Part shown: positions 1 through 64,000 of the stretch, in pieces
How the letters are laid out: each line of letters starts with the position of its first letter
Numbering within the stretch: the stretch's first letter is position 1
NCBI GenBank assembly: GCA_950097015.1
Contig: CATNEN010000012.1
Span: 3,720,001-3,784,000 of the forward strand
Reading direction: 5' to 3'
From: Macrostomum hystrix
Lineage: Eukaryota > Animalia > Platyhelminthes
DNA length: 64,000 nucleotides
The notes under the pieces: generated by a model
The model's database searches: none
What the model was told of the DNA's origin: nothing
The model's input: only the letters and a program-made list of their open reading frames with translations
Translations under genes and position numbers: made by a program

Positions 1-1
1 T

Positions 2-458
2 TCTGTGAATGTGTCAGTCAGTTCTATGAATGTGTTAGTCAGCTCTGTGAATGGGCCAGTCAGTTCTGTGAATGTGTTAGTCAGTTCTGTGAATGTGTCA
101 GTCAGTTCTGTGAATGTGTCAGTCAGCTCTGTGAATGTGTCAGTCAGTTCTGTGAATGTGTCAGTCAGCTCTGTGAATGTGTTAGTCAGCTCTGTGAATG
201 GGCCAGTCAGTTCTGTGAATGTGTTAGTCAGCTCTGTGAATGGGCCAGTCAGTTCTGTGAATGTGTTAGTCAGCTCTGTGAATGTGTCAGTCAGTTCTGT
301 GAATGTGTCAGTCAGTTCTGTGAATGTGTTAGTCAGCTCTGTGAATGTGTCAGTCAGCTCTGTGAATGTGTCAGTCAGCTCTGTGAATGTGTCAGTCAGT
401 TCTGTGAATGTGTCAGTCAGTTCTGTGAATGTGTCAGTCAGTTCTGTGAATGTGTCAG
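2..458. repeat. 21-bp minisatellite (tctgtgaatgtgtcagtcagt), runs off the window start
   Basis: Visible tandem array; ORF 5..493 (SSVNVSV)n is its translation. Confidence 0.95.
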
Positions 459-1255
459 TGTGGGGATGTCAACTGTGGGATGTGGGCTGTTAGTGTGTCA
501 GTATAGTGAGATCCTTACTTGAGCAATTTTCTTTGCAATGCGAAACGCACTTGAAGCCGCAGGCAGCAGCTAAGCAGTTATTTTTAGTCTTCACTGAGAA
601 TCTCAGTTTGACAGAAAAAAATAAAATATCGGACCAGCTCAGTCGGCCTCAATCAATCGCAGTTCTCAGACTGCATGACTCGGGCATTGAAATGGAGAGT
701 TTCACTTTGCAGCAGGAATCGGACCAGTGATGGAACACGAGCTCAGAGTCTGCTTACCGGATGTGGCGGGCGGATGAGGCAAAAGGAGGACAATAAGCTG
801 CTGGGTTAGATATCAGGGAATCGCTTGGGGTCCCGCTGAAAGGAAGTTTGCGCACTCAGTAAGGAACTCCAGGTCAATTCTTCTCCATTGCTTATTTGGC
901 AAAGAGGAAACCGGGTGCCAAACTTACTGTTTGGGGCGGCCTTCGCGATGGAGTTTGCATGCACCGTTTTTTTTACTCCAACGGGACGGAAAGCTGTTCT
1001 GGTCCCGGATACCAGCCGAGATGGGGTTCTCAGGTTGGGTCCCTTAAGAATTTCAGTCCACCTGCGTGTCGCCAAGGTGGGCGATTTCTACGAAATCTAG
1101 CCTTTGAAGGAAGCCAACAAAAAGGAAACACGAAACTTAAATTTACTGTTACAATGGCTTTGAAAAGAAACAGACGGAGAAAAGGGACCCCCGCGCACTG
1201 TAGATTTCAGGCGGAAGAAGCGACCCTTCTCAAGAATGACAGTTCTCAATAACGA

Positions 1256-1496
1256 TCCTTTTCAAGAGTGAAGCTTCTCAAGAGTGACCCTTCTCAAGAG
1301 TGACCCTTCTCAAGAGTGACCCTTCTCAAGAGTGACCCTTCTCAAGAGTGACCCTTCTCAAGAGTGACCCTTCTCAAGAGTGAAGCTTCTCAAGAGTGAC
1401 CCTTCTCAAGAGTGAAGCTTCTCAAGAGTGACCCTTCTCAAGAGTGACCCTTCTCAAGAGTGACCCTTCTCAAGAGTGACCCTTCTCAAGAGTGAC
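1256..1496. repeat. 17-bp minisatellite (cccttctcaagagtga-type unit), intronic/upstream in TH
   Basis: About 14 tandem copies visible. Confidence 0.9.
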
Positions 1497-1512
1497 ACTT
1501 GTCAAAATTAAG

Positions 1513-4500
1513 AATCGGATCCTGACCACAATGCAACAGCTTCAGGCAGTGGAGCTGGTGCACATGGAGTGCCGCGGCTCGGCCTCTACCATAGACATCC
1601 TGCTGGTCACCAAGTGCACGGAGGCCGGCTACGAGGCGCTGGTTCGAGCCCTCTCCGGCCTGCCACAGGTAGTCTCAGTACTGCAGGAGAACAAAGACTC
1701 TGCTAAACCAGGTGAGCGATTAGACCTACGAATCCTCAGCAAGAAATAAGTAAGTAGATGAAGCAGCTAACCTTGATCCCAAGACTGTAAAACCCCCATT
1801 CTATAAAATCACAGTCTATAAAGTCACCAGTCCTTAAGATCCCAGTCTATAAGATCCCAGTCTATAAAATCCCAGTCTATAAGATCCCAGTCTATAAGAT
1901 CCCAGTCTATAAGATCCCAGTCTATAAGATCCCAGTCTATAAGATCCCAGTCTATAAGATCCCAGTCTATAAGATCCCAGTCTATAAAATCCCAGTCTAT
2001 AAGATCCCAGTCTATAAGATCCCAGTCTATAAAATCCCAGTCTATAAAATCCCAGTCTATAAGATCCCAGTCTATATGATCCCAGTCTATAAAATCCCAG
2101 TCTATAAAATCCCAGTCTATAAGATCCCAGTCTATAAGATCCCCAATCTATAAAATCTTTTTAAAGTAGATTTCCATGTCACAAAAATATTAAAACTCAA
2201 ACTCCCATGTCCGAATCTTCAGATCCTCAAATTCCAGAATCCCTAGCTACAGAAGATATCTTGTCTAGCAAATCCTCATGAGCAGAAACTCAGAGTTTCA
2301 CATTTTGGCGCACTCGCCATGAGCTCTGCTGATCAATCAATCTCATCCAAACGCCACCCTAGACCTGTGGTTTCCGAGGCACATTTCCGAGCTGGACGAG
2401 TGCACCCACCTGCTGCTCAAGTTCCAGCCTGAGCTGGCCACAGACCATCCGGTCAGTGTCAGAAAATCATTACCTGTGATGATTTACCTGTTCAAATTAC
2501 ATTTTTTAATCGGCAATTTCCTCTCCAATCGCGTAAAACAGGGATTTCACGACCAAGAGTATAGGAAACGACGCGCGGAGGTCGTAGAAATCGCTTTCAA
2601 TTATCGATAGTAAGATTAAACTTATTTGGTTATCCCGAACGAACGAACGAACGCTGAAATCCCTAGTGATTTTTTCATTAAAATTTCAGTGGTGAGCCAA
2701 TACCGCGGGTTCAGTACACGGACATCGAAGTGCAGACTTGGTAAGATAAATTTAATAGCGACAAGTCTTTGTTGAGTCCCTCAAGAGAGACCTCACTATC
2801 TTCACGGTCGTCACTCTCCAGACACTTCACTCTCGCCACGGTAGTCACTCTCCAGTAGCGTCACTTAATTCAACACTAAGTGAATTTATTGGAACTCTAT
2901 TTGTCACAGGCGGTCGGCCTACACGACACTGAAGGCCCTGTACACCACCCACGCGTGCAAGGAACACTTGGAGGGCATTGCGCGACTGGAGACTGAGTGC
3001 GGCTACGGCCCTGACGCGATCCCTCAGTTGGAGGACATCTCCAGGTATCTCAGAAGTAAGTAGCCGTTACCTCAGTGTAGAATCTAGAGCCTCCATTCGT
3101 TTCCATCCTAGATTAAGGTGAGCAGTTCAAATTGATTTGAATTTCTCCTTTTAAATAGAGCAGACCGGCTTCTCGCTGAGACCAGTGGCTGGCCTGCTCT
3201 CTGCCAGAGACTTTCTGGCTAGCCTGGCGTTTCGCGTGTTCCAGTGCACGCAGTACATTCGCCACCACTCCAAGCCGCTTCATACGCCGGAGCCGTGAGT
3301 CACCCTTTTTAAGAGTTAAAGATGCAATGCAGAGTGGCGGTGATGTACACTGGAGGATAGAGATTCGGAGTTGAGGAAACAAGGCAGAGTGGCGGTGATG
3401 TACACTGGGGGATAGAGATTCGGAGTTGAGGAAACAAGGCAGAGTGGCGGTGATGTACACTGGGGGATAGAGATTCGGAGTTGAGGAAACAAGGCAGAGC
3501 GGCGGTGATGTACACTGGGGGAGAGAGATTCGGAGTTGAGGAAACAAGACAGAGCGGCGGTGATGTACACTGGGGGAGAGAGATTCGGAGTTGAGGAAAC
3601 AAGGCAAAGTGGCGGTGATTCACGATTCTCGCAGAGGGGACAGACGCCCTGCAGTGATTTACGTACTTAAAAGTTTATGCGACCTTCGAAATAAAATTGA
3701 CAGGGATTGCATCCACGAGATTATTGGCCACATGCCGATGCTTACTAACATGGGGTTCGCCGATTTCTCCCAGGAGATCGGACTGGCCTCGCTTGGCGCC
3801 ACCGATCAGGAGATCGAACGACTGGCCACTGTAAGCTATGCAGCTAGCAATAACCATGCACATGATGAGCTCAGTCAGCAGCTCATCAAGATTCTCCACT
3901 AAGTTTATAGCTAAACTGACGGAAAACCCGTGGAAAATCCGCGCCCAACCCTTGCAGTTGTACTGGTTCACTGTGGAATTCGGCCTGTGCCAAGAGGCCG
4001 GCCAGGTGAAGGCATACGGCGCCGGGCTGTTGTCCGCCTACGGCGAGCTGCGCCACGCGCTGTCCTCGACGCCGGAGCATCGACGATTCGAGCCGAGCTC
4101 GACCTCGGTGACGCCCTACACTGACGAGGACTACCAGCCCGTGTACTTTGTCACCGAGTCATTCGAGAGCATGAAGGCCGAGTTTCGGTGAGCTTGACCT
4201 TGAGCATGGATCAGTTTGGAACATAGACAATTGAAATGACACCTGACCCAGGTGGGGCTAAGGGTTTGGGAGAGGCCAACCCAATTAACAGGTGAAAGAC
4301 CAGTGAGGGGTAAAATATCCACATTTTTCTTTTTATTGTATCTCCTAAAATATTCAACCAATCGCCATGAAAATCCAGAACACGGGCTAGAATTTTGTTT
4401 GAATCAGATGGTGCAAATTTCACCGTCTCCACCGAAAATCGATCATTCGGTTTGGCAGCTATCGTGAAACAGCCAGTGGGTATTTGGAATAGCCCCGTGG

Positions 4501-4848
4501 TCTTTCCCCAGGGGGAAAATAGCCAGGTCTTTCTACTGTTAGGACGCATTGAAGGCGATGAGGAAGCCAGGTACAGATGTTCAAACAAGCTTGCCTACGT
4601 ACGTAGCCTTGTACCTCATGAAAATGGCCCTAAAAGCTTTCCTGATCAGTTGAGAATGTATCGATGGCACACGCGCACACGTCCGCAGAAACTATGTTAA
4701 AGCCATGAAGAAGAGCTTCGTGCCTCGCTTCGATCCGTATACGCAGCGCATCCAGACTCTGGACAACAAGGAGGCGCTCACTGCCACCTGCTCCAGTCTG
4801 CAGCGCGATCTGGACCGACTGCACCTGGCCCTGAATGAGTTCCTCTGA
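1513..4848 (+). CDS. TH: Tyrosine hydroxylase (tyrosine 3-monooxygenase), 5' end unresolved
   Basis: GT-AG exons: ~1513(or 1540/1546)-1711 (ACT domain, LVHMECR), 2363-2451, 2542-2609, 2690-2740, 2910-3055, 3159-3294, 3704-3830, 3958-4187, 4689-4848 (TGA). Motifs: [42 protein letters not shown] (TH-type; PAH/TPH have FHCTQY), iron ligands CIHEIIGH and VEFG, and PYTDEDYQ with the Asp equivalent to TH D425 (Val in PAH). Confidence 0.92.
1830..2157. repeat. 15-bp minisatellite (aagatcccagtctat) in TH intron
   Basis: About 21 tandem copies. Confidence 0.95.
3331..3620. repeat. 55-bp minisatellite in TH intron
   Basis: Unit starts at 3331, 3386, 3441 etc.; about 5 copies. Confidence 0.9.
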
Positions 4849-4969
4849 CTGAATGAGAGCTTGGGAGACACAGGCGCAGAAGGGAGAGGCAATGCGAGAA
4901 TGAGATTGAGAGAGAATTAGGGAGAGTGTGAACTGTATCTAGGGCGAGAATGGATGAGATTGAGAGAGA

Positions 4970-6325
4970 GGGTGAGAGAATAACAGTGAGAGAATAACAG
5001 AGTGAGAGAATGAGAGAGTGAGAGAGTGAGAGAATGAGAGAGTGAGAGAGTGAGAGAGTGAGAGAGTGAGAGAGTGAGAGAATGAGAGAGTGAGAGAGTG
5101 AGAGAATGAGAGAGTGAGAGAGTGAGAGAGTGAGAGAATGAGAGTGAGAGAGTGAGAGAATTAGAGAGTGAGAGAGTGAGAGAGTGAGAGAGTGAGAGAA
5201 TCAGAGAGTGAGAGAATCAGAGAGTGAGAGAATAAGAGAGTGAGAGAATAAGAGAGTGAGAGAATAAGAGAGTGAGAGAGTGAGAGAGTGAGAGAGTGAG
5301 AGAATAAGAGAGTGAGAGAGTGAGAGAGTGAGAGAGTAAGAGAGTGAGAGAATAAGAGAGTGAGAGAGTGAGAGAGTAAGAGAGTGAGAGAATAAGAGAG
5401 TGAGAGAGTGAGAGAGTGAGAGAGTGAGAGAATAAGAGAGTGAGAGAGTGAGAGAGTGAGAGAGTAAGAGAGTGAGAGAATATGAGAGTGAGAGAGTGAG
5501 AGAGTAAGAGAGTGAGAGAATATGAGAGTGAGAGAGTGAGAGAGTAAGAGAGTGAGAGAATAAGAGAGTGAGAGAGTGAGAGAGTGAGAGAGTGAGAGAA
5601 TAAGAGAGTGAGAGAGTGAGAGAGTGAGAGAGTAAGAGAGTGAGAGAATATGAGAGTGAGAGAGTGAGAGAGTGAGAGAGTGAGAGAGTAAGAGAGTGAG
5701 AGAATATGAGAGTGAGAGAGTGAGAGAGTAAGAGAGTGAGAGAATATGAGAGTGAGAGAGTGAGAGAGTAAGAGAGTGAGAGAATAAGAGAGTGAGAGAG
5801 TGAGAGAGTGAGAGAGTGAGAGAATAAGAGAGTGAGAGAGTGAGAGAGTGAGAGAGTGAGAGAGTAAGAGAGTGAGAGAATATGAGAGTGAGAGAGTGAG
5901 AGAGTAAGAGAGTGAGAGAATATGAGAGTGAGAGAGTGAGAGAGTGAGAGAGTAAGAGAGTGAGAGAATATGAGAATAAGAGAGTGAGAGAGTGAGAGAG
6001 TGAGAGAGTGAGAGAATAAGAGAGTGAGAGAATAAGAGAGTGAGAGAGTGAGAGAGTGAGAGAGTGAGAGAGTGAGAGAATAAGAGAGTGAGAGAATAAG
6101 AGAGTGAGAGAGTGAGAGAGTGAGAGAGTGAGAGAGTAAGAGAGTGAGAGAATATGAGAGTGAGAGAGTGAGAGAGTAAGAGAGTGAGAGAATATGAGAG
6201 TGAGAGAGTGAGAGAGTGAGAGAGTGAGAGAGTGAGGGAGTGAGACAGTGAGAGAGTGAGAGAGTGAGAGAATAAGAGAGTGAGAGAGTGAGAGAGTGAG
6301 AGAGTGAGAGAGTGAGAGAGAGAAT
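4970..6325. repeat. GA-rich satellite (gagagagt with 10-bp variants) downstream of TH
   Basis: About 1.35 kb, almost C-free on the + strand; ORF 5161..6420(-) is its artefactual translation. Confidence 0.95.
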
Positions 6326-7013
6326 TGAAGAGAGAGATAAAGAACGGGAGAGAGAGTGTTAGGGAATAAGAGAGAGAGTGACAGAAAAGGATTGAAAATG
6401 TAGACCAAATTGAAAAGCAACTTTAGCGAAGAACATTATTAATTATTATCTTCAATATTTAATCAAAAGTGCACATAGTTAGTCAAACTAATTATTTTCC
6501 TCATTAGTATAGACCTTTAGTATATAGTATTGCATCACATCACTTTTTGCACTGACTTTAAAAATAATTTACTTTAATGCTTCTAAATTAATTTTTAAAA
6601 GCTTTATTTTAGTTTCTTTGCGTTTAGAAATTCATTGCTTAGTACTTGAATCTACTAGTACTGACAACAAACGCTTTGTTCAGTAATATACAAGTAGTTA
6701 GAACTAGACAATTATATATTTTGAAAAAAAATAATGAATTTTGATTGGCTTAGATCATAGATTTACTCAAGCATCGATTAATCAGCTAATCATTAGCCAC
6801 GACTCAGTGTTCGCGTCCTTCGTTTGATTCTCTGATTTGTCATCGATAATTGGACATCAGGTTGAGTGCATTCGTGAGTTCCAGTATCTATCGGTTTTGT
6901 ATCGAATTTGTTGTCTGCGACTAAATGAGCCTTAATTGACTGATACTGTAGCGATAAGCCAAGAACCTGTGTCACCTCTGCTTTCTAACAACTGATTTCA
7001 GGAAATTTCCATT

Positions 7014-8535
7014 GTAGAATCATGCCTACAGAATCATGCCTACAGAATCATGCCTACAGAATCATGCCTACAGAATCATGCCTACAGAATCATGCTTACA
7101 GAATCATGCTTGCAGAATCATGCCTACAGAATCATGCTTACAGAATCATGCTTACAGAATCATGCCTGCAGAATCATGATTGCAGAATATTGCTGGAAGA
7201 AGATTGCTTGCAGAATCATGCTTGCAGAATCATACTTGCAGAATATTGCTGGAAGAAGATTGCTGGAAGAAGATTGCTTGCAGAATCATGCCTACAGAAT
7301 CATGCCTACAGAATCATGCTTGCAGAATCATGCCTACAGAATCATGCCTACAGAATCATGCCTACAGAATCATGCCTACAGAATCATGCCTACAGAATCA
7401 TGCTTACAGAATCATGCCTACAGAATCATGCTTGCAGAATCATGCCTACAGAATCATGCTTACAGAATCATGCCTACAGAATCATGCCTACAGAATCATG
7501 CTTACAGAATCATGCTTGCAGAATCATGCCTACAGAATCATGCCTACAGAATCATGCCTACAGAATCATGCCTACAGAATCATGCCTACAGAATCATGCC
7601 TACAGAATCATGCTTACAGAATCATGCTTGCAGAATCATGCCTACAGAATCATGCTTACAGAATCATGCTTACAGAATCATGCCTGCAGAATCATGATTG
7701 CAGAATATTGCTGGAAGAAGATTGCTTGCAGAATCATGCTTGCAGAATCATACTTGCAGAATATTGCTGGAAGAAGATTGCTGGAAGAAGATTGCTTGCA
7801 GAATCATGCCTACAGAATCATGCCTACAGAATCATGCTTGCAGAATCATGCCTACAGAATCATGCCTACAGAATCATGCCTACAGAATCATGCCTACAGA
7901 ATCATGCCTACAGAATCATGCTTACAGAATCATGCCTACAGAATCATGCTTGCAGAATCATGCCTACAGAATCATGCTTACAGAATCATGCCTACAGAAT
8001 CATGCCTACAGAATCATGCTTACAGAATCATGCTTGCAGAATCATGCCTACAGAATCATGCTTACAGAATCATGCCTACAGAATCATGCCTACAGAATCA
8101 TGCTTCTAGAATCATGCCTACAGAATCATGCTTGCAGAATCATGCCTACAGAATCATGCTTACAGAATCATGCCTACAGAATCATGCCTACAGAATCATG
8201 CTTACAGAATCATGCCTACAGAATCATGCCTACAGAATCATGCCTACAGAATCATGCTTACAGAATCATGCCTACAGAATCATGCCTACAGAATCATGCT
8301 TCTAGAATCATGCCTACAGAATCATACTTGCAGAATATTGCTTGCAGAAGATTGCTTGCAGAATCATACTTGCAGAATATTGCTTGCAGAAGATTGCTTG
8401 CAGAATCATACTTGCAGAATATTGCTTGCAGAAGATTGCTTGCAGAATCATACTTGCAGAATATTGCTTGCAGAAGATTGCTTGCAGAAGATTGCTTGCA
8501 GAATATTGCTAGAAGAATATTGCTAGAAGAATCAG
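7014..8535. repeat. 14-bp composite minisatellite (agaatcatgcctac and variants) with 518-bp higher-order period
   Basis: A variant block recurs at 7171 and 7689 (518 = 37 x 14). The array continues at 12059-12375 on the other side of the RTE element. Confidence 0.93.
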
Positions 8536-8802
8536 CCACTTATATTTACAGAGCCACTTATATTTACAGAGCCACTTATATTTACAGAGCCACTTATATT
8601 TACAGAGCCACTTATATTTACAGAGCCACTTATATTTACAGAGCCACTTATATTTACAGAGCCACTTATATTTACAGAGCCACTTATATTTACAGAGCCA
8701 CTTATATTTACAGAGCCACTTATATTTACAGAGCCACTTATATTTACAGAGCCACTTATATTTACAGAGCCACTTATATTTACAGAGCCACTTATATTTA
8801 CA
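8535..8802. repeat. Perfect 18-bp tandem repeat (gccacttatatttacaga) x15 at the RTE 5' end
   Basis: 14 full copies plus one 16-bp copy, no mismatches seen, ending 16 bp before the RTE ATG. Confidence 0.95.
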
Positions 8803-11800
8803 CTGATGTGCAAGTATAATGCTGACGCCTCCTGGTGACGCAGCAGCAGCACCTGCATCAGACTGCGCTCTCCTCGGTCGGCTCGGTGAGCCGCGCCCCC
8901 CGGCTGCGGCTGCAAAAGTCAGCACCAAAGTGAGACGGGGCAAGCGGAGCGTTCGGCGTCGGATTGAGAGGCGTCGTGAACGGAATCGCAGAGGCCGGCT
9001 GCGCGGATCCAACATGCGCAGCCAGCCCACCCCGTCCACTGAGGATTTGGATCTGCCGGGTGGCGCCGGAGACCATGAGGCCCAATGTCAGCGGGCCCCA
9101 GCCGTACCAGACTGCACGCTTAGATTGGCAACCTTCAACTGCCGCACTCTGAAGGCAACCTGGCGAAGAGGATTGGTTGCCCAACTCGCCCAAGATCTGC
9201 GTTTGGACATCCTGATGTTGCAAGAGCATTCCATCGTCAGCGGACCCAACTTGCAAGTGGAAGACCTTGGTGGCGGCTGGACACTGTTCTACACCTCCGC
9301 GGACAAGAAAGGACGTGGCGGGGTCGGTGCCCTTGTAAACCCTCGGCTGCGACAAAGCGTGCGCTGTCTCCCCCTGAGCCCCCGACTGATGCGGGTTGAC
9401 ATTCGCCTACGTAACCGCAACGCGCGCCTCTTCTGCGCGTACGCGCCGACAGCTGCCCACCCAGAAGAAGCTGGCAGGTTCTACGATCTCCTGTCGGCTC
9501 AACTAGAAACCATCGCGCAGCGAGACACTCTGGTGGTGCTTGGCGATCTGAATGCGGTGATGCGTCGATCCGCTAGCGCCCCTTATGTGACTTCACGCGA
9601 GAATCCAAACACTGATGCGCTGGTGAGTCTGACAGAGCAGCACGATCTGGTGTCTGCAAATACCACCTTCCGCAAACCTGCCAGCCGGCTCGCGACCTTT
9701 ACCGGCTGTAAACGGAGAAGGCGAAATGCAACCGGCCGTAACGCGACTTGCAGGCTAGCGCAGTTAGACCACGTGCTACTGCGCACTCGCGAACGCCGCC
9801 GAGCATTGAATTGCGACACCGTCAGACCACTGGCCGTGGGGTCAGACCATAAGTTGCTGTTCTGTGACTTGCGTCTCCGTGACCCCCTGTACCGACCACC
9901 GAAGAAAAGACCGAGGCGTTTCTTTAGAGCACTGCGGAACCCAGCAACTAGGAACCGCTTCTCTCGCGCCTTCTCCACCGCGCTGGGCGACACCCACAAC
10001 GCTCAGTATGGTGACATATGCGACGCAATCCACACCGCGGCGGAAAGCACGCTACCACTCGTGCGTCCACCGCAGCGCTCACAACCAGTGTGGATGAGCG
10101 ACCCAGCGATCAGAGAGGCCCAAGATCGAGTGCAGCGACTCAGGAGGAGCAGGCACACAACAGACGAGGCGGAAAAGGCCCTCGCCATTGTCTACAAAGA
10201 GCAGCAGCTGGCTGCCGTGAGCGAGGCCATCCGCGCCGTCACCTCCGCCGCCCCGGACAGGAAAAGCGGCACCGTGTGGACTGCCATCAACACCCTCACT
10301 GGCAGGAAGCAACGCACGGCGCTCAACCTGGTTGGGGACACGCCGGATGAGCGCAAGAACAGCCTGCCGGACTTTTTCGCTAGCATAGTGAATGCGCCAC
10401 CACCTGCGCTCCTTGATGTGCTGGCGCTGCCCCCTGACACGCCACTGCCGCCTCCGCATCATTTCTGTACCGGCCATGTGACCGCAATCGATGTTTGTCA
10501 GCTCGCCAAGAAGATCCCAGGCGGCAAGGCAACGGGTCCCGACGAAGTTCCCAACGAGGTGCTCAGACTGCCCAAGGTCGCCCAGGAGATCGCCAGGGTG
10601 ATCAACAACGTTCTCGATACTGGCGTCGCACCTCCGGAGTGGACCCGAGCACATATCGTCGGAATCCCCAAGAAGCCGGGCACCAACAAGATTGAAGAAC
10701 ATCGGGGCATCTCCCTGATGTCCTGTGCCGCCAAGCTGCACAACAAGCTGCTACTGTCGCGCTTGCAGCCAGTGCTGGACCCTTACCTGCGGTACGAGCA
10801 GAATGGGTTCCGGCCACGACGTGGTACAGTCACGCAAATTCTGGCGCTCCGGAGAATTATCGAGGAATCGCGCATTCGCCAGTCGGACCTTTTCTGTCTG
10901 TTCATCGACTTCCTGAAGGCTTTCGACTCGGTGGCTCGAGGCGTGATTCCACTAGTTCTCCGAGCCTACAACGTGCCAGAGAAACTGATTGCAGCAGTGA
11001 TGGCGCTCTACCACGACACGCACGCTGCTGTGATCACACCTGACGGCCTTTCCGACTTCTTCACCACCTCATCCGGAGTCCTGCAAGGAGACACCCTCGC
11101 TCCCTTCCTGTTCATCCTCATCTTGGACTGGGTGCTGCGGACAGGACTACCGGACAACTCGGACGGCTACATCCTATGCAGGCGAACGAGCAGCCGGCAC
11201 CCGGAGAAGCGGCTGGCAGTCCTCGGATATGCTGATGACCTCGCCCTGCTGGCATCCACTGCTGCTGGTGCTCAACGCCTCCTCGACGGCCTAGCTGCTG
11301 CCGCTGCGAAGGTTGGCCTTAAGATCAACGCCAAGAAGACGGAGGTCCTGACTGTGCCAGCCGATCTGCCAGCGGTCATCCGCCTTCCCAGCATGGACAG
11401 CGCAACGGCAGCACCGCTCCCCCGATGTGAGCAGTTCCGGTACCTTGGTGGTCTCGTGCCCAGCGTCCAGGAGGACCTGCGGCGTCGCAGAGGGCTTGCG
11501 TGGGCGGCTTTCCGCTCAGTGCGCATCGTGCTCCAAAGCGACGCCCTGCCAGACCAGCTGAGAACCCGACTGTTCCAGGCGGTGGTGGAAACGGTGCTCT
11601 TCTACAACGCCGAGACCTGGACCATGACGGATGTGCTGGAGCGCCAGCTGGACGCGGCGCACTCCAGCCTGCTGCGCGCTGCCTTCAGCGTGCACCGTCA
11701 CGCCGAACACGTCACCAACCAGGCTCTCTACCAGCGGGCCAAGCTGAGCCCTCCCAGCGTGACCCTGCGACAGCGCCGCCTGAAGCTGGCGGGCCACGTC

Positions 11801-12058
11801 ATTCGCGCCGAGTCCTACTGCCCGGAGCCGCTGCAGGAGGTCTTGCTGTACACGCAGCAGGGCCCGTTCCGGCGGGGGCAGGCGCGGACCCGGAGGTTCG
11901 TCGACTGTCTGACAGAAGACGCCAGGGCGCCTGATCAGATCAATGGCGCTACCTTCATCAGAGACTGCGCAGCTAAGCGTGCTTTTTGACAATGTCCCCC
12001 CCTTTCCTGACCACTTGTGGCCGGTGGCCATTGTATTTATTATTGTATTGTATTATTG
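8536..12058 (+). mobile_element. RTE-clade non-LTR retrotransposon, apparently full length
   Basis: Single intact ORF, short 3' UTR ending in an (attgt/att)-type tail at 12030-12058, and candidate 12-bp TSD tagaagaatcag (8524-8535 and 12059-12070). The TSD is confounded by the flanking minisatellite. Confidence 0.88.
8819..11989 (+). CDS. RTE ORF: APE endonuclease + reverse transcriptase (1056 aa)
   Basis: APE motifs TFNCRTL, LQEH, YAPT, LGDLNA, LDHVL, SDH; RT motifs ATGPDEV, RGISL, QNGFR, DFLKAFDSV, QGDTLAPFLF, YADD, YLG; RTE-type C-terminal LAGHVIR. Confidence 0.95.
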   Translation: MLTPPGDAAAAPASDCALLGRLGEPRPPAAAAKVSTKVRRGKRSVRRRIERRRERNRRGRLRGSNMRSQPTPSTEDLDLPGGAGDHEAQCQRAPAVPDCTLRLATFNCRTLKATWRRGLVAQLAQDLRLDILMLQEHSIVSGPNLQVEDLGGGWTLFYTSADKKGRGGVGALVNPRLRQSVRCLPLSPRLMRVDIRLRNRNARLFCAYAPTAAHPEEAGRFYDLLSAQLETIAQRDTLVVLGDLNAVMRRSASAPYVTSRENPNTDALVSLTEQHDLVSANTTFRKPASRLATFTGCKRRRRNATGRNATCRLAQLDHVLLRTRERRRALNCDTVRPLAVGSDHKLLFCDLRLRDPLYRPPKKRPRRFFRALRNPATRNRFSRAFSTALGDTHNAQYGDICDAIHTAAESTLPLVRPPQRSQPVWMSDPAIREAQDRVQRLRRSRHTTDEAEKALAIVYKEQQLAAVSEAIRAVTSAAPDRKSGTVWTAINTLTGRKQRTALNLVGDTPDERKNSLPDFFASIVNAPPPALLDVLALPPDTPLPPPHHFCTGHVTAIDVCQLAKKIPGGKATGPDEVPNEVLRLPKVAQEIARVINNVLDTGVAPPEWTRAHIVGIPKKPGTNKIEEHRGISLMSCAAKLHNKLLLSRLQPVLDPYLRYEQNGFRPRRGTVTQILALRRIIEESRIRQSDLFCLFIDFLKAFDSVARGVIPLVLRAYNVPEKLIAAVMALYHDTHAAVITPDGLSDFFTTSSGVLQGDTLAPFLFILILDWVLRTGLPDNSDGYILCRRTSSRHPEKRLAVLGYADDLALLASTAAGAQRLLDGLAAAAAKVGLKINAKKTEVLTVPADLPAVIRLPSMDSATAAPLPRCEQFRYLGGLVPSVQEDLRRRRGLAWAAFRSVRIVLQSDALPDQLRTRLFQAVVETVLFYNAETWTMTDVLERQLDAAHSSLLRAAFSVHRHAEHVTNQALYQRAKLSPPSVTLRQRRLKLAGHVIRAESYCPEPLQEVLLYTQQGPFRRGQARTRRFVDCLTEDARAPDQINGATFIRDCAAKRAF

Positions 12059-12375
12059 TAGAAGAATCAGGCTTGCAGAATATTGCTAGAAGAATATTGC
12101 TAGAAGAATCAGGCTTGCAGAATATTGCTAGAAGAATATTGCTAGAAGAATCAGGCTTGCAGAATATTGCTAGAAGAATATTGCTAGAAGAATCAGGCTT
12201 GCAGAATATTGCTAGAAGAATATTGCTAGAAGAATCAGGCTTGCAGAATATTGCTAGAAGAATCAGGCTTGCAGAATATTGCTAGAAGAAGATTGCTTTC
12301 AAAAGATTGCCTGCAGAAGATTGCTAGAAGAAGATTGCTTTCAAAAGATTGCCTGCAGAAGATTGCTTGCAGAAT
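12059..12375. repeat. Continuation of the 14-bp minisatellite family after the RTE
   Basis: agaatattgctaga / agaatcaggcttgc units related to the 7014-8535 array. Confidence 0.9.
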
Positions 12376-12779
12376 ATGAATACACATTTTCGTAGGACAT
12401 TTGTATCTAGAATCAGATTGTTAGATTGAAGGCTGTCGAGTTAAAGTTTTTTATTGATAGTCTGTGATGTCCAAGGGACAGTTTTGTGCACTATAAATAA
12501 ATATTGTTAAGTCAGTGACACTCATGAGGCACATTAAAATGCCAGTCTAAGCTAAGCAAACACAGTTTAGCATTCCACTTTGTTAAGAAGAAGCTTTGGT
12601 AACGGAGGGACGGGAGAGCTACAGAGAGAAAGAAGGCCAGCGGTGCAGGCGCAGAGCCGAGTTTCAGGACTGTACAGTCAGTGTACATTGATGCGCAGCG
12701 CACATGGAGGCCAACCTCCTTCCCCAACAAGACCTATTAAAAAGACAGATACCAGTAACAGAATCAGTGCGAAGCGGCT

Positions 12780-15700
12780 ATGGAGAAGCGGATGAAGGAG
12801 CTGAAGCGGGCAGCGCTGCTCAGCGGCAGAGCCGAGCTGCCAAACGTCAGTCTGGCAGACTGCAACGCCTACAGCGACTCCACGGGGCCCCTGCACGCGG
12901 CCGCCATGAGCGACAACTTCGAGGCTGCCAAGAAGCTGCTTGAGGGTGGCGCCAGTGCCACCGCGGTCAGTCCGCAGGGCACCACGCCGCTGCACGTGGC
13001 CGCGAGGCACAACTCCGAGACGGTGGCGGACCTGCTGATTAAATCCGGGGCGGAGAGAATCGCCCTAGACGCTTCGGCCAGGTCGCCGCTCATGGTGGCA
13101 GCCGAGCTGGGCCATTCCAGCCTGGTGGAACTGCTGCTGCTGAAGGTGATCGCTGGATAAATGCGTGTCTGTTGATGGGTGGCATCTTTAGATCCATGCC
13201 TAACTTGTCTAACCGGCTGATCTGTCTAACAGGTTGATTTGTCTAACAGGTTGATTTGTCTAACCGGCTAATTTGTCTAACAGGCTGATTTGTCTAACAG
13301 GTAGATTTGTCTAACAGGTTGATCTGTCTAACAGGTTGATTTGTCTAACAGGCTGATTTGTCTAACAGGCTGATCTGTCTAACAGGTTGATTTGTCTAAC
13401 AGGCTGATTTGTCTAACAGGCTGATTTGTCTAACAGGTTGATTTGTCTAACAGGCTGATTTGTCTAACCGGCTGATTTGTCTAACAGGTTGATTTGTCTA
13501 ACAGGTTGATTTGTCTAACAGGCTGATTTGTCTAACCGGCTGATTTGTCTAACAGGCTGATTTGTCTAACAGGTTGATTTGTCTAACAGGCTGATTTGTC
13601 TAACAGGTTGATTTGTCTAACAGGCTGAGTTGTCTAACAGGTAGATTTGTCTAACAGGTTGATCTGTCTAACAGGTTGATTTGTCTAACAGGTTGATTAT
13701 TTCAGGGGGGATGCAGAAACCAGCCTTGCCTCCAGCTCTCTCCCAACAGACCCCAACCCTACCACCAGGATCCCGCATGCTCGGTAAACTTGGAGCTTCG
13801 CGACAGCATCGGTAACACCGCTTTGCACCTGGCCGCGGCCGGCGATCACCCGGAAGTCGTGCACCAGCTGGTCATCTGGAAGGCCAACCTGCTGGCGCTG
13901 AACGACAGCGGAGAGTCGGCATTGGACGTTGCCAAACGCTGCGGTGCTCGGCGAGTCATCGAGATGCTGGCGCCACGAATGCAGCACCTGCAGCAACTAC
14001 AGCAGCAGCAGCCGCCTGACAAGGTAAGTTGTCTGTTGCTGGGGCGAAGAGGGATGAACGAGCGGCAAGAGTCCATTTAGAGTTGAGCAAGAGTCTGCGA
14101 ATCAAGAATCGGTGAGGAGAGAATCTGTGAATCGGTGAGGAGAGAATCGGTGAGTCTGCGAATCAAGAATCGGTGAGGAGAGAATCTGTGAATCGGTGAG
14201 GAGAGAATCTGTGAATCGGTGAGGAGAGAATCTGTGAATCGGTGAATTGGTGATCAGAGAATCGGTGATCAGAGAATCGGTGATCAGAGAATCGGTGAAT
14301 CTGTGAATCGGGGATCAGAGAATCGGGGATCAGAGAATCTGTGAATCGGTGAATCTGTGAATCGGGGATCAGAGAATCTGTGAATCGGTGATTAGAGAAT
14401 CGGTGAATCTGTAAACTGGTGATCAGAGAATCGGTGAATCTGTGAATCGGTGAGCAGAGAATCGGTGAATCTGTGAATCGGTGAGCAGAGAATCGGTGAA
14501 TCTGTGAATCGGTGATCAGAGAATCGGTGAATCTGTGAATCGGTGATCAGAGAATCGGTGAATCTGTGAATCGGTGAGCAGAGAATCGGTGAATCTGTGA
14601 ATCGGTGAGCAGAGAATCGGTGAATCTGTGAATCGGTGATCAGAGAATCGGTGAATCTGTGAATCGGTGAGCAGAGAATCGGTGAATCTGTGAATCGGTG
14701 ATCAGAGAATCTGTAAATCGGTGAGCAGAGAATCTGTGAATCGGTGAATCTGTAAATCGGTGAGCAGAGAATCTGTGAATCGGTGAATCTGTGAATCGGT
14801 GATCAGAGAATCGGTGAATCTGTAAATCGGTGAGCAGAGAATCTGTGAATCGGTGAATCTGTAAATCGGTGAGCAGAGAATCTGTGAATCGGTGAATCTG
14901 TGAATCGGTGATCAGAGAATCGGTGAATCTGTAAATCGGTGAGCAGAGAATCTGTGAATCGGTGAATCTGTGAATCGGTGATCAGAGAATCGGTGAATCT
15001 GTAAATCGGTGAGCAGAGAATCTGTGAATCGGTGAATCTGTGAATCGGTGAGCAGAGAATCTGTGAATCGGTGAATCTGTGAATCGGTGATCAGAGAATC
15101 GGTGAATCTGTGAATCGGTGAGCAGAGAATCTGCGAATCTGCGAAAACGGTCGATTAGTATATTTGCGTGCAAGCGATATTTATGACAAAGCGAATTACG
15201 TAACCGCTTGGGGTTGTCTGAACTGACCAACCCAAGCGGCAGGAATAAAAGTGTACAATGTACACTCACAACCTTCACATCACTTTCCCCTCAGAAAGGG
15301 ATAAAAATAAATAATAATAAAAGTAGATAGCAAAGCGAGTTTCCCTCAGCACGAGCGGAAGAAGTCAGGACGTCGTCGATGTAGGCGATCACTTCCTCCC
15401 AGGTGAGGCCAGACATTATGAGCTCCATCATTCGCTGGTAGGTTGCGGGAGCATTGCACATTCCGAATCCCATTTTCCGGAACTGCATCAGGCCACTAGG
15501 TGTGTAGAAAGCCGTCTTTGGTCGATCCTCCTCTTTCAGCTCTACCTGCAGGAAGCCCTGGCGCAGATCGATTGTTGAAAACCACGAGCAGCCGGCCAAG
15601 GCGTCCAGAGCTTGATGTAGATGTGGGAGCGGATGCGCATCTTTTACTGTGAGGTCATTGAGCGCGCGCCAGTCAACGCAGATGCGGATATCGTTGTTCT

Positions 15701-18700
15701 TTTTCTTAGCGACGATGAGGTTGCTGGCCCAAGGGCTGGTTGAGGGCTCAATAACCCCATTCTGCTCCATCAGCCTCAGCTTCTCTTCGACCGGCTTCCG
15801 TAGCTGCAGCGCAAGACGCCTCGGTCGCTGTCGTACAGGACGTGCCGATTCATTCAGCTGGATCTGGTGCTGCATTCCGACTGCCGAGCCGAGGTCGAAC
15901 TCATGCTGGGATACCGTGTCCATGTAGTCCTTCAGCAGGTCAGTCAACTGCACCTTCTCGCTGCATGCTAGACTAGAGTTGATGTTGAAAACTTGGTCAC
16001 CAGGCTCCCAGCTGTGAAGCTCGCCGTTCTCTTCGACTGCCTCAGCGCCCTCGAATGTTCCCATCGACTGGTTGGGGTAGAGCAGCACCGGCTCGCTTCC
16101 TAAGTTGCACACGCGCACCGGCAGCTCGCCTGCATCCGTCGACACCGCAAAAACACGGCATGGCAGGAGGCCGGATCGGTCAATGAAATCTTGGGTCGGC
16201 TCAAAGACGCCTTTAGCGCCAACAGCGTCCACCTTGACGGTGACGACCTTCACAGAGCGGGCAGGAAGCAGCACCTGGTTGGTCGTTGGCACCAGGCGGC
16301 AGGCAGGGATAGAGCCGGGATCCATCGTGCTGTAGGGCATGCTAATGTTGTCGAAGTCCACCATCTGGTTGCGTTGGTCGATGCGGAACTCGTTGGCTGC
16401 GGCGGTGCCGATGAAATCCATGCCGATGATGTAGTCCGGCCGGATGCCTTTTACTACCAGAGCCGTGATGTCGCGGGCCAGGCAGTCTCCTAGCGTGACT
16501 TTCAGCTGCGTGCTTCCGACCAGGTCGAGTGGTGAGCCGTCAACGGCAACGGGCCTGGCATCGGGCGCTTTGAGCTCGCCACGCAGCCTTCTGAATGCCG
16601 CTTCGCTGATGAGGGAGCTCTGCGCACCTGTGTCGAGGAGCCAGTGGCACGGTATAGTGTTCGCACGGCCGGGGATAAAAACAGACAACTTGCTTACAGA
16701 GGAGGCTGGTGGGACCTGAGAGGTGCCACCAGCCCTTAGCAGTTTCCCTGGTTCGGCTTGGACGGACAGACAGCGGCGATGTGGCCCCTTCCGGAGCACT
16801 TGCGACAGATCACGTTCGAGGTGCTGCCCGCTGAACGGCACTGGGCAGCCAGATGTCCGGGCTTGCCGCAGTTGTAACAGCGGCCTGCTGGTCGACCTGA
16901 ACGCCTGCCCCGCCCGGGCTGCAGCTGCACGCGGCCGATGAGCTCAACCAGGCGCTGCTCCAGCCGTTCCAGACGGTCGTTCTGGGCCACCGCGACAGTC
17001 GCCTGCTGCACCCTTGGTAGTGGTGTGGACAGTTGCTCCAGCCGAGTCGCTCTGGACAGAAACACATCCAGGCTGCATGTTTCGCAGTCCTCACTCTTCA
17101 GCAGTGTGTTGCGGATGTCCTCAGGTAGTAGCTGTAGCAGCCGGAAACGAACGTCGCGATCGCGCTGGTCTGCAGTGTCCTTGGGTCGCGCTCGTTGATG
17201 TAGGAGCCGCAGTGCGTAGCAAAGCTCTCTCAGTGTCTCCGTGGCGCCTCGCTGACGGCTCTCGAACGAATACATGGCTTCGAAAGAGTCTGATTCTCCC
17301 CCGTACTGTGTTGTCAGGGCTGTTTTGAGCGTCTGGTAACTCTTTTATTTGGCTTCTGGCAAATCCCAGACGTACATCTGGGCTTCTCCAGTCAGTAGCA
17401 ACTTCCGTTTCCGAGCAGACTTGGCGTCGTCCCATTCAGCATCTTCGGCGAATTCTTCGAAGAGTCGCAGCCAAGTCCTTATGTCGGCCTTGTCAGTGCC
17501 AGAAAATTTTGGCGGTAACAGTGCACTGTTTGCCGTGGCCATGACTGTGCAGATTTTAGAGTTCGCTTAGCAAGAGTCACCGCTGCCACCAGTGTAAGAT
17601 TTGCGAAAACGGTCGATTAGTATATTTGCGTGCAAGCGATATTTATGACAAAGCGAATTACGTAACCGCTTGGGGTTGTCTGAACCGACCAACCCAAGCG
17701 GCAGGAATAAAAGTGTACAATGTACACTCACAACCTTCACACTGTGAATCTGTGAATCGGTGAGCAGAGAATCTGTGAATCGGTGAATCTGTGAATCGGT
17801 GAATCTGTGAATCGGTGATCAGAGAATCGGTGATCAGAGAATCGGTGAATCTGTGAATCGGTGATCAGAGAATCGGTGAATCTGTGAATCTGTAAATCTG
17901 CGATCAGAGAATCGGTGAATCTGTGAATCGGTGATCAGAGAATCGGTGAATCTGTGAACTGGTGATCAGAGAATCGGTGAATCTGTGAACTGGTGATCAG
18001 AGAATCGGTGAATCTGTGAATCGGTGATCAGAGAATCGGTGAATCTGTGAACTGGTGATCAGAGAATCGGTGAATCTGTGAATCGGTGAGCAGAGAATCT
18101 GTGAATCGGTGAATCTGTGAATCGGTGAATCTGTGAATCGGTGATCAGAGAATCGGTGAATCTGTGAATCGGTGATCAGAGAATCGGTGAATCTGTGAAT
18201 CGGTGATCAGAGAATCTGTGAATCTGTGAATCGGTTAATCGGTGAATCTGTGAATCGGTGATCAGAGAATCTGTGAATCGGTGAATCGAAGGCAGAACCA
18301 ATCGACTGATTTCCTTATCTCAAAACAATCACAGCCCGAAGGTCCAACCAGCGCTCTGGTGCTGTCGGTGCTTCAGAATCGAACCTGCGACCTACAGAGT
18401 GCGGACCTGGGCTTGCTGACAGGCAAGATGGCGGACGGCAAGACCCTGCTGCACTGGGCTGGCATTCGTGACTCGGCCGACTGCGCTGAGTACCTGCTCA
18501 CAACCGGGCTTAAAATCGACTCGCCCGACCGGACCGGCGCCACACCGTTGCACTACGCGGCTCTGAACGGTGCCGAGAAATGCTGCGCTCGCTTCATCTA
18601 CGCCCGTGCCGACGTCAACCAGCAGGAGGCCACGGGCGGCTTGACGCCCCTGATGATGGCCATCGACTCCGAGGCGGTGGCTGCGGTCCAGCTGCTGTTA

Positions 18701-19980
18701 AACACTGGCCAACTGAAGCTGGACATTGTCGACCGCGAAGGCGAGACGGCGCTGATGCATGCGGCGAAGCGGGGCAACGAGGAGCTGGTGCGACTGCTGG
18801 TGCACGAAGCAAAAGGCGACACCCGCCTACTGTCGAGGAAGAACAGCTCCGGCTTGTCGGCCATTGAGATCAGCGACCTGCTAGGCCACCGGAAGGTGTC
18901 CGAGCTGCTGGAGCCCTTCAGGCCTTCTCTGGACGTCTATCCCCGGCGATCGCCCAAGAACGGCTACTGCCTGGTGCTGAACCAGGAGTACAATTCTCCA
19001 AACTACAAGCACGAAGCGGACATGAACATGATGCGAAAAGGCTCGGAGTACGACGTAAAGAGGATCTTCGGCCTTTTCCAGGTAGATTTTCAATGACAAA
19101 ATGTATGAAGTCCTAAAATGATTCTACTCATTATTTAATAATTTTGTACTCCGAATAACTAATGTCATGCATCTCAACACAGGGCAAGCTGGGCTTCCGG
19201 GTGCACATGAGGCAAGACCTCAGCAGCGAGAATATGATTGCCGAAGTACGCAAGATCGCAAACAGTGGGGTTCTGGCCAGTGTGGACTACTTCGTGTGCT
19301 TCATCCTAGCGCATGGGCTGGGCAACGCAGTGCTGGGTACTGATGGCAAGCTGGTGGAGATTCGTGACATCTCTCTGCAGGCAAGGCCCACCGCCCCACA
19401 CTCCGCAGCCACCTCACTCCACAGCCGCCTCACTCCGCAGCCACCTCACTCCGCAGCCACCTCACTCCGCAGCCACATCACTCCACAGCAACCTCACACG
19501 TAACGCAGCCACCTGAAGCTGCTTAGGACTCACCCACTGGCCGGATTTCATATAATTTTTTTTCAACTCTTTTCCCAGGTGGACGCCGAGAACTGCCCGG
19601 ACCTAGCCGGCAAGCCGAAGATATTCTTCATCCAAGCCTGCAGGAATCGAGAAAACGACGGGCCACAAACCTACCAGGTGTCCACCGACGACCGAGCCTC
19701 AAAGCCACCGCTGAACGTTGCAGTGGCGAAGCACATTGACTACTTCTTTGGCTTTTCCACCTGGGAGGACTGTTACGCATACCGTTCGGCGCGTAGAGGC
19801 TCGCTGTATATCGAGAAGATGTACGACGTCATTGAAGAAAATTACGAGAAGATGGACCTGTTGAAGATGATGACTCGTGTGTGCCATGAGGTCGGATCTA
19901 CCCCCGTGCCTGGCAAGGGCTCCACCTGCTACATGGTGCCTGAGATCAAGAGCAGCCTGCAGAAAGATGTCAAGTTCTAA
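12780..19980 (+). CDS. Ankyrin-repeat prodomain caspase (about 10 ANK repeats + caspase p20/p10), 676 aa
   Basis: Five phase-0 exons: 12780-13145, 13706-14023, 18335-19081, 19183-19380 (GC donor), 19579-19980. ANK motifs GPLHAAA, TPLHVAA, SPLMVAA, TALHLAA, SALDVAK, TLLHWAG, TPLHYAA, TPLMMAI, TALMHAA, SAIEISD. Caspase motifs GYCLVLNQ, RKGSEYDV, ILAHG, LAGKPKIFFIQACRN, DYFFGFST, YAYR, GSLYI. Confidence 0.88.
13206..13697. repeat. 17-bp minisatellite (caggctgatttgtctaa) in caspase intron 1
   Basis: About 29 copies filling the intron. Confidence 0.95.
14095..15139. repeat. Composite gaatctgt/gaatcggt/gatcagagaatcggt minisatellite, caspase intron 2 left arm
   Basis: Visible tandem array, interrupted by the Gypsy element. 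Confidence 0.92.
15291..16748 (-). pseudogene. Gypsy pol fragment (aspartic protease + RT truncated just after YIDD)
   Basis: LLDTGA, IIGMDF, SPWASN, RICVDWRALN, FSTIDL, KTAF, FGMCNAPATYQR, YIDDVL, then non-RT sequence. Lies in the -1 frame relative to gag with G GGA AAC at 16742-16748. Confidence 0.9.
16736..17542 (-). pseudogene. Gypsy gag with in-frame premature TAA at 17345-17347
   Basis: MATANSALLPPKFSG...LPEAK*KSYQTL...MYSFESRQR continues in one frame to two CCHC knuckles (CYNCGKPGHLAAQC, CRKCSGRGHIAAVC). Confidence 0.88.
17742..18284. repeat. Right arm of the intron-2 minisatellite
   Basis: Same units as 14095-15139. Confidence 0.92.
19395..19500. repeat. 16-bp minisatellite (gccacctcactccgca) in caspase intron 4
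   Basis: About 6 degenerate copies. Confidence 0.75.
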
Positions 19981-20360
19981 TTCAAACTAAATGGCGGCAT
20001 GCTTATGCTCTTTTGTTTACCTTACAGTGCGAAATGCCAAGATGTCTTTGCAACTCGATTATTCAATCAATAATTTGCGCCAATAATTTTACTCTTGCAC
20101 CGTGCCGACTATTTCAGTGTATCTTTTCTACAGAACCTAGTTTGCCAGATTTCAGGCCTGAAACAAATTATCCGTTATTTTACAGTAGCTATACTCGTAG
20201 TGCATATGCGATTATCGTAGTCCTATACACTTATCCAGAATCGGAAACTTACGTTGTTTTTCTAGTCTTGCACGTTTATTTTGCTATTAAAATTTTCTTA
20301 ATCTGTACCTGTAGTACATCTCTACAGTCGCCTCGCTGCCAATTGACTACTAACCGTCAC

Positions 20361-21532
20361 GTCACTTTCTCAGCCTGGCATAGCTGTGTGCTAATCTATG
20401 TAGCAGCGGCACCCAAACCCGCCACCTCACTTTCTCAGCCTGGCATAGCTGTGTGCTAATCTATGTAGCAGCGGCACCCAAACCCGCCACCTCACTTTCT
20501 CAGCCTGGCATAGCTGTGTGCTAATCTATGTAGCAGCGGCACCCAAACCCGCCACCTCACTTTCTCAGCCTGGCATAGCTGTGTGCTAATCTATGTAGCA
20601 GCGGCACCCAAACACGCCACCTCACTTTCTCAGCCTGGCATAGCTGTGTGCTAATCTATGTAGCAGCGGCACCCAAACACGCCACCTCACTTTCTCAGCC
20701 TGGCATAGCTGTGTGCTAATCTATGTAGCAGCGGCAACCCCAAACCGGCCACCTCACTTTCTCAGCGTGGCATAGCTGTGTGCTAATCTATGTAGCAGCG
20801 GCACCCAAACCCGCCACCTCACTTTCTCAGCCTGGCATAGCTGTGTGCTAATCTATGTAGCAGCGGCACCCAAACACGCCACCTCACTTTCTCAGCCTGG
20901 CATAGCTGTGTGCTAATCTATGTAGCAGCGGCACCCAAACACGCCACCTCACTTTCTCAGCCTGGCATAGCTGTGTGCTAATCTATGTAGCAGCGGCACC
21001 CAAACCCGCCACCTCACTTTCTCAGCCTAGCATAGCTGTGTGCTAATCTATGTAGCAGCGGCACCCAAACCCGCCACCTCACTTTCTCAGCCTGGCATAG
21101 CTGTGTGCTAATCTATGTAGCAGCGGCACCCAAACCCGCCACCTCACTTTCTCAGTCTGGCATAGCTGTGTGCTAATCTATGTAGCAGCGGCACCCAAAC
21201 CCGCCACCTCACTTTCTCAGCCTGGCATAGCTGTGTGCTAATCTATGTAGCAGCGGCACCCAAACCCGCCACCTCACTTTCTCAGCCTAGCATAGCTGTG
21301 TGCTAATCTATGTAGCAGCGGCACCCAAACCCGCCACCTCACTTTCTCAGCCTGGCATAGCTGTGTGCTAATCTATGTAGCAGCGGCACCCAAACCCGCC
21401 ACCTCACTTTCTCAGCCTGGCATAGCTGTGTGCTAATCTATGTAGCAGCGGCACCCAAACCCGCCACCTCACTTTCTCAGCCTAGCATAGCTGTGTGCTA
21501 ATCTATGTAGCAGCGGCACCCAAACCCGCCAC
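20361..21532. repeat. 65-bp minisatellite, about 18 near-identical copies, between caspase and IBTK 3' ends
   Basis: Unit starts at 20421 and 20486 (period 65); no spacers. Confidence 0.95.
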
Positions 21533-22393
21533 CGTCATCAACTAAAAAACAAATTTTTGTCCGAAATTTGTTCGTGTTCTATCGATAGGCAGATAATAGA
21601 CATATGAGCAACGGAACATGTCATTAAGTGAAATAATCAAGTAAGAATAACAAAATGTAATTTACAGTTACACGTTGATGCTAAAATAAATTTTCAAGCT
21701 TTTGAAAACAAATTTATGCAACAATTATACGTTTCTTATAATCCAGGCGAACAAGTGAAATAATCAAGCATGCACTTACTGGCGCAAGAAATATAAATTG
21801 CAAAATAACGATGAAATAATCAATAAAAGTTAAAATATAAGACTGAATTCTGCCGCTTCAAGAGATGCGAACAACAACTACAGATAACTAAGGAGCCACA
21901 AACATATGATCTGCAAAATTTTATTAAATACTGTTTCAGAGTTGTCCTTTCGAAAGTCAAAACCTTGTTATCTCTGTTATAATAGTAGTGTCCGATACTT
22001 CAAAATTTTCTTACTAATAGAAATATCACACTCACACGTAGCCAGAATTCCCAATAGACGTGGTAAAGATATGAAGAATAAATATAGCATTTCACGGTTA
22101 AAATACTAAAAACTAACAACCTAACACCGTTTAAAAACTCAGATAAAACGAGGAACTCAGTTCTTGCTTTACTGTCTATGGCCACGTGTGGGTGAGTGAG
22201 TGTGACAGCGACCATAGACATCTAAGCAAGTCAAGAATATAGACAGTCCAGCAGCACTCTGAGCACCACCGCTTTCATGGTCTTTGTAGATGGCCTTGGC
22301 CATAGACAATAAACATCCAATATACTAAAATTCAAACTATATTTCTATGAAAGTCTATAAATGGCGTTGAAATTACAGTCCAAAATAAATCCT

Positions 22394-25300
22394 TCATTCA
22401 ACAGTTTTCTTTTTCTGCACAATCGGCCAGAGAGGCTGTGCGCAGGCTTCGCTGCAATAGTCTACGGTAATTCTGCACTCGTATCGGCCGGAATCGTCGC
22501 TCAAGTAGAGCTGCTTCAACTCATTAATGGCAGCCTCTTCAATCTGAAACGGATATTTTTCGGAAGAAACACTTGCTGTACTAAATACATGCTTTGATAA
22601 CTTTAGAGTACATTCATTACTCTCCAACACACTGAAGTGCATAGCCCATCAGCCAACGCACCTGGATGAGATGCAGCGGTTTCGATAACCGCCGCCTAAG
22701 CACAGCCTGCTCAGCCTCGGCCGATGCCACAATCACTTTGAAGTTAGGCGACGCAAGCGTTAAATCTGTCGGCGCCTCGCTGTCGGGATAGTCAACAACT
22801 GGCACCGAGGTCGATGGCGGGGATGTTGATATCAGCGACGGCGGCGGCAGCGGCTTCCACGGGTTGCCAACGGTCTGTGACGGTGAAGGTCTAGACGGGG
22901 TTGGCGGCGAGCTAGCGGTGGCGGCGGCGGTGCTGGACGACTTCCGCTGGCGCTGAGACTGCCGCTTGAAAGCTGGCATCGAGACGCTGGAGGGCGTCGC
23001 AAGTGTCGCGGCAGTCGGCGCCGATTTCGACTGCATCTCTTCGGCCATGATGTCAGAGAGAGACGGTCGTGGATCTGCCTCATTGCTGACGATGGGAATT
23101 GAGTGTGTCTCACTGCTAGTGGCTGTTGCTGGTGACTTTGGCGGCGGTGACTGCTGCTGCTGCTTTAACTGTTGCGACTTGCGCTCACGTTGTGACTGCC
23201 GTTTAAAAGCTGCCAGGCGTCCGCCGGCAGCCGGTTGAGCCTCCCGATCTACAGCTGCTGCGGCATGGGTATTTTGCTGCTTTGCGGCACCCAGCAGCAG
23301 CCTGGCGGCGTAGCTAGCGCCACATGGCCTCGGAGGCGGAGCCGACAACTCATCTTCTGCGTCTTTCTCTTCCAGCAGTTCAGAACCAGCCACGCCAGGA
23401 GGAGTTAGTTCAGGCGACTTGACCAGCACGGCAGCAACTGGAGCGCATTCCGACTGAGACGTCGACAGGCTGCTGCCCCGACTCCGTCGCTGCCTCGCTG
23501 TCAACGCCTTGCCGACAACGACAGCATCAGCGACGACGACTGCTGAGGATGGCGTTGGCGGCGTCGGCAACGGAGTCTCGTCCGAGACAACTCCAGCCAA
23601 CCAGCGGTCAATCACTCGGCTGAGCCTCTCTCTTTGGTCCTCGTTGCCGATTGGCTGGAAGCGTCGGCCAGACGGTCGCAGCCGGCAGCGCAGATCGCGG
23701 CCCAAACAGGCGAGCAGGCCGGCGGGCAGGCGGGCCAGGCAGAGCCCGGCCAGCTCCAGCAGCGCCGGCAAGTTGTTGGCGGCGAACTGTCGGCAGGCGG
23801 CCAGCAACCGGTCGGCATTGCGGCTATCGGCCAAGACGGCCAGGCTGGCGAAGCTGCGCAGGTGAAGCCGCTGCGCCAGAGCGGCCTCGCTGGCCAGCCG
23901 GAGGCCTGGCAGCTGCAGATAGTCGGCCGAGTCCAGCAGATCCGGCGCCGGATCGTCCGGACTGTTCGGACTGCAGACGCTGGAGCTGCCGGTGTAGATG
24001 AAGTCCAAGATGCGGCTCAGCAGGCTAGCCGGGTAGGGCAGGCTCAGGCAGGCTGATGAGGTCTCTCGCCAGCCGCCGTGGCTGGACATCAGCATGGCGT
24101 CGAAGTAGTCGGAGCGGGCTGCCATCAGAGCGGAGTGGCAGAGCCAGCGCTTCGGTTCCAGCTGCGGCTCGACCGACGATTGGATGGTGAGGTCCGCAAA
24201 GTGGGCGGGGCCGGGACTGCAGCGGCTGATGGCTAGAGGCCTGCGGTTTGGGCTACGTGCAGATAGAAATGACTCCATGGACTTGGGAGAGATGAGACAG
24301 GAGAGAGATGAGAAATGAGAGATGAGAGATAACACAGGGGAGAGATGAGACACGGCAGAGATGAGACACGGGAGAGATGAGATGGGAGAGTTGAGAAATG
24401 AGAGATGAGAGATAACACAGGGGAGAGATGAGACACGGCAGAGATGAGACAGGGGAGAGATGAGAGAGATAAGCTTAAATCAATGGGCTACAAGCTCTGA
24501 AGGGAGCAGCCCAGAATAATTTAAAGGAAGGAACTCGAGGTCTCAATTTAAATTGCGAATCACTCACGGATCAGCTTCGAATCGTTGCATTTTGGCTGAC
24601 TTTAGGCGCAGAGCTTTGCAAGCATCGGCGAGACGCCCGCCACCGCCGCCGCCGCCGCCCTTGCCGCTGTACAGGTAGGTGAGAAGGTTAAACAGCTCAG
24701 CGCCAGTGAGAACATCGCTAGAAATCACAGCTAGATCAGGACTAGATTCAACCAATCGAAAGAATCGATTAGCCGAGTCCTGGCTATCAGGGCAATGCTC
24801 GCTAACCAGCCAGTCTGCGATCAGAGCTGACCGATCAGCCAGTAGAAATCGATGCGCCGATATGGAAACGCCATCGACGCCGACAAATCTCAGATCCACA
24901 GCTGTGCCGCCGTTCACCAGCAGGCCAGCCAGACAGTCGGACAATTCAGCCGCAGTCAGTGGCGCCGGCGGATCCGGCAGGTCGGTGAGGAAATGCCTCG
25001 GCGATAATTGCAAAGCGGCAAATGTGCGGCCGCGCGGATCGGCAAAGAGTGACGCTGCGCGGTGCAGACCAGGGATCGAGTCCGCCGGAGCGATCAGTTG
25101 CGAATTAGCCGATGCCGACGCCGACAGTGGGGCGAGGCGAGTAGGCGAGGCGAGGTCGACGCGGTAGCCGCGGCCGCGATCAGTGCCGATTAGCAGGATT
25201 CGGTGGGTCAGACAGGCGCTGGTGATCATACCCAGAGGTGCGGGCCGCGGACGCAGCCGGAGGGGCTGACGGCGAGATGGTACCAGTTCGGAACATTGTT

Positions 25301-28300
25301 CAGTAAACTGTATATCTGACTGCTATTATTATAGTTTTACAATTTCTGGTTTGAAGTCCCTAGTGTTTAAGAAAAAAACTCGTAGACTCATTCTCACCTG
25401 TTGCCAGCCTGGTTGCCATAGATACAATTCGCCGGCTATAGTTAGCAAGCACGCTGTCAAACTGCGGCCGAAATGTGACGGATCGTCAGCCAGCAGCACG
25501 ATGCGCAGACCGCTCCACTTTGGCGCCAGGTTGGTCACCTGTCATTTCTTAGTTCTTGCTGTTAAAAGCCACTCATACAGGTATTCTAATTCACTATTTA
25601 GTTCTGGAGTCGACAAAATTCCGCCAGCACAGCTCCAAGTCAGCCGCTGGCCCTTCACAACTTATCTATTACCGTCTTATCTCTCCCGAGTCTTATCTCT
25701 CTTGTATCTAATCTCTCCCGTGTCTTATCTCTCCTGTATCTCATCTCTCCCGTGTCTTATCTCTCTTGTATCTAATCTCTCCCGTGTCTTATCTCTCCCG
25801 TGTCTTATCTCTCCCGTGTCTTATCTCTCCTGTATCTCATCTCTCCCGTGTCTTATCTCTCTTGTATCTAATCTCTCCCGTGTCTGATCTCTCCCGTGTC
25901 TTATCTCTCCTGTATCTCATCTCTCCCGTGTCTTATCTCTCCTGTATCTCATCTCTCCCGTGTCTCATCCCTACCGTATCTAATCTCTCCCGTGTCTTAT
26001 CTCTCCCGTGTCTTATCTCTCCTGTATCTCATCTCTCCCGTGTCTTATCTCTCCTGTATCTAATCTCTCCCGTGTCTCATCCCTACCGTATCTCATCTCT
26101 CCTGTGTTTTATATCTTCCATGTCTTATCTCTCCCGTTTCGCATCTCTCCTGTGTCTCATCGCTCGCCTTTCTTATCTCTCCCGTGTCCCGTGTCGCTAC
26201 ACTATCAACCTAGCCTCTATTCTGTTGTCGTCTATCGAATTCTCTCTCTAGTGCTCTCAATGCAAATCAGATTGCCGAAGCCAGAATTAGAATCGCTAAA
26301 TATTTTTAAGTAGTCAAGCCAAGCAAATAATCAGAACCAACCTGTCCAGAGTGCAGCAAGAGTAGGCAGTGATCCCGCTGCTGCTGCTGCTGCTGCCTAT
26401 GCCGTTCTAGGTGCACCAATAGGGCTGAGTCGCAGCTAGCCCAGGCTAACACGCTGACGCTGCCGCCGCCGCTACCGCTACTAACACCAATAGCGGAGTC
26501 CCAGAGGGCTGAAGAACTGTCTTGCTGCTGCTGCTGCTGCGGCTGGTTATGACGGTGCATTTGGGACACGCAAGCCAGAGGTGTAGGTCGGGTCACTAGC
26601 CTTGGCTGCTGCTGCTTTAGCAGAGGATGGCCGAATTGCCCGCGGTCTTGGCCCCAGACAAAGACCTGCAGTATTGTATGGCAAGAGGGAGCAAGTGAGC
26701 AGGTGGAACAGGTAAGGCAGTCAGAATCAATACAGACTAAGAAACGGTTTAGATAGACTCATTAAAGAAAGGCTAAGAAAAGTGTTAAGACACGCTAAAA
26801 AACTAAAGGCTGGAATAGGTGAGACAGATTGTAACAGGTAACAACTGTAACAGAGAAGTTAGAGCTGAAATGTGCTTAAAGGGTAAAACAGACTCGAATA
26901 GGAAATGTGTATTTAAACAACTGTAGAAATACTGCATTTAAACACACTTATAGAGAGGTTTCGAAGGGGGGTGAGTGGCAGAGCGGTCTAACGCGTTTGC
27001 CTCTCGCACCAACGTCCCTGAGCTCGATTCCGCGGCGAGGCCACATTAATTTAGGTTGCAGCCACGGAGAGAAGGCTTGGGGCTTGTCGTGCAATTTACC
27101 CCATTGAGGGCTAACCTAAAAGGCACAGTTGAGAGTGTACACTGCCTGACGATTAGAAAGTCAGGGCAGATGTACGCTCGTACACCTGTGTGAGTGCGTG
27201 CCTACGTACGGTATCTGTGTGCGTGTGTACTCAGCCAGCGAAATGGGCAGAATTGCCTGCTCGCTGGTTGCGGGTCCAGTGTCACCAAATGATGGGCCAT
27301 TGCCCGCAGCCCTCCTGCAATTACTATTACTATTGAGATTTAGAAGACATGTGATTACCCGAAGCCAACCAAGATATACCTGAGAATCAGTGACAACCAT
27401 AGAGTGGTATCTGGCCGCCGAGATGCCAAGAATGCGTCGACCCGGCTCCGGCCGCCAGCCAGCGACGGGACGTGGCAGATGCTGCTGCTGCTGCTGAGAT
27501 CCAGCAACACCAGTAGACCCGAGGACGACACCAGCGGAGGCAGCGGGGTCGCAGCCAGCCAGCCAGAGCCGGCCGGACCTGGTTAACATGAGAGTGTGCT
27601 CACGGCCCACTGACACTGCTCGGACGGGATCCGACTGCGGCAGCTGAGCAGGCAGTGGCAGCGGGGTCGGCTCGGCGGCAAGAGAGGCGGCCGACGCTGC
27701 CAGACCCAGCCGGTGCTGGCCGAAGCCGCAGACAAAGACGCGACCGTCGGCTGTCAGGAATGCGCTGTGATAGACTCCTAGAGAGACGCCGATAACGCCA
27801 GCATCCGGCAGGCTTGACACGAGTTCGGCCCGACAGTCAGAGTGGCCGGTCAGGCGGCCCAGGGTGTGGTTGGCCGCGTCGCCCCAGGTGTAGGCGTCAT
27901 AGCCTGGGCAGGCTTCGGCCGGTGAGCCGGGCAAAGCTGCCAACGAGGGTACATCAAGCAGAGTGGCCAAGTCTATAGGCGTCAGGCCGTCGTGGTCTAC
28001 TGACGCCAGACTGGCATTTGCGGACTGGTGGAAATGTTGGAGACAATCCACAGATGTACTGTATACAGATGCTCAGCCAGAACAGGTTGCCAATGTTCTT
28101 ATATTGCCATTTTTCTCACTCGCCCTTCCTCTCCAGCTCTCGCCCTTCCTCTCCAGCTCTCGCCACTCCTCTCTAGCTCTCACCATTCCTCACTAGCTCT
28201 CGCCCTTCTTCTCCAGCTCTCGCTCTTCTTCTCTAGCTCTCGCTCTTCTTCTCTAGCTCTCGCTCTTCTTCTCTAGCTCTCGCCCTTCTTCTCTAGCTCT

Positions 28301-30160
28301 CGCGCATCCTCTCTAGCTCTCGCTCTTCTCTAAATCTCGCCTATCCTCTCTTGCTCTCGCCCTTCCTCTCCAGCTCTCGCCCTTCCTCTCCAGCTCTCGC
28401 CACTCCTCTCTAGCTCTCACCATTCCTCACTAGCGCTCGCCCTTCTTCTCCAGCTCTCGCTCTTCTTCTCCAGCTCTCGCTCTTCTTCTCTAGCTCTCGC
28501 TCTTCTTCTCTAGCTCTCGCTCTTCTTCTCTAGCTCTCGCTCTTCTTCTCCAGCTCTCGCTCTTCTTCTCTAGCTTTCGCCCTTCTTCTCTAGCTTTCGC
28601 CCTTCTCTAAATCTCGCCTATCCTCTCTTGCTCTCGCCCTTCCTCTCTAGCTCTCGCCCTTTCTCTCTAGCTCTCACCATTCCTCACCAGCGCTCGCCCT
28701 TCTTCTCCAGCTCTCGCTCTTCTTCTCCAGCTCTCGCTCTTCTTCTCTAGCTCTCGCTCTTCTTCTCTAGCTTTCGCCCTTCTTCTCTAGCTTTCGCCCT
28801 TCTCTAAATCTCGCCTATCCTCTCTTGCTCTCGCCCTTCCTCTCTAGCTCTCGCCCTTTCTCTCTAGCTCTCACCATTCCTCACCAGCGCTCGCCCTTCT
28901 TCTCCAGCTCTCGCTCTTCTTCTCCAGCTCTCGCTCTTCTTCTCTAGCTCTCGCCCTTCTTCTCTAGCTCTCGCTCTTCTTCTCCAGCTCTCGCTCTTCT
29001 TCTCTAGCTCTCGCCCTTCTTCTCTAGCTCTCGCTCTTCTTCTCCAGCTCTCGCTCTTCTTCTCTAGCTCTCGCCCTTCTTCTCTAGCTCTCGCCCTTCT
29101 TCTCCAGCTCTCGCTCTTCTTCTCTAGCTCTCGCCCTTCTTCTCTAGCTCTCGCCCTTCTTCTCTAGCTCTCGCGCATCCTCTCTAGCTCTCGCTCTTCT
29201 CTAAATCTCGCCTATCCTCTCTTGCTCTCGCCCTTCCTCTCTAGCTCTCGCCCTTTCTCTCTAGCTCTCACCATTCCTCACCAGCGCTCGCCCTTCTTCT
29301 CCAGCTCTCGCTCTTCTTTTCTATCTCTCGCGCTTCCTCTCTAGCTCTCGCCCTTCTTCTCTAGCTTTCGCCCTTCCTCTCTAGCTTTCGCCCTTCCTCT
29401 CTAGCTCTCGCCCTTCCTCTCTAGCTTTCGCCCTTCCTCTCTAGCTCTCGCGCATCCTCTCTAGCTCTCGCTCTTCTCTAAATCTCGCCCATCTTATCTG
29501 GCTCTCGCCCATCCTCTCTAGCTCTCGCCCTTCCTCTCTAGCTCTCACCATTCCTCACCAGCGCTCGCCCTTCTTCTCCAGCTCTCGCTCTTCTTTTCTA
29601 TCTCTCGCGCTTCCTCTCTAGCTCTTGATTTATTCTCTGGTTCTATTGCGCTATAGATTTAATATCTTATTAAATCTCGCTGCTCACTCGCTGCTCACTA
29701 GAAATGTTGGCAAAAAAGCGTTGCTCACAGCAATGAGATACACAGCAGCCTCCAACTGTCCGTGATAGACGCATCTGTGCAACGGTGTCCAGCCGTTTTC
29801 CAAGTCCCGCGCCTCGACATCCATCCCATGGGAATTAATAAGCCGATTGAGCAGTCGCGAACTGGCACCGGCAGAGGCCGCCAGGTGAAGCGGCGTCCGA
29901 CCCAGCTGGTCGGCGGCCTGGCCAATGTTGGCGCAAAGCTTGACCAACTTCATGGCCGATTCGTCAGCGCTATTCACTTCCTTGGTTTGGCGACCATCAT
30001 TGGAATGACTCAACGACTGCGGCCGCAGCAGCAGCAGGTGACTGAGAGCGGCGTTGATCTCCAGGCAGTGCCGTCTGGAGCGACATCGAGCTCCGCAGTG
30101 CGTCTCCGGGCTGTTGGAGCTGAGATCGGCTGCTGTTTCGACGATAATCGATTTAGACAT
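22394..30160 (-). CDS. IBTK: Inhibitor of Bruton tyrosine kinase homolog (ANK-RCC1-BTB-BTB), 1336 aa
   Basis: Exons 30160-29729, 28024-27380, 26665-26342, 25538-25398, 25307-24568, 24240-22662, 22543-22394, all phase-compatible GT-AG. IBTK-like segments CGARCRSRRH, DLENGWTPLHR, YTWGDAANHTLG, two BTB starts, and C-terminal SKPLHLIQIEEAAINEL. Confidence 0.93.
24286..24470 (-). repeat. 16-bp-family minisatellite in IBTK intron 5, inverted relative to the intron-3 array
   Basis: gagagatgagacacgg units are the reverse complement of the 25676-26190 units. Confidence 0.85.
25676..26190 (+). repeat. 16-bp minisatellite (tctcccgtgtcttatc) in IBTK intron 3
   Basis: About 30 degenerate copies. Confidence 0.9.
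26966..27334 (+). mobile_element. tRNA-derived SINE, copy 1 (IBTK intron 2)
   Basis: A-box-like TGGCAGAGCGG (26976-26986), B-box-like GAGCTCGATTCC (27020-27031); body and ccattgcccgcagc..(att)n tail shared with 37127-37431. Confidence 0.78.
28118..29625. repeat. CT-rich 20-bp minisatellite (ctctcgcccttcttctctag) filling IBTK intron 1
   Basis: About 1.5-kb tandem array with recurring variant blocks. Confidence 0.93.
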
Positions 30161-30371
30161 CTTCAGCGTGGGGCGAGGGGATCGATGAGGGAATCTGTGA
30201 GGGCGCCTAAGGCGCGACCCGACTAGAGGGAAGGGGAAGCGCAGCGCGCGTCCTTAGGCAGCCTGAAAAATCAGAGGGATAAGAAATCTAACGTACGACT
30301 CAAAAACATTTTCCGATTTGAAAAGCTAAAAAGCAAACGGGAGGCACTATAGCCCAACTAAAGAGCTTTTT

Positions 30372-30808
30372 AGTACCGACCAATCACACGCCAGATAGTT
30401 TTCAGTACTGACAAATCACAGGCTAGACACTTTTCAGTACTGACAAATCACAGGCTAGACACTTTTCAGTACTGACAAATCACAGGCTAGACACTTTTCA
30501 GTACTGACCAATCACAGGCTAGATACTTCAGTATTGACCAATCACAGGCTAGATACTTCAGTATTGACCAATCACAGGCTAGACACTTTTCAGTACTGAC
30601 CAATCACAGGCTAGACACTTCAGTATTGACTAATCACAGGCTAGACAATTTTAAGTACTGACAAATGACAGGCTAGACACTTCAGTATTGACCAATCACA
30701 GGCTTGACACTTTTCAGTATTGACCAATCACAGGCTAGACACTTTTCAGTAGTGACCAATCACGTGTGGGACACTTTTTAGTACTGACCAATCACAGGCG
30801 AGACACTT
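30372..30808. repeat. 31-32-bp minisatellite carrying CCAAT (gaccaatcacagg), upstream of the IBTK ATG
   Basis: About 13 copies; many have CCAAT and others CAAAT. Confidence 0.88.
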
Positions 30809-31725
30809 TTAGCGCTCACGAATCAGAAACAGCAAATATTTCACGTCCGACCAATCAGAATGAAGTCATTCAATTCTATTTTAATGTACCGATGGGCAGT
30901 CACTGTGTAATTGAAACCACTCTACAATATTTAACAGTGGTTAAGAATTTTATCTAATCTTAAATCCTAAAGGAATTAGTATAAGAGTTTCACAATAATG
31001 AATTCAAGCAAAGTTCACATTTTAAGACAAAACAAACAACTTGATAAGCAATGATACACGGTGATAAGTTATATTGTAGTGTGCACATGATGTAATTAAT
31101 CAATATCTGGGCTAAGATCACAAAATTCATAGTAGCTTCAATTTATTACAATCGAGAATTTCTGCATCGAGACATTTATCTGGTAAAGAAGCAAAGCGTT
31201 ATCATAATGGTGTCTAAGGAAAGCGGGCTGACAAAGTACAACGGCACTGATAAGATTGACACAACAGGAGTGTACTATTTGATACGCTAATTAACACAAA
31301 CTCAATGACATTAGGCAGTGCAATTGTACGAGTAACATGTTTAGAATTCATTGTGCCATGCTTATCATACGGGTCTTGCAGTGAGTGTAATGCTCGCCGT
31401 ATTGCAATGAGTAAGATTTTAGTATACTCGACACCTTTATGAAAACCATTCTAGGGACTTGAATGCATCACAGAACAGATCAGAATCTTTAACATGGGCA
31501 ACGATGGAAAATTTATTATAGAAAGATGCGAAAAAATCAGATAATTCAGTCGCCGGTTAAGCAATATTTCAGAAATCAACTCAGAAATCGAAAAGCAATC
31601 AAAATAACTAAACAGTGCCATCAACTAAAAAGAGCTATTTTCTTGTTACTTTATCAGTTTTTAATTAAGCTGAATTTGTATAAAATGTCTACAATACAAT
31701 GACAACTAGTTCAAAGGAAGTTTTT

Positions 31726-31980
31726 TTGTGGTGGGTCTGAAAGCACAAATGTACACTCAGAAAGGGAGAGAGAATGAGGTGGTGGGTCTGAGGGCGTAAA
31801 TGTACACTCAGAAAGGGAGAGAGAATGAGGTGGTGGGTCTGAGGGCACAAATGTACACTTAGAAAGGGAGAGAGAATGAGGTGGTGGGTCTGAGGGCACA
31901 AATGTACACTCAGAAAGGGAAGGAGAATGAGGTGGTGGGTCTGAGGGCACAAATGTACACCTACAAAGGGAGAGAGAATC
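31726..31980. repeat. 51-bp minisatellite, about 5 copies
   Basis: gtacactcag at 31751 and 31802. Confidence 0.88.
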
Positions 31981-32531
31981 AGATTGTGTATCTTTATGAT
32001 AAATGGATTGCTGGGCATACTGGATAATTTTCTAGGAAGTATTTAGCGCTTGTAATAAAAAATCCCTACAAAAATGTATTGCAAATTTGAATGGCAAATC
32101 ACTAGGTAGTAATTCTTCAGTGCTGAATAAATGAAACGAAATACGTAGTTGCAATCTGCATCACAAAAATGATTGAATAGGAAACAATACTAAAATTGGA
32201 TATTAGAGGAAACAGTAAAATCTGATAATAGCTGAGCAGCTTTTGCAGAAAAAATTATTGCGACCTCGTAGGCAGATTTCGATTTTGTTCTTAAGCTAAA
32301 TCAATGACTCAATTCTGATATGTTCGACAAAGAAACTGCTATTGTTAACGCATAGACTAAATTAATTATATAAGTTTTAGTCAAAGAATTGAAAAGGAAA
32401 CAATAAAATACAAAAATATTGTGACAATAAAAACGAATCACTAATCCGTTATGGAAACAAGTTATTTTTTTCTAACCTTCTATGGTCCACTGCACCAAAG
32501 TGGTTTTAAAAATAAAATAAACTAAAATTGC

Positions 32532-35500
32532 CTACTGTTGCCCAATACCACCAAGTAGTTTAATAATTTGCATTTTTACATCCTTGGTAGCCTCGCCGGC
32601 TTTGGGAATGATGACGCGGTCCATATCAGTGAGATGGGTGACACCGTCCTTGTCTGTGTCGCCGTACTTAAAGGTAATGAGCTCCGGAAGGCGCTTTTTT
32701 GAAGTGATTTTTACCACCTTCACTAGCGGCCTGCGGGCAACAATGGCCGCCATGCCGGGCTGCTTGGGGCAGAGACGCAACAAGTACAGATGCTGCTGGC
32801 GCACGATTAGATGTCCGGGCGTCTGCTGAGAATCGTCGCCTAGCAACAGGGAGCACGGGTAGCTGCTAACGGCCTCTCGCTGCCAGGTGGAGACGCTCAC
32901 CTGAGGCGATTAAGAATGGGCTAATGATGACATACATGGGCAAGGGAATGATCAGGGAAAATTCAATAACAGAGAGCAAGAGCACACGAAAAAAACTAGT
33001 TGGTGACAAGTCGTGGAATAAGAAGAGGAAGGGGCAATGAACTGGGAGGAGTTGAGAGCCTAGGATTGAGGAGGGTTGACTAGGATAGACAAGGAAAGAC
33101 TAGGATAGAGAAGGAAAGACTGGGATAGAGAATGAAAGGCTAGGATAGAGAATGATAGACAAGGATAAAGAAGGATAGACTAGGATAAAGAAGGATAGAC
33201 CAGGAAAGACTAGGATAGAGAAGGATATACTAGGATAGAGAAGGATAGACTAGGATAGAGAAGGATAGACTAGGATAGAGAAGGATAGACCAGGAAAGAC
33301 TAGGATAGAGAAGGATGGACCAGGGTAGACTAGGATAAAGAAGGATAGACTAGGATAGAGAAGGATAGACTAGGATAGAGAAGGATAGACCAGGAAAGAC
33401 TAGGATAGAGAAGGATGGACCAGGATAGACTAGGATAGAGAAGGATAGACTAGGATAGACTAGAATAGACGAGGATAGAAAGTGGTTATAAACAGTATTG
33501 AAAATAAACAGACAAGATAGTTTCCAATCATATTAAAATGGGTGCGGGAAATGACCAGTTAAAAAAAGAACCAAAAGGTAAGCCACTCACGAGCTCCTCG
33601 GCCTCATCTTCATCTTCATCTTCGGCTTCTAAGCTGAACACGTCGCCAGTGTTGCGATAAGAATTGCTGCCGCTGCCGGTCGAGTCCGTGACGCCGACAA
33701 TCGCGCTGCCGGCATGAGCTAACTGGCTCATCTTAGTTACTAGGCTGTCGGCCTTATGGCGTAGTCGCCTTAGCAACTGTTGCTGCTGCTCGCCCGGCTT
33801 TGAAAATGGTAGCTGTCGGGAATGCTTCGGGCTTGGCGCTTGTTGTTGTTGCTGCTGCTGCTGCTGCGGGGACAGTCCAGCCGAGGCAGACGCGGCTGTG
33901 GCGCACTCCGGGCAGGTCATGGCGCAGTGGTCGGCCAGTCTGGCGGGGCCCAGCTCGCGGTGGAGAGCAGTGTAGCCGCCTGGAAACAAGCTGACACCGG
34001 GGCACAGGCGGCGCAACAACTGGGCAGCCACCAGCACGGTGGTGGTGTCGTCCTCCTTGCGGCCGTGCCCGCTGACGCACAGCGGACCATTGGCGGTGCG
34101 CACTACGGCAGACATGGCCGAGTCGAATTCGGCTGGCCGGCTGAGCAGCAGGCCGCTGTCCAGATTGTAAGCGCCGGCCAGGTGACCCCGGTTGTACAGC
34201 TCCGGCGAGCGAACGTCCACCTAGAGGCAGGGTTAACGGAGCAGGCACGATAGGAGCCTTATATCACAATCTGGGAACCAGGATAAAATTACACAATAAT
34301 CCCGAATCTTCCCAGATCCAATCCAGGATCTTACGCAATGATCAAGAATCTTCCCAGGTCCCAATCCAGAATCCGTACACAATGATCCCGAATCTTCCCA
34401 GGCCCCTATCCAGGATCCTTACACGATGATCCCGAATCTTTCCAGGTCCCAATCCAGAATCCGTACACAATGATCCCGAATCTTCCCAGGCCCCTATCCA
34501 GGATCCTTACACGATGATCCCGAATCTTTCCAGGTCCCAATCCAGGATCCTTACACAATGATCCCGAATCTTTCCAGGTCCCAATCCAGGATCCTTACAC
34601 AATAATCCCGAATCTTGCCAGATCCAATCCAGGATCTTACGCAATGATCAAGAATCTTCCCAGGTCCCAATCCAGGATCCGTATACAATGATCCCGAATC
34701 TTCCGAGGTCCCAATCCAGGATCCTTACACAATGATCCCGAATCTTCCCAGGTCCCAATCCAGGATCCTTACACAATGATCCCGAATCTTCCCAGGTCCC
34801 AATCCAGGATCCTTACACAATGATCCCGAATCTTCCCAGGTCCCAATCCAGGATCCTTACACAATGATCCCGAATCTTCCCAGATCCAATCCAGGATCTT
34901 ACGCAATGATCAAGAATCTTCCCAGGTCCCAATCCAGGATCCTTACACAATGATCCCGAATCTTCCCAGGTCCCAATCCAGGATCCTTACACAATGATCC
35001 CGAATCTTCCCAGATCCAATCCAGGATCTTACACAATGATCCCGAATCTTTCCAGGTCCCAATCCAGGATCCTTACACAGTTATCACCGCAAAAAAGCAG
35101 GATGAACACAAACCAAGGTGAAGGGCGGATCCCGGATAACTTCAGCCAAGGTGACTGGCAGGCAGAGCGCCATCAGCAAGTCGGCTTCTGGCTCGGCGTC
35201 ACCAAACAGAGCAGCCGTGAATAGAGTGCGCAGGCTGGCCGGCGTGCGACACGCGTAGTGCTGCGCCAGTGCGCACAGATCGGCTACGTCGGCAACGCCG
35301 AGAGCGCTGGGCGTAGCGGCCAACATGCGGCGAACGGCATCAGCTTTGGCGTCTGGGCCTAGCAGCGACTCTTTGCAGTTCACAACGAACACTAGGCCTG
35401 GGGGAGACAGGCACGGATGCATGATGGTTAGGATAGTTAGCGAGTTATAATGATGAATGAGGACGTATGGACCTCAGGATAAGGACAGAAAAGGATAGAG

Positions 35501-37973
35501 AAGGACGGATTAAGATAGAGAAGGACGGATTAAGATAGAGAAGGACAGACAGTATAGAGAAGGACAGACTAGGATAGAGAAAGACAGACTAGGATAGGTA
35601 AGGACAGACTTGGATAGAGAAGGACAGACAAGGATAAAGAAGGACGGACTAGGATAGGGAAGGACAGACTAGGATAGGGAAGGACAGACTAGGATAGGGA
35701 AGGACGGATTAAGATAGAGAAGGACGGATTAAGATAGAGAAGGACGGATTAAGATAGAGAAGGACAGACAGTATAGAGAAGTACAGACTAGGATAGAGAA
35801 AGACAGACTAGGATAGGTAAGGACAGACTTGGATAGAGAAGGACAGACAAGGATAAAGAAGGACGAACTAGGATAGGGAAGGACAGACTAGGATAGAGAA
35901 GGACGGACTAGGATAGGGAAGGACGGACTAGGATAGGGAAGGACAGACTAGGATAGAGAAGGACGGACTAGGATAGAGAAGGACGGACTAGGATAGGGAA
36001 GGATAGACTAGGATTAAGTATGAGAGAGATGGATAGACTAGGATAAAGTATGAGAGAGAAGGACATATTGAAATAGAAAAGGACAGAGCCGGATAGAGAG
36101 AGACTCGCATATAAAAAGATAGAATAAAAAGTAATATAGAGAAGGATACGAGACGGAGTCGAAAAATTATAAAGAACTTCAGACAAGGAGATAGTGAAGG
36201 ATTGGGAATGTGAGGCAAGGAAAAGAAATGAAAGCTAACACAAAACAACCCTGGTAGCTCACAAATAAACAGTAGCAAGAAGGGATCAGCCAGTAGGAAG
36301 TACATATCCCAAAGCGGATGAAGCACTTCCTGGGGCAGGTCGGCAGCCAGCAGGCCGGCCAGCCAATCAGCTGCGAACTGAGCCACAGGCAGTCGCAGGC
36401 TGTCCAACAGGGAGCTGAGAGCCGGCTCGTGATATTGCAACAGCAGGCGGAACACGTGACAGGCCGGCTCGGGTCTAGGCGTGTACTTTGTAAGCAGTGC
36501 TGAAAACATAGGGAATAGAGAGCGAACTGACGGCTGCGGGGGCGGCTGCTGCTGCTTCTGCTGCTCCTGTTGCTGCGGCTGCGGCGGCAGTGGCAGTTGA
36601 AGTAGAGCGCGAATCACCTAGTGTGTTGGGGAGGGACTTTTGATTGATTTGACAATGGGTTGAGGTGTGATGGGTGATTGATTTGATAGCGGGTTGAGGT
36701 GTGATTGTTGATTGATTTGACAGCGGGTTGAGGTGTGATTGTTGATTGATTTGACAGCGGGTTAAGGTGTGATGGTTGATTGATTTGACAGTAGGCTGTT
36801 AAAAATTAAATTACAAAGATCTGAAAGCATTGCAACTTACTTGCAGCCAGACTGGCAGAAATCTTCGGCCAGTAAGTTTGCAATAATGGGTGAGCATAGA
36901 CTCAAGATCTGACTGCATAGCCAGACCGCCGGCGCCTCCGGCCGCTTCCCAGTCGCGAACAAATGTCCGACAGGCCGCGCGAAGCTCAGCCTGCTCAGGC
37001 AGGTCGAACAGGCCGTCGAATTCGTCCAACCGGCTGGCCGCCCTGGCGCCGCCAGTCATTGCGCCGAGGCTGATTGACCACACCTAGCGGATTGATTTTA
37101 TTGAAAGTTGCAGGTTTCAAGGAATATAATAATAATAATAATAATTACAGGAGCGCTGCGGGCAATGGCACATTATTTCTGACAGTTGACCTGCAGCCAG
37201 CGAGGAGGCAAAAACTGAGCACAGGTGTGTACATGTGCCCTGACTAGCTCATTGTCAGGCGGCAGTGTACACTTTCACTGCGCTTTGGAAGTTGGCAAAC
37301 AAGGGCGTAAATTGCACGACAAGCACCCAAGCCTTCTTTCTGCGCTCCAATTTAACATGGCCCAGCCGCAGAATCGAGCTCAGGGACCTTGGTGCGAGAG
37401 GCAAACGCGTCAGACCGCTGTTAGTCACCCCGTTAGTTTCTAGGAATTTGTAAACATTCGTTTTTTTAGAGAAAGTACAGGTTCCCTGCAAAACTTCTAA
37501 ATCCGGTTTTGACCCCATCGCAACAACTTTACCGTGTCTTATCTCTCACGCATCCCATCTATCCAATCGAATCCTTCTAAATTATTCCGCAGCTAATCGC
37601 CAATCAAGAGACGCACCTGAGCGCGCAGGTGACTAGGCACAGGCCTGCCGCGGCAGATGTTGCGCACGGTGCCAAAATCGCAATCCTCATCCAGCAGGGC
37701 TGTCTCCAAATCGATGCGCCACGCCGTGTCGCCGCCGCCGCCTCCGGCTTCGTCGTCCTGATCTTCACCAACTCCGCCAATACCGCTCTCGCGGAGTCGC
37801 TCCAACTCTTCAAAAAGATCCTCGTCGGCCTCGCCGTCGTCCTCGAAATCGCCCATGGGATTCGGTGATTGGAAATCGGTGGAGGTTGCAGAGTTAGCAT
37901 TGACGTCGTCATCCTCGTGATCGGACAGCGAATAGGCAGACGATCTATTATTAGCTGAATCAGGCTCTGTCAT
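32532..37973 (-). CDS. TBC1D23: TBC1 domain family member 23 (TBC + rhodanese-like + C-terminal PH-like), 745 aa
   Basis: Exons 37973-37617, 37083-36841, 36617-36263, 35397-35114, 34220-33591, 32900-32532. Matches WRIDLETAL, RGRPVPSHLRAQVW, FRLLLQYHEP, AQHYACRTPAS, VDVRSPELYNRGHL, VVKITSKKRLPELITFKYG. Confidence 0.95.
33078..33480. repeat. 20-bp minisatellite (ggatagactaggatagagaa) in TBC1D23 intron 5
   Basis: Tandem array; same family and orientation as 35485-36060. Confidence 0.9.
34294..35078. repeat. About 44-bp minisatellite in TBC1D23 intron 4
   Basis: caatgatcccgaatcttcccaggtcccaatccaggatccttaca, about 18 copies. Confidence 0.92.
35485..36060. repeat. 20-bp minisatellite (ggacagactaggatagagaa) in TBC1D23 intron 3
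   Basis: Tandem array. Confidence 0.9.
36640..36795. repeat. About 34-bp short tandem repeat in TBC1D23 intron 2
   Basis: ttgatttgacagcgggttgaggtgtgattg, 4-5 copies. Confidence 0.8.
37127..37431 (-). mobile_element. tRNA-derived SINE, copy 2 (TBC1D23 intron 1)
   Basis: Reverse complement aligns to 26966-27334 (gcggtct.acgcgtttgcctctcgcaccaa.gtccctgagctcgatt; gaaggcttgg.gcttgtcgtgcaattta; gtcagggca; ccattgcccgcagc; att tail). Confidence 0.78.
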
Positions 37974-40415
37974 GGTTTCTTAGAGATCTGACTTGGAACA
38001 CATGCAGTTGAGTAGGCATAAAACCTTGGTCCCGAACAAGGCAAACTTGGTAGCTGCGAAACAAAAGTTTCATGTGACAATTAAAGGGCCTGACAATTAA
38101 ACGATTCACATTTTAACACTGTAAATATTTATGCAAAATGTTACCTTTGCCACTGAAAACAATTATAGCCCAACTAGTTTTTAGCCACATTCAGCTAAAT
38201 ATTTTATGTCTAACCATAAAACACTAAGGCCGATTTTTTATAAAGCAGATAAAATAATGAACTATGCACATGTGTTAAACATTCAAAGACAAAACAACTT
38301 TTTGTAGAATGATAAAAATTTGTAAGTTTAAAAAGAAATACTGAATATGTCATTGTATACCTAACCTTTTTTGACTGAGTTACTGTTTATGTACACTTTT
38401 TATCAATGCTAATCACCTTTATCACCTTTATACTGTATTCTAAAAGTATAATACAAGCAGAGAAATAGTTCACAAATAGTACCAGTTATGATGACCCTTT
38501 TATGATACAGGCGTCATTAATTTAAAATGTTAAGTTAATAAAAACTATAATAATATTACTATTTAGAATTTGACGATAAAGAGTATGATGATTTGGTTTG
38601 AGCTCTCTCAGCTCAGCTATCAAGCTAGCAACTAGCAATAGTTTTACCTTTATTGACATAGTAAACCTATTATGTTCCATGTTTCATACTTTGGGGGGGT
38701 TAGTTTTGGCTTCCTACTCTAAATAACTTAGTTAATTTTAACAGTCACAAAATTACAAAATAATGGGACCCAAACAACCTAGAGGCCTTTGAGCATATAG
38801 AGTGAGGAGTAGGTCAAGTCATGGTGATCAAGTCAAATAAGAGCCACAAAGGATAATAATGTGCAATCCAATACAAGATGATGCCAAACTAACACTTGGG
38901 CCTTGGAGAAGACTTGGCACCACATAAATTCCTAGAGGTTTCTCAAAAACAGCTTGTTGCTGGTTCCACATATGGTGCAAAATTTTGACTTGCAAAGGAT
39001 CCACCTATTATCAATCATATTTTGTAGGCCTTTGGTTTGTCTGGGTCCTATTGAACAATAATGGATTTGTTTAAAAAAATAGAGTGGGAAACTGAAACTA
39101 GGGCCTATGTCTTGCCCCTGCTGGGGACTTTGCAGGGACTTGGCTACACAGGCAGTGGTCATGGCGGGTCTCCTTCTAAATTTTCGCGCCACCCAATTTT
39201 TTTCGCGCCATATGTATCTATACATACAGCTAAGAATACCCAACAAAAAATACCGCCACAACTACTGTACACAGGTGCAGACAGGCACAAGCCAAGTGGA
39301 TTGCTACACCAACTGTATTTTTGATAATGCATGAGCACCCAGCCAGACAGTGGGCTAAAAATTTTTTGTTTGATGCCTGCCCCTTTTGGCTACTTTGTAG
39401 TTGGCATGTGGCATAAATTACTACTAGTAATAGTAATATTATTATTATGCTATACATTTTACAGTTTGCCTATTGCTAAAATTATTCTAGCTAGGCCTAG
39501 GAACCTTGATTCGAAAAAAACTATATTCATTATTATATAGGCCTAGCGTAGGCCTCCTTTCTATAACTAAGGAATGATCATACATATTGTCTTGACTTGA
39601 TAGTAAGGACTTATTGTTGTAGCTTAATATAATTATAAAGCTAATAAACAAAAATGTTTTTTACTTAGTTGTGCAAAAGTGGCCTTTCGTAAAAAACCAC
39701 TCATACCGTATTATTTAATTTTTTGACATTAGCAAGTTTGTAAAAAAAACTGGCTAAAAAGAAGAAGGCGCAGTTATTAGTTAGTCCTAACTGTTTTACT
39801 GAACACAATCTGAGAAATCCAAATGCACGTAACATTAGTCGACTTAGTTTGTTTGTTTATGGCTCAGGCCAGGTACTTGTTTGTCCAAAAATTGACGGAT
39901 AAAGTCATAAAATTATTTATACCCATCTAATTACACGCAATAATGCCATACATGACTGTCGTCGGCAACAACTTCACAACTTATACCTTTTTTATGAGAG
40001 GCATGTGGCGTAGCCGCGTATGTAATAAACTAAAATTGTGCGAAAAAACTAATAAGCAGTTATTATCAACAGTAATTTTCCCAGCATACACAGCTAGCTT
40101 TGAAATCTCATGAAATGGTTTTAGAATAAAAACAGTATCGCTTTAGTACACTAACTTGTTAAAAATGACCAAGCTAATATTTTCAATGAAATTTACGTGC
40201 TCATATTTAAAGCCATAATTATTGCACGTGAAATAATTTCACGACGAATATAGCTTTCATTCATACTTCATAGTCACTTTTCGGACAGACGCTTGCTCAG
40301 CTCAGTCAGCTCAAAATGGTGTATCAATTTTTTCGTAATAAAATAATCCACAACTAAATTTATCTTAATGTTTTAAGTCTCCCTTACGTCTCCCTTAAAC
40401 GTAGCAATTTTATAT

Positions 40416-41169
40416 GGAAGTGCTTATTCCCACGGTCCTGTGCCGATAATTTCAATTTTATCCACACGGATCCGTGCCGCTAATTTTCTGCTTATCCACA
40501 CGGCAGCTTGTATGAATAGGTCTACTTTCAAGTCCCTACCTATTCTTCTCTGAGCATTAGGCTTTTGCTTCAGAGTAGGCTATAGTGTATAGTGTACACT
40601 ATCAATGCATAGTGTAAAAGAATAACAATGATGTATAATATGTGTGACGAGTTTGTTGCTGACTAAAAGTTTGCTGGTTGACTCGTATGATTTTCTTTGA
40701 TAGACTTCTTACTTTTTAAGTCAATACAATTCGAATGAAAACACATAATGATGACAAAAGATTTAGTGAGTTGTTATTAAAATAATTAAAAAGGATGACA
40801 TTTATGTTGGTTAGGCCTAATGAATGTGGAGGTCGAAATGTAGAACACTGTCGTAACACACTGGCAACTTTGTCTATCTATTGGCTTGAGGGTTCAACAA
40901 AACATTCAAGCCTGAAAGGGCCTTGTTTCAAAGATTAGAACCATGTGGATAAAATTGAAATTAATGGCCCAGCATATTTATTTAAGAGTTTTAGACCTAT
41001 TCATACAAGCTGCTGTGTGGATAAGCAGAAAATTATCGGCATGGCTCCGTGTGGATAAAATTGAAATTAATGGCCCAGCATACATAAAGAGTTGTAGACC
41101 TATTCATACAAGCTACCGTGTGGATAAAATTGAAATTATTGGCACGGGACCGTGGGAATTAGCTCTGCC
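40416..41169. mobile_element. Non-autonomous MULE/Mutator-like MITE (754 bp)
   Basis: Imperfect TIRs of about 105 bp starting with GG; 9-bp TSD attttatat at 40407-40415 and 41170-41178; right arm has iterated gtggataaaattgaaatta units. Confidence 0.8.
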
Positions 41170-41520
41170 ATTTTATATAGCCGAAAGACAATAAATACTA
41201 TCCTTTGAAGGTCAATTTTTAGGCATAGGATAAAATAATGCAAAAACCTTTTTTGTATACAGCTATGCTTATCTATTTCTGTCAATAACACTCTGAAACT
41301 TTAAATACAAACAGATTTTTCTACCAAATTCGTCTTTACTAAGTAGCTAATCTATGTATATTCATATTTATGTTTTTAATTTATAATTGGCTGACTTTTG
41401 GGCAATGTTGAGGTTTTTCACTTTATTATTTTGACTAATAGCTTCAATTAACACTGACAAGCATGCCCCAAAAGTCTTAAAGCCATACACAGTAAAATAC
41501 TAGGTAAAATAAAAATAAAT

Positions 41521-42060
41521 GGAAGTGCCATTTATTTTGGTACCTGTCAGTATATTTTGGTACAACTTTTGAGGTGGGGACTGCATTTTGGTACCGATAC
41601 AATGTGGTAATTATGGAAAGTTGCTTTTATATACTGTTAAAAGGCTAGAGATAATCAATACATACCATACATGTGCAACCTCCCAAATCTACCTCCCAGC
41701 CAGCCGTGCGACTTAGTTTTTGCTCTATTTACAACTTAGTTTGCTCTTATTAGCTCTCTTTTTCTCTCCCCTTTTTCCTTTTCTTCACGTCTTCCTTTTT
41801 TGTTCCTTGGTCCCCCCTTTGATTTTTTTGTGCTTGGTCAATTGTTTTATGCGACGTACTTTGCTTGGCCCTCGTTTCACCCAGCTGGTTTGACCGGGTG
41901 TTGCACATGTATGATACATACCATATATCTAGCAATTAAAAGCTAATAAACACATGTTCTCAGAAAACTTGGTTTTGCTATGTTTTACATATGTCAAGTA
42001 TAAGAAAGAAAACAAAAGGTTGCATTTTGAATAAATTGTATTGGGTACCAAAAGGCACTC
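41521..42060. mobile_element. Degenerate MULE-like element hosting a nested hAT MITE
   Basis: Left end GGAAGTGC is identical to the left end of the 40416 element; ttttggtacc / ggtaccaaaa.ggcact inverted subtermini; no clear TSD. Confidence 0.4.
41666..41913. mobile_element. hAT MITE copy A (248 bp)
   Basis: 14-bp perfect TIR catacatgtgcaac; 8-bp TSD atacatac (41658-41665 and 41914-41921). Confidence 0.88.
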
Positions 42061-42357
42061 TTTATCCTAGGAATAGATAGAATCTAATAAATAGTTAGGG
42101 ATATCGTCTTTAGCTAGCTAGCTATGATTATACTAACTAAATTCTCTATCTAACTACAATGTATCTACATTGCAATATTGAATCTATATGCAATCTTCAA
42201 CATTTATATAATTTATATAATGTGCACATTTGCCCCAGGCCCACACTATTTAAGCTCTACAAACATGCACTAGATCTGTCAATAGATAAGGCTGTCTTAG
42301 AGCACTTTTCTGTGTGACAAAAATGCTAAATAGAGAAAACTCAGAATCAACATTTAA

Positions 42358-42789
42358 GTGTGTGGTGACCTAGATAAATTATTTAGAAGTCACATTGATT
42401 CCCAGCTCCGGGTTTTGTTCCGCACAGAAAAGATTGCTCAGTTTGTCTGCAGGCTGAAGTCCCATGTTCCTAGACCACTTGTTGCAGGTGTCATGTATAA
42501 ATTTCATTGTTCTGTGGATCAGAACATCTCCTACATAGGTAAAACTAAGCGACACTTGTACACAAGGGTTAGGGAGCATTGGATTAGAAATTCTGCCATC
42601 AATGAGCACCTTCTCTCGTGTAACTCCTGTTGCAATAAGAACTGTTGTGATATGTTTAAAGTGATTGATTCCTGTATCCAAGAAAACAAATTGAATATTC
42701 TTGAGGCTATGTGCATTATGGCTCAGAAACCATATTTGAACAGTCAGTTAGCCATGGGGGGTGCAAGCCGCCAACTCAATGTGTTTTAG
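42358..42789 (+). pseudogene. Penelope GIY-YIG endonuclease domain (RT missing)
   Basis: GVMYKFHC...YIGKTKRHLYTRVREH...SAINEH...LEA..I...KPYLNSQ. Confidence 0.88.
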
Positions 42790-42942
42790 CTATGGTAGAA
42801 GTGTCGTTGAACTTTATTTGGTTGTTGTTTTTTTTCTCTTGTTAAACAAACTGGAACAAAATTGATTCGCACTTTGCAATGTACAGTTTTCATTTCTTAA
42901 AAAATATATATAACTTGGTTCTGTGTGTTTAATTGATGTGTC

Positions 42943-42982
42943 TGCCCTGAAGATGACCGATTGTGGTCGAAATGCATTGGCA
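42943..42982 (+). ncRNA. Minimal type I hammerhead ribozyme
   Basis: tgcc-CTGAAGA-t-gacc[gattgt]ggtc-GAAA-tgca-tt-ggca: stem I tgcc/ggca, stem II gacc/ggtc, palindromic tgca stem III, cleavage triplet AUU. Confidence 0.8.
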
Positions 42983-43085
42983 AAATTCTAAGAAAATTTA
43001 AATGGTGATTCTGAGTTTTCTCTATTTTATTGTTGTCAAGCAAGCTACTCTACCTGAAAAATGCTAAAGTTTGGTTACTTTGTCA

Positions 43086-44544
43086 CATACATGCGCAACC
43101 TCCCAAATTTACACCGGCCGTGCCACTTCGTTTTTAAAAAAAAATGCGACATACCTATGCCCAAATTTTTTTTATCTGGGTAAACGGCAGGGGAAACTAT
43201 GACTGTGTTGCAATAGTAGCCCGTAAAATGTTTATGCACTGTAATAAATCTGATTGCGACTTACTTCCCTCTGAATGCGACTTACTTCCCTCTGATTGCG
43301 ACTTACTTACCTTGGAATGCGACTTACTTCCCTCTGAATGCGACTTACTTCCCTCTGATTGCGACTTACTTACCTTGGAATGCGACTTACTTCCCTCTGA
43401 TTGCGACTTACTTCCCTCTGATTGCGACTTACTTCCCTCTGAATGCGACTTACTTCCCTCTGAATGCGACTTACTTCCCTCTGAATGCGACTTACTTCCC
43501 TCTGATTGCGACTTACTTCCCTCTTAATGCGACTTACTTCCCTCTGAATGCGACTTACTTCCCCCTGAATGCGACTTACTTCCCTCTGATTGCGACTTAC
43601 TTCCCTCTGAATGCGACTTACTTCCCTCTGAATGCGACTTACTTCCCTCTGAATGCGACTTACTTCCCCCTGAATGTGACTTACTTCCCTCTGATTGCGA
43701 CTTACTTCCCCCTGAATGTGACTTACTTCCCCCTGAATGTGACTTACTTCCCCCTGAATGTGACTTACTTCCCTCTGAATGCGACTTACTTCCCTCTGAA
43801 TGTGACTTACTTCCCTCTGAATGTGACTTACTTCCCCCTGAATGCGACTTACTTCCCTCTGATTGCGACTTACTTCCCTCTGAATGCGACTTACTTCCCT
43901 CTGAATGCAACTTACTTCCCTCTGAATGCGACTTACTTCCCCCTGAATGTGACTTACTTCCCTCTGATTGCGACTTACTTCCCCCTGAATGTGACTTACT
44001 TCCCCCTGAATGTGACTTACTTCCCTCTGAATGCGACTTACTTCCCTCTGAATGTGACTTACTTCCCTCTGAATGTGACTTACTTCCCTCTGATTGCGAC
44101 TTACTTCCCTCTGATTGCGACTTACTTCCCTCTGAATGCGACTTACTTCCCTCTGAATGCGACTTACTTCCCTCTGATTGCGACTTACTTCCCTCTGATT
44201 GCGACTTACTTCCCTCTGATTGCGACTTAGCCCCCTCTGATTGCGACTTACTTCCCTCTGATTGCGACTTACTTACCTCTGAATGCAACTTACTTCCCTT
44301 GGAATGCGACTAAGTTGCCTCTGATTGCAGATTTTGTCACGTTTTTGCTTCTTTCCCCATTTGCTTTCCTTCGTTTCTTCTTTCCTTTCTCTGCTTTCCT
44401 CATTTTCCTGCCTTCTTTTCTTTTTTTCCGCTCGTTTTTTTCTGTCCGATTTTTTTCTCGGGTGGCCATTTTTGCGACTTACCTTGCTCGGCCGCTCGTC
44501 ACCCAGCCGGATCGGCCGGGTCGGCCGGGTGTTGCGCATGTATG
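43086..44544. mobile_element. hAT MITE copy B (1459 bp) with internal minisatellite
   Basis: 14-bp perfect TIR catacatgcgcaac; 8-bp TSD ctttgtca (43078-43085 and 44545-44552); subtermini homologous to copy A. Confidence 0.9.
43250..44320. repeat. 21-bp minisatellite (tgcgacttacttccctctgaa), about 50 copies, inside hAT copy B
   Basis: Tandem array; ORFs 43144, 43524(-) and 43676 are its translations. Confidence 0.95.
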
Positions 44545-45596
44545 CTTTGTCATATAGCTGAGAAGGTTTAGGTAGTTGTATGGCAAATAATAATATATTT
44601 TTTAACCTATCAAGTTGCCAAAAGTACATATAACAATTATTGTTATACTTATTCTAGGCATTTAGTCTGTTAAAAGAGAAAAAAAGAAATAAATGTCAAG
44701 AAAAAATCAACAAATACAGTTATTTGCTGTTCAGTATACAACATAGATTAATGGTCAAAAAAGTTATCTACCTAATTTTTATGTAGCTAAAAACAATATA
44801 ATAAAACCATATAAATGTCATTTCCTCTGGGGAAAAGGCAAAAGGCTTTTGGTGTGTTTTGGGATTTTTCAAAAGTGTGGTGCATATGTTTTTTAGGTAA
44901 CTACTGCTAAAAAACTTATAGGCAGCCAGCAAAGGCATGGACTAGCACTGAAGACAGGCACAAAAATTCAAAGTGCTAGGTGCTAGTCTAAAGTGCACAT
45001 TTTTCAATCCTCAATTCTCAAGCGCATCCATAGGTTTTCAACTTTTTATCTAATGGTGGGCATTTCTTATAAACTAAAGAATGTATTGCAATAAAAATAT
45101 TTTTTGCAGATGCAGATCAATGATTTGAATTTTTTCTTTCAATTGATATAGAAAAAACTGCAGATGACTGATTTTCAAACCATTGTTGCTTTGTGCTTTA
45201 GTAAAAAATATGTTTGATCAATTGTTTTACTTGACTGTCTGGCCTGCTGTTTTTTGTAAAATAAAGGTACTGTTTTTGTTTTTATTACAGCTTTGACATT
45301 TATTCTTGGCTTCCACACTTCTTAAGTTATTTAAGTTGACCTCATTAAAGGTATTTAGTTCCACTGTGCATTATAAGTATTGCCATAATGCACAGTCAAC
45401 AAATATAAAAAAGCTTATCCCCAAACAATGGGCTATGAGAAAAAACTGTTTGTCAATTAGAAATCTTAAATTTTTATGGTAAACTTTTATAACTACTAGT
45501 ACATGTGGTCTATAAATTTTAGTTAATGTTTTCGCTGCAATTTCGCTCCATTTATTATAATCTTATATTTCATACTCTAGCAAAAGTCGCTACGAA

Positions 45597-48198
45597 ATGG
45601 GTGGCGACAAGAAAAAGAAGAAGCAGCACCGCGAAGTCGAGACAGCAGAGTCCTTGGGAGAAATTCACGCTTCTGAGAACTTTGTCATTCAGCCATCTGA
45701 GCGAGTTGCTAGTCTCGACGCCTCTCAGTGGCCAATTCTGTTAAAGAACTTTGACAAGCTCAATGTTCGCACCAATCACTACACGCCGTTGCCCTTTGGC
45801 TGCTGTCCTCTTAAGCGTCCTATTAAAGACTACGTTTCGTAAGTGATTTTGCTTATGAAATTCGACAGAAATGCTTTTTAAAACAGTCTTAAAGTTCATC
45901 TTTTAATTAATTTCCCCCATAGGTCTGGCATGATCAACCTGGACAAACCCAGCAATCCCAGCTCGCATGAGGTTGTGTCCTGGGTAAAGCAGATTCTCAA
46001 AGTTGATAAAACTGGACACAGCGGCACTCTAGATCCCAAGGTCACCGGCTGCCTGATTGTGTGCATTGGTCGGGCTACGCGCCTAGTTAAAAGTCAACAG
46101 TCTGCTGGCAAAGAGTACGTAGCCATTTTCAAGCTTCACTCGCTAGTTAAAGACGAGAAAAAACTGCTGTCGGCTGTCGAGACCCTGACTGGAGCTTTGT
46201 TCCAGCGGCCGCCTTTGATCTCGTCTGTGAAGCGCCAACTGCGCATTCGCACTGTTTATAAATCTAAGCTGCTCGAGTACAATGACCGGAGAGGAATCGG
46301 TAAGGGGCGAAACACATTATTCTACGTCTAGTTTTTAATTCATACATTAGTGCTATTTTAGTAGTTTCTGATGCATTTTATGTTATATCAGGCTTTGTTA
46401 AGCTGAGACCCTAATGAGTCCGCTACAATATATTTTGTCAGGTATCCTCTGGCTAGACTGCGAAGCTGGCACCTACGTCCGCACACTGTGCGTGCATCTC
46501 GGCCTACTTCTAGGCGTTGGCGGCCAGATGATCGAACTGCGTCGAGTGCGATCCGGCCTGCACAAGGAGAAAGTGAGTTTTCGGTTGATTTTTTATTTTA
46601 AATATGTCCTAAATTTATGGAGGAATGGAGGTTAGACCTAAAATATTTTTCTGACAATAAATTTAACAGGACAACCTAGTCACAATGCACGATGTACTGG
46701 ACGCCCAGTGGATGTATGAGAATCACAAAGACGAGACCTACCTGCGTCGCGCTATTCGGCCTCTGGAGTGCCTGCTAACTGGGCACAAGCGTGTCTTTGT
46801 CAAAGACAGCGCCGTCAATGCTGTCTGCTACGGCGCCAGGATTCTGCTGCCCGGTGTGCTGCGTTACGAGGATGGCATCTCCATTGGCGAGGAGATCGTC
46901 ATTTGCACTACCAAGGGCGAAGCTATTTGCATTGGTGAGCAAAGATATCACTTGGAAATAACCAGCTTTGTCTATGGGTTTGTCCATCTACTTTTAGTAT
47001 TATTCCTGTACCTAAACTAACTCACTTTAAGCTGTTTAAGCTCATTGGTTAGAGCGTAGGACTCATGACTTAAGGGTCGGGAGTTTGGATGCACAACTAG
47101 CATCCAAATATTGTTAGTAAGCTAATTGATATCTACTACACTGAAATAATAATATTATTAGCTGCAGCTACGGGCAATGGCACATTATTTGGAGGCAATT
47201 CTGCCCACTGAGCACATGCACTCAGATACTGTACACAGGCACTAGCCAGATATTTAAAAAGGATGATCTCCAACGTGTACTGAGCCGCATTTCATTTGCG
47301 ACACTTATGACTATCAAAAGAAACGATACCTGACCTTAGCCTGATGTATTCATTTTGCAGCATCAAAATATTGTTAGTAAGCTAATTGTTACGCATGTTT
47401 TGTGACACTTGAAAAATCTAGCCATCGCCCAGATGACAACGGCCGTAATGGCCTCCTGCGATCACGGCATGGTGGCCAAATCCAAGCGAGTCATCATGGA
47501 GCGTGACACCTATCCGCGCAAATGGGGCCTCGGCAACCGGGCTGTTGAGAAGAAGAAACTGATTGCAGCCGGCCTGCTAGGCAAGTTTGGCAAGCCTAAC
47601 GACAAGACGCCTAAGGAGTGGCTGCAGCAGTGCCCGCCGCTTGACCAGTCGGCCTCAGCCAAGTGAGTTGCAGATTCTCTTAAGTTTTTTTTCTTCGATA
47701 AAAAATCGATACTGTGACGAGCAACGTTATTCTGTTCTTTTTTTTCCAATTTTCCCTTAACAAACCTGTACTGTTTCTGAAGTGACTCAGCTTGACTCAA
47801 CTGTCTCGTTTTTATCGGGGTTAGTTATGATTATGATCTTAGCAACTATTATCAACAGTCGGTGCTCATTTTACTATCTAGTGTCTCTGAATTGCTCCGA
47901 CGGAGTTAATTATGAGAAAAAATATTCCATGTTGCTCGCTATTTTCAGACCCTCCTCCAAGAACAATGAGGCATCGGCTGTCACTTCGCCTGTGGCCACG
48001 CCGTCGAAGGTACAAATAATAGTTTTGTTGTGTGTTTTTTACACTAAGTTGTATGTAAAATCAAAAATGCTATTCTGCGTAAGTTAGAAAATTGTTCATA
48101 GTAATTCTAGTTGCACTTCGTTGTTTTCGCAGAAGGCCGCCAAGCCAGCTCCTCCGCCTTCGTCATCATCTAGTTCCGAATCGTCTGATTCCGATTGA
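45597..48198 (+). CDS. DKC1: Dyskerin / Cbf5 H/ACA pseudouridine synthase, 460 aa
   Basis: Exons 45597-45838, 45923-46299, 46442-46572, 46670-46934, 47422-47662, 47949-48009, 48133-48198. Motifs [25 protein letters not shown] (catalytic Asp), [14 protein letters not shown] domain, [13 protein letters not shown]. Confidence 0.96.
47146..47245 (-). mobile_element. 3' fragment of the SINE family in DKC1 intron 4
   Basis: Reverse complement gives gggcagaattgcctcc..aaataatgtgccattgcccgtagc plus an att-type tail, matching the ends of SINE copies 1 and 2. Confidence 0.6.
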
Positions 48199-48275
48199 CA
48201 GCGGAGAAAACAGTTTAGAACTAGGTAAGAGCTGTACTGCTTTGCTTTAATAATACTGTTGACATTGTTGTCAAT

Positions 48276-48332
48276 ATGATGCTTTAAAATGTCTGATCTG
48301 AATCACAAATGTGGAATCAAACTTATAACTGA
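48276..48332 (+). ncRNA. Candidate intronic box C/D snoRNA, target unknown
   Basis: C-like ATGATGC, D' CTGA, C'-like ATGTGGA, D CTGA; 57 nt; D box ends 85 nt before the 3' splice site of intron 48225-48417. Imperfect C box and no terminal stem. Confidence 0.4.
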
Positions 48333-49289
48333 TACCATAAATGATTTTGTGAAGCTACTCTGCCACGCGCTGTATTTTTTTCTTCTATAAAATTGATTTC
48401 TCTGTTTTCCATTTCAGAATACGTGGCATCAGAATTCAGAATTCTTGATGCCAATAGAAGCAAATTGCATCAAGAAAGTGAGCAGTGTCTCTGTACATTT
48501 TTCCTGCTGGTGTCGGTAGACTCAATTTCACCCTTGTTAAATCGTATTTTCGGAACGTAGATCCGGATCTTATTAGGCCATTATTTTATCTTCAGTTATA
48601 CGACTGTTCTTTGCTTGAAAGCAATTGATATATGCAATTAAGACTCCTTTTAATAATTGATCAGTCAATGCTTCTTAATCCCTGCGTTGTAGTTTATGAT
48701 TATAACATGTTATGTATGAGTTAGTGAGTATATCAAATTTATATACTAGTTCAGTTGCTCCAGCTGGTGTTCAGAAACAACTTTTTGTGCTCATTTCGGC
48801 GCGTTATCTTTTTGAAGCTTAAAAAGCCAAATGTTAATCAGACCGGCTGTTGTTTGCATTTTTGTTTAAAAAAAGATGGCCTTGATAATCGAATAAATGA
48901 AACTGTTAGCTGCAGGGCCGCTGTGCCCAGCTAAGATTTATTTGTCTTGGCCTCTTGTGTTCGGGATAAAAAAACGACTGTGTTACATCTTGCGCTTGCT
49001 TCTTTTTGGTTTCAAAGGCTCCATCCGGTATAGTAAACTTAGTAGGAAATTATACGTCATTTTGAAATTATATTTCCGATAATAATTCTGCAGCTTTCTT
49101 TTACAGTCAATTTACTTGGAATAGGATATTGCTGAAGTGCTTCTTTAATAAAGTCTGTATGAGAACAGACAGCTGCATACTTATTTATGGTAAGCACCTT
49201 GCACTAATTGTCTTTTGTTACGTAACCTATGTAACCTAAACTATAATTAAACAACATAAAAATGTCTGCTAAAAAAAGTAGTGATTTTT

Positions 49290-49347
49290 ATGATGATAAT
49301 TAGACAAGCATATATCTGAAATTCTATGTAGATTAAAACATCTCTGA
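49290..49347 (+). ncRNA. SNORD27: Box C/D snoRNA U27/SNORD27 (snR74)-like, copy 1
   Basis: C ATGATGA; guide GACAAGCATAT-at-CTGA(D') complementary to 18S ATATGCTTGTC, with the D'+5 position on the A27/A28 site; C' ATGTAGA; D CTGA. Lies in GT-AG intron 49190-49430, 83 nt from the 3' splice site. Confidence 0.85.
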
Positions 49348-49530
49348 TTTAATTTTTAATGGGGGATAGGATCTGTACAATCAGTGTAAGACTATTGTTT
49401 CTGATATATTCTTGTTTTCTTGTCTTTTAGGTCATCCTTAACTGTTGAATCGCATCCGTACTCAACTTATTTCAACTTTTAGCGCGTAAGTTCTGTTCTT
49501 ATGCTTTTTTTGTTTTAATAAGCATATTTT

Positions 49531-49587
49531 GTGATGATAATTGACAAGCATATATCTGAAATGGATGTTGATTAATTTACTGTCTGA
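49531..49587 (+). ncRNA. SNORD27: Box C/D snoRNA U27/SNORD27-like, copy 2
   Basis: C GTGATGA; same guide and D' box; C' ATGTTGA; D CTGA; short terminal stem. Lies in intron 49486-49665 (TACTAAC branch point 49637-49643), 78 nt from the 3' splice site. Confidence 0.88.
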
Positions 49588-51419
49588 AAGTCTTACCGAA
49601 AGTTCACTCACTACAAATCTGAAAACATACTTTTACTACTAACTTTCACGCTTCATCCTTTTTAGGCTTAACTGCGGACTGAATGTTGGTCGGAATTCGA
49701 ATTCTAGTCTTGTTTGACCAATCAATAGCTAGTTGGACTATTAATACTTGTACATAGTTAATATGGTAAGAACCTTTTTTTGGCCTGTTGATTAAAACTA
49801 CTTCATATAACTTTTAGTTATCTTACGATAAATATTTTACTATAGTATTTTACCTAAAATGTTTTAGACTACTTGTATTAAGCAAAAAGGTTGGTTACAT
49901 AATAATAAAGTCGGATGATAGCAGTCAGAATTATGGCACGATCAAGTTGCACACAAACATTTTATGTTCGATATCTAAGCTGCTCATATATCATAAATGT
50001 TTTTTACGCAAGCTGTATACAATCATTTAATGCTCGCTTTAAGAAAGGAGGCAGACTAGCTTCTTTCAGACATTGTTATAAAGATGGCCCTAAATAGTTG
50101 CGCTTTGTTGTATGGCTTTTATTTAAGCTTAAAAGCTGTAGTTCAAGGCGAAGTCTTGCACTCAGGCCACGACAGGCCAGTCCACTTTAAAAGGATTTTT
50201 AAAGCGGTGTGCAGCTCAATTGGCTCGAACTCTTTTTATTGTCTGGCTGGTTGTTCAGGCAAATGCATATTCAGGTGTACTAAATGTGTCTTACAGTATT
50301 AAGGAAATCTAACTTAACATGTAATTTCGACGCATACATGAGCAACGTTAAATGCAAAAAATGGACAATGAAATTATTTGCTAAAACTGTTACTAGACCC
50401 ACAATTCTAATTCCACATTTTTAATTGGCATACTTGTGGAGGCCAGTCCATTGGAGGCAGGCATAGAAGTATCTATAATATACTTATTGTTGTTTGCCAG
50501 TCACACGTATCAACTAACTTAAAATTGCCCTCGTGCAATAATTAGCTCGAGGCGGGCGGTCGCACCGTGGGAAGTTAGAAATAAAAGCGACTGATAAAAA
50601 ACGAGAGAATAACATGCAAGACTAGTTAAATGGCTAGCCTGCTAACTCAGATGAATGCTATAAGATGGCTTGGAGCTAGGAAAAATCATAGAAACAGATC
50701 TTCGTACATCTCCACTCGTTCGAGTTGAAAAGAAATGGACAAAAAGCAAATGGGTTTAGTTTTCAATAGACGAAAAAATATGCTGCTCTCTTAATGGTCT
50801 ATTTTGCCCTAGCTTATCTACAGCGCCAAAATCTTGGCCCTAAGAATTGAAGATGCGACTGAAACTGTTCTTTTCTTTGGAACTATCTATTCTTTGCAAC
50901 GGTCCTAGCTGTTTGCAAAAAAAACAATGCACGATCTCACTAACCCAGACCTCACAAGCAAGTTCTTTATCAGTCCTTAGGAATTCGAGTGTTTAATTGC
51001 TAGCTGCCAGTTTGCATTAAGGCATAGCTAGTAAAAAGACCACAAGACGCTATTTCTTCACACGAGATTGTGACTACGCATTTGCAAAGTATTTGCTATG
51101 CATTTTTCTTTCAGTCCGTTTGTCTCACGGGTGTCCTGCAACCTCACTCCATCTTCCTAGTAGACAAAATTTGCCAGTCAGCGAATTGGAGTCCTGGGCC
51201 AGGTGTCCTACGTGACGAGCCAATGGCTGCGTCATTGTTGCTTGCGCTCTCATTGGATGCACCGCATAAATTAATAAGTATACGCTAGCCGACACGACTG
51301 GAGTACGATCAAAAAACCTTTACAAGCGCACTAGCAACGTTATTACAGAAAAGCCGAACGCACGGCTTTGAAATTTTTCGTGCCTGATTATTGTGGGACC
51401 CGGAACTATCCTTTCCTAA

Positions 51420-52631
51420 ATGCCGGTAGGCCGGTACAAGCATGTTTCATCGCGCTTCCAGCAGTGGCGCATCCTTCCACCTGATTGTAAGTCTTGGATA
51501 GAGCGTCGGGATCAGGAACTACCAGCAGATGCTGCTCCAACTGCTTCCAATGCTTCAGCGGCTGCTGCGTCAGCATCTGCGACTGCATCTGTTTCTGCCA
51601 CAGGCCGCCTGGGCGATCTCCCGGTAAACGTGACACAGGAACGACTCTACCAAAGTCGCCTTTTTGATTTGGCTAGGGAGCGACACAAAATGATTCAGGA
51701 GAGCGATTTTGTACGCAACCAGTTTATTGACCATCAGGTGCGCAAAGCTAGATCAAAGTCACTTGGTCGACTATTACAAGGTCTTGATATTGAACAATAT
51801 CGTAACAAGAGTGCTAGCGGAGTTGAAAAGCTGCACCAGCGATCTGCGCATGCCAAGCTAATGATTCTAGCTAACCGGCTTCTAGGTCTGAGCATTGATG
51901 AGGTGAGCAAGTTTAGCGAAGCAGAGCTGCGGCAACGATTAAACATTTCTGCATCCGGCACTCAGGATGAAACGGTACCAGAGTTAATCACTGCGCCTCC
52001 GCCGACAGCTCCACTTCCACCACTCCACGAAAACCAGCAGCAGCCACAGCGGCCATCCACATCGCGGACGCAGGTTTTGAACCCAACTGGTTGGATGGAC
52101 CAGTCATTGCCATCATCATCTCGGCCTGGGAGCCGTCGACCTGGCTCCACTGGACGCAACGCTTTTGCACCCGCATTTGCCGCTGGATTACCCGGTGTTG
52201 CTGGCACTCCTGACCGGTATCATAACAGGCGCCAGTCTAGTAGCTATAGGGCGCGCGTATCTATCGCTGCTGGGGCGACAGGCCAGTCTTCGCCGGATCG
52301 TCGACCACGGACCGCGTCCGCCAGGCGTCGTGTACAATCAGACCCGCGTTGCGTCCAGCTAATCAACACCCTGACGCCGCGTTATAAGCCTGTTGGCAAG
52401 CCGCAAGATGTTAGTGCAATCATCCGGGCCAATCCCTCCCTGTTCCAGCCGGCTGAGCGAAGCAGTGATCAAGATGAAGCACAGCAACAGCTGCAGCAGT
52501 CCATGCAACATTTGCAGCAGAGACAAAAAGCAGCAAAGGGAAGACGAACCCGGCGTGAAGCATTGGAGATGCTAGATAACATTGTCAGGACACGGTATTA
52601 TGAAGCTGGAAACCTGGCTAGCCTTGGCTGA
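51420..52631 (+). CDS. Uncharacterised single-exon protein (403 aa; Ala-, Pro/Ser/Arg- and Gln-rich)
   Basis: Long non-repetitive GC-rich ORF in AT-rich flanks with composition like neighbouring exons; no family recognised; start codon uncertain. Confidence 0.65.
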   Translation: MPVGRYKHVSSRFQQWRILPPDCKSWIERRDQELPADAAPTASNASAAAASASATASVSATGRLGDLPVNVTQERLYQSRLFDLARERHKMIQESDFVRNQFIDHQVRKARSKSLGRLLQGLDIEQYRNKSASGVEKLHQRSAHAKLMILANRLLGLSIDEVSKFSEAELRQRLNISASGTQDETVPELITAPPPTAPLPPLHENQQQPQRPSTSRTQVLNPTGWMDQSLPSSSRPGSRRPGSTGRNAFAPAFAAGLPGVAGTPDRYHNRRQSSSYRARVSIAAGATGQSSPDRRPRTASARRRVQSDPRCVQLINTLTPRYKPVGKPQDVSAIIRANPSLFQPAERSSDQDEAQQQLQQSMQHLQQRQKAAKGRRTRREALEMLDNIVRTRYYEAGNLASLG

Positions 52632-54206
52632 AGGAAAATTTCGACGAAGGAAAGTCAGCGATCGTTATCGTTGACCGGCAGAGTTTGTTTGTGTGCTGCT
52701 TATTATAAAATAATCAGATTTAGATTTGAAAATCTTTATCTGCATCCTGCTCTGCTATTTTTGCTATTACTTTCTGTGCATGATTACTGTGTGTGTGCGT
52801 CCCAACTGTATAAGATGATATGACTTCTGACCTCCGTTAGTCTCAGCTTCAGCTCAGCAGAAGTCTCTAGCTGTTTCCTTGCCAAATTATTTCTAATTTT
52901 GTGTGAATCATGAATTCAGTACAGTATCGTAGGTATTTTTGTTTTTGTCGTTCTTCTACGTGTTTTACTAATGAATCTGCATAATTTTATTAAGATTTGA
53001 TGTGTGTGCCATAAATGAGAATTTGCTTGTGGTTTTTTACACCTCAGTTTCATTTGATTGTCCAGCGCCTCTGATATAAGTGTCATATTTTTGGTAGTTG
53101 TGTTAGTTGCACACGAAATAGATCTTAAAACTCAATTCGCCTTCTTTAAAAAAAGCGTTTGTATCGACTCAAGCATACATTAAATGTGAATGTTTTATGA
53201 AACGCTACATACTGCTAGTATATTGCTCGTATAATCTAAAACAGTAAAACGTGGTTAAGGCTTTGAACTAGCGCGCGAAAAATATAGGTTAATTTTCTAA
53301 TGCGACTACTTCTCTACTAAGTAGGATTAGTAGGATAAAGGTTTTCGTTTCTAACCAACAACTGACGATAACCCGAAGTTAAATATCCAAAATTTAAGCC
53401 GCCGCTTTTCATGGTTAGAAATCGAGACTTTCTAATTATATTAGCTATTAAGCACAAGCTTATATAAAAAATTGCCCTTACAAATTAACCCAGATCCCGA
53501 CCCCGAACTAACCCCAGCGTCAAAAACTAGAATAAAATTGCGTCTTAGATTACTAGTCAGTTAAAATTTCATTTGTTAGTACTCTTACTCCGGTGTCATA
53601 CACCATATACTGTACGAATTCCGCCGTTGGAGTCTAAACTCAAAAGTTGATAGTTTTTTAAACAATTTTTGAAATATTGTGTGCAATCTAGCTATCTGAT
53701 AAAATATTGCATGCTGCTGGTTTATCAGAATGTACAATCTGACGTAAACGGTGCCTTTGTACCTGTGCCTGCAATTGTATTCTGTGGCTAAGCAGGAATA
53801 AAACCTTGGCTTTCAGCTATCTCTGGCCCGTGTAAACAAGCACACACCAACAAACTGGATCTCAGCTCATATCGCCAGAATGTTAAGACAAGCCAAGTGT
53901 GCATTTTTATCTTATTTTGGCAGGAAAGTAAATGAATCAGAGGTTGAGAGACTAGATGGTCGGTTTAAGCGAAGACTTGGTGACTTTGCACATATACTTT
54001 TTGAAAAGTCGCAGAGTTTGGCTGTAGCACACAAAAAGCGAGTACAGTTCGCGTCACATCCTTGTAGATAGCACAGCACGCAGGTAAAATTAGTGTAGAA
54101 TGCGCTTCTGATCGCGATATAAAGCCACATAGTAACGAAGACGATTTGAGGGCCCGTGTAGTTCACAAAATTAAACAAATAATCTGAAACTCAAGCCGGC
54201 GACTAA

Positions 54207-56930
54207 ATGGGTCAATGTCTTGTCAGCCTACTTGGCAGAAGAAATCAAGGTTCGTCGGCATATCGGCAAGAGAGCCATGACAACATTAACATGGAGCCTA
54301 CAGTGCGCGTGAAAACTCTCTACGAGTACAGCGCCCAGACACCCGGCGACCTGTCGTTTAAGGAAGGCGAAACCCTCATTCTGGAGCGCGAGGATATCGA
54401 TGGGTGGTGGTGGTGCCGCAGCAGTGCTGGTGAATCTGGCTTCGTGCCCTCCAACTTTGTGCAGCGACTCGACCTCGGTCCGGAGTCTTTGCCTTGTTGG
54501 TTCAACGTTGACCGTCATGAGGCAATGAGCAACTTGCTGATGCCTGGCTACAAACCGGGGACTTACCTGTTACGGCCATGCCACCAGCAGAAGAATTTGG
54601 CAAAGTATACGCTAAGCGTTCGAGCCGAAGTTTCTAACGAATCTGGTCAAATGCGACCGACTGTAAGCCACTATATGGTGAAGACGAAAGACAACGGCGG
54701 CTACTACATTACGCCGAAAAATACCTTTGATGACATGCAACAGCTATTGGAGTTTTACCAGATGCCGAATTGTGGCCTTACAGTGCCGCTCATCATGCCT
54801 TGTCCGAAGGTGTGGGTTCCACCGGCTTCGTTCCGCGAATTTGAGGTGGAACGTGACCGCATTACACTAAAGGAGAAGCTTGGCAACGGATCGTTTGGAG
54901 AGGTACAGTAAATAAGATTTTCTCGAGGTTAATTGCGCTTTGCCACGACAGTAGAAAGACCAGGCTATTTTTCCCCTGGGGAAAGACCACGCACTGCCTA
55001 CTTCACGATAGCTCCGAAACCATATTAACGATTTTTTGTGAAATTGCGTCATATGGTTAAAACATTTCCGCTCTTTACGATGAACAAATTTCAAAGCCGT
55101 CCGACATCAGCATCGTCGAGATATTCAGCGATTATTTTCGACGACCCTGGTGACAAGGATAACAGCCGATATGGTTACATGATGAAATTTTGTGAGCAGA
55201 AAAAGCATGCCTATATTGGCTGTTTTGCCACCAGACACCCCGATGTTTTGTGATTTTTTAGTTTCAACGAATAGAGCGGAACATTTTAGCCCGTGTTCAG
55301 GATTTTTATGACGATTGGTCGAATATTTAGGGAGATACAGAAACGAAAAATGTGGGTATTAGAAATACCCCCGTGGTCTCTCTACTGTTATAATGGGGCT
55401 GATATTGTTAAACTGAGTTTTACACCTTGATTTTGTTTACATCCTACCCTATACTAAATCATATACTAAAGCCTAGAACTTCGTACAACGAACGAACTTC
55501 GTTGGAAAAGGACAGTTGGAGAGACTCGAAAACCTGAAGAAGGCCTACTCTTCAATTTGGTCCTGATGGTGTCTTGTACAGCTCAAAATGGCAGAGTATG
55601 GAACACCCTTCCAGCACTGTGTGCTAGCTGTTGCTTCGTAATCACTTTAGTGAAACAAAATCATCGGAAAATGTTGAGACGACTGGGGCCTATTATCAAT
55701 GCAAGCTATTCCATAGGTGACTCGGGCGTGGTTAGAGAGTGCATTATAAGGTCTTTATCTTTCACTGAAACTACTACAGCTGCATGCGCCTGTAGCTTCT
55801 GGTTGCCGTTTTATCTTTTAACATTTTGCAGAATTTTCTTAGACGACAGATAGCTATACTTCGCTAAGGTTGAAAATTGCTCTAACTGTAATTTTTATGG
55901 TACGTTTTTCACCCATAATCAGGTGCAAGCAAATTTCATAGGGAAAAAAAGAATAAGCAACAGAACCCTTAAAATGCAGATTGAAGGCTTCATGCGGTGT
56001 GTACTAAAAATAACAGCTTTATAATATTTTCGTGCTCTGACTTTTTTATTCAATGACCTTTTATTTAATTTAAAACAAAAGAGTTCTCTATAACCAATGA
56101 ACTGTCCAGGAAAATCTATCGCCTACGCTTTATCCACTAATTTGCAGGTGTTCAAAGCCCAGCTTGGGAAGGTGCAGGAAGTGGCCGTGAAGATCATGAC
56201 CGAAGGTGCCATGCGCAAGGAGGAGTTTCTCAGCGAGGGTCGGACTCTGCACAAGCTACATCATCCGAAGATTGTGCAACTGCTGGGCGTCTGCACCAAG
56301 GACGACCCAATCTACATTATCACCGAGTTCATGCCGAACGGTGACCTTAAGAAGTACTTGGTGAAGGACCGGGAGATCGGAAAGGTCAATTTCGAGGCCA
56401 TGGTTGCGATGCTGAGTCAGATCGCTGATGGAATGGAGTACCTGGAAAATAAGGGTTTCATCCATCGCGATTTGAGAGCTGCAAACATTCTCGTCGGCCA
56501 CAACAATGTTGTCAAGGTGGCCGACTTTGGACTGAGCAAGTACCTTGACGAAGACATCTACCTCCAAGCTACGGTGGAGAACAAATTTCCTATTAGATGG
56601 ACAGCGCCAGAGGCTGCTAGATCACCGACCATGTTCAGCATTAAGTCAGACGTCTGGTCGTATGGCGTACTGATCTACGAGGTTGTCACCAAAGGCGCCA
56701 CTCCTTATCCCAACCTGGGGAACCGTGAGATCATTGACAAAGTGGGCGATGGAAACTATCGCATGCCGAATCCCAGGTCTTTGGGCAACGAGAATGACGA
56801 CCACATGTACGCAGTGATGCTGGACTGCTGGAGGGCTACGCCTGCGGACAGACCGACTTTTGCCACTCTGAAGGACATTTTCACGAGCTACAGAACTGAA
56901 TTTGAGAAGCAGTATTCGCAGAACGAATGA
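54207..56930 (+). CDS. Src-family non-receptor tyrosine kinase (SH3-SH2-kinase), 492 aa
   Basis: Exons 54207-54902 and 56148-56930 (phase 0). N-terminal MGQC, SH3 TLYEYSA..DLSF..WW..GFVPSNFV, SH2 YLLRPC, GNGSFGEV, VAVK, HRDLRAAN (Src signature), DFG, activation-loop Tyr, C-terminal EKQY tail. Confidence 0.92.
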
Positions 56931-59900
56931 GAATCTAACCTACCATATTTATACTCCAGTGCCGTGAAATTACGAAATAACTGCGGACACTGGTATTTTA
57001 GGCCGCAAATTTCTATTGCAGTGAATTCGCTCTTAATTGTGCCGTGGTTAATTTCCTTCTAATACAAAATGTAGTATTATGTGTTTACCAAAGTTTTTCG
57101 TTGTAGCTTTTGCAATCAGAGAAAACTACGAGTACTATACTAAATCTTACGTCTATGGCAACCAAAAAATGCGTTTTGCATGGATCTGCTGAAACGAGCA
57201 CAGCCGAGTATATACAGTATGTAGCTTAATTTTATGAAGAATTACCATGCAAAAGCAACTGTGCATAGGAATTATCTTCACATTCGCTCGGATTCCACTG
57301 GTTAAAAATGCTGGTATGTCCATTTGCTCAGAGCTGCCATGTGCAGTTTTTTATTAATTAGAGCGTTCTGATGACTACAATAAGTTGCTGTCCTTTATTC
57401 ATGATAATATTGCGTCATATATACATTGTAAAAATAAAACTAGAGAATATGGTATACCATGTGCATGTACAAATTTTATGTTCTCATTCCCATACGTCTC
57501 TTTCTTTGTGTCCTGCTATACTACTCGTAACTATACACCAACGGTAGAGGCAGCTGCCGTCCAGTATTTCTGCTCCGCCGTTAACATTGATTACCCCTCA
57601 GCACAACCAAGCATACACACCTGACCTGCCAGCTAGTAGGACACGCTGTTCAGGGCTCCCAACAAAATTACGCACTTAAATTGCGAGATTACTCGTAGAC
57701 GACCTCAAACACCTGCTTGCGATCGTGCTCATCCGAGTTCTTAGTTGTTATGGGCTGGATGCCTTGGACAACGTCCAAGCCTTCCTTCTGGCCTCAACCG
57801 CAATCATTCACCAATTAAAGGACTAGGAGGATAAGTAGAAGCACGGTGCACAGCTAGCACAGACTCTTTTATAACTGATTTTCAAAATGCCTTCATTTCT
57901 TTATATCTGCATACATGTTGAATATAATCCACAATGCATGAGATAAGTCAAAGCGAACAATTTTGGCTGCAGCTACATCGATGCACACAAAAAGTACAGC
58001 AGTAAAGTACAGGTGCTTCGAATTCATTTCTCTATTGAGATTCGACGGCTTTTAAGATCAGAAATGTTTAAAGTTTTTAAATTTCTAGTAAGCAACATTA
58101 TGCATGATATTTGATATAACAGACTTTAGGGGATAATAATTTTTTAGAATAATGTAATGCCCTTTCCTTACCCGATTCCACTTCGCATGCCTTACTCATC
58201 CCCATGTATTGATCATGGACGTCAGTATTATTTTTCTATAAAAGTGGGTGCTAAATTATATGCGCGCTTTTTGTCTGTCTAATTTCATCCAACCTTCCCC
58301 TTTTGGCGATTTATGGTTTTCCCCCCACCTTCGAAATTTACCCACCTGATCCCTAGCTCCCTCTTCCATTTCGTTTATACTAATTAGTCATGCATATATA
58401 CGCAATATGATAAGGTTATAACTTTATGAAGTCCGTACACCGCTTAATTTACTGTCTCCTGGCTGAGTGTATTGTAATGTAATATAGTGGATAGTGGAAT
58501 ATGCCTTTACGTGCTTCCAATCTAAATAGTACCCTCTCCCTCACCTATTTTCTCAACGTTGTAACTATTATTGTATAACAGGTTGATTTTGGACCAATTA
58601 TGTAAGACTAAAAGCTTACTAATTGGTGGATTTTAATTCTATAATTTACTAGATAATATAATGTTTAAAGACAACTAAAAAAATTACATTGTTGTTAGAA
58701 TGTCAACGTAACTTTTTGCTCCCTCTGTATATTTGTAACAACTAAAAACTCCAACAAAATACAAAATAAAGTTGCGAGGATAACTTCTACTGTAAGAATA
58801 TAAGCGAATAACAATTAAGTTCACGTTTGTTCGTCGTAAAGTTATCGTAACTTTTCTACAAAACAAATAGGGCAGCAGTCACCTGATATGGTTCTAGGAA
58901 ACCGAGATAGTCCGGGTGAAGAAATTGTAAAATAAATATACTATAACTGTCTGATATATTTCACTTTTAATAATTTGATCCTTAAGGTAGCTAAGTAGCT
59001 TTTTTTAGTGCTCTTTAGATTTCACTTTAGCTGAGTGTGTTCGGTTTTGCTAAAATATAGGCAGATGAGTCTATATTTAAAAGTAGGACATTAGAATAGA
59101 TGATTACGATAATTAGATTACAATTGCATTACTTTTGTATGTGAGGTGACCCTGATCGAAATACGAAGAAGCATTAAATACTTTTTATATTTTCGTAACC
59201 GAAGTCAGTGAATATATAGAACGAAATTCAGTAGACCACATAGGAAAGAAAGTCAGAAATTGTCTAAAATATAAATGGCATTGAATGCACAAGCCCGAGA
59301 TAATTTTTGTTATCTACTTTCAGCATAGCCATAGGCATAGGGCCATAAGCCTAAAAAGCCAGAAAAGGCACCATTTACTTGAGTAATAAATACATTCCTC
59401 CTGATACAGATAGTCTGTAAAGTGTAAATTAAGCATTAGCACTTTGCCAAATTACATTAAATCATCTTGGCTATACCAATCTGAGTGTATTTACCCAAGT
59501 GCAACTCAAAATCCGACCAGAAAGGAGATGAATTTGAATATTCTTTTCTGTAAGTTCAATTCTGTGTTAATCAACATCTATCAACTTTTTGTCTTCACAC
59601 TTTGTCATACACTTTGCTTATAATCAACCTAATAAAAAATATTTTATTTTAACTTGTTTTATCAACATACAAGTAGTAATTACCAGGCATTTCAGTGCCT
59701 ATGCTTTTTGTTTCTTGGTATTGCTTTTTGGTACCACTTTGATACATTTCCTGTATTGTGCATTTGATGCATTGGTAAGGGCTCCAGTGAGAAATTAAAA
59801 TAAAAATTTCTATATTTTTGGTTTTCTTGTGTTACAGATCTTGCTAGTCTGAGTTAAAAGACACCTCACTCATCAAAATTGGTCAAGTAATAAAAAAGTT

Positions 59901-62579
59901 ATAACAATTTTTTGATCAACATTTTAGTTGTTTTTGTAGTGTATTTTTCCTATAAGGGGCTGTGATCCAGATAACAGGATAGATTTGACTTGAAAAAATT
60001 GCAATGACTTTTTATTTTTAATGGATTTAAATAATTCCAAAAGCATATAGTTTATTTCTTTGTTATCTTCACTATGGAATATATATATCTTCTATAACAC
60101 TCAATATTAAAGTATTAAATTTTGATTTTACATTGACTAGGATTACTATGCTGACAAGACATGTTTATTTGTTTACAATATAAAACTTTTTTGGCTTTAA
60201 AGAAGTGGTAAAGCCATACCTATTCCATAGCTTAACAAATACACCTTGCATAGATTTCAATTTACTATTTACAGTCAATTGCAAAAGCCATCTGAAATGT
60301 GTAAAGGGGGTACATTAGAGAACCATGTTTCTGGGAGATTCTGCTAAAGAAAATAAATAGTTTTGAGTATCATATTCTACATAAAATTCTCTGTAAAATT
60401 TAATGGGATATACTTGGAAAACACTAAAAACAATAGTCAAAAACAGAATATGAAACTTTCAAACAGAAAATTTATAAAGAAATTTTTTTAAACAAATACT
60501 TTTTTTCTTTTATAGAATTTTTTTCTTTTTATGAATATTTACTTTGTTTGACTCAGTATCAACGCATAACTTACATTTTCAAAATCTACCTATGTTTTAA
60601 GTATAAAGTTATTAAAGAACATGAAACATTCTTATCTCACTAGTGCATTTTTGTGACAATCTACCTTCATGTAATTTTTCTAAGAAATGAAGAGTCCTCT
60701 CTTCTAGTGGTCCTTGGTTAAATCCTGCCTAACATTATATGTATAATTGGATGATTTTGGATAACTCGTGAGCTTGATTTGTTTTGATTGAGATATATGC
60801 TACCTTTTATATACATATGCATGCATATAACACACAATTGAAAGCTTCCTACTGTATTAGTAGTACATTTGGTATTATAACAATTGCAATCTATGAGCAT
60901 TTACCACTAAAAACTGTTTGATATAGGCCTAGTGAAAAGAACAAAACAACAAAACAGACACGCAGCTAATTATGCATCGTAATGTTATACAATGTCTATA
61001 CATCTTAGAGTTTCCCATGTTTCCACTTTAAATATTGCATTTGCTGTACTGGTCCAGTTTATTAGTTTTGAAACTAATTGGTTTATTCCTTTTTTAGTTT
61101 TAGTGTTTTAGATGTACTAGGTCTATTTTATAATATTTAATATCCCACTGAATGTCACCAAAGTTGACATTTATATATTTATTTATATAGGCTTATAAGA
61201 AAATCCTACTGCTGTTGTACTAGTGCTAATTACTATTCTAACAAAACTTTCACAATGTTGTTGTATTTCTTATTGTTAATATTCTATGAAAGTTGTTTTA
61301 CACCGGTAGTTTCAATATTTTCTTAGAATTAGTCTCAGAGAATGTATTTATATATTTCAAAGAATTTCTTGGCAGTGTATTTAGTCTTGTAGCATATTTA
61401 GTTATTCTGAGTATTGTATTTAGTTAGTCTAGGTAGGGTATTTAGTTATTCTGGCCAATTACTTTATCATATATATGTATTTTTGAGTATAGGCTTTCCA
61501 AAGAGCATTACCATTGATCTCAAGTGTATAGCAATACTTTCTACTTCTCTCTCTCCTCTTCTCTGGCCCCCGGTGAATTGTTTGTCTCTGTTATTTTTCA
61601 TCTCCACCCACCCATCTATATCCGCTCATTTTTAACTGGCCTTTTGTAGTTCTTGTCCCTCGCTGTGACTCAGCATACTTCAGTGCACTTTTAGCTACTT
61701 ATTAGAGAGAGAGAAGCAGATAAGCATTGCAGAATCCTTCTTAGTATTCGTCTCCATATGTTTTTTTAAAGAATGAAAGAACACTTCTGAGTATTGTATA
61801 CGAACTTTGTATCAAACAGCGTTGAACAAGGTTAGTTTCTCCCTCGTTTTCGCTCCTGTATTTATACTAACTTTGTATTGTGTCAAACAAAATAATTACA
61901 GGGCATTCAAACAAACTATCTTCACATAAAAACTATTTACAAAACTACATAATTTACATGTGGTAAAATAAAATATATACAAAGAAAAGTCTCGGATTTT
62001 CTATTTTACTATATTCGGTCTACATCATGTATGTATGGTTATAAGGGTCTACTGCTTATAGCTAATAAAAATGTATGTAAAATATCGATTTACATTTTTT
62101 AAAGAAACTTTTAATGAGCTCTTTTTGTTTAAAAAAGTATCAAAAAATGGGACAAATAACAAATACTTTAGATGAGTTCTGTCTCGAATAATTTTATTTT
62201 ATTTTATTTGTTTCTAATCTGGAATTTTCATCTTTTTCTTGCTATTTATAAAGTAATTTAGTTCTGTTTGTTTAAAGTTATATATATATATATATTTTAG
62301 CATTCACTTTGTTTAACGAAGTACTATATAAATATCGAAAATAAATTTTATAGTAATACACTATATACTTGATTCTAAGCCTGTGACATCAAGGTCAGAC
62401 ATGAAGCCAAAAAGGTAATGCTGTGTAATAAAATAAAATATCTTAACCATTTTAGGCAGCAAAATGTATCTATTTTCCCACAACAAGCACTTTTTTGATT
62501 ATCTGGTTATTTAATTTTTTAGTGTTTTTTGTTTTTAATGTGTTTTTTAATTATTCTCCATATTTTAATCATTTTTTAG

Positions 62580-63306
62580 CTGGCAAAAAACTTGCTATCA
62601 CGTGTGCAGAGGACTCTTTTGATAGCCTAGCGAAGGCTGTTGCTAAGGAGACCAATGTTCCAGTTGAGCATCAGAAATTAATTTATAAAGGTAATTTTTT
62701 TACACTCATTGTGATTATTTCAATTGTTTAATTTTTCAGTTTACTTTCAGTTTACTCACTTTATTGAATATTGAATATTAACAATGCAAGGCATAGCTAC
62801 TCGTTCCATTTACTCGGAATGAAAGTTAATTGTAAATTCTAAAATATCCCAAACCAGGCAAATCCCTGCAGCCTGGCAGCAGCCTATCACAGCAGGGCCT
62901 CGCCTCCGGCTGCAAGCTGATGCTGATTGGCAGCTGCGAGGAGGTGGCCAGGCCCGACGAATTCGCCGCTCTCGACGCCGTCGATCGAGAGGTGGAAGCG
63001 ATGGAAGCCAAACTGGACGATCTTAACAGTGAGTACGCCAGCTTCGCCAAGGGCTTCACGCCGGACAGCATGCAGCGCCAGGTGGCTCAGTCGCTTTCCA
63101 AGCGCTTGCTGGCCTTCAATGATCGAGGCGAGCGCGGACTGGAACGTCTGGATAGTCTGGCTCTGGGCGAGGCTGCGGCTACGTCGCGAGTTCGAGCCCG
63201 GCGCAAAGATTTAGCCGATAGGCTGCAGGCGATGCTCAACATATCGGATAGTCTGCTGCAGGACCTGCTGCGAATGGCCGCAGAGGCTGGCTTCTCATTG
63301 GACTGA
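62580..63306 (+). CDS. BAG1: BAG1-like co-chaperone (UBL + BAG domain), first coding exon not located
   Basis: Exons 62580-62690 (..NVPVEHQKLIYKG) and 62858-63306 (KSL..GCKLMLIG..KGF..RRKDLADRLQ..*); colinear with BAG1 UBL-BAG. Confidence 0.85.
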
Positions 63307-64000
63307 GCTCAAATGCTCAATGCGTTTTCATAAATACCTTAATGCATTAGTGAAACTATACAGGCTTAGATTTGCCGGCAACTGCGGCGACCCAAGCGAT
63401 GGTTTTGAGTCTGTTGGACTCACCCAAGCTTTAGTTTTTTGTCGATGCAGTAATACAAGTTATAAGTACTTTACTTTAAGGCATCAGTAATGACCTAAAT
63501 GTACTCATGTAGGCTACAGCAATGACCTAAGTGTACTTCTATAGTTTACAGAAATGACCCGAACTGTTGTTGTCTCGGTTACAGCAATGACCTAAATACT
63601 ATAGTCTTGAACTATGATCTAAATAGATGTTGGTTTTGCTGCTGTCGAGATATCTTAGTTTCCGTTCGTTGACCAAAAGTGCACGAATTTCTTTAAGAAA
63701 GAAAAAGGCAACTCGCATTAACATTCATTACTCTGTATCTCTGTCACTTAAGTTTCTTAATAGTTCACACGCTGTTAAAGTGCATCCTGTGTCCTGTACT
63801 GATGCATTGTGTTAGTGACCAGCTCCAGTATCAGCCAGCTTCCTGCACTTCCAGTTCTTGTTAAAGTGTAAGACGAACTCTTAAATTGAGAAATACACTG
63901 CAGTCTGCAGACATCAGCAGCTAATGAGTTCTAGTGCTGCTTTATTCGTGTCAAGTAGAGTTTCTTTTGTAACTCTTTGCCAGCAAACAGAAATTTACGA

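Follow-up and report, generated by a model that had tools for sequence, protein, structure and literature searches.

Gene structure and transcription of the locus

The window, that is, the whole 64,000-nucleotide stretch of Macrostomum hystrix DNA that was analysed (contig CATNEN010000012.1, positions 3,720,001 to 3,784,000), contains one real, expressed flatworm gene in which ten ankyrin (ANK) repeats are joined to an intact caspase-8-like protease. Its coding sequence is divided over five exons, all in phase 0, with a joined length of 1,968 nt, and specifies a protein of 655 aa in which two five-repeat ANK blocks, with a Q-rich linker, precede a complete Peptidase_C14 domain. A preliminary description of this DNA had proposed five phase-compatible exons, and all five were found where it had placed them; the four donors and four acceptors are all of the GT-AG or GC-AG type. 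The features of the locus are as follows (positions are those of the window).

12780-13145, forward strand: exon 1, with the start codon, N-terminal cap helices and block 1 ANK repeats 1-3 (aa 1-122); open reading frame, GT donor at 13146, Pfam Ank_2 match (E 1e-27)
13146-13768, forward strand: intron 1 (GT-AG); lacking in the M. lignano ortholog, whose exon 1 runs through
13769-14023, forward strand: exon 2, with block 1 ANK repeats 4-5 and the start of the Q-rich linker (aa 123-207); Pfam Ank match, acceptor ending in ccaccag, donor beginning with gtaagt
14024-18334, forward strand: intron 2 (GT-AG, 4.3 kb), with a satellite and a retroelement; recognised by tandem repeats, direct repeats and retroelement domains
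18335-19081, forward strand: exon 3 (aa 208-456), which completes the linker, encodes the five repeats of ANK block 2 and opens the caspase p20, Arg441 included; Pfam Ank match, single open reading frame
19082-19182, forward strand: intron 3 (GT-AG, 101 nt); absent from M. lignano, whose exon 2 runs through, and spliced out in contigs
19183-19380, forward strand: exon 4, core of the p20 and site of catalytic His500; covers positions 35-101 of the Pfam Peptidase_C14 profile
19381-19578, forward strand: intron 4 (GC-AG, 198 nt); seen in spliced contigs
19579-19980, forward strand: exon 5, with the QACRN active site, the VSTDD-containing intersubunit linker, the p10 (Arg591) and the stop codon; covers positions 107-232 of the Pfam Peptidase_C14 profile
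19981-20391, forward strand: 3' untranslated region, minimum extent, from contig ends

Transcription was assessed over 18217-20400, beside the intron 2 satellite, with contigs from public runs that are not recorded as RNA and were read as such because the introns are missing from them. Two studies, represented by three runs and one run respectively, yielded spliced contigs with the joints 19081>19183 and 19380>19579. The exon 3-4 joint, skipping intron 3, is present in contigs of runs X4, X5, X6 and X1, and the exon 4-5 joint in X4, X5 and X6, where it was placed at 19377>19576 with four ambiguous letters and is equal to 19380>19579. Exon 3 is covered by contigs at 100% identity, and the loose end of the contigs before 18335 corresponds to the last 30 nt of exon 2 in at least X4, X5 and X6, thereby joining exons 2 and 3. 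A single transcript spanning 13145 to 19980 had been anticipated; its joints 2-3, 3-4 and 4-5 were thus observed directly in contigs. For exons 1 and 2 the evidence of joining is indirect and consists of the length of contig sequence upstream of 18333 (617-622 nt versus the 619 nt expected from the ATG) and of the contiguity, within one M. lignano exon, of the residues on either side of this point. The contigs start close to the ATG (within 3 nt) and, extending beyond it by 3 nt or less, speak neither for nor against a trans-spliced leader; their 3' ends lie at 20066 (X6), 20207 (X4) and 20391 (X5).

Intron 1 is filled from 13205 to 13698 by a 17-nt tandem repeat, and intron 2 holds an 8/31-nt satellite of the GTGAATCG type. 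A truncated LTR-type retroelement in minus-strand orientation (15137-17741) breaks up this satellite; it has zf-CCHC gag, aspartyl protease and RVT_1 domains and is bounded by direct repeats of 143 nt (15137-15279 and 17599-17741; 99% identity). The M. lignano intron at the intron 2 position measures 307 nt. Intron 4 contains six copies of the 16-nt unit CTCCGCAGCCACCTCA, and both its position and the identical repeat unit are common to the M. lignano ortholog.

The satellite and retroelement within the 4.3-kb intron 2, together with an exon 1-2 splice that is inferred rather than directly observed, could be taken to mean that exons 1-2 and exons 3-5 are separate genes, or that the model is an annotation artefact or a pseudogene. 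This is very improbable, since the end of exon 2 is joined to exon 3 in contigs of four runs, refuting a split at that point, and since exon 3 by itself fuses ANK to caspase sequence within one open reading frame (18281-19096). Furthermore, the gene and its M. lignano ortholog are colinear over their whole length, with matching start and stop codons, and an intact reading frame with a dN/dS below 1 argues against a pseudogene. The earlier proposal of one gene linking ANK and caspase exons is therefore borne out by the joints between exons 2 and 5 and by the composition of exon 3.

The ankyrin prodomain and the active site

Pfam Ank families were matched in exons 1, 2 and 3, and a home-made ANK HMM identified 4+4 strong repeats. 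In the AlphaFold model of the M. lignano ortholog (65% identical), 5+5 ANK helix pairs are predicted with low-confidence linkers between them; HMM and model combined give eight strong and two capping repeats, in agreement with the all-ankyrin prodomain of about ten repeats that had been described previously. CARD or DED gave no Pfam match in any of the five exons, PF01335 being absent from each, as that description had also held. Aligned in register, blocks 1 and 2 are 32-34% identical, a closer fit than out-of-register alignments give; judged by this alignment, the prodomain is a tandem duplication of a five-repeat module (5+5). The polyQ linker reported between the blocks is present as QHLQQLQQQQ at the end of exon 2.

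The gathering score of PF00656 is exceeded by two matches in the protease domain, one in exon 4 (E 1.6e-8, positions 35-101) and the other in exon 5 (E 1.8e-21, positions 107-232), and the ortholog covers profile positions 2-232 (E 7e-44). Catalytic His500 (19312-19314) lies in ILAHG, which aligns with caspase-8 ILSHG via the ortholog, and catalytic Cys543 (19639-19641) lies in QACRN. The S1 residues, defined as Arg179, Gln283 and Arg341 in caspase-1 numbering, are present as Arg441 (RKGSEYD), Gln541 and Arg591 (YAYR). Read through the ortholog, Arg441, His500, Cys543 and Arg591 align with caspase-8 Arg260, His317, Cys360 and Arg413; this enzyme is also the best solved-structure match (E 1e-27). 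The retention of the catalytic and S1 residues, and of an STDD motif in the intersubunit linker (within VSTDD), had been noted before and is upheld by these comparisons. The canonical QACxG pentapeptide is not matched, the motif reading QACRN here and QACRT in M. lignano; as the final Gly is not catalytic, this represents a deviation rather than an exclusion from the caspases. On sequence grounds, the caspase fold, the His-Cys dyad and the S1 residues are intact, and Asp-directed activity is predicted.

Orthology, selection and phylogeny

Using single exons or the M. lignano ortholog as queries in database searches, the nearest proteins were all found to derive from M. lignano. The closest relative is Mlig001045 (654 aa, 65% identity over the full length; exon 5, 71% identity to ortholog residues 522-654), represented by PAA73468.1, PAA58750.1 and UniRef A0A1I8GZW9 at 643-654 aa; these entries are annotated as hypothetical or as 'ANK_REP_REGION domain-containing'. 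A word search with the ortholog's caspase region returned four proteins, none of them from M. hystrix, so that the product of the present gene is absent from that collection within the length range covered. The two orthologs share the 5+5 ANK plus caspase layout with colinear start and stop (the start MEKR.K being kept), two phase-0 intron positions, the repeat unit in the common intron and a downstream gene neighbour of the Src type (SH3-SH2-kinase); the gene is single-copy in both species, and synteny links its locus to M. lignano contig NIVC01001010.1. Conversely, Mlig001045 has three exons rather than five, a linker without the Q-run, a 307-nt intron in place of the 4.3-kb one, a last intron of the GT-AG rather than GC-AG type, and QACRT instead of QACRN. 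The dN/dS against Mlig001045 is approximately 0.23 overall; it is lowest in the caspase domain (0.14), amounts to 0.20 and 0.30 in the two ANK blocks and is highest in the linker (0.84). These values are rough because dS is about 1 and thus near saturation.

Novelty of the architecture, as implied by the preliminary description, was not sustained. An ortholog of the same architecture was already deposited in NCBI and UniRef, and ankyrin-prodomain caspases have been published for flatworms: Schistosoma ANK caspases were reported by Lee et al. 2014, as cited in a 2024 study (PMC11463336) that named the flatworm type 'ANK caspase', proposed these enzymes as initiators sitting next to DED caspases and called them restricted to parasitic flatworms. 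The present gene is a member of this already published kind, and the architecture itself is not new. The restriction to parasites is, however, contradicted by the genes of free-living Macrostomum, where ANK caspases comprise the present gene and three M. lignano groups (Mlig001045, Mlig019067 and Mlig000705/009621).

In the phylogenetic tree, the present gene groups with Mlig001045 (100/99) and is then joined by Mlig000705/009621 (90/97). The neodermatan ANK caspases form a group (100/99) whose Macrostomum sister is Mlig019067 (89/95), not the present gene. A single clade of all 19 ANK rows is not rejected by the AU test (p = 0.52), and the free tree puts the present clade, which sits on long branches (0.74 + 0.74), in an open polytomy relative to DED, neodermatan ANK and effector caspases. 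What is particular to this gene is the duplicated 5+5 ANK module and its membership of a long-branch clade found only in Macrostomum. Among the best 150 matches of exon 5 against a library of 1.84 billion proteins there was no neodermatan ANK caspase; these were obtained only from a search with another query (P0025), the mollusc and vertebrate matches of which carry DED. A 1,588-aa M. lignano model (P0154) was considered as the 'kinase-prodomain caspase' of the 2024 paper and rejected, as it is without a kinase domain. Separately, the ESM Atlas listing contains putative arthropod and bacterial Ank + Peptidase_C14 clusters, which serve as a lead only.

The replacement of the last glycine of the pentapeptide in both species, together with the long branch, could indicate that the change from QACRG to QACRN leaves the protease weak or dead, its role being that of a c-FLIP-like scaffold or regulator of other caspases. 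This is unlikely, given that both species retain the catalytic His and Cys along with the full set of three S1 residues and that the caspase domain has the lowest dN/dS of the protein.

Proposed activation through the ankyrin blocks and comparison with known systems

The reading that we favour, and consider reasonably probable, is that this single, expressed and selectively maintained gene encodes a long-prodomain initiator ANK caspase that is recruited and dimerised via its ANK solenoids. The two five-repeat modules would stand in for death effector domains, the solenoids being candidate protein-binding surfaces that gather zymogens on a putative partner or platform. The resulting proximity would dimerise the caspase domains and, in turn, permit autocleavage at a candidate Asp in the intersubunit linker (between TDD and R here, and between PED and N in M. 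lignano), a segment that is poorly conserved and corresponds to a loop predicted to be disordered in the ortholog model (residues 544-571). Once activated, the enzyme would act as an initiator that cleaves its substrates after Asp, and this in a lineage from which FADD and DED caspases have reportedly disappeared. That dimerisation would activate it without a death-fold adaptor is plausible.

The ANK prodomain may instead be mainly autoinhibitory or substrate-selecting, docking onto the protein's own caspase domain or onto particular substrates, with the enzyme serving a non-apoptotic function, whether in housekeeping or in development, instead of that of an apical initiator. Work cited in PMC11463336 describes designed ankyrin-repeat proteins that bind caspases and inhibit them, the flexible linkers predicted to flank block 2 would permit fold-back, and the gene is found in contigs of every run examined from one organism. 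However, the nearest solved relative of the caspase domain is the initiator caspase-8 and the ortholog model has a pTM of 0.39, and we regard this explanation as rather doubtful.

Lower still is the probability of the reading put forward in the preliminary description, namely that the protein is a self-contained innate-immune death switch resembling RNase L, whose ANK arrays would directly sense a ligand (a small molecule, a nucleotide or a pathogen product) and bring about adaptor-free dimerisation of the protease. In its favour are the length and duplication of the prodomain and the purifying selection on it, the several family groups in Macrostomum and the fast evolution of the subfamily, as is often seen in immune genes; yet ANK repeats usually bind proteins, the dN/dS of the ANK blocks (0.2-0.3 between species) indicates no diversifying selection, and the gene is single-copy and syntenic in both species. 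It is equally improbable that the double-ANK caspases of Macrostomum are adaptor-free sensors in which the solenoids would bind a danger or pathogen ligand, or each other, and so dimerise the protease. Were this true, it would represent an independent route to initiator activation in a lineage reported to be without FADD and DED caspases, and would imply that ANK caspases predate flatworm parasitism.

How an ANK prodomain activates a caspase is a question that also concerns the schistosome and tapeworm enzymes proposed as drug targets. Macrostomum, which can be handled readily in the laboratory and is open to RNAi and transgenesis, is a practical model in which to address it. Together with the three M. 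lignano groups, the locus establishes that ankyrin-prodomain caspases exist in free-living, early-branching flatworms. The published view ties the origin of ANK caspases to parasitism and confines their replacement of DED caspases to parasites; it thus needs revising, since Macrostomum has ANK caspases and one of its groups is sister to the parasite clade.

RNase L possesses an N-terminal ankyrin-repeat ligand sensor and dimerises its effector domain. The likeness to the present protein would extend only to this general layout, an ANK array followed by a C-terminal enzyme needing dimerisation, whereas the effector is unrelated and the present protein is without a pseudokinase domain. Caspase-8 and the DED initiators share the aligned catalytic dyad and S1 residues, a long prodomain and a disordered intersubunit linker containing Asp; caspase-8 differs in having QACQG rather than QACRN and in carrying tandem DED, which the present protein lacks and without which FADD recruitment is not possible. 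The neodermatan ANK caspases (Schistosoma, Echinococcus, Taenia, Hymenolepis and Cichlidogyrus) share the N-terminal ankyrin prodomain without CARD/DED, the caspase-8-like C14 domain and a platyhelminth host. They differ in being 700-825 aa long and in having a single N-terminal ANK block, with 3-4 detectable repeats, followed by a linker of about 200 aa, whereas the present gene belongs to a free-living host and its duplicated 5+5 ANK module constitutes a further variant worth comparing.

Structure and transcripts of the gene

The preliminary description had proposed that five phase-compatible exons unite ankyrin (ANK) blocks with a caspase domain, and this was confirmed, as all five exons are in phase 0 (with a summed length of 655 codons) and the Pfam domains occur in order.

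Exons of the window gene
12780-13145, plus: exon 1; donor gtgatc
13769-14023, plus: exon 2; acceptor ccaccag, donor gtaagt
18335-19081, plus: exon 3; acceptor atcacag, donor gtagat
19183-19380, plus: exon 4; acceptor aacacag, donor gcaagg (GC donor)
19579-19980, plus: exon 5; acceptor ttcccag, stop TAA

Ankyrin families were assigned by Pfam to exons 1, 2 and 3, and Peptidase_C14 to exons 4 (profile positions 35-101) and 5 (107-232), giving the Ank + Peptidase_C14 architecture; neither CARD nor DED was matched in any exon, which bears out the earlier reading of the prodomain. Within a single ORF (18281-19096) the reading frame passes unbroken from ankyrin repeats into the first strand of the caspase (RKGSEYD), and the fusion is thus independent of any splice prediction.

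Seven public runs contain this stretch, and their reads were placed on 18217-20400. Three runs (one organism, one study) yielded one contig each (2.0-2.4 kb, 100% identity), all of which omit 19081>19183 (GT..AG) and 19380>19579 (GC..AG), the latter being placed at 19377>19576, an equivalent position given that four letters at the joint are ambiguous. The first joint was also present in one run of a second study, and the missing introns indicate that these runs probably represent cDNA. Upstream of 18335, the contig in each of the four runs matches the closing 30 nt of exon 2 (...CAGCAGCAGCCGCCTGACA), indicating that splicing removes the 4.3-kb intron between exons 2 and 3. The exon 1-exon 2 joint is predicted: contig letters upstream of 18333 number 617 and 622 nt, in agreement with the 619 nt that a transcript beginning at the ATG, with exon 1 spliced to exon 2, would supply. 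For a contig to have read instead through 360 nt of the intron-1 tandem repeat (17-nt unit) would be implausible. Separate genes for the ANK and caspase exons, which would have undone the earlier proposal, are contradicted by the contigs joining exon 2 to exon 3 and by the exon 3 ORF holding both domains; an artefact or separate genes is accordingly a most improbable explanation. This is an intact gene, both expressed and conserved.

The Macrostomum lignano ortholog and the surrounding repeats

A search of 1.84 billion representative proteins with exon 5 returned, as the sole close match, a 654-aa protein (71% identity across exon 5), the remaining caspases showing 30-45% identity. Its cluster consists of M. 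lignano proteins (Mlig001045; PAA73468.1, PAA58750.1), and it shares 65% full-length identity and the ANK + C14 architecture with the window protein. Among the best 150 matches, ankyrin repeats were present in only two others, Mlig019067 (599 aa) and Mlig000705/009621 (approximately 700 aa), both from M. lignano. At the M. lignano locus (NIVC01001010.1) the gene has three exons, both introns lying at the exact codon positions of window introns 2 and 4, and window introns 1 and 3 are missing. Based on this protein similarity, the two common intron positions and a common downstream kinase gene, the window gene is the ortholog of Mlig001045, and the window derives from a Macrostomum-type flatworm distinct from the sequenced M. 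lignano. The caspase-to-kinase gap measures 2.8 kb in M. lignano versus 34 kb in the window, where it contains two further listed genes; the dyskerin locus also lies within it.

Genes downstream of the caspase
54207-56927, plus (M. lignano locus 15341-19337): Src-type SH3-SH2-tyrosine-kinase gene, conserved neighbour
22620-24353, minus: BTB gene, in the enlarged gap
27164-28051, minus: RCC1-repeat gene, in the enlarged gap

From a codon alignment with the ortholog, an overall dN/dS of 0.23 was obtained (caspase 0.14, ANK block 1 0.20, ANK block 2 0.30, inter-block linker 0.84); these figures are rough because dS is about 1, although domains and linker still differ clearly.

Repeats and mobile elements around the gene
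8819-11986, plus: LINE ORF, 1,056 aa, AP endonuclease and reverse transcriptase
12054-12377: 14/28/42-nt tandem repeat after the LINE ORF
13205-13698: 17-nt tandem repeat TTGTCTAACAGGTTGAT, 29 copies, filling nearly all of intron 1
14045-15131 and 17744-18288: intron-2 satellite, GTGAATCG-type 8/31-nt array
M. lignano locus 10631-10807: matching satellite, TGAATTAG-type 8/24-nt array
15137-17741, minus: truncated LTR-type retroelement inside the intron-2 satellite
19399-19497 (M. lignano locus 11882-12182): 16-nt tandem repeat, unit CTCCGCAGCCACCTCA, in the intron between the His and Cys exons

The LINE ORF lies upstream on the strand of the caspase gene, and approximately 800 nt separate its end from the caspase start codon. 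Each TTGTCTAACAGGTTGAT unit carries an acceptor-like motif (AACAG/G), and intron 1 is absent in M. lignano. A similar satellite is kept in one of the two common introns (window intron 2) in both species, having grown to approximately 1.6 kb in the window. The retroelement within it carries 143-nt direct repeats (99% identity) at its two ends and encodes a zinc-knuckle gag, an aspartyl protease and a partial reverse transcriptase that breaks off after the YIDD region; neither RNase H nor integrase was seen within 15137-17741. The CTCCGCAGCCACCTCA unit is identical in both species (6 copies in the window, 19 in M. lignano), with coding dS at about 1; beyond these arrays the 16-mer is absent from both the 64-kb window and the 22.6-kb M. 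lignano locus. Where short contigs of the runs cover this repeat, they show mismatches and loose ends, indicating related repeats elsewhere in those runs. Every unit has CAG after pyrimidines, and the window intron has a weak GC donor; the repeat may possibly play a role in splicing.

Protein anatomy and candidate modes of activation

An ANK profile built for this analysis detected 4+4 strong repeats in both species, and in an AlphaFold model for the ortholog (mean pLDDT 71, pTM 0.39) residues 39-194 and 242-403 each form five helix pairs, with low-confidence segments between them, in keeping with the two blocks of about five repeats described previously. The model also has a disordered stretch ahead of the caspase and a disordered loop (544-571) at the intersubunit linker site. 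In-register alignment of the two blocks gives 32-34% identity and takes in the irregular junction of the third and fourth repeats and the C-terminal caps. It scores 61 bits versus 42 for a one-repeat shift, which suggests that one five-repeat module was duplicated in tandem.

The best solved relative of the caspase domain is human caspase-8 (E 1e-27). Through pairwise alignment with the ortholog, Arg441, His500, Cys543 and Arg591 correspond to caspase-8 Arg260, His317, Cys360 and Arg413, so the His, Cys and S1 Arg residues recognised earlier are indeed kept. Judged by its residues, the caspase-8-like domain is catalytically complete, and it is preceded by two conserved ANK solenoids and joined by flexible linkers. 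The pentapeptide reads QACRN in the window gene and QACRT in M. lignano, the usual final Gly being absent in both; QACRN could mean a weak or dead caspase serving as a scaffold, which we regard as unlikely. One linker Asp is kept in position (TDD/R in the window protein versus PED/N in M. lignano).

On balance, we lean towards an initiator activated by recruitment. The ANK modules would dock the zymogen on a partner protein or a platform, where proximity would lead to dimerisation of the caspase domains, followed by autocleavage at a linker Asp and Asp-directed cutting of downstream targets. An ANK region that is instead autoinhibitory or substrate-selecting is rather unlikely, and the direct ligand sensor originally proposed has a poor chance of being correct.

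Relation to known ANK caspases

A 2024 study (PMC11463336) restricted ANK caspases to parasitic flatworms; M. lignano was sampled there, with only a kinase-like-prodomain caspase, 'no other unexpected pro-domain' and no ANK caspase given for it. M. lignano groups that combine Ank with Peptidase_C14 number at least three in NCBI and UniRef (Mlig001045, Mlig019067, which UniRef names 'Caspase-8', and Mlig000705/009621), and the parasite-only restriction is contradicted. Within the paper library searched, no other publication connects Macrostomum, caspase and ankyrin. The preliminary interpretation stands as regards one gene with an all-ankyrin prodomain and a caspase that keeps its key residues, while the novelty it implied is unsupported, since flatworm ANK caspases were already published (Lee et al. 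2014, cited in PMC11463336).

A word search from the Mlig019067 caspase domain retrieved ANK caspases of Schistosoma, Trichobilharzia, Cichlidogyrus, Hymenolepis, Echinococcus, Taenia and Anoplocephala. A tree was inferred by maximum likelihood from 42 caspase domains, with a Condylostylus tandem-caspase protein omitted. In it, the window gene and Mlig001045 pair at 100/99 and join Mlig000705/009621 at 90/97 on long branches; the Neodermata form one clade (100/99) with Mlig019067 as sister (89/95). These Macrostomum and neodermatan ANK lineages form a polytomy with DED caspases and several short ones. One clade of all 19 ANK caspases was unrejected by the AU test (p = 0.52), the constrained tree being 0.24 log-likelihood units better, and the data are therefore compatible with an ANK prodomain that arose early and only once. 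Separately, clusters annotated in the ESM Atlas as Ank + Peptidase_C14 come from arthropods (a 55-member cluster whose representative has 951 aa) and bacteria (Thermodesulfobacteriota, Nitrospirota), which hints at possible independent fusions beyond flatworms.

The window gene is of the known ANK-caspase kind. Neodermatan members have a lone N-terminal block in which 3-4 repeats can be detected, in contrast to the window protein, whose duplicated five-repeat module is its particular feature.
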